Part shown: one piece after another, positions 1 to 64,000 of the stretch | How positions within the stretch are numbered: position 1 is the stretch's first letter | Layout: each line of letters opens with the position of its first letter | Origin: Octopus sinensis | Lineage: Eukaryota | Reading direction: 5' to 3' | Assembly: GCF_006345805.1 (NCBI RefSeq) | Contig: NW_021833586.1 | Coordinates: 14,847 to 78,846 of the forward strand | Length of the DNA stretch: 64,000 nucleotides | The notes under the pieces: model-generated | What the model was told of the DNA's origin: nothing | What the model saw: the letters and a program-made list of their open reading frames with translations, nothing else | The model's database searches: none | Position numbers and translations under genes: made by a program

Positions 1-217
1 ATGTACAGGCACCGGTATTTCATTAATTATTTAAGTAAATTTAATATTTGTTAAAATTTAGAGGGTACTGACGAAGGTGACCAACCCTAGTTCGGCAAAA
101 GTCTAATATCCGGATTGGCTTTGGAACTAAAGGTCCCGGAAATTTGATGCTGTGCTTGCATAAGATTACATTACCACCACCAACGCCACAACCGGCACTA
201 TCACCACCACCACCACC

Positions 218-260
<43 letters not shown>

Positions 261-709
261 ACAACAACAACAACAACACCAACACCATAATCGCCATCAC
301 TACTACTAGTACTACCACAATCAAGAAAAGAAATAATACAACCACTACTACTGCTACCTCCAATACCATCGCCACCATCACTGCAACCATCATTAATTCT
401 ACCACCATAACTGCCGCCACTACCACCTCTAGTATCACTACAGCCACCACAACCATCAATACAACCACCGCCACCACAGCTCCCATCATCAACACCACCA
501 TCATTACTACCAACACCACCACTACCACCATCACCACAACCATAACCACAAAAAACAACAACAACCATAACAACAATAGTAACATACAATGAAAGTAAAA
601 ATCGGGGTCTTTAATGAGGTTGATCAAATGTACTAGAAATAGCAGCCAAATCATCTTTACACCTTCCAGCTATTGGTCTTTTCAATCAGGAATTGACCAA
701 GAAGCTAAT

Positions 710-751
<42 letters not shown>

Positions 752-1393
752 ACTACCACCACCACCACCACCGCTGCTGCTGCTGCTGCTGATGCTGCTA
801 CTACTACTACTACTACCAGTACCACCACCACCATCACCATCACCAACACCAGAACCAGCACCAGTATCAGCACCACCACCATCACTATCATGTTAAATAA
901 CAAACATCTTCAATAGCAAAAAGGACCGCATCTTCTACGTGGTTAACTGCTATGCAAGAAATAAGAACCAAATCACTTTAAACTGCATCCTAACCGCATC
1001 GCTAAAAGAGGCATTGGCATTAAAAATTGTGATCCTGGGGGTCGTGCATGTACAGAACAGGGAGGGATGGTCATATCTGGAATACGTTTAAATACATGAT
1101 CGCTCTATAAACAACAACAAAGTGCACCTGTTGTTTTGAATTAAAGTGTAACGAAAGATAATTAGATGAAGAGAAAGAAACACGCCCTCTCACACAGACG
1201 CGCGCGCAATACACATATACGCACACGTAAGCACACACACACACATTAAAAGTAAAACGAGTATAATTATATCTCCTTCCTCCCAGCCTCTCTCTATTTC
1301 ACTCTCTCATATATGTATATATATGTATGTATATATATATATGTATGTATGTATGTATATATATATATGTATGTATGTATGTATGTATATATA

Positions 1394-1624
1394 TATTTCT
1401 TTACTACCCACAAGGGGCTAAACATAGAGGGGACAAACAAGGACAGACAAAGGGACTAAGTCGATTACATCGACCCCAGTGCGAAACTGGTACTTTATTT
1501 ATCGACCCCGAAAGGATGAAAGGCAAAGTCGACCTCGGCGGAATTTGAACTCAGAACGTAACGACAGACGAAATACCGCTAAGCATTTCGCCCGGCGTGC
1601 TAACGATTCTGCCAGCTCGCCGCC
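1394..1624 (-). mobile_element. tRNA-derived SINE, family C (head GGCGGCGAGCTGGCAGAATCGTTAG)
   Basis: Reverse complement of 2377-2606; further copies near 41313, 47912 and 54433. Confidence 0.85.
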
Positions 1625-1816
1625 CTATGTATGTATGTATATATATGTATGTATGTATATCTATATATATATATATATATATATGCATACATACACACAC
1701 ATATACTTACACATGCACACACACACACAAAACAATATAGATACCTATAAACACAGATATAAACGCATAAATATATACATACATAGACGCATATATAAAT
1801 ATATATCTATATAGAT

Positions 1817-1852
<36 letters not shown>

Positions 1853-1943
1853 TATATATATACATACATATATATTTTATTAATGCTTGTATACACTTAC
1901 ATAAACATACACACACCAATATATATAAAACTATATATATATA

Positions 1944-1986
<43 letters not shown>

Positions 1987-2081
1987 CATGTGTATATTTG
2001 TATACACACACACATACACACACCAACAACTTTAACGAACTACACACATTTCCTACTGAAGCGGGAGGTGACAAACAACCC

Positions 2082-2259
2082 ATGTTCGGGAAGAGCTGCT
2101 TTAGGTTGGATCCACCACCTGCCATTTGGTTACCTACGTTACAAGAAAAACATTATGAAGATGATGATGATGATATAAGGGAGAACGAGGACTTCAAGAA
2201 AACTAAACACCAAGGTGATACCATTTTTCCTTGGATGCAGAAACGTCACTCTCTAATAG
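2082..2259 (+). CDS. Scr: Hox gene exon carrying the hexapeptide (MFGKS...DDDDD...[14 protein letters not shown]); 5' boundary uncertain
   Basis: IFPWM matches the Hox YPWM/FPWM hexapeptide. The donor AG|GTATGT at 2259/2260 is phase 1 and joins in frame (G+GA = Gly) to the acceptor at 10714/10715. First in-frame ATG is 2082; the frame is open from 1929. A possible acceptor at 2103-2104 would imply an upstream exon. Confidence 0.75.
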
Positions 2260-2294
2260 GTATGTACTCTACATATTACATATAAACCTTTATT

Positions 2295-2336
<42 letters not shown>

Positions 2337-2376
2337 CTCAATCTATCTATCTATCTACCTTTCTATCTACCTTTCA

Positions 2377-2606
2377 GCGGCGAGCTGGCAGAATCGTTAG
2401 CACGCCGGGCGAAATGCGTAGCCGTATTTCGTCTGCCGTTACGTTCTGGGTTCAAATTACGCTGAGGTCGACTTTGCCTTTCATCCTTTCGGGGTCGATA
2501 AATTAAGTACCAGTTACGCACTGGGGTCGATATAATCGACTTAATCCGTTCGTCTGTCCTTATTTGTCCCCTCTGTGTTTAGCCCCTTGTGGGTAGTAAA
2601 GAAATA
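2377..2606 (+). mobile_element. tRNA-derived SINE, family C
   Basis: Full head-to-tail match to other family C copies in the window. Confidence 0.85.
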
Positions 2607-2665
2607 TCTACCTTTCTAACTATCATTCTATTTCTCTCTCCCTCTTATTCACTCTCTCCCTTTGA

Positions 2666-2699
<34 letters not shown>

Positions 2700-2714
2700 T
2701 ATATATATAATATA

Positions 2715-2746
<32 letters not shown>

Positions 2747-2822
2747 TATATGTGTATGTATATATAGAGAGAGACAGAGAGAGAGGGAAAGAGAGATAAA
2801 TCATAATATCTATGTATGTATG

Positions 2823-2853
<31 letters not shown>

Positions 2854-3188
2854 CTACATATATATATATCTATATATATATGTATAAGTATATGTATGTA
2901 TATATGTATGTATGCATGTATGTTTGTATGTATACACACATTCATATATGGGCACATACAAACATAGATACGCATACATATATTGATATGTAAAAGTAGA
3001 AATACGGACGCATGCACACACATACACACACACTCACTCACATATGTGTATGTCTGGATATATTCCATATGTACATATACATACATATACGTATAATACA
3101 CTGAAACATATATTTAATATAATTCTGTTCGTGTGTAAACTTGTGTATGTGATATACGTATGTATGTATGTATATATATATACATATG

Positions 3189-3228
<40 letters not shown>

Positions 3229-3305
3229 TAATTTACATATATATTTACATATATATATAAGATAGATAGATGTATATATATATATATAATATATACGTAT
3301 GTATA

Positions 3306-3340
<35 letters not shown>

Positions 3341-3804
3341 ATATTACGTATGTATATAAACATAGCTATTTAAAAATTGATATACATATCTAAATATATA
3401 TATAGATGCATATGGACATACAAGCATACACACACGACACACACACATATAATACATATATACATTATATAATGTTTGTATATATATGTATATATACGTT
3501 TATATTTTATAAGTTTGTTTGTGTGTGTGGGGGTAAATTGTGTGTGTGCGCATGCGTGTGTGTGTCGGTGTTTGTGTTCATGTGCATACATAAATACTTA
3601 CTCTCACACGTACATATTTCCTGCACTCTATTAGAAATTTGCAAAGCAATCTGCTAAAATACGTCTGAGACAGTACATTTGGTTCGCGGAGTTGAGCATG
3701 GAAGCTCATCTACCTGCAGTGGCTAAAGTCATGAGCAGTCATAGATGATGCTGATGTTGACGGTGACGACGACGACGATAATAAAAAAGATGAATGTTTC
3801 CTCC

Positions 3805-3979
3805 TCTAGCAATGCCACGCTCCTAAGGGCCGGTTTCCCGGTTTCAGTGGCGTAGAAATTTTCCACCTGGACAGAACGCCGGTCCGTCCCAGGATTACTC
3901 ATCGCCCTGTCCGGGAATCGAAACCACAATCTTACTATCATAAGTCCAGGAACTTAACGACTAAGCCACGCGCCTCCAC
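3805..3979 (-). mobile_element. tRNA-derived SINE, family D, internally deleted
   Basis: Reverse strand reads GTGGAGGCGCGTGGCTTAGTCG..GTGGTTTCGATTCC (A/B boxes); tail matches copies at 56811-57313. Confidence 0.7.
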
Positions 3980-3984
3980 ATAGT

Positions 3985-4185
3985 CCCCCATGTTCTTAAT
4001 CGTCAACAGGTACCATTCCACTGTTCCGAAGCATGTTGTCCACATAGGTTAGACGTTTTCTTCCCCAGTTGACACGCAGGTTCTGGATGCCTGACCCAAT
4101 GACCAGCAATTCTCGTTCTTCTCCGCTAAATCTTCCCAGTCACACTGGATATGTCTTGATAAAGCTGCTCGTTGGTTAAATGAGC
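3985..4185 (-). mobile_element. Degenerate RTE-like LINE 3' ORF fragment
   Basis: Reverse translation HLTNEQLYQDISSVTGKI*RRRTRIAGHWVRHPE...YVDNMLRNSG resembles the RTE-clade C-terminal region (R-R-x-R-x-A-G-H motif); contains stops and frameshifts. Confidence 0.6.
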
Positions 4186-4852
4186 TGTCCATATAACATT
4201 CAGAGCCAACACCTTAACCACTAAGCCACACACCCCACAATGGGGATTATATATATATATATATTGAAATATAGAAAGAAAATCGCAGATTTTGCTGAGG
4301 AGTGCAAAACTTTGAGCTGAGCTTGGAGTGTACTTGATTACAGAATTTCTCTAAATTCACTTCATGTAGCAGAATACATAAAATACATCAAGTAAATGGA
4401 TTTTTGAATATTGGGATAGACCTGGTAACTACATTGTTTCTGGCTGCTTTGTCTTAGCCAAGATGATAGTGTTAGGAGCTTTCATAGCCTTAAATTAGTT
4501 TAACGATATATAATACCATCAGAAACTAGAAAGTATAAGATTATAATAGGAAAGAGCTTAGAGAATAACAATGTAACCATACTTTGCGATATACCAATGT
4601 GCACAGACAAGGGAATCATTACTGATCGGTAAAGTATTGCCTGATCGACCCGGTGCTGCTATCAAAGGTCTTCTGAAATGGTAGTGTCTCCTAATGGATG
4701 TCTCAGTCCAAACTGATGACAATGAATTTCGCAAATGATTGGCAAAATTAAAGAAAAAGAAAAACCTGGAAATAGAGATAAACCGGATATGCGAACTGGA
4801 AAGAGAAACAATATCTACGACAACTATTGTCTTGGAAAGGATAATAATAATA

Positions 4853-4991
4853 TTAGGTTGTCCCAAAAGTTCGTAAACACTTGCGAAAATTGAATTTTTA
4901 CTCGCCAAGTACTAACAAAAACAACAAAAATTATTCCTCAAAATAAAGACCATTATTTTCCAAGACTTTCTACGAACTTTTGGGACAACCT

Positions 4992-4993
<2 letters not shown>
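4853..4993. mobile_element. Tc1/mariner-type MITE
   Basis: Perfect 20-bp TIR GGTTGTCCCAAAAGTTCGTA (4856-4875 / 4971-4990), TA on both flanks, inserted in a (TAA)n tract. Confidence 0.8.
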
Positions 4994-5039
<46 letters not shown>

Positions 5040-6014
5040 CATGTACACAGATATATAACGCAAACTATACGAAATTATAAATATGCACAACCGCGCACCA
5101 ACCCACATGCTTATTTAGGTTTGGCGGCCTACGCACACAATCAATAAAATAATATTTACTGATTTCTTATAGAGGGGAACTAAGATTTACAGCCATCTCA
5201 TATTTGCTTCTCTAGGTTTGTAGCACTTAAGAGAACTTAGGAGCGCATAATGCGTCTGCTAATTCATGAATAGCGCTCTGAACTGGCTCTGGTATTCCAA
5301 CATCGTGTTGCCTAAAGTGAGAATGTTTGATCCAAAACAAACTTCAGTGAAAGGCCTTTACAGGTTCGAATACGTGTCAAACATATTTGAAATGGCAGAA
5401 ACTAAAAATGGCCAATTTTCAAAGCAATTCACATTGCTTGTGACCTTTTCTGTAAGAAAGATATGTTCGTATGCGAAATTTAATGTAATTCGGTGCAAAA
5501 CACTGGCCTGCATTTTCAAACATCCATTTTTTAAAATAATATATTAAGAAGAAAAACAATAAATTAAACATTTTGCAAAAAAAGCAACTAGGAATTGACG
5601 TTTGCAATTAAATTGATTTATAGAAATATAAAGACAAACAACCAGAATTTTATAAAGTTCAAAGTATTTTAGTTTTAATTATTTCATTAACGGATTTAAA
5701 GATAAACAAATAACCTAGAAAACGGCGTAAATCAAAGAGAAGGAAATTAGATTCTAAATCCAGGAAGAAGAGAGATTAAGATTTTTATTTATCCCCATTT
5801 GAATAGTTTAAATTTCAGAACTGATTTTTTTTACTGTTTTTTTTTGTACTGTGCACTTTTTATTTTATTTATTTAGTCCTTTTTTTTTCATACAAAAAAT
5901 ATTTCTATTAATCAGCAATACTTAAAAATCTGGTGTAAAGTATCTTAGAGGAGCAATAGTTTCAAATATCTATGTTCAGAGTTCAAACCATCCTAGGGAC
6001 AATATATATATATA

Positions 6015-6200
6015 TCTTATATAAAATCCGTTCTGTCTGTCTGTGTGTGGCTTCTAGGATCTCGGGCATCCTCCATCCGATTGCGCTCAAATTTGATATG
6101 TAGACACCGACGGTATCAGGACGTGTATAAGTCTTGAAAACATTTACAAAAATCGATTCCAGGTGAGAATGCGATCGATAAAGCCGTGGGAAATCGTTTT
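6015..6200 (+). mobile_element. Probable Helitron-type non-autonomous element, 5' fragment
   Basis: A|TCTTATATAAAA start followed by (TCTG)n, like the 5' end of the element at 61173; no CTAG 3' end found. Confidence 0.4.
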
Positions 6201-6404
6201 TATTTGGAATAAAAATAAGTCTATCTTTATTTCTTCTTTTGCTGGTGTCTCAAATTTAGGTTAAATCAGAGTTTCTCAAAGGGGAGACCTATGGGAGGGT
6301 CGGGCAAGTTGTTTTGAGAAAATTTGGTTTAAATGTTTGACAACTCAGCACAGTCCATTGGACGAGGGGAGGGCGTTTTGCTCGTATATATATATTCATA
6401 TACA

Positions 6405-6435
<31 letters not shown>

Positions 6436-6671
6436 GCGCGCGTGTGTGTGTGTGTGTGTGTGTGTGTGATAAGAAGCTTGCTTGGCATTTGGGCTAGTGT
6501 CTTCTACTCTAGCTTCGGCCGACTAAAGCCTTGTATATGAGTAAACACAAGAGTACTCGGAAATTTGCATTAGCTTCGGTTGAATTTTATTTAATGCATT
6601 CATAAACGATTACTTCATAATGCACAGTACATCATCATATGGTAAAACTTTTTCACAGATAAAATTTTAGC

Positions 6672-7003
6672 ATCGCCCCTTCGGTCACGACACAGACCAT
6701 GGGATTGCACCTAGAAAGTTACCCTCCCAGGCACAAGTCCCAGCAAAGTTGTTTTACGGAAGACCAGCCGTCGCTCATGTATACCGGCCTCCCCTCTCCA
6801 CGCCACCAGTGTTATCGAAGGGAAAGGCAAAGGCCGATACAGTTTGGCACCTGTGACGTCGCAATTCATTTCTACAGATGAGTGAACAACGTGAGCAACG
6901 TGAAATAAAGTGTCTTGCTCAAGAACACAACTCACAACCCGGTACTGGATTCGAGCTCACAACCTCACGATCGTAAGCTCGACGCTCTAACCACAGAGCC
7001 ATG
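6672..7003 (-). mobile_element. tRNA-derived SINE, family E (central GTGTTCTTGAGCAAGACACTTT domain)
   Basis: A/B-box-like head on the reverse strand; homologous + strand copy at ~34590-34880. Confidence 0.75.
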
Positions 7004-7486
7004 TTGTTCCATGACAATACCTATAATATTATTCCCTCAAACTCTTGAGGCTAGCGAGCTGAAAGAATCGTTAGAGTGATGGAAGAAGGCGGCGAACTGG
7101 CGAAATATTTAGAGCGTCGGAAAAACATGCCTTGTCATTTGAATTATTCAGTACATTCCGTGTTCAAAACCCGTCACAATTATCTATACCTTTCATCCTT
7201 TACGGGTCGATAAAATAATCTGCCAGTGAAGTAGTGCAGTCGATGGTATCAACTTATCCTCTCCCGTCAAAATTACTGAAACTACCTACTGCAGTGATTC
7301 TCAACTCCCTCCTTTTTTTTTACCTTTGGATCCCTTTGACTGCTATTTTACTCGACTGGATCTCCATCGCCATGAAGTGTTTAAAAAGTCTTATATTTTT
7401 ATAAATAAGTATTATTAGGAAATGCAGTTAGAAAATTGTTAAGATATCTTATACATTATAAAAGTAAAATTAATTAATTGCACATA

Positions 7487-7611
7487 GGCGTAGGAGTAGC
7501 TGTGTGGTAAGTAGCTTGCTAACCAAGCACATGGTTCCGGGATCAGTCCCACTGCGCGGCATCTTGGGCAAGTGTCTTCTGCTATAGCTCCGGGTCGACC
7601 AAAGCCTGTCG

Positions 7612-7652
<41 letters not shown>

Positions 7653-7872
7653 GTGTGTGTGTTTTTGAGTCTGTGTTTGTCCCCCTAGCATTGCTTGACA
7701 ACCGATGCTGGTGTGTTTACGTCCCCGTCACTTTGCGGTTCGGCAAAAGAGACCAATAGAATAAGTACTGGGCTTACAAAAAATAAGTCCCGGGGTCGAT
7801 TTGCTCGACTAAAGGCGGTGCTCCAGTATGGCCGCAGTCAAATGATTGAAACAAGTAAAAGAGTAAAGAGAG
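7487..7872 (+). mobile_element. tRNA-derived SINE, family B (head GGCGTAGGAGTGGCTGTGTGGTAAG, internal (TA)/(TG) tract, tail GAAACAAGTAAAAGAG)
   Basis: More than ten related full or partial copies in the window. Confidence 0.85.
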
Positions 7873-8163
7873 AGTATATCATCAGGACACATAGGATCCC
7901 GGTTGAGGACTACTGGAATAAGGTCTACGTACGTAGCGCTTTAAGCAAACATTATCTTAACAATTAAATGAAATCAAAGTCAGAGACGCAAATTGTCACA
8001 AATCAAACATTTAATTTATGTATACTAGATTGTTCAATGCCAGTAATAATATTTATTAATTATGCACATACCTTCATAGAAGTCTGAGTTGCGTTGTCAA
8101 AATGTCGAAAGACAGAAAGCACACACACAATAACCAATAATTATATGTATATATATATTATAT

Positions 8164-8199
<36 letters not shown>

Positions 8200-8209
<10 letters not shown>

Positions 8210-8298
8210 AGGGATGACCATTAAGTGGACATCCATTATGCTAGAATCTACCTCTAGCATAATGGATGTCCACTTAGTGGTCATCCCCCTTATATGTA
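8200..8298. repeat. Near-perfect hairpin (46-bp arms, 7-nt loop)
   Basis: 8200-8245 pairs with 8253-8298 with 2 mismatches. Confidence 0.9.
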
Positions 8299-8425
8299 TG
8301 TAATATACTTTTTTCTGAATCTTCAGATTTTTCAATATGCTAGGCCACTGGTTTTAAATTGATATTAATCAAATAAATATTTAATTTTTCACCCTTATTA
8401 TTTAAATTATATATATATATATAGA

Positions 8426-8485
<60 letters not shown>

Positions 8486-8499
8486 CATATATATATAAT

Positions 8500-8544
<45 letters not shown>

Positions 8545-9155
8545 ATATACATATATATATATATATTATATAATAATTCTGATGCACACTCTATACGATC
8601 TTTTACTCTTTTCGTTTTCTCTCTCTTTTTCTCCCTCTTATTCTTTTAACTCCTCTTCTTCACTATTCTCTCCTATTATTCTGTCACACTCTCTCCCTCA
8701 CTCCTCCTCCCTTGCTTACGTGACTCCCACATGACCATCGGCCATCTTTCTTTCTCTCTCCTCGTTGTAGCTGGAACAAGGAAGACGTTTATCTCCTGCC
8801 CTAACATGATTTACGCGTTTGCCACCACAACCTTGTTTAGGCTTAGCAGCTCTTCCTGTTTGTTTTCATTAACCTGTTTGTGTTACCTATTTTGGCCCTC
8901 CGCAAAATCCCAAATTTTATTTAATTTGCTTTGCGGGAGCAACTGTTTTATCGAAAGCGTATGATTGTTGTTAAATGCTCGAAATATACGAGACTTGAAA
9001 AACAGCCACAACTGATGAAGGGTCGTTCTTTATGTTGTTTGTTTTGTTTTCCATTTGTGTCTTTCGTTGATCGAAAGAACAGTTCATGTCCCATGTACTC
9101 GTGATCCGTACTGTTTTGTTGTACACGTTGTTTCAATACGTTCTGTGCCCACATA

Positions 9156-9200
<45 letters not shown>

Positions 9201-10150
9201 TAATATATATATATATGTACGTATAGATATATGTATATATACATATGTATATATGCAAATATATATTATCTATATTATATATATATATATTGCTCCAGCA
9301 TGGCCGCAGTCAATATGACTGAAACAAGTAAAAAAAAAAGATATATATATATATATGATAGGCTTCTTTCAGTTTTCATCTACCAAATCCACTCACAAGG
9401 CTTTGATCGGCCTGAGGCTATAGTAGAAGACACTTGCCCAACGTGCCACGCGGTGGGATTGAACCCGGAACCATGTGGTTGGTGAACAAGCTACTTACCA
9501 CACAGCCACGTATATATATACATATATATATGAGTACTTGTACGTGTGTGCGCGCGTGTGTGTGTGTGTATGCATATATGTATACATATATGCGTATATA
9601 TGTGCACATATATATGTGACTCTATGAGTATGCGTGTGTGTGTATGTGTGTGTGTGTGTGTGTGCTCTTGTTTAAAAATGAAGCGTATTATATAATGTGG
9701 GATGCATATACAATGACACTTTATATGCGACACCCTAGATATAAACTGACTTTAACAGTTTTTTTCCCCTTTTATCCATGTTCTGTAGACGTTTACACGT
9801 GTTGTTGGAACGTATGAGACTCTGAAATCTTTCATACTGAAGTTGGCACATTTAATTCAGAACCATATATATTTCACAAATCCCATATGGAATCAGTTCT
9901 TGTTTTTGAGAATAAAACCTCTCTTTCGACTCCATTCCCTTCCGTCGCTCATATGTAGTTATTAGTGCTGTTGTTGTTGTTGCTGTTGTTGTTGTTGTTG
10001 TTTTGTTGTTTTGTTGTTGTCGTTATTGTCGTTGTTGTTGTTGTTGTTGTTGTTGTTGTTATTCTTTATGTCCTATATTTTTTCTGAAATGTGTAAATCA
10101 TAGACACACCCAATAATAATAACAATAATAATAATAATAATAATAATAAC

Positions 10151-10197
<47 letters not shown>

Positions 10198-10345
10198 TAG
10201 CAGCAGCAACAACAACAACAAAACAACAACAATAATAATAATAATAATAATAATAGTATAATAATAATATAATAATATAATAATAATGATAGCAGCAGCA
10301 ACAACAACAACAACAACAACAACAATAATAATAATAATAATAATA

Positions 10346-10381
<36 letters not shown>

Positions 10382-10464
10382 TAATAATAATTATTATATT
10401 ATATTATTATTATTATTATTGTTATTGTTATTACCTCTTCTAAATAATAATAATAATAATAATA

Positions 10465-10507
<43 letters not shown>

Positions 10508-10714
10508 TATTATTATTATTATTATTATTATTACCTCTTCTACTATTATAATTCTTTATAAATTTGGAACAAGGTCACGATTTTTAAGGGAAGGTGTAAG
10601 TCGATTACATTAACATCATTATTCAACATAAGTTTAATGATAACAATAACCAGATTAATAAAAAATAATAATTTCTATGATTTTCTATGAATATTCTCTT
10701 ATGGTTTTTCGCAG

Positions 10715-11271
10715 GACATGGTAAAAATGTTGAAGAGTCGAAAAGAAATCGGACAACCTATAGCCAGCACCAAATTCTGGAATTGGAGAAAGAATTTCTC
10801 TTCGATAAATATCTTAACAAAAGAAGAAGAGTTGAAATTGCCGATTCTTTAAATCTGAGAGAAAGACAAATCAAAATTTGGTTCCAAAATCGACGTATGA
10901 AGTGGAAAAAGGAACATCAATTCAACTGTAAAAACCGAATGGTTCAGTTGTCCGATTGTCAACAACTGTTGAGTTTGAACACCAGTGGCATCCAGGTACC
11001 AAAACAGCCTCGGCAGCAGCTACAACTGGAACAACAGAGAATACAACTTCAACAACTACTGCAAGAGCAGCAGCAGCAACAATATCAACAGCTTCAGCAC
11101 CATGGTCCATATCATGAACAGCAACAGGACCACCGGCAACCGGAGCAGAGCGGCCCCCATCGACACCAGAAAGAAGATAAGCAACAACCTACGAACCATC
11201 AACAACATCGACAGTATCATCATTATTTTCAACATCTACAGCAAGTGGAGGCGCAATGGCCCAGTGGTTAG
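10715..11271 (+). CDS. Scr: Homeodomain exon of a divergent Scr/Hox5-like transcription factor with a Gln/His-rich C-terminus; stop lies inside a SINE
   Basis: Homeodomain 10738-10917 reads [60 protein letters not shown]. Helix 3 is Antp-class; T6, H11, K24, N39 and terminal KKEH fit Scr/Hox5. Hox identity is secure; the Scr assignment is likely, not proven. Confidence 0.92.
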
Positions 11272-11625
11272 GGCAGCGGACTCACGGTCGGAGGATCGCG
11301 GTTTCGATTCCAAGACCGGGCGTTTGTGTGTGTTTATTGAGCGAAAATACCTAAAGCTCCACGATCTCCGGCAGGGGGTGGTGGCGACCCCTGTTGAACT
11401 CTTTCGCTCCAACTTTCTCTCACTCTTTCTTCCTGTTTCTTGTCCCCGATTTCCTACGCAACCGCTGAGCCTGGATGCGCATTCATCCATCCGTCGATGC
11501 TCTCGGTGTCGGGCGTTGACCTGCTTTCTCTTCTGCGGGTCTTACGAATAGCAAAGTACCACGTTTCGGACTTCTCCCACTACAGACGGGACGAAGACCG
11601 CTTCACTCAACAAACAAACAAAACA
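11245..11625 (+). mobile_element. tRNA-derived SINE, family A head with alternative tail (A'), inserted in Hox coding sequence
   Basis: A box TGGCCCAGTGG, B box GGTTTCGATTCC, CAA-rich tail, short direct repeat AGCAA (11240-11244 / 11626-11630); homologous copy at 50250-50598. Confidence 0.9.
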
Positions 11626-11630
11626 AGCAA

Positions 11631-11840
11631 AAGCAGCAACAACAACATCAACAACAGGTTCAGCACCATTGTCCATACCATGAACAGCTACAGGACCAAC
11701 GGCAACAGCAGGAGAGTCGCCCCCATCGACACCAGAAAGAAGATAAACAACAACAACCTACGAACCATCAACAAAACCGTCAGAATCATCATTATTATCA
11801 ACATCGAGAGCAGTTAAATTATCACCAACAACAACACTAA
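11631..11840 (+). other. Displaced (or splice-restored) 69-codon Hox C-terminal coding tail
   Basis: Open frame KQQQQHQQQVQHHCPYHEQ...HQQQH*, homologous to 11071-11244 and in frame with the exon once the SINE is removed. Confidence 0.7.
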
Positions 11841-11905
11841 CAACAGCAAAAACAACATCATCGAGAGCAAAATAATGTCCATGTGTGCGTAATTCAAGTG
11901 TATGT

Positions 11906-11911
11906 AATAAA
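11906..11911 (+). terminator. Candidate polyadenylation signal of the Hox gene
   Basis: AATAAA ~65 nt after the TAA at 11838-11840, ATTAAA at 11934-11939, then a T-rich tract. Confidence 0.4.
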
Positions 11912-12233
11912 CGAGATGCGGGAATTCACTCCCATTAAACCTGTATATTTTATCTTTTCTTTTACTTCTTTCAGGACTAACGGCCATGTTGGGGTACCAC
12001 CTTGAAGACTTTTTAGTCGAATGAATCAATCCCAGTACCTTTTTAAAGTCTGGTACTTATTCATCACAAACGATGAGCTTCTTTCAGTTTCCGCCTAACA
12101 TATCCAATCATAAGTCTTTTGGTCGGCCCCAGGCTATAATAAAACAGACTTTCCCAAGTGCCACGCATTAGGCTGAACCCGTAACTATATTGCATAAATG
12201 CATGTATAAATACGTATATGCATCTATCTATCC

Positions 12234-12310
<77 letters not shown>

Positions 12311-12349
12311 ACTACCTACCTATCTATCTATGACACGTATATTATATTA

Positions 12350-12758
12350 CTCTCTACTCTTTACTCTTTTACTTGTTTAAGTCATTTGACTGCGGCCATG
12401 CTGGAGCACCGCCTTTAGTCGAGCAAATCGACCCCGGGACTTATTCTTTGTAAGCCCAGTACTTATTCTATCGGTCTCTTTTTGCCGAGCCGCTAAGTGA
12501 CGGGGATGTAAACACACCAGCATCGGTTGTCAAGCAATGCTAGAGGGATAAACACACACACACAAACACATACATATATATATATACATATATACGACAG
12601 GCTTCTTTCAGTTTCCGTCTACCAAATTCACTCACAAGGCATTGATCGGCCCGGGGCTATAGCAGAAAACATTTGCCCAAGGTGCCATGCAGTGGGACTG
12701 AACCCGGAACGATGTGGTTGGTTAGCAAGCTACTTACCACACAGCCACTCCTGCGCCT
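12350..12758 (-). mobile_element. SINE family B, full length
   Basis: Reverse complement of the 7487 copy. Confidence 0.85.
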
Positions 12759-13565
12759 ATTAATGCATATATGTATAGTAACTTGTCTCACTATGTTCGC
12801 AGTTTTAGTAGCTGATAAACTGAACTATTATATATGAACTCCATCATGCACACACGCGCACACGCACACACACAGTGCGTTTGTTGTTATCTTCTATGTC
12901 CTTCCTGTTGGGGCGTTAATTCTGGGCACCGGTGTGTAGTAATAATAAATGGAATTTACCTGAAGCTTCCGAATGAGAGAGCGAGCCTACGTAAACAAAA
13001 TTACAACAAAACAATAATGTCAGACTGAATGAGTAATAGAAAGTATGATAGGCGGGGGGGGGGAGATGAAGTGAGTAAGACAATGAGAAAGTGAATGATA
13101 CAGGGACCACGTGGTTAATCGATAGAGCTCCTGAAGAGACATTTTTTTTTGGTTCTTTGTTTTCTAAGTGTTATCGCAATAACGAGAGTGCACTCGGTCA
13201 CTGTTACCTAATGATCATAGGATCACTTTACAATATTGGCAGCAAGGCTAAGTGGACAGAAATTGATTATATCACATGCTGTGTGACGTAATGTATAATT
13301 AATTATAACGACACGCATATGTTTGCACGTATGTATGTATGTATGTATGTATGTATGTATGTATGGAGGCTTTATGGCCTGTGAAAGGATGAAAGGCCAA
13401 AGATGAACATAAGTGCATGAATGTATTTGAAACCCAAGAGCGTGAAGCATGAAGCTAAATACTGCAATACATTTAGTTTAGCTTCAGTTTATTATTGCAT
13501 ATATATACATACATACATACATATATACACATGTATTAATGTATACATATATATTATATAATATA

Positions 13566-13624
<59 letters not shown>

Positions 13625-13632
13625 ACAGGACC

Positions 13633-14016
13633 CGCAGGAGTGACTGTGTGGTTAGTTAGTAGCTTGCTAACCAACAACATGGTTCCGGGTTCAGTTCCAT
13701 TGCGTGGCATCTTGGGCCAGTGTCTTCTGCCTTGTGAGTGGATTTGGTAGACGGAAACTGAAAGAAGCCTGTCGTATATATGAATATATATATATGTGTG
13801 TGTGTGTGTTTGTGTGTCTGTGTTTGTCACCCCTAGCATTGCTTGACAACCGATGCTGGTGTGTTTACCTCCCGGTCACTTAGCGGTTCGGCAAAAGAGA
13901 CCGATAGAATAAGTACTGGGCTTACAAAGAATAAGTCCTGGGGTCGATTTGCTCGACTAAAGGCGGTGCTCCAGCATGGCCGCAGTCAAAATAACTGAAA
14001 CAAGTAAAAGAGTAAA
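13633..14016 (+). mobile_element. SINE family B, followed by an extra tail fragment at ~14225-14365
   Basis: Matches other family B copies. Confidence 0.85.
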
Positions 14017-14935
14017 GTGTAAAAAGTATATATATATATAAGTATATATATACGTGTTTGTGTATATATATATCTACGTATATATGTATCGTAGTAATAG
14101 TTCGATCACTGTATTCGCTATATAGTTTATATTGATCTTATGCAGCAAATGTTAAGAGCACTAGATAAACTTGATTTACTGTATATCACAGCTTTCATCT
14201 ACATATCTACATAAATCTAACTAAGTTACTTAGCGGTTCGGCAAAAGAGACCGATAAAATAAGTACTGGGCTTACAAAAGAATAAGTCCCGGGGTCGACT
14301 TGCTCGATTAAAGGTGGTGCTCCAGCATGGCCGCAGTCAAATGACTGAAACAAGTAAAAGAAAAAATATATATATATAAATGAATATTCACCTGTCACAG
14401 GTACTAATCCAACTGTCTAATATATCTTTGTTTATGAGTATATGCCTAAATAATTGTGCGTGAGTGCTAAATATATATATATATATATACAGGATTGAAA
14501 TTCGAGCTGCTGTTAGTTTCATACTGTAGAACCACAATGGTTGCACAAGCATATCCAGCAGGCCGTTTGTTTCCAAGCAATCTTTGAGACTCAAATGCAT
14601 AACATAGCTGGTATTTGAGAAAGAAAACGTGTAAAACCAGCGTCGTTTTTTTCTGCTTTTTTTGTTTTGTTTTAGAGACTAGTCATGTTGTATATTTAAA
14701 CGGCCAAAATTGCTTGGAATCATACGGGGCAAAGCATAAGAGCTTTTCCGGTCATCGTTGTTTCACAGCATGATACTAACACTGGTTTGAACTTAAATCC
14801 TGTGTGAAATAAACAATATTAATCTCTCACGCGATGGAGTGCTCGTTTGTTGATCCCGCGAATAGCGGAATAGAGCATCATATACATAGATACCCATACA
14901 TATACATACATGCACACACACACACACACACACAC

Positions 14936-14971
<36 letters not shown>

Positions 14972-15058
14972 ATGTAGGATAAAATTTTTTTCGAAAAAAC
15001 ATTTTATCAATGGCCAGCATATCAAAAAATACTTTTAAAGGTTAAATTTATAAATAAC

Positions 15059-15461
15059 ATATAAAATAAGGGCAAAAGAAAAATTATAATGCCAAATATG
15101 CCGAAAAAGACAAAATTGTCAATAACCATTATAATTTAAGCGTCTCGAAATAAGCCGACAGAAATTTCTTTAAAAATCCGTTAATACCGTATTGGTCTCA
15201 ATTTCGGGGTTAATTCATCTGCTCAGGACTTAGTGCTTGCTTTTTCCATGGGTATGAGTAAGTATTTCATTTATGTCTTACGTATTTATCACTGAGGAGG
15301 GGAAAATTCTTATGAATTAACCCCGAAATTGGGACCAATACGGTAATAACGGATTTTTTTAGAAATTTCTGTCGGCTTGTTTCGAGACGCTTAAATTATA
15401 ATGGTTATTGACAATTTTGTCTTTTTCGGCATATTTGGCACTAGAATTTTTCTTTCGTCCT

Positions 15462-15471
<10 letters not shown>
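15059..15471. mobile_element. Foldback element with ~160-bp terminal inverted repeats
   Basis: 15059-15218 is the reverse complement of 15312-15471; a partial second copy lies at ~58155-58296. Confidence 0.85.
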
Positions 15472-15508
<37 letters not shown>

Positions 15509-16526
15509 ATATAATATATACAAAGGGCGGAGGAACTCTTGAGAGTCAACGGCCATCCAATAAATGTCTTAAGGCTGTATCATGCGAAGGAACAAAGAAA
15601 TAATCGGACTGTATACTTGATCGCGCGGTTAAACCATTGGGAGTGAAGGACTCCTAGCCTTTGTTAGGGCATCCTTCTAGGAGAAGGTAACTCGGGAAAC
15701 TGGGATAACTCCGGCATAAAACCTGCGGCTCAGTGGTTACCGATGATGTTGATTTGTTCTTCTTTTCGGATTATGGCTGCTGTTGCTTAGTGAGTGGGAT
15801 TGGCTCAGTGCACAGCCTTCCTTCACTTTAAAAAAAATCTTGTACAGGCATTGCACGATAACAACATTGATTAAGCTTTGTGCAATGGCCATACTCGATA
15901 ACGAGGAGGCAGCCACCATATATATATAGAGAGAGAGAAAGAGAGATGTACTTGCATAGCAAGTGATTTGATCTGAGATCGTGTGCTGGAACGAAAATAA
16001 TTGCAGCGTGGAAGGTGTTTGTAAGCCATATAAGAAGCACACAAAAGCCGTTCGATTCAGTTCAACATTTAAGTTTAATTTGACAAATTAAACCTAAATG
16101 ATAAAGTGAATCGAACGGCTTTGTACGATTTCTCTATAAGTGTGTTTACAAGGGGATCCTCAGAGAAGAGAATATGGAAGAGTTCAGAGTTGCAAATGTT
16201 ACAGAATCTCCTGCCCTTATCAAAAGGAAAGGATACAGACACCACCACGACCACTTATTAAGTCAATCCCACTCACTAAGCACCACCACCACCATAGCTT
16301 AACAACTGATGTTGATGTGTTTACGTCCCCGTCACTTAGCAGTTCGGCAAAAGAGACCGATAGAATTAGTAGTAGGCTCACAAAAGATTAAGTTCTGGGG
16401 TCGATTTCTTCGACAGAAACCCTTTAACGCAGTGCTCCAGCATGGCCGCAGTCTAATGACCGAAACAAATAAAAGCCTAAGAGCATAAAAGAACGTAAAT
16501 ATGTGTGCGGTGCTACCAACTCTTCC

Positions 16527-17430
16527 ATGACCACCACCACAACAACAAACATTACTACCACTATCACCACTACTATCTCAAACACCACCATCACGAGCAC
16601 TACTACCATCAATACCATGACCACCACCACAACTACAACCATTACAACCACCGTCACCACTACCATCTCAAACACCACCACCACCAGCACTATTATCACC
16701 ACTACCATAACCACCACCAGCACTACTACCATGACCACCACCACCACAACAACAACCATTACCACCACTACTATCTCAAACAGCACCAGCACCAGCACTA
16801 CTACAACCACTACCATGACCACCACCACAACTACAACCATCAGAACTACTATCTCAAACAGCACCACCACCAGCACTACTACAACCACTACCATGACCAC
16901 CACCACAACTACAACCATCAGAACTACTATCTCAAACAGCACCACCACAGCACTTACAACCACTACATGACCACCACCACAACTACAACCATCAGAACTA
17001 CTATCTCAAACAGCACCACCACCAGCACTACTACAACCCACTACCATGACCACCACCCACAACTACAACCATCAGAACTACTATCTCAAACAGCACCACC
17101 ACCAGCACTACTACAACCACTACCATGACCACCACCACAACTACAACCATCAGAACTACTATCTCAAACAGCACCACCACCAGCACTACTACAACCACTA
17201 CCAAGACCACCACCACAACTACAACCATCAGAACTACTATCTCAAACAGCACCACCACCAGCACTACTACAACCACTACCATGACCACCACCACAACTAC
17301 AACCATCAGAACTACTATCTCAAACAGCACCACCACCAGCACTACTACAACCACTACCATGACCACCACCACAACTACAACCATCAGAACTACTATCTCA
17401 AACAACGCCACCACCACCACCCACAACAAC
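16527..17430. repeat. ACC/ACT-derived minisatellite, 78-bp unit in the homogeneous part
   Basis: Unit starts recur at 17125, 17203, 17281 and 17359; frameshifts near 16968 and 17040-17060 break the Thr-rich frame. Confidence 0.9.
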
Positions 17431-17833
17431 AACAAAAGCCTTCATTGTATTGCAGCAGGTAAAAGAGAAGGGATGTCAGAAATATCGAAGACCCACAATC
17501 CACCCCACCCAAAACCCACCCCACCCCACCCCAGCCCGACCCCAGCACCAGAGATTCAGGTTTACGAAAGATCCTGTATTAAAATCTAAAGTGAAAACTC
17601 TTCTTCTTCCCGACATGTTGCTGCAATTTCACAATGCCTCTGCCATACTCACGCGCAGAACTCCTGGTTCCTAATTCTAGAGAAAATCGGTCGAATTAAA
17701 TATATTTTGTTTTTGTTGTTGTTGTTGTTGTTGTCCAGCCCCCAAGAAAGCCTAATCGAAGACATCCAGTCGTGACCAACCAACCTTTTATTCCGTGATC
17801 TTTATATAAAAATAACAGCCAAAAGAAGTGTTC

Positions 17834-20800
17834 GTTGGTTGGCTGGTTGGCTGGTTGGTCGGTTGGTGGGTGGGTCGGCAGAATGGCTGGAATGCCGTCT
17901 GTTTGGCTAGTTGGTTGGTTTGTCGGTTGGACGTGGAACGCCTGGTTGGCTGGTTTGTCATGTGTCGGCTGGTTGGCTGGTTTGTCGGTTGGTTGACTGG
18001 TTGGTTGGTCTGTCGGTTGGTTGACTGGTTGGCTGGTTTGTCGGTTGGTTGACTGGTTGGTTGGTCTGTCGGTTGGTTGCATGGTTGGCTGGTTTGTCGG
18101 TTGGTTGACTGGTTGGTTGGTCTGTCGGTTGGTTGAATGGTTGGCTGGTTTGTCGGTTGGTTGACTGGTTGGCTGGTTTGTCGGTTGGTTGACTGGTTGG
18201 TTGGTCTGTCGGTTGGTTGACTGGTTGGTTGGTCTGTCGGTTGGTTGACTGGTTGGCTGGTTTGTCGGTTGGTTGACTGGTTGGCTGGTTTGTCGGTTGG
18301 TTGACTGGTTGGTTGGTCTGTCGGTTGGTTGACTGGTTGGCTGGTTTGTCGGTTGGTTGCCTGGTTGGTTGGTCTGTCGGTTGGTTGACTGGTTGGCTGG
18401 TTTGTCGGTTGGTTGAATGGTTGGCTGGTTTGTCGGTTGGTTGACTGGTTGGCTGGTTTGTCGGTTGGTTGACTGGTTGGTTGGTCTGTCGGTTGGTTGA
18501 CTGGTTGGCTGGTTTGTCGGTTGTTGACTGGTTGGTTGGTCTGTCGGTTGGTTGACTGGTTGGTTGGTGTCGTCGGTTGGTTGACTGGTTGGCTGGTTTG
18601 TCGGTTGGTTGACTGGTTGGTTGGTCTGTCGGTTGGTTGACTGGTTGGCTGGTTTGTCGGTTGGTTGACTGGTTGGTTGGTCTGTCGGTTGGTTGACTGG
18701 TTGGCTGGTTTGTCGGTTGGTTGACTGGTTGGTTGGTCTGTCGGTTGGTTGACTGGTTGGTTGGTCTGTCGGTTGGTTGACTGGTTGGCTGGTTTGTCGG
18801 TTGGTCGTCGGCCGACTGGTTGGCTGGTTTGTCGGTTGGTTGAATGGTTGGTTGGTTTGTCGGTTGGTTGACTGGTTGGCTGGTTTGTCGGTTGGTTGAC
18901 TGATTGGTTGGTCTGTCGGTTGGTTGACTGGTTGGCTGGTTTGTCGGTTGGTTGACTGGTTGGTTGGTCTGTCGGTTGGTTGACTGGTCTGGTTGGTTGG
19001 TCTGTCGGTTGGTTGACTGGTTGGCTGGTTTGTCGGTTGGTTGACTGGTTGGTTGGTCTGTCGTTGGTTGACTGGTTGGTTGGTCTGTCGGTTGGGTTGA
19101 CTGGTTGGCTGGTTTGTCGGTTGGTCGTCGGCCGACTGGTTGGCTGGTTTGTCGGTTGGTTGAATGGTTGGTTGGTTTGTCGGTTGGTTGACTGGTTGGT
19201 TGGTCTGTCGGTTGGTTGACTGGTTGGCTGGTTTGTCGGTTGGTTGACTGGTTGGTTGGTCTGTCGGTTGGTTGACTGGTTGGCTGGTTTGTCGGTTGGT
19301 TGACTGGTTGGTTGGTCTGTCGGTTGGTTGACTGGTTGGTTGGTCTGTCGGTTGGTTGACTGGTTGGCTGGTTTGTCGGTTGGTTGACTGGTTGGTTGGT
19401 CTGTCGGTTGGTTGACTGGTTGGTTGGTCTGTCGGTTGGTTGACTGGTTGGCTGGTTTGTCGGTTGGTTGAATGGTTGGTTGGTTTGTCGGTTGGTTGAC
19501 TGGTTGGTTGGTCTGTCGGTTGGTTGACTGGTTGGCTGGTTTGTCGGTTGGTTGACTGGTTGGTTGGTCTGTCGGTTGGTTGAATGGTTGGCTGGTTTGT
19601 CGGTTGGTTGACTGGTTGGCTGGTTTGTCGGTTGGTTGACTGGTTGGTTGGTCTGTCGGTGTGACTGGTTGGCTGGTTTGTCGGTTGGTTGACTGGTTGG
19701 TTGGTCTGTCGGTTGGTTGACTGGTTGCTTGGTCTGTCGGTTGGTTGACTGGTGGCTGGTTTGTCGGTTGGTCGTCGGCCGACTGGTTGGCTGGTTTGTC
19801 GGTTGGTTGAATGGTTGGTTGGTTTGTCGGTTGGTTGACTGGTTGGCTGGTTTGTCGGTTGTTTGGTTGACTGGTTGGGTTGGTTGGTCTGTCGGTTGGT
19901 TGACTGGTTGGCTGGTTTGTCGGTGGTTGACTGGTTGGTTGGTCTGTCGGTTGGTTGACTGGTGGCTGGTTTTGTCGGTTGGTTGACTGGTTGGCTGGTT
20001 TGTCGGTTGGTCGTCGGCCGACTGGTTGGCTGGTTTGTCGGTTGGTTGACTGGTTGGTTGGTTTGTCGGTTGGTTGACTGGTTGGCTGGTTTGTCGGTTG
20101 GTCGTCGGCCGACTGGTTGGCTGGTTTGTCGGTTGGTTGACTGGTTGGTTGGTTTGTCGGTTGGTTGACTGGTTGGTTGGTTTGTCGGTTGGTTGACTGG
20201 CTGGCTGGTTTGTCGGTTGGTCATCGGCCAACTGGTTGGCTGGTTTGTCGGTTGGACATATGTCAGCTGGTTGGTCGGTTGAATGGTTGGCTGGTTTGTC
20301 GGTTGGTCGTCGGTCGGCTAGTTGGTTGGTTTGTCGGTTGGACGTGGAACGCCTGGTTGGCTGGTTTGTCGGCTGGTTGGCTGGTTGGCTGGTTTGTCGG
20401 TTGGTTGACTGGTTGGTTGGTTTGTCGGTTGGTTGACTGGTTGGCTGGTTTGTCGGTTGGTTGACTGGTTGGCTGGTTTGTCGGTTGGTCGTCGGCCGAC
20501 TGGTTGGCTGGTTTGTCGGTTGGTTGACTGGTTGGTTGGTCTGTCGGTTGGTTGACTGGTTGGCTGGTTTGTCGGTTGGTTGACTGGTTGGCTGGTTTGT
20601 CGGTTGGTTGACTGGTTGGCTGGTTTGTCGGTTGGTTGACTGGTTGGTTGGTCTGTCGGTTGGTTGACTGGTTGGCTGGTTTGACGGTTGGTTGACTGGT
20701 TGGCTGGTTTGTCGGTTGGTCGTCAGCCGACTGGTTGGCTGGTTTGTCGGTTGGTTGACTGGTTGGTTGGTTGTCGGTTGTTGGTTGACTGGTTGGCTGG

Positions 20801-23800
20801 TTTGTCGGTTGGTCGTCGGCCGACGGTTGGCTGTTTGTCGGTTGGTTGACTGGTTGGTTGGTTTGTCGGTTGGTTGACTGGTTGGTTGGTTTGTCGGTTG
20901 GTTGACTGGCTGGCTGGTTTGTCGGTTGGTCATCGGCCAACTGGTTGGCTGGTTTGTCGGTTGGACATATGTCAGCTGGTTGGTCGGTTGAATGGTTGGC
21001 TGGTTTGTCGGTTGGTCGTCGGTCGGCTGGTTGGCTGGTTTGTCGGTTGGTTGACTGGGTGGTTGGTTTGTCGGTTGGTTGACTGGCTGGCTGGTTTGTC
21101 GGTTGGTCATCGGCCAACTGGTTGGCTGGTTTGTCGGTTGGACATATGTCAGCTGGTTGGTTGGTTGAATGGTAGGCTGGTTTGTCGGTTGGTCGTCGGT
21201 CGGCTGGTTGGCTGGTTTGTCGGTTGGTTGACTGGTTGGTTGGTGGGTCGGTTGGTTGACTGGTTGGCTGGTTTGTCGGTTGGTTGACTGGTTGGTTGGT
21301 TTGTCGGTTGGTTGACTGGTTGGTTGGTTTGTCGGTTGGTTGACTGGCTGGCTGGTTTGTCGGTTGGTCATCGGCCAACTGGTTGGCTGGTTTGTCGGTT
21401 GGACATATGTCAGCTGGTTGGTCGGTTGAATGGTTGGCTGGTTTGTCGGTTGGTTGACTGGTTGGTTGGTGGGTCGGTTGGTTGACTGGTTGGCTGGTTT
21501 GTGGGTTGGTCGTCGGCCGGCTGGTTGGGTGGTTTGTCAGTTGGTTGACTGGTTGGTTGGTGGGTCGGTTGGTTGACTGGTTGGCTGGTTTGTCGGTTGG
21601 TTGACTGGTTGGTTGGTTTGTCGGTTGGTTGACTGGTTGGCTGGTTTGTCGGTTGGTCATCGGCCAACTGGTTGGCTGGTTTGTCGGTTGGACATATGTC
21701 AGCTGGTTGGTTGGTTGAATGGTTGGCTGGTTTGTCGGTTGGTCGTCGGTCGGCTGGTTGGCTGGTTTGTCGGTTGGTTGACTGGTTGGTTGGTGGGTCG
21801 GTTGGTTGACTGGTTGGCTGGTTTGTCGGTTGGTCGTCGGCCAACTGGTTGGCTGGTTTGTCGGTTGGTTGACTGGTTGGTTGGTTTGTCGGTTGGTTGA
21901 CTGGTTGGTTGGTTTGTCGGTTGGTTGACTGGTTGGCTGGTTTGTCGGTTGGTCATCGGCCAACTGGTTGGCTGGTTTGTCGGTTGGTCGTCGATCAGCT
22001 GGCTGGCTGGTTTGTCAGTTGGTTTACTGGTTGGTTAACTGGTTGGCTGGTTTGTCGGTTGGACATATGTCAGCTGGTTGGTTGGTTTGTCGGGGTTTTT
22101 ACTGGTTGGTTGGTGGGTCAGTTTGTTGACAGGTTGGCTGGTTTGTCGGTTGGTCGTCGGTCGGCTGTTGGTTGGCTGGTTTGTCGGTTGGTTTACTGGT
22201 TGGTTGGTGGGTCGGTTGGTTTGACTGGTTGGCTGGTTTGTCAGTTGGACATATGTCAGCTGGTTGGTTGGTTGTCGGGTTGTTTACTGGTTGGTTGGTG
22301 GGTCGGTTGGTTGACTGGTTGGCTGGTTTGTCGGTTGGTCGTCGTGGCGGGCTGGTTGGCTGGTTTGTCGGTGGTTTACTGGTTGGTTGGTGGGTCGGTT
22401 GGTTGACTGGTTGGGGATGTTTGTCGGTTGGACATATGTAAGCTGGTTGGTTAGTTTGTCGGTTGGTTGACTGGTTGGCTGGTTTGTCGGTTGGTCGTCG
22501 GTCGGCTGGTCGGCTGGTTTGTCGGTTAGTTTACTGGTTGGTTGGTGGGTCGGTTGGTTGGTGTGTCGGGTGGTTGACTGGTTGGTTGGTTTGTCGGTTG
22601 GACATATGTCAGCTGGTTGGTTGGGTTGTCGGTTGGTTGACTGGTTGGTTTGTTGGTCGGTTGGTTGACTGGTTGGCTGGTTTGTCGGTCGGATATTTGT
22701 CAGCTGGTTGGTTGGTTTGTCGGTTGGTTGACTGGTCGGCTGGTTTGTCGGTTTGTCGTCGATCAGCTGGCTGGCTGGTTTGTCAGTTGGTTTACTGGTT
22801 GGTTGACTGGTTGGCTGGTTTGTGGGTTGGACATATGTCAGCTGGTTGGTTGGTTTGTCGGTTGGTTTACTGGTTGGTTGGTGGGTCAGTTTGTTGACAG
22901 GTTGGCTGGTTTGTCGGTTGGTCGTCGGTCGGCTGGTTGGCTTGTTTGTCGGTGGTTTACTGGTTGGTTGGTGGGTCGGTTGGTTGACTGGTTGGCTGGT
23001 TTGTCGGTTGGTCGTCGGTCGGCTGGTTGGCTGGTTTGTCGGTTGGTTTACTGGTTGGTTGGTGGGTCGGTTGGTTGACTGGTTGGCTGGTTTGTCGGTT
23101 GGACATATGTAAGCTGGTTGGTTAGTTTGTCAGTTGGTTGACTGGTTGGCTGGTTTGTCGGTTGGTCGTCGGTCGGCTGGTCGGCTGGTTTGTCGGTTAG
23201 TTTACTGGTTGGTTGGTGGGTCGGTTGGTTGTCTGGTTGGCTGGTTTGTCGGGTTGTTTACTTGTTGGTTGGTCTGTCGGTTGGTTGACTGGTTGGCTGG
23301 TTTGTCGGTTGGACATATGTCAGCTGGTTGGTTGGTCTGTCGGTTGGTTGACTGGTTGGCTGGTTTGTCGGTTGGACATATGTCAGCTGGTTGGTTGGTT
23401 TGTCGGTTGGTTTACTGGTTGGTTGGTGGGTCAGTTTGTTGACTGGTTGGCTGGTTTGTCGGTTGGTCGTCGGTCGGCTGGTTGGCTGGTTTGTCGGTTG
23501 GTTTACTGGTTGGTTGGTGGGTCGGTTGGTTGACTGGTTGGCTGGTTTGTCGGTTGGACATATGTCAGCTGGTTGGTTGGTTTGTCGGTTGGTTTACTGG
23601 CTGGTTGGTGGGTCGGTTGGTTGACTGGTTGGCTGGTTTGTCGGTTGGTCGTCGGTCGGCTGGTTGGCTGGTTTGTCGGTTGGTTGGCTTGTTAGTCGGT
23701 TTGTCGTCGGCCGACTGGTTGGCTGGTTTGTCGGTTGGTTTACTGGTTGGTTGGTGGGTCGGTTGGTTGACTGGTTGGCTGGTTTGTCGGTTGGTCGTCG

Positions 23801-25130
23801 GTCGGCTGGTTGGCTGGTTTGTCGGTTGGTCGTCGGTCGGCTGGTTGGCTGGTTTGTCGGTTGGTCGTCGGTCGGCTGGTTGGCTGTTTGTGGTTGGTTG
23901 GTGGTCGGTTGGTTGTCTGGTTGGCTGGTTTGGTCGGTTGGTCGTCGGTCGGTGTTTGTTGGCTGGTTTACTTGTTGGTTGGTGGGTCGGTTGGTTGACT
24001 GGTTGGCTGGTTGTCGGTTGGACAATGTCAGCTGGTTGGTTGGTCTGTCGGTTGGTTGACTGGTTGGCTGGTTTGTCGGTTGATGAACATATGTCAGCTG
24101 GTTGGTTGGTTTGTCGGGTGGTTTACTGGTGGGTGGGTGGGTCAGTTTTGTTACTGGTTGGCTGGTTTGTCGGTTGGTTCGTCGGTCGGCTGGTGGCTGG
24201 TTTGTCGGTGGTTTATTGGTGGTTGGTTGGTTGGTTGGTTGGTTGACTGGTTGGCTGGTTTGTCGGTTGGGCATATGTCAGCTGGTGTGGTTGGTTGTCG
24301 GTTGGTGTTACTGGCTGGTTGGTGGGTCGGTTGGTTGACTTGTTGGCTGGTTGTCGGTTGGTCGTCGGTCGGCTGGTTGGCTGGTTTGTCGGTTGGTTGT
24401 CTTGTTAGTCGGTTTGTCGTCGGCCGACTGGTTGGCTGGTTTGTCGGTTGGTTTACTGGTTGGTTGGTGGGTCGGTTGGTTGACTGGTTGGCTGGTTTGT
24501 CGGTTTGTCGTCGGTCGGCTGGTTGGTTGGTTTTTCGTTTAGTGGGCTGGTTGGTTGGTTGGTCGGTGGGTCTGCTGGCTGGTTGGTTTGTCGGTTGGCC
24601 GTCGGTCGGCTTGTTTACTGGTTTGTCGGCTGGTTGACTGGTTGGTTTGTCGGTTGGTTGTCTGGTTGGTTGGTTTGACTGTGGGGGTGGCTGTTTGGCT
24701 GGTTGGCTGGTTTGTCGGTTTGTTTGCTGGTTGGCTGGTGCGCCGGTTGGTTGGCTTGTTTGTTGGTTGGTTGGTTGATTCGCTGGGTGGTCGGTGGATC
24801 GGTTGGTTGGTTGCTTAGTCGATTGGTCGTGGTTCAGCTGGTTGGTTGGCTGGTGGTTTGGTTGGTCGGTTGGTCGTGGGTCGGCTTGTTAATTTGTCGG
24901 TTGGTTGGCTGGTGGGCTGATTGGTCGGTTATTCGGCTGGTTGGTTTGTTGGTCGGTTGGTCATATGTCGGCTGGATTTTTGGTTGATGGTTGGTTGGCT
25001 GGTTTGTCCGTTGGTTGGCTGGTTGGCTTGTTGGTTAGTTGGTCAACTGGTTGGTTGGTCGGCGGGTTTGCTGTTTCGCTGGTTTGTCCGTCGGTTGGCT
25101 GGTTGGTAGGTTGGTCCGCTGGTTGGTTGA
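17834..25130. repeat. ~7.3-kb satellite built from GGTT tetramers; 28-bp core unit GGTTGGTTGACTGGTTGG(C/T)TGGT(T/C)TGTC
   Basis: Read directly from the sequence; two interspersed 28-mer variants dominate ~18000-19700. Confidence 0.95.
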
Positions 25131-25220
25131 AGTTGCAGTTGAAGCTGTAGTTTTAGTGGTATACGTGGTAAATATAACTGAGCACTTATTGTGCATTCAT
25201 AATATATGTTGTGAACGACT

Positions 25221-25262
<42 letters not shown>

Positions 25263-25336
25263 ATATATACACATATATATATACATATATTCATATATGC
25301 ATACACATATATATACATATATTCACATATATACAT

Positions 25337-25746
25337 ACTCTCTTTACTCTTTTACTTGTTTCAGTCATGTGAATGTGGCCATGCTGGAGCACCGCCTTCA
25401 GTCGATCAAATCGACCCCAGCATTTATATTTTGTAAGCCTAGTACTTTTGTTATCGGTGTCTTTTTGCCGAACCGCTAAGTTGCGAAGACGTAAACACAC
25501 CAGCATCGGTAGTCATGCGATGTTGGGGGGGACAAACACAGACACACAAACACGCACATACATATATATATATACATATATACGACCGTCTTCTTTCAGT
25601 TTCCGTCTACCATATCCACTCACAAGGCTTTGGTTGGCCCGATGCTATAGTAGAAGACACTTGACCAAGGTGCCACGCAGTGGGACTGAACCCGGACCCA
25701 TGTAGTTCGTAAGCAAGCTACTTGCCACACAGCCACTCCTACGCCT
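25337..25746 (-). mobile_element. SINE family B
   Basis: Matches other family B copies. Confidence 0.85.
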
Positions 25747-26162
25747 ATATATATATATATGTTTGTGTGTGTGTGTATGCGTATGTGTGTGTGTGTGTGT
25801 CATTGTCCAGTTTATTTTAAGATTTCTTCTCAATCGAGAAAGAACCGGTTTCTAACCTAGATCCAAGTTTCCTTCATTGGAATTTCAATATCAACAACAG
25901 GGCATTTTGTTTGTATGTATCTATGTATGTATGTGCATATTTGTATGATTTATGAATGTATTCTCCTGTATATAGTTGCATATCTAGATGTGTTCATATA
26001 TATTTAAATGATAAACTTCTGGAAAGTTTTACAGATTTTTAAGGTTCCAGTGATAGTTTGAATCTGCAGTTAAAACTCACTATTTCACTACCAGTGAAGT
26101 AGTGGGTTTTAACTGCTATTTCTAAATTTCGGTATGTGGTGAAGCAAATTTTTGCTGAACCT

Positions 26163-26579
26163 TAATTATAATTATACTCATAATTATAAAATTTTTGTTT
26201 AACTTTACCGATTATGGTTCTTTTAACATACCAAACTACTTGGTAAAATTATTAATTATTAATCAATTAATTAATTTTACACTTTATTATTATTGATAAT
26301 ATAATTATCTTTCTGATAGTAAACTACAGTTTTTTTTCTGTAGAATTTTACTCATTGGCACACGTGGGTACCCTAATTATAATTATACTCATAATTATAA
26401 AAAATTTGTTTAAGTTTACCGATTATGGTTCTTTTACCATACCGAACTACTTGGTAAAATTATTAATTATTAATTAATTAATTAATTTTACCCTTTATTA
26501 TTATTGATAATATAATTCTCTTTCTGATAGTAAATTACAGTTTTTTTGTCAGTAGAATTTTACTCTTTGGCACACGTGG
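26163..26579. repeat. Tandem duplication of a ~205-bp AT-rich unit; a third partial copy of the upstream part at ~26893-26983
   Basis: 26163-26367 aligns with 26374-26579, both ending CACACGTGG. Confidence 0.85.
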
Positions 26580-26707
26580 TTGAGTGAGGAGGAATACGAG
26601 ATCTCATTCGTCTGTTTAAATTCGAAACTACTGGTCATTAGATATATATTGTCTGATGACGCCTGGTCAGATAAGTATGCTTAATTTTTGCAGTGCTCTC
26701 AAATCTT

Positions 26708-26799
26708 GATTACTGTACTGAAGAGGAGAATGATAAAGTGGAAATGTGATTTTACATTTTTCACATCTATCTAACTCCGAAACGCGTATACAGTTAATC
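26708..26799 (+). ncRNA. Candidate type-I hammerhead ribozyme (minimal, palindromic stem III)
   Basis: Stem I GATTACTGTA/TACAG(T)TAATC; core CTGAAGA 26718-26724; stem II GGAG/CTCC plus extension; GAAA 26779-26782; stem III ACGCGT; cleavage triplet GTA 26786-26788. Confidence 0.7.
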
Positions 26800-26989
26800 A
26801 AAGCCGGGTGGATTCGTTATTTTTTTCTTTTTACCTGCGTGGGTTGATGAGTATTGCTGTCTGGTAGATTTTTTTATGGTAGTGAAATAGTTAGTTTTAA
26901 CTGCTATTTCTAAATTTTGGTATGTGGTGAAGCAAATTTTTGCTGAACCCTAATTATAATTATACTCATAATTATAAAATTTTGTATAT

Positions 26990-27387
26990 GAGTGGCTGTG
27001 TGGTAAGTAGCTTGCTAACCAACCACATGGTTCCGGGTTCAGTCCCACTGCGTGGCATCTTGGGCAAGTGTCTTCTGCTATAGCCCCGGGCCGACCAATG
27101 CCTTGTGAGTGGATTTGGTAGAGGGAAACTGAAAGAAGCCTGTAGTATATATGTATATATATATATGTGTGTGTTTGTGTGTCTGTGTTTGTCCCCCTAG
27201 CATTGCTTGACAACCGATGCTGGTGTGTTTACGTCCCCGTCACTTAGCGATTCGGCAAAAGAGACCGATAGAATAAGTACTGGGCTTACAAAGAATAAGT
27301 CCTGGGGTTAATTTGCTCGACTAAAGGCGGTGCTCCAGCATGGCCGCAGTCAAATGACTGAAACAGGTAAAAGAGTAAAAGAGTAAA

Positions 27388-27389
<2 letters not shown>
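26990..27389 (+). mobile_element. SINE family B, slightly 5'-truncated
   Basis: Matches other family B copies. Confidence 0.85.
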
Positions 27390-27424
<35 letters not shown>

Positions 27425-28159
27425 CTGTTTTTTCTTCATTTGTATTGCTTTTACGTCCTGTTCTTGTCATTTTTTTTTTACCTCTCAGCAAAAGAGTTTT
27501 ATTTAATTCGTTTTGCAGGAATGACTGCTTCGGCCGGATCGTGTTCTGCCCTTACCTTCGAAACACACATTGAGTCGAAACAGGGGCAGCTGATGAAGGG
27601 GAATATTCCTTGTATTGTTTGTCTGGTACTACTGTTTTTCCGTGTTAAAATGTCCGTTTCCTTGTTTGATTTTATGTCTTCGTTTCTCGTTGTGTTCTAC
27701 GTTTATTTGTGGGTCTGTACTCATATATGCATGTATATATACATATAGATGTAGGTGTGTACATATATGTATGTATGCGTATGCAATGTTTTATTATTAA
27801 ATTGTTATCATATATATATATTATATATAATATATTCCTGAGCGTGCCAATAATCAAAATCAAAATCATATATATATATATATATATAACAATTGCAGCA
27901 TGGAATGTGTTTATAAGCCATTTAAGAAACATAAAAATCATTAGATTCACTTCAACATTTCAATTTAATTTACCAAAATATTTTCGTCGCTTTGAGACCG
28001 CGACCTGTTCACTGATAAAATTCCGTGCTGCACCTTGTTAGTTGTCATCTGAAGTGTTAAGATTGTAATGCTACCTGTTATAGATATGTGCTCGCAACGA
28101 AAAAGTGATTAAGTTTCAAAATAAGTGGATGGCTAGTATGTGTGTACGTGTGTATCTGT

Positions 28160-28225
<66 letters not shown>

Positions 28226-28630
28226 TTGTTGACGTTTGGTAGAACAAACCGTATAAGCAGGAATCAATAGATCAATAGATGATCAAATATGTTCTGTTTA
28301 TTAAGTTTCTAAATTTTGCCGAAATATGTGCGTGTATTTATGTTTACGTATATACCTATAAATGTCTATATGTTCGTGTGTTTGTGTTAAGGTGCGTGTG
28401 TGTATCTGACTATCTTTCTCTCTCTCTCTCTGTATATATATATATATATATATATGCATGTGTGTGTTTATACATATACATACATATATACACAGAAAAG
28501 CACATATTTGTATATATATACACACGGTTATACATACACACACACACAAAACATACACAACGTACACACACCACAAAAGCATACACAACGTACACACACA
28601 TGTTCATGTACACACACATACATATATATA

Positions 28631-28661
<31 letters not shown>

Positions 28662-29664
28662 CCACTTACATTACATACCCACACTAACCTAACAAACCAT
28701 ACTCACCCCACACACACACACACACCACACATACTCACCCCGTTAATACCCATGTTTAATGACTATAACATAACCTATACTTAACACTCTTGTCATTGTG
28801 ATAAACAGATAGATTACGGAATTTTAATGCCTCGTCGTATCATCTAGAATATTTTATTTCCCATTCTACGTACTCCACCGCCCAGCACCACGGAACACCA
28901 CGCAACACCACACTCCACCATCCACAAAGCTCACACTTCTTTTAATCTGCTTACCAATTCTCTTTGTAATTCCTCTCTTCATTTTACATTCGTACAACTC
29001 ATTGAACCGCGCCGAGTTGTTGAGTCAAAATCCTTTAATTTGTGAATGTAATAATGTACGCAATAGCTAATTAAGTTTACATTTTCTTTATTCATTTACT
29101 TGTTGAATTGTTTTATTTATTCTTTCTTATAATCAGTTATTTTATTTATTTGCTTATTCATCTATTAGTTTATGAGTTCTTTTAATTAGATTGTTTGTTA
29201 TCTGAAGCGTTAAGTAAGACGAGAAATACAAATAAATAAACAAATAGAACTGAAGAGTTTGATGCGAAGTATACGATATATTCTTCACTGGTGTTATACT
29301 CTTAAGTTTTTTCTACGAGGATTCTTTAAAAATCTGTTTTCTGAAATAATGTTTGTCACGTCTGTGTTGCACAGAATTGTCTTAACTTGAACGAGAACAT
29401 ACGATATGTATGCGCGCATATATCCACATATATAGAAGAGGAAGAGTTTGAATCACTGGTAGCCTAAACTAATAGGTGTGCGGTATGAGTGCTCCAATTA
29501 AAATCTACTAGGGTCCAAGTTGTGGCCACCGTCCAGTAGATATAATTTAAAGAAGAGGGAAACAAAATCAAGAAAGCAAAATCAAAATCAAAATCACACA
29601 CACATGCACATACAAGTGCAGGAGGTGGTCAAACTCTGCATAAGGAGTAGACAACCACCAAATT

Positions 29665-29699
<35 letters not shown>

Positions 29700-29773
29700 A
29701 AATATATGCATATATGTGTATATATATATGTATATGTATATCCAGATGTATATATATATATATATATATATAT

Positions 29774-29820
<47 letters not shown>

Positions 29821-29850
29821 GATATATATGTATATATATATATATATATA

Positions 29851-30390
29851 TAACATAAGGGACGTTAGCCATCCGAATGTGGCTAGGGACAGGGCAGGGC
29901 GGTGGGGGTGTTACTGATGCATTTAGCCCCAGGCGATCATCAACGTCACCAGGAGGGCTGACGCCATCACGGCGTCCTCTAGCCTGCAAAGGGAGATCAT
30001 TCCCCGAAGAAGCGGATGCCACATACGGACCCAGGTTTCAAGGTGTTTGCCTATCTCGTTTAGAGAATTATTATTGCTGTCGAACAGATTTTCTACATCA
30101 GTAAATGTATTTACTGTGAAAATCTTTATATAGATAGCCTGCACAGAGAGTCGTTCGTCGAGGGGCGGTGCCTGCCATACGTTGATAATAGGCAAACACC
30201 TTGAAAACTGGGCCCGTATGTGGCACCCGCTTCTTCGGGGAATGATCTCCCTTTGCAGGCTAGAGGACGCCGTGATGGCCGTCAGCCCTCCTGGTGACGT
30301 TGATGATCGCCTGGGCTAAATGCATCAGTAACACCCCCACCGCCTGCCCTGTCCATAGCCACATTCGGATGGCTAACGTCCCTTATGTTA
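29851..30390. mobile_element. GC-rich foldback element with ~203-bp inverted arms
   Basis: 29851-30054 is the reverse complement of 30188-30390 with few mismatches; ~133-bp spacer. Confidence 0.85.
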
Positions 30391-30452
30391 TGGAGCAGTT
30401 ACTGTCTATATCTCGTTTAGAGAATTATTATTGCTATATATATATATATATA

Positions 30453-31345
30453 ACACTTAGATAAACTTAGATATGTTTCGACCAAAGATTAGTCCAGGCC
30501 ATGTCTAACTTAATAGCACCACCTGATAGGATTATTCGATTCCTGTTTAAGTCAAGTTTTGTTCAAGTAGTGAGTTCTTGTTGGGTGAGTTGTATCCAGT
30601 TTTGTTCAAGTAGTGAGTTCTTGTTGGGTGAGTTGTATTCAATTATGGGTGGCTTATCTGGTATTCTTTGAAGGAATCTATCCAGACTCTATTTAAAGTT
30701 GATGGGATCCTTTTCCTCTTTGATCTCTCTCGGGACAATGTTAAATGGGGCAGGGCCTGTTGAAGAAAAGAAATTATGTTGCAGTGTACATGTATGTTGT
30801 GATCTTGAATTGGGCAGGGGACGTATATCCCGTGGTCCAAGTCTTGGATGAACCTTGAAGCTAATGTTTAGGTCGTTTGGGCAAAGTTGGCGGTATATTT
30901 TCCACATCGTACAAATGATGAACCGCTCACGGCGACGCTGGAGGGAGTAAAGTTTCAAGGCTTTAAGGCGATCCCAATAATCGAGAGCAGCCATGCCTTC
31001 AATGCGTTTTGTGAGTGCCCTCTGGGGTGACTCAATTCTGGAGATGTTTTGTCTTGTGTGAGGAGACCACAGTGGTCAGCAGTATTCAAGGTGTGGCCGT
31101 ACAAAGGAGGAAAAAAGTGGTATGATGACACATTGTTCTCTGGACCGGAAAGTTCTTAAGATCCAGGAACTCATCCTACGAGCTATATCGACCTTCTTGT
31201 TGATGTGTGCACTCCAACTGAGATCGTCATCAACAATTACACCCAGGTCTCTGATATTGTTAGAGGCTGTGAGCGGTTCCCCTGAAGGAAGAGAGTATGG
31301 CTGTTTTAGTGAGGAGTTTCTTCCAAAATGCATCAGCTCAAATGT
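30453..31345 (-). mobile_element. 5'-truncated CR1/L2-group LINE (RT C-terminal region, 3' UTR and short tandem tail)
   Basis: RDLGVIVDDDLSWSAHI..RPHLEYC*..WSP..YWDRLKALKLYSLQRRRER in one frame with a single nonsense codon at ~31076; typical of CR1/L2-group ORF2 ends. Confidence 0.85.
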
Positions 31346-32355
31346 ACATATATGTATATATATTTGTATATATATGTATATATAATTTATAACTTAGCGT
31401 ACATGCGATTATAACTAATTACCGTGTAATCAGCAATCGTTATGTTGACTACGGTAAAAACCGGTGTTCACATACTGCGTATACCCTGTGAAAATAACAT
31501 TCGATGTCGTGATATATAAATATATGTATCTTTAAAACAAAATATTTTATGGAAATATATGAGTGGATCTATTTTGTTATTTTGTGGCATTTTTAGTTTT
31601 GAGAAGCTCAATGCCTGCATGGATAGGATTATACCTCTTTTATTATTATTATTTATTCATTTATTTATGTGTTGGACTTGATTTGTGGATATGTATGTGT
31701 ATGAGTCTATGTGTGGTGTATACATATAATTATGTGTGTATGTGCGATTGATCTGTGGATGTGCGTGTGCGTATGTGCGTTTCTTGACTAACTAACCGTA
31801 AAATTTCTTTTGTGATTCAAATTTTAAACTATAAGCCAATCGAATTAATCTAGAATAATCAATATCAAGCGGACAGAATAACCAGACACTTAGATATGTA
31901 GATATCCGATGGATGTACTTGGTGCAGACATAACTGTATCTATTATTATTATTATTATAATATTAATAGTAATTATTATTGACTTTTACAGGTTTATAAT
32001 TTTATGAACTGAAATGTGGTTTTTCATTACTTTTCATGTATAATTCTGATTTTAATTTAAATGTGAGTGTGCACTATCTTCTTGTGTGGTAGTTTTTAGA
32101 ACTATTAACTCAATATGTAGAATAACTGAGCTTATTAATATATATTGATATATTATTTGTTTTTTTTGTTTTGTGTATCTTGTATTATTGTATTAGTGAA
32201 TATATATATATATATATATATATTATTATATATATATATATATTATATATGTGTGTGTGTAGTATTATGGTGTCTATGCACACGTCTTTATATTTTACAT
32301 TTTATATTGATATGTATGCAAAAAAACATTTTTCACAATTATAATTTTATGAAAT

Positions 32356-32465
32356 TCTCTGAAGAGGCCGTGGGGCATCCTTGTTAATGTCTCATTTATA
32401 CCTGCCTTATATGGCTTATAGTTAAATGAGGCATGTTTGCCCTTGCTGCCGAAACAGCTGTCAGA
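32356..32465 (+). ncRNA. Candidate type-I hammerhead ribozyme with long stem II
   Basis: CTGAAGA 32359-32365; GGC/GCC closing stem II with an inner 12-bp helix; GAAA 32451-32454; palindrome ACAGCTGT; GTC triplet 32460-32462. Stem I is only TCT/AGA. Confidence 0.5.
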
Positions 32466-32643
32466 TATGATATAATTACATATTATATTTTATATTTTAT
32501 ATTTCTATTTCCTTGTCTAATTATATTTACAATAATTTTGTATAATGCCTTTACTGTATGTAATGGTGTAATAAAGTATTGATTGGGTATCATCGTTGGT
32601 ATGATCTTTGATTGGTTGATGTCTCCATTTTCTAATTTTGTAT

Positions 32644-32850
32644 GAGAGCGCAATGGCCTAGTGGTTAGGGCAGCGGACTCGCGGTCGCAGGATCGCGGTT
32701 TCGATTTTCAGACTGGGCGTTGTGTGTGTTTATTGAGCGAAAAGACCTAAAGCTCTACGAGGCTCCGCAGGGGTGGTGATCCCTGCTGTACTCTTTCACT
32801 CTTTCACTACAATGGCGGTGCCCCAGCATGCCCAGCTCAAGAGCGAAACT
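32644..32850 (+). mobile_element. SINE family A, 3'-truncated
   Basis: Same head as 11245, 50250 and 44302. Confidence 0.8.
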
Positions 32851-32994
32851 GGATAAATCAAAACAAAACAAAACAAATATATATAATATATATATATTAT
32901 ATATATGTGTGTGGTGTGTGTGTGTAATATATACATATATACAAATATTATACATATATATGTACATATATATATACACATATATATCTATTAT

Positions 32995-33036
<42 letters not shown>

Positions 33037-33444
33037 TTCTATATATGTCCCCTCCCACAATATTTCCGACCTTGTGCCTATTGCAGAAATTGTTGGCCTT
33101 GTGCGTGATTTTTGTTAGCCCTTGTGGCCAATAAACGAACGAATTATTATTATTATTATTATTATTATTATCATTGTAACAAGGAGGTCTTTTATTTATT
33201 GGCTACGACGAAAATGAGGACAATAACGTAAACACACACAATGGCCAAATGTTAAACAGACTTGGTATTTGATACAACTTTGTATTTGAAATCTGTTTTT
33301 TTTCGTTTTACTCTTTATCAAACAGATAAGAATGAAAGTAAAGACTGCTGATTAGATGTGACTATATATATGTATGTATTTACGTATGTATGTATGTATG
33401 TACGTATGTATGTATGTATGTATACATATATGTATGTATATATG

Positions 33445-33476
<32 letters not shown>

Positions 33477-33519
33477 ATATATATATGCATATGTTGTATA
33501 TATATATATATATATGTAC

Positions 33520-33551
<32 letters not shown>

Positions 33552-33688
33552 GTACATATATATATATATATATATGTATATGTATATATATAATATTACA
33601 TATATATGTATATGTATATATATATGTATATGTATCTATGTATATGTATATATATATATATATACATATATATGTATGTATATATATT

Positions 33689-33757
<69 letters not shown>

Positions 33758-34149
33758 TATATATATACACATATATATATATTTGACAGTTATTTTAATT
33801 ATCCCATTTTAATGTTATCAGTTACTTGTCATTGTTCATTTTTGTCTCATTAGACGAGAGGAGCCGTGTTGTCCAACCTTGCTACTATTATATACGGATA
33901 CGTGTATACACACATGCATAATGCGCGTGTGCGTGTGTGTATGTATGTTCATGTATATATATATATATATATATGTATGCATGTAACCTTCTGTATTATG
34001 ACTACTGTAAGAAAGACCAATCTGTGTGTTCGATATAAACATGAACTATTCAAATAGCAATTTTGTCCAGAGGGTGTTGTTAAAGGCTCAGTCCAACATC
34101 CGAATTGGTCGTACAGGTGCATATTGTCATCTGGGATACTTATAAGAAT

Positions 34150-34553
34150 ACTCTTTTACCCTTTTACTTGTTTCAGTCATTTGACTGCGGCCATGCTGGA
34201 GCACCACCTTTAGTCGAGCAAATCGACACCAGGACTTATTCTTTGTAAGCCTCGTACTTATTCTTTCGGTCTCTTTTGCCGAGCCGCTAAGTTACGGGGA
34301 CGTAAACACACCAGCATCGGTTGTCAAGCGATTTTGGGGGGTACAAACACAGACACACAAACACACACACATACATACATACATATGTACGACGGGCTTC
34401 TTTCAGTTTCTGTCTACCAAATCCACACACAAGGCTTTGGTCGGCCCGAGGCTATAGTAGAAGACACTTGCCCAAAGTGCCACGCAGTGGGATTGAACCC
34501 GGAACCATGTGGTTGGCAAGCAAGCTACTTACCACACAGCCACTCCTGCGCCT
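34150..34553 (-). mobile_element. SINE family B, abutting a + strand family E copy (~34590-34880)
   Basis: Matches other copies of both families. Confidence 0.8.
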
Positions 34554-36521
34554 ATGTCGAACTATTTGTCGTTTTTGTTAGAGCGTCGTACTCACAAACT
34601 TGAGATAGTGAGTTCGATTTCCGGACCGGGCTGCGTGTTGTGTTCTTGAGCAAAACACTTTATTTCACGTGGCTCCAGTTCACTCAGCTGTGGAAAGGAT
34701 TTGCGACGTCATAAGTGCCAAGCTGTATCGGTCTTTGCCTTTCCCTCGGATAACATCGGTACCATGGAGAAGGGGTGCTGGTATGCATGGGCGACTGATA
34801 GTCCTCCATAAACAAGCTCACTCGGGCTTCTGTCTTGGAAAGTACATTTCTAGGTTCAATCCCATCGTCATTCCTGACCGAAGGGTGTCTTTACGCTTAC
34901 CCTTTATGTATGTACGCATTTTTATATGCTTGTATAGCTGAAAGAAGTTTAAAGAAATATATGTATATATGTATGTACGTATATTTACATTGGTTTAACA
35001 TTTTAGCACGAGGCCAGCAATCTTCGGAAAGGGGCTAACCGATAACATTGACCCCACTACTCAACTTGTACTTATTTTATCGATCCCGAAATTATGAAAG
35101 GCGAAGCCGACCTCGCAGGAATTTCAGCTCATATTTTACTATACATATCCATCATTTTCTGTTAAAAGGACTTATAGACGAGTTTCATTTCTTCATTTTC
35201 CGGAAGAGAAGATTACATTGTTTTACACCATTATATTCCTTTGGAATAATACCAATGATATCTTCGAAACATGTGTCGGAAGGAAAAGAATTTGAATAAC
35301 ACCTGTATTTAACTCCATATATTTATATATATATAGTGGAGGCACCACATGGCCCAGTGGTTAGGGCAGCGGACTCGCTATGATGCTATCTATGAAGCCT
35401 AACACCTAACCATAACCCTATTTTTAAAAGGGCCCGAGAACATTTACTGGATTGCAGTGTGTTTCAAAGCTGGATGTGAGATTATGGATAGAATGATGTC
35501 TATTTGATCAGTTTTCATTTGGGGCTATAGAACATCAACAACAATATCAAAAACATATATATTAAGCAGCTTACAAGCAACGACATTAAAATAATAAAGC
35601 GACAGCGATAGCACCTTTACGTGGTCGCACAAATTGCTAGAAACAGCAGTCAAGAATCTTTAAAACTGACTACCATCTAAAAAGTGTGTATATAAAAAAT
35701 ATCGGATAAGGACCCTCGGGTGACATCACACTTGAGAAAATAAGAGGAGATGGTCACAGCTGGAATGGTATTCATCATTGATCTATCCAGTTAGGGTTAA
35801 CCTGTGGTCTAAACCATTAAAAGCAACAGTGACAAATCGAAGACAATAACGATGATATACAGAGTGCGGTAAAAATTCTCACCCATTTACGTTTAATGTG
35901 AAAGGTGAATCTGGAAGATTGTTTTAGTCGCAAGTTATGTGACTGAAAGGAACTGCCATCCAACCAGGTTAAGAAACATGTCGCTTACGTCGTTGATTAT
36001 TATAATATATTTAGTTGACATTTAGATAGTTGAATTTATTGTCATTGTTGCTCAAAACATGTTCATATTAAGAGAGAATGAGGTTTAGATGAGGGAGAGG
36101 GGAAAGAGAAAGGTAGGGTGATGGTGGTGGTGGTGGTAGTGGTGGTGGTGGCACAAAAACAAATCTTAAGATATTTGATATCACATACGACAAGCTGAGT
36201 GGGTGGTCGCTGTCGTCAACGTCATGACGTAAGAAGCGAAATAAACATCTCGTATTTATATATACTCCTTTGATATGTGTGTGCATGTGTATGTGTGTGC
36301 GCATGTGTGCGTGTGTGCGTGCCTGCATATGTATTTCATAAATACTTATTGACATATTCTTCTTATGTGTGTGTCCGTGTGTGTGTGTGTGTGCGTGTGT
36401 GTGTGTGTGTGTGTTGTGTGTGTGTGTGCGTGTGTGCGTGTGTGCGTGTGTGCGTGTGTGTATGTGTGTGTGCGTGCGCGCGTGTATAATTATGCGCGCA
36501 TGTATATGCAGAAATAAACAT

Positions 36522-36707
36522 ATATTAAGAGTTATCGCCAAGCTAATATGGCAGTCCAGAAAAATAGGACGAATGCTGCCGTTGATGAGGTTCACGAGAT
36601 CATCGCACAAACCTAGCTAGAGGCGATGACCTCTTGGAGCTAATCAACGGCAACATTCGTCCTATTTTTCTGGACTGCCATGTTAGCTTGGCGATAACTA
36701 TTAATAT
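36522..36707. mobile_element. Palindromic MITE-like element (~65-bp outer arms plus inner stem)
   Basis: ATATTAAGAGTTATCGCCAAGCTAATATGGCAGTCCAG.. pairs with ..CTGGACTGCCATGTTAGCTTGGCGATAACTATTAATAT. Confidence 0.8.
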
Positions 36708-36974
36708 CCAGTATCGCTGCCGTAGTCTCCTTTAGAGAGAATTAGAAATAACGATATTTTTATAACATATATTAATTTATACATTATATATATATAGAGC
36801 GGGGGCTACTAATCCCAAGGTTCCGAGTTCGATTCCAGGCAGTGACCTGAATAATAAAATAATAATGATAACAACAACAACAAAAACAACAACAGCAACA
36901 ACAAAAGCAATAACAACAACAACAACATCAAAAATACTTTAGAATTGAGAACCCAGGTACGAAATTTACCCTAA

Positions 36975-37020
36975 GACACCTGATGAAGGCTGAAAGGTAT
37001 ATCAGCCGAAACGTTGTGTT
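36975..37020 (+). ncRNA. Candidate minimal hammerhead ribozyme (46 nt)
   Basis: GACAC-CTGATGA-A-GGCTGA-loop-TCAGCC-GAAAC-GTT-GTGTT; stems I and II fully paired, palindrome AACGTT, GUU triplet (suboptimal). Confidence 0.55.
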
Positions 37021-37754
37021 AACAACACAGAAGATGGGGACAAATATCCGTCGAATGTAACTAATGTAAATACTGTACATAAATCCTCATCTCTTAAATA
37101 TAGAACTGTATTCGATAAAACAGTCCTTCCCGCTATGCAAATTAAATAAAATTTGGGATTTTTACGTATGGTGAAAATGGTAACAAAAACAGGACAGTGA
37201 GAACGAAACAGTAAAAACAAATGGTGAGGACGATGTGAAGTGGTGAACGCTGGAAAAAAGATATTTCAGAAAAGACAGATAAATTCGAAACGCAGAGTAG
37301 ATAAAACGTGGACAACTGATGAAGGGAATGGTCTTAATGTTGCATGTCTCGTTTCTCTTTTTGTTTTTTTTTCGTTGTTCGAAAAGAAGTTCGTTTTCTA
37401 TGTTTCCGTTTTTTTATGTTCTCGTTTCTCATTCTGTCTACGTTTTGTTTTTATGTCCTGTGTTCATATATGCATGTATATATACATATATATGTAGGTA
37501 CGTACATATATGTATGTATATATACGGTGCTGAGAGGGACAAACGCAGACACAAACACATATATGTGTGTGTGTGTCTATATATATGTATATGTGTATGT
37601 ATGTATCTGTGTGTGTATGTGTGTGTGTGTATAAACCCTTCAACAAAGTAACAGTCATGTGTACAACTTGAACAGACACATATCAGTACATAAACATACG
37701 CTCACATGTACATATACAGGTACACACATACAGACGCGTCTACATACTTATCTA

Positions 37755-38195
37755 AATACTCTCTCCAACGCCGCCGGAAGCGCCACACCATTTGTGTGAT
37801 GTGGAAAATATTCCATCAATATTGCACAAATAATGTTGGCATAAATTTTAAAATCCATCCAAGATTTGGCCCCCGTGCTATCCATCCACTACAAAAATTG
37901 AACTTCGGGACACATAACAACATTACGTCACAACTACTTTACCTCAACAGGTCCGGCTCTCTTTAATACCATACCAAAACACGTCAAAACGGAAACGGAT
38001 CTCATAAAATTCAAAAGTTCACCGAACAAATTTCTTCAAAAAAGCCCGGACCAAACTCTTACACCCGGATAAACAATAATAGCTCTTTGCTAGAACGGGC
38101 CATGGTGCCCCATATATGACTAAAAGACTTCACCAGGTGGTGCTCTTAAGTTAGATATAGCCTGGGCCTATACTGGCCGAAGCCTATCAAAGTTA
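37755..38195 (+). mobile_element. Degenerate 3' fragment of the same CR1/L2-group LINE family as 30453-31345
   Basis: YSLQRRRKRHTICVMWKIF..FKIHPRFGPRAIHP, plus the shared 3' UTR motif CAGGTGGTGCT.TTAAGTTAGA. Confidence 0.75.
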
Positions 38196-38244
<49 letters not shown>

Positions 38245-38326
38245 TATATATATTTATACGTATTTTGCCATGGCAAAAATACGTCACGTTGTGTTACCGC
38301 TACTGTATATAACTCACATTGATATT

Positions 38327-38369
<43 letters not shown>

Positions 38370-38599
38370 ATATATATATAATATATATATATACATACAG
38401 ACATAGATATTTACATGTAAACAGATACAGTTACGCCCAAATAAATATATATTCTATACATATCTATACATGTATATATATATATATGTATATATATATA
38501 TACATATATATATATGCATGTATATACACACACACATACGCATGCATGCAAGCATAATATATGTACGTATGTATGTATGCTTGTGTCTAGGTATTCTTT

Positions 38600-38744
38600 T
38601 ATTCTTGTATTTGTTTCAGTCATCTAACTGTGGTCATGCTGGAGGACCGCTTTTAGTCGACCAAATTGACCCTAGGACTTATTCTATGTGTTTTTTTGGG
38701 GGTCAGTTGTCAAGCGATGACAGGGGAACAAGTGCAGGCACACA

Positions 38745-38790
<46 letters not shown>

Positions 38791-38978
38791 TTAATATATA
38801 TATATATACGACGGGCTTCTTTCAGTCTCCCTCTACCAAATCCACTCACATGGCTTTGGTCGACCCTAGGCTATAGTAAAAGACACCTGCCCAAGTTGCC
38901 AAGCAGCGGGACTGAACCCGGAACTGTGATTGGAAAGCAAGTTTCATACCACGCAGCCATGCAGCCACGCCTGCGCCT
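38600..38978 (-). mobile_element. SINE family B, diverged
   Basis: Matches other family B copies. Confidence 0.75.
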
Positions 38979-40279
38979 ATGTATGTATGTATGTATGTAT
39001 GTATGTATGTATGTATGTATGTATGTATGTATGTATGTATGTATGTATGTATATGCACACACTCATTATACAATTATACTTACATAAAACATGCACACAG
39101 AAATATATACATACGAAAATTAAATAGGTGCATACATACATATATGCATGTATACATATATACACCCATATTGCCTCTCTTATTTATGAAATCATATAAA
39201 AGCCACAGATGGAAAAACTGGAACTGTATAGGTAGCTTTCCGGTGGAACGGCTCCTCGTTATATATCCCACACTCTGCCTCTGGTGCTATATGCTGTCAC
39301 GTATGCGATAGCTCTTAAAGCATTCTGTACTCATTTACCTAGCTGTAATTACGAGTCAGCGAGGGTTCCAATTTGTGGTCATTAGACCTGCTAGAAATAG
39401 CAGCTAAATCTCTCTACCATTTTAATAGTGTGAAAAGCGTATTTTACTATGTGGTTCCATAAGAGGTGATGGTCGTGGTTGAATTGTGTTTCTTTATATG
39501 CTGTGCTCGCTCAGATGCTTAGATGAAGACTCCAGCTACAAAAACAATAAAAGTAGTAGCAATAAGAACAACAAACCATTCTGTGGAATTGCTGATGATG
39601 GATCCTGTATGTGGTCGCTCATTCTGTCAGAAATAGCAGTCAAATCTAATTCACATAACACACAGCACCTAGAGAAAAGGAAGGAGGAATGTATCCATGG
39701 TGGACGGAACGCTTTTGACCGCAAGTCTGCTCGATGTGTGTTGACCTGGGGCTAAATTGCAAAAGCAGCAGCAGCAATTTAACTAAATATAAGCTAACGA
39801 AGGAGTCTCTGCATATTCATACGAACTTCTAAAATTAGCAGCCAAATGTCCTTAAAATCAGGCCAATCTGTCTTCATAAAATGGAACAACACGTTAGGCA
39901 GACATCTTTGGATATAGAAAAGAACCCTAATAAACAAGATGGTCACGGAAGTAATGTCTAATGTCATAGGTTTCCGCTCGATCAGAGCAAACCTGGAATT
40001 AAACATCTACAACATAATGATCTTTTTGGTATCAATGTATGTAAACTCAGGGCGACCTCTCGGTCTGTTGGAAATAGTAGTCAAATCTCCTTTATATTAG
40101 CCCCCTACTGTCTTGACAAATGAAACGTAATAAATAACAAAAGAAATCGAATATATGGGTGGGGTCAGCTGGGGGTTTAGTCCTACTTTTACAAAAAAAA
40201 ATTTGATCTACATATACATGCACAAATATATGCAAACACAAACATATAGTGTATGCCCGCAGGTGCATACACACAGTCA

Positions 40280-40952
40280 TATATACAAACATACATATAT
40301 ACATACATACATGCATACATACATACATACATACATACATGCATACATGCATACATACATACATACATACACATACATACATACGTACATACGTACATAC
40401 ATACATACATGCATACATACATACATGCATACATACATGCATACATACATACATACATGCATACATACACGTACATACATATATGCATACATACATACAT
40501 ACATACATACATACATAACATACAACATACATACATACATACATACATACATACATACATGCATACGTGCATGCATACATACATACATACATACAAACAT
40601 ACATACATACATACATACATACATACATACATACATACATACATACATACAAACATACATACATACATACATACATACATACATGCATACATACATGCAT
40701 ACGTGCATGCATACATACATACATACATACATACATACATACAGCATACATGCATACATACATCATACATGCATACATGCACAACATACATGCATACATG
40801 CATACATACATACATACATACATACATACAATACATACATACATGCATACATACATGCATACGTGCATGCATACATACATACATACATACATACATACAT
40901 ACATACATACATACATACATGCATACATACATACATACATACATACATACAA
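40280..40952. repeat. (CATA)n microsatellite, ~670 bp
   Basis: Direct read; source of the MYVC/HTYI pseudo-ORFs. Confidence 0.95.
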
Positions 40953-41312
40953 ACATAGTCCTAAATCAACCCGAAATAAAGTACATAAATTCAGTTGAAC
41001 GAAGAAGCTGATTAACTATGACTTTAGATATTGAATCTTAAAAGAACTTGATACTCTGCTCTGTATTTTCTATGCTGAGTTAATTTTCCGATAATTTAAA
41101 TATACGCTTGACCAGAGAGGGAAGAATGGAAAAAATAAATAAATGAAAATGATATAACGGACGCTAAGCCATTAGAGTTATTTCCCCTGAATCAGATATC
41201 TCATCGCAGGTTAAAAATTGCAAACCGCGACAAAAAGGCTAAGATTAAAAAACAAATTAAATGAACGTATGAATAAAAGAACGAATTTTAATGAACAAGG
41301 TGTGAATGATAT

Positions 41313-41537
41313 AGCTGGCAGAAACGTTAGCACGCCGGGCGAAATGCGTAGCCGTATTTCGTCTACCGTTACGTTCTGAGTTCAAATTCCGCCGAGGTCG
41401 ACTTTGCCTTTCATCCTTTCGGGGTCGATGAATTAAGTACCAGTTACGCATTGGGTTCGATGTAATCGACTTAATCCGTTTGTCTGTCCTTGTTTGTCTC
41501 CTCTGTGTTTAGCCCCTTGTGGGTAGTAAAGAAATAG
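41313..41537 (+). mobile_element. SINE family C, followed by a reverse family B copy (~41560-41877)
   Basis: Matches other copies. Confidence 0.8.
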
Positions 41538-42106
41538 ATATATATATATTCTTTTAGTCTTTTATTTTTTTCGGTCATTTGACTGCGGCAATGCTCGAGT
41601 ACCTTAAATTCGAAGAAATCGACCCCAGATTTTATTCACTGGTTCACAGGGTGGGTTGGGGAACAAACACAGACACAAAGACACGCATATACAGACACAT
41701 ATATATATAAATATATACGACGGGCTTCATTTAGTTTCTGTCTACGAAATCCACTCACAAGGCCTTGGTCGACTCAGGGCTATAGTAGAAGACTCTTGCC
41801 CTAGGTGCAACGCTGTGTGACTGAACCTAGAACCATGTGGCTGGGAAGCAAGCTTCTTACCACACAGCCACGCCTGATGTTTTCTTTAGTATTTCTATAA
41901 TCGGCAACAGTTGCGAAGTAGAAGTTGTAACTTTTGTCGATAAAAATGTTTTAAAAAATATACGTATATACCAATTCCACGTAGATACACGCCTTTATAT
42001 ATGAGTGTAGGTATGTGTGTGTATGCACAAATATGTATATGTGTAAATATATATATATATACATATATATATATACATATATATATATGTATATATATAA
42101 ATACAC

Positions 42107-42138
<32 letters not shown>

Positions 42139-42826
42139 TATATATATATGCGGGTATGTGTTTACTCGTGTGTATGGATGTACACATACTCACACACGCA
42201 TGCGTGCGCACGCGCACACACATACATATATATCTACAAGATTAGGGACTAGAGTACATATGTTTCGATCCTAGCAGAACCTCGGAAGTAGTAATTACCC
42301 AAACGAGAGATAATCCGCTAGCAACTTGTCGGGCCAAAGAACCCTTAGTCAAATGAAGTTTACGTTGTCCTCAAGGGATCACAGGACGACAATGTCAACT
42401 CCATTCCCTAATTTTGGATTTGTTTTTTGTTTTTTTTCGCATACGCAGCAACCAAGTTGCTAACAGTGAACTATGAAAGCCGTCGGAAAACCGATTATAG
42501 CAGCGACTCCATTTAAGAATATCTGAAGAAGGAATTTTATTCCGAAATATCATCGTACTATGGATAACTAAATATGAAATATCTTGTTTCAGCTTATCGA
42601 ACTTCGATATGAGAATATCGAAGTTCGATATTCCCATATAGTCAATAAACCATTATTGTTCGTGAAGTTTTTTTTTTATCCTTCTACGGTTTTCTCGAAC
42701 CTTACTAACTTCCTACACTTTGATTCTTGGATCATACCTTTACATACATACATACGTACATACATACATTCATACATACATACATGCATACATACAAACA
42801 CTTACATACATACATGCATACATACA

Positions 42827-43520
<694 letters not shown>

Positions 43521-43745
43521 ATATGTGTGTGTTGTGTGTGTGTGTGTGTGTGTGTGTGTATGATTGGCTTTGTATCATTGGCCTGAAGATGAACCTGTGT
43601 TATACACTCCGCTTGGATATTTAACTCTTCTGAGGCTCCACTCGCTATGGAACATATGTAGCCCAGATCTTATCAACTCCATTCCTTAACACTTGTATAT
43701 GTATATATTATACGAAGAATAGAAAACACACAATACTTTCTTTTT

Positions 43746-43874
43746 TCCTACAGCTGTTTCGATAAATCATACGAGAACATTGCTAAATGGATAATGTAAA
43801 GTGCATAAATATTAGTTTTAGTTGTGAACTGATTTAAATTTAGTTAACTGAGTTAAAATTTACTTCATCAGGAA
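43746..43874 (-). ncRNA. Degenerate hammerhead-ribozyme motif
   Basis: Reverse strand TTC-CTGATGA-A-G..(~95 nt)..C-GAAAC-AGCT-GTA-GGA; palindrome ACAGCTGT; weak stems I and II. Confidence 0.35.
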
Positions 43875-43914
43875 TGTTTCTGAAATACGAAGACAAAATC
43901 ACTGATGCTGGTAT

Positions 43915-44302
43915 GGATGGAAGCACTCCGTCGGTTACGACGACGAGGGTTCCGGTTGATCCGAATCAATGGAACAGCCTGCTCGTGAAATTAACGTGTA
44001 AGTGGCTGAGCACTCCACAGACACGTGTACCCTTAACGTAGTTCTCGGGGATATTCAGCGTGACGCAGAGAGTGACAAGGCCGGCCCTTTGAAATACAGG
44101 TACAACGGAAACAGGAAGTAAGAGTGAGAGAAAGTTGTGGTGGAAGAGTACAGCAGGGATCACCACCATCCCCTGCCGGAGCATCGTGGAGCTTTAGGTG
44201 TTTTCGTTCAATAAACACTCACAACGCCCGGTCTGGGAATCGAAACCGCGATCCTATGACCACGAGTCCGCTGCCCTAACCACTGGGCCATTGCGCCTCC
44301 AC
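43915..44302 (-). mobile_element. SINE family A, full length with target-site duplication
   Basis: TGATGCTGGTAT direct repeat at 43903-43914 and 44303-44314; A/B boxes. Confidence 0.9.
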
Positions 44303-44331
44303 TGATGCTGGTATACATACGTACGAATCGA

Positions 44332-44602
44332 GGTAAAAAATGTTACAAGTAAAAAAGGTCACAGGAAAAATAGTCACGGTAAAAAAGCCGCAGGAAAAAA
44401 TGTCACAGGAGTTTGTCCAGGGTTGGGGAGATCCGAGGGGGTTTTGTCTGGATCCTATAAATGAATTATGATTTTTTTCCTGTGACTTTATTACCGATCA
44501 CCATAAATTAATCGTAACTTTTTTTCCTGTGACTTTTTTTCCTCACCAAAATTTGTCACTTTATTACTGTGACTTTTTTTCCTACGATTTTATTACCGGT
44601 CA
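44332..44602. mobile_element. Element with inverted arrays of AAAAAAGTCACAGG-like subrepeats
   Basis: Forward array ~44332-44410, reverse array ~44491-44602; central motif related to ~48720-48775. Confidence 0.55.
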
Positions 44603-46936
44603 TCATACATACATGCATGATTTCTAAATTTTCTTTATCTCCGTATTGTGAGTCTTCATGACGGTCAATGAGATGCTGGATGGTATCGCGAGATTGCGAT
44701 TGCATTTCATTTACAGTGAATCTCTGCTGTGAGATCCCATGACTAACAAGCAACAAGAACATGTACAGTACTTGTACTATCATGCGGAGAGCGAAAGAAT
44801 ATGATGATTTGGAATAGACTATTTCTCTGAAAGAAATGACTTTTTCAGTTGTTTAAATCAAATCTTCTTTTATTAGGTACATCGGCATAAAAGGACAATA
44901 TCCTGCTGTCATTGTTTTTTGTTGTTTTTTTTGGTTTATTTTTGCCTTTTTTTTTTGGTAAAAGCTCAGTCCAGAAACATTAAGTGCTACTTCTCCAAAC
45001 GGTATATACTCTTATCCAAATTTCCATACTTCACTCTTTAATCAGAATATGTTGGAAAAGTTTTTGCGAGTCCTAAATGTACATAATTCACAATAATTAA
45101 AGTACGTTAGGAAAGGAATGAGGGGTCCAAACTCACAGGGCCCACTAATTAAATTATATTAGAAAATGAATAAAGTCAACAACCTCATATATTTCACAAT
45201 ATAATAAAAAAATATCGTAAGAAAAGAGTGAAAACCTCAAACTCGCATGATTCATTCTAAGGAAGAGAAGTTTAAACTTTCGAATCATCGTTGAGTCCGC
45301 TTCAAATATAACTTATTTGTTGTTGTTGCTGCTGTTGATTTTGAACCCAGGTACCTGCTATTCAAGTCGTTCATTCTCTTATATATACGTATACATGAGA
45401 ATTGGTCTTGGGTTTGAAAATCTGTATATGTATATATGTATGTACATAAATATGTGTGCATATTATGTATATATGTGTTTATGAATGTATGTGTCTATAT
45501 ATATATGGACTGCGATGGACTGGCGTCCCATTGCAGCTCGGGCGAACACATACGCCACAGAAACCGGGAAACTGGGTCCATGAGCCTTGCTAGGTTTGAA
45601 AAGGGCGCACAAATAAAAAATATATGCATGCAAGTGTATATATATTTTTTATATATACATCGTACGGACATACATGCCATTATCATAGATGCATTAGGTT
45701 ATATACCAACAAATTTGCACAAAAACCTAGAAATACTCGCTTTCACAACGAACATAAGGAACTGAAGCAGATTCTCCAACTCTAGTCTGTTAGAGTCACA
45801 GTGAAGATTTGTAAGACAATGGGAAAATTCTCCATGTGAGATTCTTATGTGAATAGATGCACACACTTAGGTGTATGCATCGATAGTTCAGTCAACACAC
45901 CAACTCAGTCTCATATTTGCAAACACGGGGAAATCTTTTAACTCAAAATGTCTTGCTTTGTGTAGAGAACGGCTTGAACTCTCTCAAGAACTTAAATTAA
46001 ACTAAAAGAAAAAACATACGTACGCACACATGCACGCATACACACACACATACATACATACATACATACATACATACGTACATACATACATACATACATA
46101 CATACATACATACATACATACATACATACATACATACATACACAGGCTAATGTGGCTTCTATCTTTTAAGTGGTCGTGTGCTCATGCAGTTTCGAAATGC
46201 AATGAATCAAAGTTTGGAAGCCTGTAAACAGTCCATAAAAAAGTTACTATCAATCACGACGCTATTGTTCACCAAAAATCATATCAAATAAAAGTAAATA
46301 AATAAATATATCACCATAGTTTATCAGAAACAAAAATGAGATTCAAATGTTTTCAAATGACCAGGCGGCAAAGATCAAAAGACTACGATACGTATCCATT
46401 CCAGTGAAAGAGCCAGACACGCTTGGACGCCCTTTTCACTAAGTGGTCAGCTGACGATATACTGACCGACTGCAAAGGAGACTTAATTGTGAAAAGTCTC
46501 TCTACTTGTTCGCTGCTTGCTAGCACACATCAACAGTATTTTCTCTCTGCCGCCTCGGAACCCCACCAACTTCCTTCTGTTTTCCCCTCTCCACCTCCCC
46601 CGCTGCCATCTCTATCAAGCCCATCTAAACAAACACCCTTTTCTCCCTCCGCTCTATCATTCTCATCCACATCCATCTAACCTGTTTCAACTCACACCCT
46701 TAGAACCTCTTTAAGAGTTTCCCCTTCTTCTCACTTATTTCTCATAAGCCAACACCATAACCACCACTATCACTACTGCTGCCACCACCACTACGATCGC
46801 CGACGCCGCCACCTACTCCATTTCGCTTCCTTATCAACTGATCCTTAACCGGATTTCATGGGTCTCTGTGATCAACAGGGAGCGTGGTTGTTACGGTTGG
46901 TGTTAAGTTTATTTTCTCTCCCTCTCCCTCTCTTTC

Positions 46937-46970
<34 letters not shown>

Positions 46971-47911
46971 ATATATTTGTATGTATGTATGTATGTATGT
47001 ATGTATGTATGTATGTATATGTCTAGCCCTCTCTCATAGCCGTCATATCATGTTACCCGTTGCCTGTGAAAGATTTATATCAACTACCAAAACCCCTACA
47101 CCTGTCCCCTAAAAACCCTTTACGTTCGACTAAATGGCTCCTCGCAATTTTTCGAAATAAATAAATAAATATACAAATAAATAACAGAAAGACTACACCA
47201 AGAAAATGCGTTTCAACGATAATGGTTTCTTTCGAACATAGGCACAAGGCCAAAATTTTTTCTTCTAAGGGGTGAGTGAGAGATTTCGACAGTTGAATTT
47301 TATCCACCCCGAAACAACAAAATATAAAGTGGAGCCTAGCTGGATTCGAACCTAGAGCGTAAAGGGACGAAACTAAATGCTATACGTTTATACTGGTACA
47401 CTAATAACCCTTTCTACTAAAGATACAAGGCCTTAAAGTTTGTGAGAGGGGTGGATTAGAACGACCCTAGTGAATAAATAGGACTTAACTTGTTGACACC
47501 CAAAGGATAAAAGAGATAGTCGACCTTGGAGGAATTTGAACTCAGGACGCAAAAAGAGATACCTATTACGCACATTGACCATCTCGTAGCTAAGAATTCA
47601 TAGACGATAGTATTTTCATATTATTTCTTAGATAAACTGCGGCATTTCTTTCGGTTATATCCATTGTGAGTTCAAATTCCACCGAGTTCAGCTTTCAATG
47701 AATTATCATTTAAAAATATTGTTATTTTATAAACATAGTTTTAGTAACCCGGTTATTATTAACTGAATTGGGCTTGTTCTGAGGTAATTTTAATACGAAA
47801 AATTGTTACCAAATGATCGTGTGAGGTGTAGAAACATAGGTTGTGCTGCATTGATAAAGCCTATGAACTTCCATCTGCAAGTTATCATTGTTATTATATT
47901 ATATTCATAAA

Positions 47912-48240
47912 GGCGGCGAGCCGGCGGAATCGTTAGCACGCCGGGCGAAATGCGTAGCCGTATTTTGTCTGCCGTTACGTTCTAAGTTCAAATTCCGCCG
48001 AGGTGGACTTTGCTTTTCCTCCTTTCGGGATCGATTAAATAAGAACCAGTTACGCACTGGGGTCGATACAATCGACTTAATCCATTTGTTTGTCCCCTCT
48101 GTGTGTAGGTATTTCATCTGCCGCTATTTTCTGAGTTCAAATTCCGCCGAGGTCGACTTTGCTTTTCATCCTTTCGGGTCGATTAAATAAATACCAGTTA
48201 CGAACTGGGGTCGATGTAATCGACTACCCCGTCGCCCAAC
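47912..48240 (+). mobile_element. SINE family C with a partial tandem second copy
   Basis: GAGTTCAAATTCCGCCGAGGT occurs twice (~47985 and ~48135). Confidence 0.8.
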
Positions 48241-48434
48241 TTTCAGGCCTTATGCCCATTGTCGAAAGGGCTATCATAATATATTTATCCTAAGCTGAAA
48301 GGAGTTCCACGGGTCAACCCATGCCATTGCCCCCGGGAAATGGAATTAACAGGTAATAGCCGACAAGAAACATATAAACTTATAAGAGAGCATTAAGTGT
48401 CTTTTCCCCAAATTAAACTAAATGGACGGATATA

Positions 48435-48672
48435 CAGGGCTATTCAAAAGAATGAACCGATTTCATTATGCAATAAGGGAAAGCAATAGAAAACTCCAGG
48501 TAACTCACAATCAACATTTATTTCCTCTCTTACAAGTTTTCAATGTGACCACCACCTGCAGCACGGGCAATATCAATGCAGTAAAAGAATTCCTCCCAGA
48601 CACTCTTTGTGCTTGGCCAGCGAGATCTCCAGACCTAACCGTATGTGATATTTTCTTGAGGGTACATCGAAG
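48435..48672 (+). mobile_element. Internally deleted mariner/Tc1-superfamily element
   Basis: TA|CAGGGCTATTCAAAAGAATG start and the WPARSPDLTVCDIF motif (cf. WPPRSPDLxPxDF of the Tc1/mariner catalytic domain). Confidence 0.7.
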
Positions 48673-50249
48673 GTGAGTGGTAGCAGTGGAACATAAACGC
48701 GATCTTTTACATATATGTGATCCGGACAACCCCACCCCACCGGATAAAGACTCTTCGGACAAAACCTCCTCGGGTTGGGGTGTTGCGCTCACTAATGCGA
48801 GACTCTGATTTGAATTCTTGAACAGGGTAGTGCGTGGTGTTCTTGAGCAAAAATCTTCATCTCATGCTGGTCTTCGATCATATCAACAGCTGAAGTGTTG
48901 CAACCTGTACACTTGGTTCAGGCAGCGTCAATTTGATAGGAGTGAACGAATGTATAGCACAATTATTTGATCCCTGTAAACAAATAATTTGTGCAGGTAT
49001 TTCGACTAAGGGCGAATTGAATTACATATATATGGATGGATGGATGGATGGATGGACTGATGTCAATTCCTTAACCCATGAGTAAAGGAAAAGCACTACA
49101 GTCCTAGGAGGAAGGGTACCACCTTCAAACCATGTGTCTTTCCTCACTGACACAGACACCATGCATTCTTGGTGTGAGCATCACAAGTGCATTTTCCCGC
49201 CACGTCTTTTTGTACACATAACATACTGCTTCCTTTTACATAATTTTCTTTCGGTTATAACACCCTTTTCTTATAGGTACGACACAGTAACCTCCTCTGT
49301 TCTTATTGCTTCCACCACAGAAGCGAGGTTACCGGAGCTTGCTGCCATAATCAAATAGTAAAATTTCTAACAGAACAGAGCGTCAAAAAGTGGTTTCAAT
49401 ATATTTGTCAACACGCGCTTTCTTGCAGACAAAAGAGTTCTCTGTTCCGCTTCTTACTATGGAAACAGGCATGAATATGTCGATGGCTTACGATTGGCTA
49501 AAAGTACCAAAATTTTTTTTAATTAATTGCTAATAATTCTTTATTTCTTAATTTATAGCGAAAATGATTTTCACGTCATTCATTAGCCTACATAAGCGTA
49601 TCATTACATTGAATATGACATCAATTCGAACAGAATTGGTGTTGCAGCCAAACCGAAAAGATCCTCGAGCTGGTCAAGGGTATCAGAGTAGTGAAGATTC
49701 GAAACCAGAAGAGCCCCGAGAAACAGAAGCTAATATAGGAACTGGTCGGCAGTGAACGAGAGGCGGAGGTACGAGACTTACCAATTCTAGATAATAGAGC
49801 ATTTTATATAAGCGTGTCGGTGGCGGGTAGCTGAGAGACGGAAGTAGAATACCAGAAATCTCCGAGGAACAGCGGCTAGTATAGTATCGGATAGGTCGAG
49901 GAAATCCGAGAAACAGGGGTACGGAACCAAATAATCTCCAAGTAAAATGGGGCATTATTGCAGCAAGTCACTCGAGGGAAACTGTGAGACAGAGGTATGA
50001 GACCAGGTAGCTCCAAGCAACAGAGGATTTTATAGTAGTGAGTCAGTGGAGGGTGTCTGAGTGTTGGCGTTACGAGAACAGCAACTGCAAGAAAACAGGG
50101 ACTTTTTATTTTAGCGAATTAGTCGAGGGTAGCTCAGTGACAGAAATACGCGATCAGCAAACTTCGATGAACAGAGGGCATAGTATTGAATCGGTCTAGG
50201 GTTCATCCAACTATGAGGAACAGAGGCCTTTTTAGAGCAGCGACAGAAA

Positions 50250-50598
50250 GTGGAGGCGCAATGGCCCAATGGTTAGTACAGCGGACTCGCGGTCGGAGGA
50301 TCGCGGTTTCGATTCCCAGACCAGGCGTTGTGTTTGTTTATTGATCGAAAACACCTAATGTTCCACGAGGCTCCGGCAGGGGGTGGTAGCGACCCATGAT
50401 GTACTCTTTTGCTCCAACTTTCTCTTACTCTTTCTTCCTGTTTCTTGTCCCCGACTTCCTACGCAAACGCTGAGCCTGGATGCGCATTCATCCATCCGGC
50501 GATGCTCTCGGTGTCGGGGGTTGACCTGCAAATACGAATAGCAAAGGGCCACGTTTCGGACTTCTCCCACGAAGACCGCTTCGCTCAACAGCAACAGC
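50250..50598 (+). mobile_element. SINE family A' with 14-bp target-site duplication
   Basis: AGCAGCGACAGAAA at 50236-50249 and 50599-50612; homologous to 11245-11625. Confidence 0.9.
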
Positions 50599-51024
50599 AG
50601 CAGCGACAGAAAAGACAACATTTTTCAAAAACATAACATGCAGATTTCAGGTTATATATGAAGTGGAATTTCAAATCAGGGCCCTCATAAACCTTTAGTT
50701 TTACATAAATTATCATATATTATGTTGAGAGGAAGCATGTCCCGTCGGGATTTGCATGGAACTGATCCATTTGTGTGTTAGTGACCCGCTCAATGAGGTG
50801 TTACATTTAATGACTCCCATTAGCTTCTGTTGTCATCTCCAGTGTCGAGTTATGTATTGGACGGGATTGGTACTCTAGTCACATACCATCACACACACAC
50901 ACACACACACACATACATACATACATACACACATACACATTCACACACTCATATAAACAATTAACATACATACAAATATAGTTGTGCGAGTGTGTGTACA
51001 TTTGGTTGTTTGTGTATAGAAATG

Positions 51025-51084
<60 letters not shown>

Positions 51085-51359
51085 CATATACATACGCACA
51101 CACGCACGCACACACAGTTATACGCACGCGCACTCATATATGCAAAAGCACATCCTCCAAACTATAAAACGGTAATAGTCATGCTGGTAGCAATGACTTT
51201 TATTACTTTCCACTATCATAAGCAAACAATAAATATGTCACCTCATTGACTTCACACACACACACAAATGCACAAATATGTATGTACACGTGTATATATT
51301 TATGTATGGATGTATCTGTGTGTGTGTACATATACGAACACTCACACATACATATATGT

Positions 51360-51390
<31 letters not shown>

Positions 51391-51434
51391 GATATATATA
51401 TATATATATAATATATATATATAGATATATATAT

Positions 51435-51525
<91 letters not shown>

Positions 51526-51537
51526 TATTATATATAG

Positions 51538-51574
<37 letters not shown>

Positions 51575-51829
51575 GAGGCATTATAAATCAAATATTAATA
51601 AAGTGTTGATAATAAAAATAATGATAATAGCTTGATATGAGCCGCACCAGCTCCACACGTACATATTCACTCATACAACACACGCACGCGCACTTTATAT
51701 CCCTTAGCTTTTCTATCTCACCCAATTTCACTCATTCTTTATAAATTTTCTTTCACCATCACTTTTGTTCCCACTCAATCCTCATTGTTTACATATACAT
51801 ATATTTATCGTTAAAATACATCTCGCTAA

Positions 51830-52275
51830 TGCTCTGGAATGCAGCCGCAGTAATATTTCTAGGGTTTTACAGGGGTTTCGGGTCTTTCAACATCGGGCCC
51901 TGCCTACCAGTTGACCTAAACAGAGGTGAAGCTCCAAGTTGTTTCCCAATAGCAGCAAACCACTGGTCAGTCCACATTATCCAAAGACTCCTAGCAGCCT
52001 TCATTGCATTTTCTGTAATGGAATTTACAACCAGTACCCCAATCCTTCTATGACCTTTACATAATGAGTATCTCGCAAAACCTTGGCAGCCTACATCAAT
52101 CGCCGCAACGCAACGTGCCTAATCGTCTCGATTTTTGCATTGCTCTACCAGCTTCATCATACAAACCAATTCCCATCTTAAGGCGCAGGCAATTCCAACA
52201 TGATCGTCTGTTTGGTGGAATTTGAGAAAAGCTGAATGTCTGGTCGTAGTTTTGTTGGTACGATGTGATCAGGAT
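51830..52275 (-). mobile_element. Degenerate HERO/R2-group (restriction-like endonuclease) non-LTR retrotransposon 3' fragment
   Basis: Reverse translation PDHIVPTKLRPDIQLFSNSTKQTIMLELPAP* then LVEQCK..ARCVAAIDVGCQGFARYSLCK..AMKAARSLWI, matching the RPD..ELTVPWE..EVGCRGF..ASRWLW pattern of HERO-type C-termini as I recall it. Confidence 0.7.
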
Positions 52276-52533
52276 CTATAACATTTCCACGAAATCCACT
52301 CTCAGCATAGGGACCGTATGCTTAAATATAATATATATTATATATATACATCGGTACAAATATGCATATACATATACAGATATCTCGAAAAGCGCGATCA
52401 GCCAAGGCAAAACTCGTGTTGCCCCTCATTTTGGAAGTATTATATATTAAACATCAGTAAGTATCAGTAAACTCCACCAGAGGTACTAAATTAACAGCAT
52501 GGCCGCAGTTAATGACTGAAACAAGTAAGGAAT

Positions 52534-52579
<46 letters not shown>

Positions 52580-52615
52580 CTATATATATAGATATACATA
52601 TATATATATATATAG

Positions 52616-52694
<79 letters not shown>

Positions 52695-52703
<9 letters not shown>

Positions 52704-52901
52704 ATATTTTACATTACTCGATAGTCAGATAAAACTCTGAGTTTCAGATGCCGAAGTGGGAATCCACAACGCCATCTCATCGGTTATCTCTTCGGTTAAA
52801 TAGCCAGATTACCGAAGAGATGGCGTTGTATATTCCCACTTCGGCATCTGAAACTCAGAGTCTTATCTTGACTATCGAGTAATGTAACATATTATTTTAT
52901 A
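52695..52901. mobile_element. Palindromic element (~80-bp outer arms plus inner stem)
   Basis: TTACATTACTCGATAGTCAGATAAAACTCTGAGTTTCAGATGCCGAAGTGGGAAT pairs with its reverse complement at ~52835-52890. Confidence 0.85.
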
Positions 52902-52980
52902 GATAAATTTCCTCTATTTACATTATATTGAGGTCTCTTTCTTTCTTTTGTTATCTTACCGTTTACCAATTATATATATA

Positions 52981-53018
<38 letters not shown>

Positions 53019-53234
53019 CCCTGAAGATCTTCTCCAGCATACTCGGAATGCAAACTTATATTATTATGTTTTGTAATATAATTAGGTGTAAAGTGAAATA
53101 ATTGTACGCATTGTTAATTAATTAATAAATTAATTTATATCCATTGAAACTCTATTTTGAAACTTATCAATTATATAGTATACATACATACATACATACA
53201 TACATACATACATACATGCATATATATATTATAT

Positions 53235-53282
<48 letters not shown>

Positions 53283-54432
53283 AATAAAATAACATATGCA
53301 TATATATAAACATATATGTACGTACCTACCTCTACATGTACATATACACGCATATATGTGTACAGGACACCAAAAAGACGTCGAACACATAGAGAGACGA
53401 AACACATAGACACAAACCAAGGAACAAGACAAGCAAAAAAGAGAGATACAGAAAACAATAAGCACAACGAAAAATCCCCTTCTTCAGTCGCGCTAAGGTT
53501 TCATCTACTAAACGTTTCGAAGGATAAAAGCGAGACGTATACTTCGAGAAAACTTCCTTCCCGCGAAAAGCAAATCAATTAAAATTCTGAGATCTTTTCG
53601 CAGAGGGGTAAAAAAAGCAAGACGGTAACGACAGTACAAACATATAAACAGTAAAAAAATATATATATAAACAGTGGAAAAATAAATATATAACAGTGAG
53701 AGACAGGACAAGGAGAACAAGATAAGAAGGGCTGTTAACGCCAGACGAAAAAAGTATTGCAAACGCTGGAATCGTGGACGACGAGAGAGAGAAAATGTGT
53801 CGACCAGTAGCCTTACAAGGCGGGCGAGAAAAGACAGGATAGCAGTTACGACGGAAGTATCGTCGCAGATGGACGACGGGAATGGGGGAGGAGGAGCAAG
53901 AGGAAGAGAGAGAAGAAGGGGAATGGTGCGAGGAGACCATGAAGAATGGTGAAAGGGAGAGAGAGAATGAAGAATGAGAGAGAGAGGAAGAGACAAGTTA
54001 AGTGAGGAAAAAAAGACGAAAAAGGGAATGGGAGAGAAAGAAAGAAATGCAATATATTATATATATAATATATATATATATAGGGAGAATTCACAAAAAA
54101 AAGACGAAGACAGGTGTGTGGACAACAAACAGATGTATTACTATAACACTCGGAAGTAAAAAAGTCTTTAACGTTTCCAGCCTACGCTGTTTCCACAGAA
54201 AGGAACACAGAAAGAAACAAGGAGAGAAAATAAAGAATGTGTAGTGGCTAGGATATCCAGATTTGAACCCTCAACTTTAGGATCATGTACCGATATACCT
54301 TAACCACTAGGGCATGTACCTTACTACTACTACTACTACTACTACTACTGCTACTACTACTACTACCGTAGTCAAAAAGCCCCAGTGATATACCTTCCAA
54401 ATAACCTTGCAGGCTCCCCACCCGAACAATAC

Positions 54433-54656
54433 CTATTTCTTTACTACCCACAAGTGGCTAAACACAGAGAGGATAAATGGGGACAGACAAACGGATTAAG
54501 TCGATTACATCGACCCCAGTGCGTAACTGGTACTTAATTTATAGACCCCGAAAGGATGAAAGGCAAAGTCGACCTCGGCGGAATTCGAACTCAGAACATA
54601 ACGGGAGACGAAATACGGCTACGAATTTCGCCCGGCGTGCTAACGTTTCTGCCAGC
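54433..54656 (-). mobile_element. SINE family C
   Basis: Reverse complement of the 2377 copy. Confidence 0.85.
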
Positions 54657-55450
54657 ACATACCGCAGTCTCCAGCACTAGCTATAACAACACTAACAACC
54701 ACCAGCTGCAACACTACACCACAACCACCACCACCCCACCACCACCACAACCACTACAACTACCAGCATGTCTACGCGTCTACCAATATAATACCAAAAC
54801 GTCTCAAAAAGTCACAAACACCCTTCAACCACGACTACCACAACCAATACCAATAACATCACCATCACCATCACCATCACCATCTCCACAACCATTACCG
54901 TCACTACCATCACCCCCCCCCCATCACCACCCTGTTGCCACCTCCACCACAATTACCAATGATTCTAGGAGTGATAGAGACGAAGGAGTCATAAATCTGT
55001 CAGATCAAAGAAATACTTTTACTTGAACGCCTGCTGAGGACAAGAGAAGGAGACTGAGAGTGTGTGTGTGTACGTGTGTGTGTAGGATGTGTGCATGTGT
55101 GTGTGTGTGTGTTTGTGTGTGTGTACGAGTGCTTGGGTGTGTGTGTATATGAGTGTATGTGTGTGTCTGTATATCTATATGTTGTACGATTTTATGTATG
55201 TCTATATGTACGTGAGTGCATACGTGTTTCTTTATGTTCATGTACGTATGTGTGTGTGAGGGAGACACACACACACACACACACACATACATACACACAT
55301 ACAAACAGACAGACAGACAGACAGAGAGGGGCGGAAGTGTAGTGTGGAAGCGAGTGGTGAAGTGATAGAGTGAGAGTGTGTGATATTGAGTGAAACTTAA
55401 GGAGCTGAGAGTGACACTAAGTGAAACCGAGGGAGTAAATCAAAGAGAAC

Positions 55451-55512
<62 letters not shown>

Positions 55513-55514
55513 GT

Positions 55515-55553
<39 letters not shown>

Positions 55554-55798
55554 TAGAGAGAGGGAGACAGTCAAAGATTCTATGTGCGTATGAGTGTGCG
55601 TGTGTATGTGTGTGTGTCTTTGTGTAACAGTGTGTCAGTGAGAAGAGTGTTATGGGAGTGTACATTTAAGGCAATGAGTGAGAGTGGCAGAGAGGGTGTA
55701 ATGGCAATGAGGTTGTTAGTAAGGGTAAGAGTGAAAGTGACGGCATGGCTGACAAGCACAAAAATGAGGGATACAAGGTAGAGACGATGGGACGAGTG

Positions 55799-55811
55799 GA
55801 AGAAGAAGAAG

Positions 55812-55843
<32 letters not shown>

Positions 55844-56167
55844 GAAGAAGAAGAAGAAGGAGGAGGAGGAGAAGAAGAAGAAGAAGAAGAAGAAGAAGAA
55901 AGAAGAAGAGAGAAGAAGGAGGAGGAGGAGAAGAAAGAAAAGAAGAAGAAGTAGAAGTAGAAGAAGAGAAGAAGAAGTAGAGAAGAGAAGAATAAGGAAA
56001 AGAAGAATAAGGAGAAGAAGTAGAAGAGTAGAAATAAGGAGAAGAAGAAGTAGAAGAAGAGAAGAAGAAGAAGAAGGAAAGAAGAAGGAGAAGAAGAAGA
56101 AGAAGAAGAAGTAGAGAGAAGGAGTAGAAGAAGGAGAAGAAGTAGAAGTAGAAGTAGAAGAGAATAT

Positions 56168-56198
<31 letters not shown>

Positions 56199-56320
56199 AG
56201 AAGAAGAAGAAGAAAAGAAGAAAGGAGTAGAAGAAGTAGAAGAAGTAGAAGTAGAAGTAGAAGAAGAAGAAGTAGAAGAAGAAGAAGAAGAAGAAGAAGA
56301 AGAAGAAGAAAGAAGAAGAA
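55799..56320. repeat. (GAA)n-rich purine tract, ~520 bp
   Basis: Direct read. Confidence 0.95.
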
Positions 56321-56810
56321 CTAAACACAAAAAGAAATTTAAAAAACGATGCATACGGTGGAGGAGAAGGCGAGGAAAGTCTACGATTGATAATTATTTT
56401 CTTGATTTTTACATTTTTGGTTGCTGACTTCCTTTGTTTTATTTCGTTTTGTTATTTTTTTTTGCCAATTTATTATTTTATTGGTATTTCTGTACGTTGT
56501 TTTTTTGTACTATTTTAGTATATTGTTGTATTTGTGTAGTTGCTTTCGTTGTTGTTGTTGTTGTATGTGTGTGTGTGTGTGTGTTGGTTATCATTATATA
56601 TTATGAAACAGGTGGCGCCCAGATAGAATCGTTAGCGCTCAGACCCAAATGCTTAGCAGCATTTCATCCGTATTTATGCTTTGAATTTAAATTCCACCCG
56701 GTTGACTTTGCCCTCCATCCATTCGGAGGCGATGAAACAAACCCCACTTTGCCAAATTTCAGTCCATGTACCTATAGTAGAAAGGATAATTACGCGCTAT
56801 TTTAATTATT

Positions 56811-57313
56811 TTGGAGGCATGTGGCTTAGTGGTTAGGGTGTCAGCATCATGATCGTAAGATTGTCGTTTCGACCGGGTGACGCGTTGCTCCAGTCCACTC
56901 AGCTGCAAAAATGAGTAACGCTGCGATGGACTGGTGTCCCGTCTAGCTGGGGAACACATACGCCATAGAAACCGGGAAACCGGGCCCATGAGCCTGGCTA
57001 GGCTTTAAAAAGAGCGCATTTATTAATTTTCTTAGATAAATTTTTATTTTATTTTTTAAAATAAATGCGCCCTTTTAAAGCCTAGCCAGGCTCATGGGTC
57101 CGGTTTCCTGGTTTCTATGGCGTATGTGTTCCCCACCTAGACAGGACGTCAGTCCATCGCAGCGTTACCGATTTTTGCAAGCTGAGTGGACTGGGGCAAT
57201 GTGAAATGAAGTGTTTTGCTCAAGAACACAACGCCTCGCACGGTCCAGGAATCGAAACCACAATCTTACGATCAAGATGCTGATACCCTAACCACTAATC
57301 CACGCGCCTCCAC
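56811..57313. mobile_element. Tail-to-tail inverted pair of family D SINEs
   Basis: + copy ~56811-57022 and - copy ~57062-57313, with a ~40-bp AT-rich spacer. Confidence 0.9.
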
Positions 57314-57688
57314 ATTTTAATTATTATTATTTATTTATCATTTTATTTAACGTTTATTAATTACATTTTAAAAATTCATTTTGCCTCATTTATTTATATT
57401 TCTCCTTGTTGTTTCCTAAAGACAATTTGTTTAATTCATTTTCTGTGTTTTCTGTTTTCTGTATTATTGGTTTATCTTGTATTTATGTGTGTTGCTAATT
57501 TCCAATGTGTGTGTGTGTGTTGTGTGTGTGTGTGTGTGTGTGTGTGTTCTTGCTGATGGTTTATTTTGCGTGTTCACTAATTTCTGTTGCTTTTTCTTTC
57601 TTTTTCGCATTTCCTTTTCTTTGTTATTTATGTTATAAACCCTTTTTCCCTCTAAAGAAACCTTGCTAGCCACCTGTTCAGGCACACG

Positions 57689-57726
<38 letters not shown>

Positions 57727-57831
57727 TATTCGCATTCATATGTACATATATGTTTATGCAGATATATAGCGTGTCCGTCTAGCTGCTTGTCTACACGTCT
57801 GTCTATGTATGCATGTATGTATGTATGTATG

Positions 57832-57862
<31 letters not shown>

Positions 57863-57863
57863 G

Positions 57864-57925
<62 letters not shown>

Positions 57926-58414
57926 GATTAAGATGAATATGGTACTTAGTTGAGGCACCAGAATTTAGTATGGTATTAAAGCTGAATGAATGCAGCATGT
58001 TCTTTGTCTATCTCCTTACCTTCTTGGAGATTTTAGGTAAAATTATACTAATCTGTCCATCTGTTTTAATTTAATTGAATTCTATGTATTTATGCAGCTG
58101 AGAATTGCCCTACATTTAAATTGATGTAATGATTGCATTGTTCAATTAAATGGTGTTTGCTTTTTCCGTGGGTATGAGTAAGTATTTCACTTATATGTCG
58201 CGTATTTGCCGCTGAAGAGGAGAAAATTCTTATGAATTAACTCTGAAATTGGTCAAATACGGTAATAACGAATTTTTTAGAAATTTCTATCGGCTTCTTT
58301 CGATGGGAATGAGCCATGTGGTTGGTAAGGAAGCTACTTACTACACAGCCACTCCTACGCCTATGTATGTACATATCTTTATATATAAAAGTAAACTTTG
58401 TAAACCTGAATGCA

Positions 58415-58445
<31 letters not shown>

Positions 58446-58512
58446 TCCTGTGACAAAGTACTAACTATATACAGTAACAAATGTTCTCCTTTCCAACTTA
58501 CCGAATAAATCT

Positions 58513-58689
58513 TACATTTATATGTAAGTAGGTACATATACGTAGGCGCAGCATTCCGCAGGTCCACTGTATTCTCCAAACACAGCCACTGTATTCCCCA
58601 GATCTGTATCTATCTATCTCCCTCTTTATATAAGTATGTATGTATGCATGTATGTATGTATGTATGTATGTATGTATGCATGTATGTAT

Positions 58690-58728
<39 letters not shown>

Positions 58729-58959
58729 TATATATATTATATATATATATATATAATAATATTATATATTATATATATATATAATATATTTTATATACAT
58801 ACATGCATACATACATACATACATGCATACATACATACATATATAAAGAGGGAGATAGATAGATACAGATCTGGGGAATACAGTGGCTGTGTCTGGAGAA
58901 TACAGTGGACCTGCGGAATGCTGCGCCTACGTATATGTACATACTTACATATAAATGTA
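58513..58959. repeat. ~447-bp palindrome centred on a (TA)n tract
   Basis: Arms include GTAGGCGCAGCATTCCGCAGGTCCACTGTATTCTCC and its reverse complement at ~58890-58930. Confidence 0.9.
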
Positions 58960-59258
58960 TATACATATGCATTTGTGGGCATAGAACGTTGCAGAACGTA
59001 AAAAACATAAAATACGAAAACATGAGATTCGAAATACGAATACTTGGAAAATGAACTTTCTTTGCGAACAACGAAAGAAACCAATGGGAAACTAGATAAG
59101 CAACATAACGAACGACCCTTCATCAGTTGTCGGCTGTTTTTCTAATCCGTATTTCGAATCTCAGGTTTTCGTATTTCATGTTGTTTACGTTCTGTGACGT
59201 CCTGTGCCCACATGTGCATATGTATATACGTATATATGTAAGTATGTACATATACGTA
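58928..59258. mobile_element. Foldback copy of repeat family P (~110-bp inverted arms; other copies ~8940-9160, 27500-27790, 37240-37530, 53300-53600, 63440-63730)
   Basis: 58928-59038 pairs with 59148-59258. Family members share TCG(A/T)AA..CTG(A/G)(T/A)GAAGG and a GTCCTGT(A/G)C.CATATATGC end. Confidence 0.65.
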
Positions 59259-59639
59259 TGTATATATGCATATACATATTTATATCATTAAGTATGTTAT
59301 GTATGTATACATTTATGTATGTATGTATGCATGTATGTATGTATATATATACATATATAGTTATATATTTACGTATGATATATATGTCTGTCAACCACCG
59401 TTTAAATCAGACTTGTTCGCTATTATTGCATTTTTATTGTCTCCATCTTTTTTACAAGTACCCATTGCAAATGTATCACTTTTTCAAATCTTCCCTCTCT
59501 CCATCTCTCTTTCTCTTTCTCTCTCTCTTCTCATTGAACAAATACACACACAGACATAAGCCTGTGCGTGCGTGTGTGTGTGTATGTGTGTGTGTGCACT
59601 ACTAGTTCACTTATTCTTTCTCTGAAGCAGTTGATATTT

Positions 59640-59729
59640 ATATATCTATTTATCTATCTACTTATCTATCTATCTACCTATCTGTCTGTCCGTCAATGTT
59701 TCTATCTATCTATCTATCTATATCTATCA

Positions 59730-59807
<78 letters not shown>

Positions 59808-59891
59808 GTATCTATCTATATATCTATCTATATATCTATCTATCTATCTATCTATCCATCCATTCATCCATCCTTATATCTATCTGTCTAT

Positions 59892-59988
<97 letters not shown>

Positions 59989-60070
59989 GATCCATCTAGC
60001 TATCCATCCACTATTCTATCTATCTATCCCTCTATCTATCTATCCATCCACTCTTCTATCTATCCATCTA
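59640..60070. repeat. (TCTA)n microsatellite
   Basis: Direct read. Confidence 0.95.
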
Positions 60071-60681
60071 TCCTCCTTCTCATTCGTCCCACGTTCCCAG
60101 TACAAAACCACAATCAATTTTATTGCACTTTTATTACACCATCCCAGGACACGTTGTAAAGAAGTATCATTCGAGGCATCCAACTGGAATATAGTGATTA
60201 CATACACACACGCACATACACACACGCACATACACACGCACTCATACATACATACATGCATACACACACATACAAATAGACATATTCATACACGGACAGA
60301 CTCACAAATACATTCACACACACACACACACACACATGCATTCATACACATGCATAAACACATACATGCCTAAATGAGTTGAAACATACATGCGCATCTA
60401 CATGTACTGACATGAATACACGCACAAACATAAACGTAAATGCATACATAATTACGCACTCTTACGCATATCTACGTGCACCTATAACCACAGGCACGCA
60501 CATCTGAATATATACACGTTTATATGGACGAATAACACACACTCACACTCTTACACATATACTTATTATGTGTGAATGAATACTTAAACACATATGTATG
60601 CTTGTATGTATGTATGTATGTATGTATGTATGTATGTATGTAGTATGTATGCATGCATGTATGCATGTATGTATGTATGTA

Positions 60682-60712
<31 letters not shown>

Positions 60713-60739
60713 ATGTATGTTTGTACGTATGTATGTATT

Positions 60740-61160
60740 ACTCTTTACTCTCTTTTATTTGTTTCAGTCATGTGGCTGTGGCCATGGGGCACCGCCTTTG
60801 GTCGAGCAAATCGATCCCAGGACTTATTCTTTGTAAACCTAGTACTTACTCTATCGGTCTCTTTTGCCGAAACGCTATGTTACGGGGACGTAAACACACC
60901 AACATCGGTTGTCAAGCGATGTTGGGGGGACAAACACAGACACACAAACAGATACACACAAACAGATACACACACATACATACATATATATATACATATA
61001 TACGACGGGTTTCTTTCAGTTTCCGTCTACCAAATCCACTCACAAGGATTTGGTCGGACCGAGGCTGTAGTAGAAGACACTTGCCCAAGGTTCCACGCAG
61101 TGGGAATGAGCCATGTGGTTGGTAAGGAAGCTACTTACTACACAGCCACTCCTACGCCTA
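60740..61160 (-). mobile_element. SINE family B
   Basis: Matches other family B copies. Confidence 0.85.
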
Positions 61161-61172
61161 TGTATGTACATA

Positions 61173-61571
61173 TCTTTATATATAAAAGTAAGGTTGTGTG
61201 CTGTCTGTCTCCTACGATTTAGATTCCTAACTACTCCCACACATTTTGCGGTGCAGTTTAAACCAAAGCGGGTATCTTATAGTCGTGATTCATATCGAGC
61301 CCTTCTGGGTATTAGCGCGCGTCTACGATGAGTCTACGATAAAAAAAAAATTACCATCAATTTTCCCATTTTTAAGCATTTTGGGCATATATAAGGGAAG
61401 TAACTCTCTAAAAATTTATTATTAAATCTTAGAATGTAAAAAGCTACAGTAACACCCCCCCCCCGATTTGTGGTTAGCCATATTGAGATGGCTATTATAC
61501 TTTACATCTCTAAAAATGCTTATATAGTTATTTCCCTTACAAACCCGAGCAACGCCGGGCGATACTGCTAG
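61173..61571 (+). mobile_element. Non-autonomous Helitron, apparently complete (399 bp)
   Basis: A|TC 5' end, subterminal hairpin CCCGAGCAACGCCGGG (61544-61559), CTAG|T 3' end, no TSD. Confidence 0.8.
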
Positions 61572-61976
61572 TTATCTATACGGGTGTGTGTGAATTCCTG
61601 TGACAAAGTACTAACTATATACAGTAACAAATGTTCTCCTTTCCTACTTACCGAATAAATCTTCAAGCACTTTACTTTTTTTGCTTGTTATTTCAATATT
61701 AAAACGATGTATATGTTTTTTATGTGCATCTGCACGTATAGATTATACAATGTGGGCGTTTCTGCTCATCGTTTTAAAACCACACACACATCAGTAAATC
61801 CTAATGCAAAGCTATGGAAGAATAAAAATATAAAAGGCTAAATGAGCTGCGGCTATGACACACAAGAACCGTTGGTAAGTGCCTTCTACTATAGCCCCAG
61901 GCCGACCAAAGACCTGTGAGGAGATTGGGTAGACGGAAAGTGAAAGAAATCCGGCGCATATATCTATGAATATATG

Positions 61977-62033
<57 letters not shown>

Positions 62034-62190
62034 ATGTACATATATATATATATACATATATATGTATATATACATATACATAATACATATGTATATATAT
62101 ATATGTATATATATATTATATTTATATATATACACATACATACATATATATATATACATACATACATACATACACACATATACATATATA

Positions 62191-62224
<34 letters not shown>

Positions 62225-62416
62225 ATATATATAAATACTCGAAGTGCTCCCTTTCAGTTTCCATCTACCAAATTCACTCACAGAGGTTTGGTCGGCCCGA
62301 GGCTACAGAAGAAGACATTCAACCAAATTGCTATGCATGGGGACTGAACCCGCAAGCATGTGTTGGGAAACAAGCTTCTTACCACACAGCCACGTCGGCA
62401 CACACACATACGCACA

Positions 62417-62460
<44 letters not shown>

Positions 62461-63001
62461 CATATATATATGTAGGTATGTATGTGTATACATGTGTGTG
62501 TTCGTGTGTGTGTGTATATGTGTGTATGTGTCTGTCCCATTTCACCGCTTGACAACCGGTGTTGGTTTTTCTACTTCATAGTAATCTAGCTGTTGACAGG
62601 CAAAAGAAACCATATAGAATAAGTACCTGGTTAAAAAAAAAAAGAACCAATATGTTCTTGTGTCGATTTGTTCGACAAACCGTTGAAGGTGATGTCCCAG
62701 CGTGGCTGCCGTCCAATGACTGAATCTAGTAAAGAGAATAAAAATAACAGACGAATAAATACATGCCCCCCTCCCCCCATACAAACCATATATCGTACCA
62801 TCTGCTCATCTATCGTACTTTATGTTTATATCGTTATATTACTGTGTATTTTATTTGTCTGTCATTTACTATCAGATATATCTCAACACTCTGCTCCCTT
62901 TTATTTCAATTTTATTGCCAGCTCCTTACTATCACCTCCAATCATTGCCCACTTCCGTTCGCCGCCGCCATTTTTTTCTTATTATTGCCCTGCTATTCCT
63001 G

Positions 63002-63040
<39 letters not shown>

Positions 63041-63782
63041 CCTTTATTTTATGTCATTCACACCCTTAAACATGTCTTCGCTGTTCAATGCTACGTTAAC
63101 CAACAATAAATCCAAAGTAATTGTCAACGGTATTTGTAACTTAAAATACAAATTGACAGTTATATAGCTAAAAGAATACTTAATGATTAGAATAGGGGCA
63201 TCGAACAAGACTTGTACGTGGTCTCTTCACAGGCTAGAAGTATCAACCAAACACTATAATCATTCACCCACAATCTTGGTGTCTCCTCAAGGTGTCTCTT
63301 TTATTGCAGCTTGCTGACAATGTTTGTGTTACTGTTATTCTCCTTGTCCTGTCTTTTACTGTTTATATTTTCTACTGTCTTTGCTGTCCTGTTTTTGTTA
63401 CCATTTTTACCCCTCCGCAAAAAAATCGCAAATTTTATTTAATCTGCGTTTGCGGGGAGGACTGTTTCAACGAAGTCGTGTCTCGCTTTTACCTTCGTAA
63501 CGCAGAGTAGATGAAACTATGGCGACTGGAGAAGGGGAATTTTCCTTGTGTTATTTGTCATGTACTCTATTTTTTCGTTGTTTAAGAAAAATGTCCAGTT
63601 CCTTGGTTTTGTGTTTATTATTTTGTTTCTCATTGTGTTCGACGTTTTGGTGTCCTGTACCCATATATGCGTGTATATATACATATAGATATAGGTAAGT
63701 ACATATATGTATGTATATATGCATATATTTTATATATGTATATATATATACACACACATCGATGTAAATATGTAATATATAT

Positions 63783-63837
<55 letters not shown>

Positions 63838-64000
63838 TATATATATACAATATATATTTTACATATATGCAAGTATGTATGTACCATCTTCACCATGATG
63901 TTTTTTTCTTTTTCAAGCTTTAATTGATTTCAAGCAAATTACATACGAAAAGCGTTTACTCATCTAAATATATACCACCAATTTCTTTTGTCTGTTGCCA

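What the first reader, a model, noticed from the sequence alone, without database searches (positions are those of the whole stretch)
2082..11271. Fast-evolving Scr/Hox5-like homeodomain: candidate duplicated Hox paralogue
Helix 3 (positions 42-60) is Antp-class invariant and Scr signatures remain. About a dozen normally conserved positions differ from the lophotrochozoan Scr consensus as I recall it (T7, S9, Q10, I13, L21, D23, N27, K28, V32, D36, S37, R41). The hexapeptide is IFPWM with a short linker. This looks like a relaxed or neofunctionalised duplicate rather than the main Scr. I recall a report of a tandem Scr duplication in an Octopus assembly, so it may not be new; this needs checking.
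Basis: partly seen in the sequence, partly recalled or inferred. Interest (0 to 1): 0.75.

Follow-up and report, generated by a model that had tools for sequence, protein, structure and literature searches.

The report
Divergent octopus Hox4 gene, not Scr
The window holds an intact, fast-evolving two-exon Hox gene of Octopus sinensis that is most likely the octopus copy of Hox4/Deformed, a gene that several genome papers report as lost in octopuses, rather than a duplicate of Scr.

Summary
Positions 2082-11271 (+) hold a two-exon gene: exon 1 2082-2259 carries an IFPWM hexapeptide, an 8.45-kb phase-1 GT..AG intron follows, and exon 2 10715-11271 carries a homeodomain.

The window is Octopus sinensis contig VCDQ01003319.1, which is unplaced. 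The gene is RefSeq model XP_036355485.1, named 'Hox-C4a-like'.

The Scr-duplicate reading is not supported. Octopus has a canonical Scr elsewhere. This gene carries Hox4 markers:
- I13, N4 and PWMxK.
- A 15-residue linker that aligns without gaps to cephalopod Hox4.
- The same split Gly codon (G|GA) eight codons before the homeodomain. Cephalopod Scr splits an Asp codon at -5.
- A KKEH-Q-x-N flank found only in cephalopod Hox4.

Its best single-domain hit among 1.84 billion representatives is a cephalopod Hox4. Likelihood placement gives Hox4 0.83-0.997 and Scr 0.002-0.165; all other classes score at least 10 lnL units lower in the all-class set. Topology (AU) tests do not reject Scr, so the call is probable, not proven.

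The homeodomain evolves fast (12 unique changes against 1, p≈0.003) but under constraint: helix 3 is untouched, dN is 0.12, and dS is saturated. I found no transcript, orthologue or synteny evidence.

The parts
2082..2259 (+). Exon 1 coding part: 59 codons plus 1 base. It gives a short acidic N-terminal arm, the hexapeptide, and 7 residues before the donor G|GTATGT.
   Evidence: Same start as the NCBI model XP_036355485.1. An upstream coding exon cannot be excluded: the frame stays open back to 1998, and a possible acceptor lies near 2071.
2223..2237 (+). Hexapeptide IFPWM, the Pbx/Exd-contact motif, followed by QK.
   Evidence: A Lys at the second residue after PWM is the Hox4 pattern; mollusc Scr has RR there.
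2260..10714 (+). Intron of 8,455 nt, GT..AG, phase 1. It splits a Gly codon (G|GA) eight codons before the homeodomain and is full of microsatellites and SINEs.
   Evidence: The position, phase and split codon are the same as in the cephalopod Hox4 genomic locus L006. Cephalopod Scr splits Asp G|AT at -5. The Scr-type locus L017, from an unidentified species, splits Glu G|AG at -6.
10715..11271 (+). Exon 2 coding part read as one long ORF: linker, homeodomain, a Gln/His-rich tail, and the stop TAG at 11269-11271.
   Evidence: Weak collinear similarity to P0016 continues about 30 residues past the homeodomain.
10738..10917 (+). Homeobox: 60 codons.
   Evidence: Pfam PF00046 at 78.8 bits. AlphaFold predicts three helices with pLDDT 86-93. 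R3, R5, Y25, R31, I47, Q50, N51, R53 and M54 are all present (sequence).
10861..10917 (+). Recognition helix and what follows it (homeodomain positions 42-60), identical to the Hox4/Hox5 consensus.
   Evidence: There are 0 changes in these 19 positions and 13 in the other 41 (p = 0.003).
10942..10985 (+). A 44-nt GT..AG 'mini-intron' used only by the NCBI model. It shifts the frame and ends the protein at 11117. It is probably a modelling artefact.
   Evidence: The unspliced frame keeps weak similarity to cephalopod Hox4 across this stretch.
11238..11610 (+). A tRNA-like SINE inserted into the 3' end of the ORF. It supplies the last ~11 codons and the stop codon. Its 3' end is approximate.
   Evidence: Further copies lie at 50243-50590, 44091-44310 (-) and 32648-32801, at 85-88% identity. 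ARAGORN calls no tRNA there.
11627..11812 (+). A second copy (85% identity) of the coding tail 11061-11243, lying just past the SINE. In the matching frame it stays open and ends ...HREQLNYHQQQH*, probably the older C-terminus.

Best explanation
This is the Octopus sinensis orthologue of Hox4/Deformed (paralogue group 4), heavily diverged. It is an ordinary Hox transcription-factor gene in structure. Exon 1 encodes a Pbx/Exd-binding hexapeptide (IFPWM) and exon 2 encodes the homeodomain.

Shown: the ORF, both splice sites, the hexapeptide, His at linker position -12, Arg3 and Arg5, and the whole recognition helix (I47, Q50, N51, M54) are intact.

Inferred: the protein still binds TAAT-type sites together with Pbx. 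In contrast, 13 positions in the N-terminal arm, helix 1, the loop and helix 2 have changed, the N-terminal arm is very short, and a SINE has rebuilt the C-terminus. This points to relaxed or redirected selection on partner-contact and regulatory parts, not on DNA reading.

The gene sits on an unplaced 78.8-kb contig between satellite arrays. Together with its divergence, that plausibly explains why surveys reported Hox4 as absent from octopods.
For: **Identity of the window**
- The window is O. sinensis GCA_006345805.1, contig VCDQ01003319.1; the gene is XP_036355485.1 'Hox-C4a-like'.

**Sequence hits**
- In the word-indexed search most named lophotrochozoan hits are Hox4/Dfd and few are Hox5/Scr; no hit is named Hox3, Lox5 or Antp. 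The short-query search gives the same picture.
- In the exhaustive search of 1.84 billion representatives, the best single-homeodomain hit is P0016 (122.5 bits, 68% identity).
- P0016 and P0021 share 59 of 60 homeodomain residues with Euprymna scolopes Dfd, including its derived S4 and K24, and group with it at 83/78.

**Hox4 characters in the candidate**
- Residues I13, N4 (AAT, one step from the AGY Ser codon of cephalopod Hox4; Scr uses TCN), F22, and PWM-x-K.
- KKEH-Q-x-N with loss of the Pro of KLPNTK, shared only with P0016 and P0021.
- BLASTP to P0016 gives 129 bits with no gap from the hexapeptide through the homeodomain; 6 of the 15 linker residues are identical. Sepia Scr gives 110 bits with a 4-residue gap.
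- The intron splits Gly G|GA at -8 in both the candidate and cephalopod Hox4 locus L006, against Asp G|AT at -5 in cephalopod Scr.
- Profile scores are 128.0 bits for PG4 and 122.4 for PG5.

**Phylogeny**
- The ML tree excludes the candidate from the Scr, medial, PG3, PG2, PG1 and Gsx clades.
- Placement weights for PG4 are 0.997 with all rows, 0.93 without Elysia, and 0.83-0.84 with the flank dataset. Without Elysia, the best branch is the stem of cephalopod Hox4.

**Gene content**
- Octopus has a canonical Scr and no other Hox4 (PMC9635652; PMC8257504). Retention needs no duplication and no loss.

**Constraint**
- dN is 0.116 with dS saturated; helix 3 is untouched (p 0.003).
- The homeodomain fold is predicted at pLDDT 86-93.
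Against: - AU topology tests reject nothing. Candidate+mollusc Scr gives p 0.35-0.45, candidate+cephalopod Scr p 0.28-0.30, and candidate+cephalopod Hox4 also only p 0.30-0.53.
- The profile margin is +5.6 bits; known family members show +16 to +47.
- N39 is the Scr/Hox3/Xlox state and lies two nucleotide steps from the Cys of Hox4.
- Raw homeodomain identity hardly separates the classes: 46-49 of 60 to mollusc and cephalopod Hox4, 45-47 of 60 to Scr.
- The strongest placement is beside the divergent sacoglossan Hox4, which shares S9, L21, V32 and S37. That is a long-branch or convergence risk.
- There is no synteny evidence: the contig is unplaced and carries no other gene and no mir-10.
- The protein databases hold no orthologue from any other octopod, and no transcript encodes this protein.
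- The species behind P0016 and P0021 could not be named.
Confidence: 0.68

Rival explanations
1. It is a lineage-specific duplicate of Scr/Hox5 that diverged fast. The true Hox4 was lost in octopods, and this copy took on a relaxed or new role.
For: - N39 (LNL) and K24 match mollusc Scr.
- Homeodomain identity to Scr, 45-47 of 60, is almost as high as to Hox4.
- AU tests do not reject candidate+mollusc Scr or candidate+cephalopod Scr (p 0.28-0.45).
- PG5 placement weight reaches 0.165 in one dataset.
Against: - It needs one duplication plus one loss.
- It needs T13I and S4N, with S4N going from a TCN codon.
- It needs R-to-K after PWM, K61Q, three extra codons in the exon-2 leader, and loss of the RRMQY and KLSHIAKNMN motifs. 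Each of these happens to recreate the cephalopod Hox4 state.
- The ML tree puts the candidate outside the Scr clade at 99/92.
- The best Scr placement is 3.95 lnL units below the best (cephalopod Hox4) placement, Elysia excluded.
- No report of an octopus Scr duplication was found.
Confidence: 0.12
2. It is Hox4-derived but no longer functional: a silent or decaying relic whose ORF has not yet been broken.
For: - No transcript-derived protein for it appears in the collections searched. By contrast, the cephalopod Hox4 P0016 family is present in at least 20 RNA-seq runs, and Sepia Scr is indexed in 72 blocks of the collection.
- Hox4 was not found in O. vulgaris transcriptomes (PMC10509229).
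- The N-terminal arm is very short, a SINE supplies the stop codon, and the locus is embedded in satellites.
- The rate is sharply raised: 12 changes against 1.
Against: - All 244 codons are open and both splice sites are canonical.
- The hexapeptide W and M, His-12, Arg3, Arg5 and all 19 residues of positions 42-60 are kept, while 13 of the other 41 changed (p 0.003).
- dN is 0.116 against saturated dS.
- The fold is predicted with confidence.
- Missing Logan contigs are weak evidence for a low-abundance, stage-restricted embryonic gene.
Confidence: 0.15
3. It belongs to neither group: a member of another class (Hox3, Xlox, or medial Lox5/Antp), or foreign or misassembled DNA.
For: - PDX1 scores about as high as Antp over the homeodomain and shares L21, K24, V32 and N39.
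- In the first tree Pdx1 joined the candidate at 87/60.
- IFPWM is, from my own knowledge, the usual Hox3 form of the hexapeptide.
Against: - Q44 where Xlox has H44; W56 where Hox3 has Y/F; T6 where medial genes have Q6; LNKRRR rather than CRPRR or SRPRR.
- Placement likelihoods fall at least 10 lnL units below the best placement for every class other than PG4 and PG5: Antp 10.3, Lox5 12.6 without Elysia; PG3 22.5, Xlox 23.4 with it.
- Octopus already has its own Xlox, Antp and Lox genes, and O. vulgaris has Hox3.
- The long intron, the microsatellites and a SINE family repeated across the contig fit a coleoid genome.
Confidence: 0.05

Closest known systems
Cephalopod (decapodiform-type) Hox4/Deformed: Euprymna scolopes Dfd (PMC6118893 supplement) and the unnamed transcripts and locus P0016/P0021
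   Same: - Two-exon structure with a long intron that splits a Gly codon (G|GA), phase 1, eight codons before the homeodomain.
- Seven residues between PWM and the intron, and a 15-residue linker with K+2, H+4, S+5, G-8, G-6 and E-1.
- I13, F22 and K24.
- KKEH-Q-x-N flank without the Pro of KLPNTK.
- Identical helix 3.
   Different: - 13 of 60 homeodomain residues differ. The decapodiform sequences differ from the mollusc Hox4 consensus at only 2.
- N39 in place of C39, and F for Y in the hexapeptide.
- An N-terminal arm of 46 residues where P0016 has 166, with no similarity in it.
- A Gln/His-rich tail ending inside a SINE.
Octopus/Euprymna/Sepia Scr (Hox5)
   Same: Antp-class homeodomain with the same helix 3, plus H11, K24, N39, and a phase-1 intron seven residues after PWM.
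   Different: Scr has S7, T13, Y22 and AHALNLTERQ. It has a 12-residue linker RRMQYSQDPDGE, a split Asp codon at -5 and the KLSHIAKNMN flank. It is identical in octopus and squid over the 70 residues compared. The candidate has none of these apart from N39.
Sacoglossan Hox4 (Elysia marginata, Plakobranchus ocellatus 'Hox-D4')
   Same: The highest homeodomain identity (49 of 60) and the same unusual residues S9, L21, V32 and S37. These are a second case of a mollusc Hox4 that has drifted at the same helix 1-2 sites.
   Different: They keep A7, N23-R24, T27-R28, C39, S41 and the (K)QPNTK flank. The shared changes are probably convergent, because the gastropod and cephalopod lineages are each flanked by conserved Hox4 genes.
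Hox genes that left canonical Hox duty after fast divergence (insect zen, bicoid, ftz), cited from general knowledge
   Same: A Hox-cluster gene with a strongly raised rate while its neighbouring paralogues stay frozen.
   Different: No change of expression or function has been shown here, and the recognition helix is unchanged. In bicoid, position 50 changed.

Membership tests
Homeodomain (Pfam PF00046), Antp-class Hox | A 60-residue homeodomain scoring above the curated cut-off | tested here: met
   78.8 bits against a cut-off of 22.9, E 2.6e-22. Three helices are predicted at pLDDT 86-93.
Homeodomain (Pfam PF00046), Antp-class Hox | A hexapeptide (YPWM-type) upstream of the homeodomain, and helix 3 reading [18 protein letters not shown] with Q50 | tested here: met
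   IFPWM at 2223-2237. Homeodomain positions 42-60 are identical to the PG4/PG5 consensus.
Hox4 / Deformed (PG4) | I or V at homeodomain position 13 (PG5-8 have T), and T6 rather than Q6 | tested here: met
   I13 (ATT) and T6.
Hox4 / Deformed (PG4) | The rest of the PG4 consensus: A7, T/S37, C/V39, S/T41 | tested here: not met
   T7, N39 and R41; only S37 fits. These sit among the 13 fast-evolving positions.
Hox4 / Deformed (PG4) | The C-terminal flank KLPNTK(T)R(L) and the hexapeptide form [VI]IYPWM[KR]K | tested here: inconclusive
   The flank QF-NCKNRM keeps N, K and R and lacks the Pro, as in cephalopod Hox4 (QS-NHSK). The hexapeptide TIFPWMQK keeps the K at +2.
Hox4 / Deformed (PG4) | Groups with PG4 sequences in a phylogeny | tested here: inconclusive
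   The ML tree puts it on the PG4 side and outside the Scr clade (99/92) and the medial clade (96/97). Placement weights for PG4 are 0.83-0.997. AU tests do not reject an Scr position.
Hox4 / Deformed (PG4) | The same gene structure as the lineage's Hox4 | tested here: met
   Split Gly G|GA at -8, phase 1, and a 15-residue linker, as in L006 and P0016.
Hox4 / Deformed (PG4) | A position in the Hox cluster between Hox3 and Hox5, with mir-10 nearby | not testable with these tools
   The contig is an unplaced 78.8 kb. The window has no second gene, no mir-10, and none of the tools searches octopod genome DNA.
Scr / Hox5 (PG5) | The lophotrochozoan Scr homeodomain: S7, T13, AHALNLTERQ | tested here: not met
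   T7, I13 and [10 protein letters not shown]; only N39 agrees.
Scr / Hox5 (PG5) | The mollusc Scr flanks: a PWMRRMQY linker of 12-13 residues and the KLSHIAKNMN C-flank | tested here: not met
   The linker is [15 protein letters not shown] (15 residues) and the flank is [14 protein letters not shown] needs a 4-residue gap to align Sepia Scr.
Scr / Hox5 (PG5) | The intron at the cephalopod Scr position (split Asp at -5) | tested here: not met
   The candidate's intron is at -8 in a Gly codon. The Sepia-type Scr loci L037-L043 split G|AT at -5.
Xlox/Pdx (ParaHox) | H44 (TERHIKIW) and I26-S27-R28-P29 | tested here: not met
   Q44 and L26-N27-K28-R29. The best Xlox placement is 23.4 lnL units below the best placement.

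The most novel reading that the evidence does not exclude
Octopods did not lose Hox4. They kept it as a gene released from canonical Hox constraint. It sits apart in satellite-rich DNA, has a stripped N-terminus, a SINE-remodelled C-terminus and a re-surfaced helix 1-2 face, but an untouched DNA-reading helix. In other words it has changed partners or role, a cephalopod parallel to insect zen or ftz. If so, the 'anterior Hox loss' linked to shell loss and body-plan change in octopods would be divergence rather than loss.
Probability: 0.2. Interest if true: 0.7.

Novelty: new member of a known kind. Interest (0 to 1): 0.5.

Why it matters
Several genome papers treat Hox4/Dfd as missing from octopods.
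- PMC8257504 lists Hox2-Hox4 as missing in O. bimaculoides and links breakdown of the Hox cluster to loss of the external shell.
- PMC10509229 could not study Hox4 in O. vulgaris.
- A 140-genome survey lists anterior Hox genes as lost in cephalopods.

A retained but strongly derived Hox4 would correct the octopod Hox complement. It would also turn a supposed gene loss into a case of rate acceleration in one cluster member while its neighbour Scr stays unchanged. That gives evo-devo laboratories a concrete gene to probe in octopus embryos.

It is also a caution about method. The gene sits on an unplaced contig between satellites, so cluster-centred surveys would miss it.

The gene model itself is already in RefSeq, so what is new is the interpretation, not the sequence.

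Tried and rejected
- **AU constrained-topology tests on two datasets.** Every hypothesis, including the favoured one, gave p 0.28-0.53. With 70-80 columns and one long branch they carry no information. I replaced them with fixed-backbone placement likelihoods.
- **Pdx1 as sister.** Judged a long-branch effect. With full class sampling the best Xlox placement is 23 lnL units below the best placement, and the Xlox-specific H44 is absent.
- **Nucleotide and codon comparison of the homeoboxes.** Synonymous sites are saturated (66-70% identity to both Hox4 and Scr). Only single-codon arguments (N4, R41, N39) could be used. dN/dS could not be computed because dS is undefined.
- **Synteny markers.** The window holds no second gene, no Rfam family at gathering score, no mir-10 within 3 mismatches and no tRNA. 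The miRNA 'hits' upstream are microsatellite artefacts.
- **Search for other octopod orthologues or transcripts.** Two word-indexed searches and one exhaustive search found none. The DNA collections offered are viral, metagenomic or prokaryotic, so I did not use them.
- **Naming the species behind P0016 (SRR27666061-87, SRR24189493/98) and P0021 (ERZ21867824).** Accession searches in the paper library failed. Their cephalopod Hox4 identity rests on 59 of 60 homeodomain residues shared with E. scolopes Dfd, including S4 and K24, on the repeat landscape, and on the lack of the window's SINE family in L006.
- **Albertin et al. 2015** is not held in the library.
- **The third homologue search, aimed at a named octopus Scr**, returned none. 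Octopus Scr came from a paper supplement instead.

Full report
**What is there.** The window is the last 64,000 bases of Octopus sinensis contig VCDQ01003319.1 (78,846 bp, GCA_006345805.1). Window position 1 is record position 14,847.

On the + strand an ATG at 2082 opens a 59-codon exon. It encodes a short acidic arm and the hexapeptide IFPWM (2223-2237) and ends at a canonical donor, ATAG|GTATGT, at 2259. The acceptor TTTTTCGCAG| ends at 10714. Exon 2 then runs to a TAG at 11269-11271. The join is in frame: 735 nt, 244 aa.

Pfam finds one Homeodomain at 78.8 bits. A six-frame scan finds no other homeobox or hexapeptide in the 64 kb. NCBI models the same gene as XP_036355485.1, 'homeobox protein Hox-C4a-like'. 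Its model differs only by a 44-nt mini-intron at 10942-10985 that shifts the frame of the tail.

The homeodomain reads [60 protein letters not shown]. Positions 42-60 are identical to the Hox4/Hox5 consensus, and the linker is 15 residues.

**Which Hox gene.** I assembled reference sequences from tool results only.
- Named Hox4 and Hox5 proteins came from the homologue searches.
- The Hox/ParaHox alignment in the supplement of PMC6118893 includes Euprymna scolopes Dfd and Octopus bimaculoides Scr.
- A full-length Sepia esculenta Scr, P0273, was identified because it occurs in runs SRR25097168 and SRR25097169, which PMC10571815 lists as S. esculenta larvae. It also clusters with Xipholeptos notoides hox5.
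- Two unnamed sequences complete the set. P0016 comes from RNA-seq contigs of SRR27666061-87 and SRR24189493/98. P0021 comes from a 110-kb ENA contig, locus L006. Both carry a conserved Hox4 homeodomain that shares 59 of 60 residues with E. scolopes Dfd, including its two derived residues S4 and K24. They group with it at 83/78. I treat them as decapodiform-type cephalopod Hox4. The species could not be named.

Octopus Scr is canonical. Ob_5-Scr equals Es_5-Scr over the homeodomain plus 5 flanking residues on each side. So the candidate is not the animal's only Scr.

The candidate shows the Hox4 state at the characters that separate PG4 from PG5.
- It has I13, against T in all PG5-8.
- It has N4, as in mollusc Hox4. 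Its AAT codon is one step from the AGY Ser of cephalopod Hox4, whereas Scr uses TCN.
- It has F22.
- It has Lys at the second residue after PWM.
- It has the flank KKEH-Q-x-N, which among the sequences compared occurs only in P0016 and P0021. It also lacks the Pro of KLPNTK, as they do.

BLASTP aligns the candidate to P0016 without a gap from the hexapeptide through the homeodomain (129 bits). Six of the 15 linker residues are identical. Sepia Scr gives 110 bits and needs a 4-residue gap.

The intron splits a Gly codon, G|GA, eight codons before the homeodomain in both the candidate and L006. In Sepia-type Scr genomic contigs it splits an Asp codon, G|AT, at -5. In the Scr-type locus L017, from an unidentified species, it splits a Glu codon at -6. 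All three genes have seven residues between PWM and the intron. The difference is therefore the length of the exon-2 leader, which is 8 codons in the candidate and in cephalopod Hox4.

Only N39 is specifically Scr-like.

**Quantitative tests.**
- Profile HMMs of lophotrochozoan PG4 and PG5 score the candidate 128.0 and 122.4 bits. That is +5.6 for PG4, where known members show +16 to +47.
- The exhaustive phmmer search of 1.84 billion representatives returns P0016 as the best single-homeodomain hit. It finds no closer relative.
- In an ML tree of 100 Hox/ParaHox sequences the candidate lies outside the protostome Scr clade (99/92) and the medial clade (96/97). It also lies outside PG3, PG2, PG1 and Gsx. 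It sits in the unresolved PG4 grade beside Elysia Hox4 (82/87).
- That neighbour shares S9, L21, V32 and S37, so convergence or long-branch attraction is likely.
- AU tests on constrained trees were uninformative for every hypothesis, including the favoured one.
- I therefore scored the candidate on every branch of a fixed backbone, summarised in the table below.

| Dataset | PG4 weight | PG5 weight | Notes |
|---|---|---|---|
| All classes, all rows | 0.997 | 0.002 | Dominated by the Elysia branch |
| All classes, Elysia removed | 0.93 | 0.057 | Best branch is the stem of cephalopod Hox4; every other class is at least 10 lnL units below the best placement |
| With hexapeptide and a 12-residue flank | 0.83-0.84 | 0.035-0.165 | |

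Gene-content parsimony points the same way. Retention needs no extra event, whereas an Scr duplicate needs one duplication and one loss. I put the Hox4 assignment at about 0.7.

**Rate and constraint.** Against the mollusc Hox4 consensus the candidate has 13 changes and P0016 has 2. The relative-rate test is 12 against 1 (p 0.002-0.003). All changes lie outside positions 42-60 (p 0.003). dN to cephalopod Hox4 is 0.116 while dS is saturated.

The following are all kept: the ORF, the splice sites, the W and M of the hexapeptide, a His at linker position -12, Arg3, Arg5, Y25, R31, I47, Q50, N51 and M54. From general knowledge, His-12 and Arg3 read the minor groove in the Scr-Exd complex (PDB 2R5Z, the best structural hit). 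AlphaFold predicts the three helices at pLDDT 86-93 and disorder elsewhere.

The most likely mechanism is an ordinary Pbx-assisted, TAAT-reading Hox factor. Its helix 1-2 surface and its arms are under relaxed or redirected selection. This step is inferred, not shown.

**What is missing.** I found no evidence of expression. No transcript-derived protein for this gene appears in the collections, while the squid or cuttlefish Hox4 and Scr are well represented. I found no orthologue from another octopod and no synteny. A silent relic therefore remains possible, at about 0.15.

**Literature.**
- It is listed as missing in O. bimaculoides (PMC8257504; PMC6118893 table).
- It could not be obtained in O. 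vulgaris (PMC10509229).
- It is listed among lost anterior Hox genes.
- Decapodiforms have it (PMC6962438).
- I found no paper that reports an octopod Hox4 or an octopus Scr duplication.

**Context.** The locus is hard to assemble.
- A 3.7-kb satellite of 23-nt units lies about 2.9 kb upstream of the ATG, just outside the window.
- A 78/156-nt minisatellite and a 7.3-kb array of 28-nt units lie at 16.7-25.1 kb.
- A SINE supplies the stop codon and is flanked by a ~185-nt duplication of the coding tail.

This fits the contig being unplaced and the gene being overlooked.

**Verdict.** The class assignment was probably wrong. It is a new member of a known kind and of moderate interest.

Noticed in passing
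window 17830-25129: A 7.3-kb satellite of about 237 copies of a 28-nt unit (CTGGTTGGTTGGTTTGTCGGTTGGTTGA; underlying GGTT period). G+C is 0.54 and strand skew is extreme (GC skew +0.6, AT skew -0.8). It creates spurious ORFs of up to 1,137 aa on the minus strand.
   Followed up: partly
window 16710-17420: A minisatellite with a 78/156-nt unit, 93-95% matches and about 9 copies, immediately before the large satellite.
   Followed up: no
L001 3343-7087 (contig record about 10,270-14,014, just upstream of the window): A second satellite: 166 copies of a 23-nt unit (TCTTTGTCGGCACTCCTCTTTGA) at 90% matches, ending about 2.9 kb upstream of the gene's ATG. The Hox gene is bracketed by satellite arrays, which may explain why the contig is unplaced.
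   Followed up: partly
window 11238-11610; copies at 50243-50590, 44091-44310 (-), 32648-32801: A tRNA-like SINE family at 85-88% identity between copies. One copy is inserted into the 3' end of the Hox ORF and supplies its last ~11 codons and the stop codon. None is present in the 20-kb cephalopod Hox4 locus L006.
   Followed up: partly
window 11061-11243 and 11627-11812: The coding tail just before the SINE is repeated at 85% identity just after it. The second copy stays open in the matching frame and ends ...HREQLNYHQQQH*, which looks like the pre-insertion C-terminus.
   Followed up: partly
window 10942-10985: The RefSeq model removes a 44-nt GT..AG 'intron' inside exon 2, which shifts the frame of the tail. 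That is implausibly short, and the unspliced frame keeps weak similarity to squid Hox4.
   Followed up: partly
proteins P0140, P0142 (Plakobranchus ocellatus, Elysia marginata 'Hox-D4'): Sacoglossan sea-slug Hox4 homeodomains carry S9, T14, L21, V32, S36 and S37. Four of these are the same unusual residues as in the octopus gene. This looks like parallel drift of Hox4 at the same helix 1-2 sites in two mollusc lineages with a reduced or lost shell.
   Followed up: partly
L006 (ENA ERZ21867824 ctg108697l) and L002-L005, L018-L030 (SRR27666061-87, SRR24189493/98): A fully conserved cephalopod Hox4 is well expressed in one unnamed RNA-seq series. It also sits in an assembly filed as a metagenome. 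Its intron exceeds 10 kb. The two sources differ by dS 0.75 with dN 0 in the homeobox.
   Followed up: partly
L001 1-10000: At relaxed thresholds Rfam reports many 'miRNA' matches (mir-297, mir-466, MIR834 and others), all below gathering score and all on TA/CA microsatellites. They are artefacts.
   Followed up: yes
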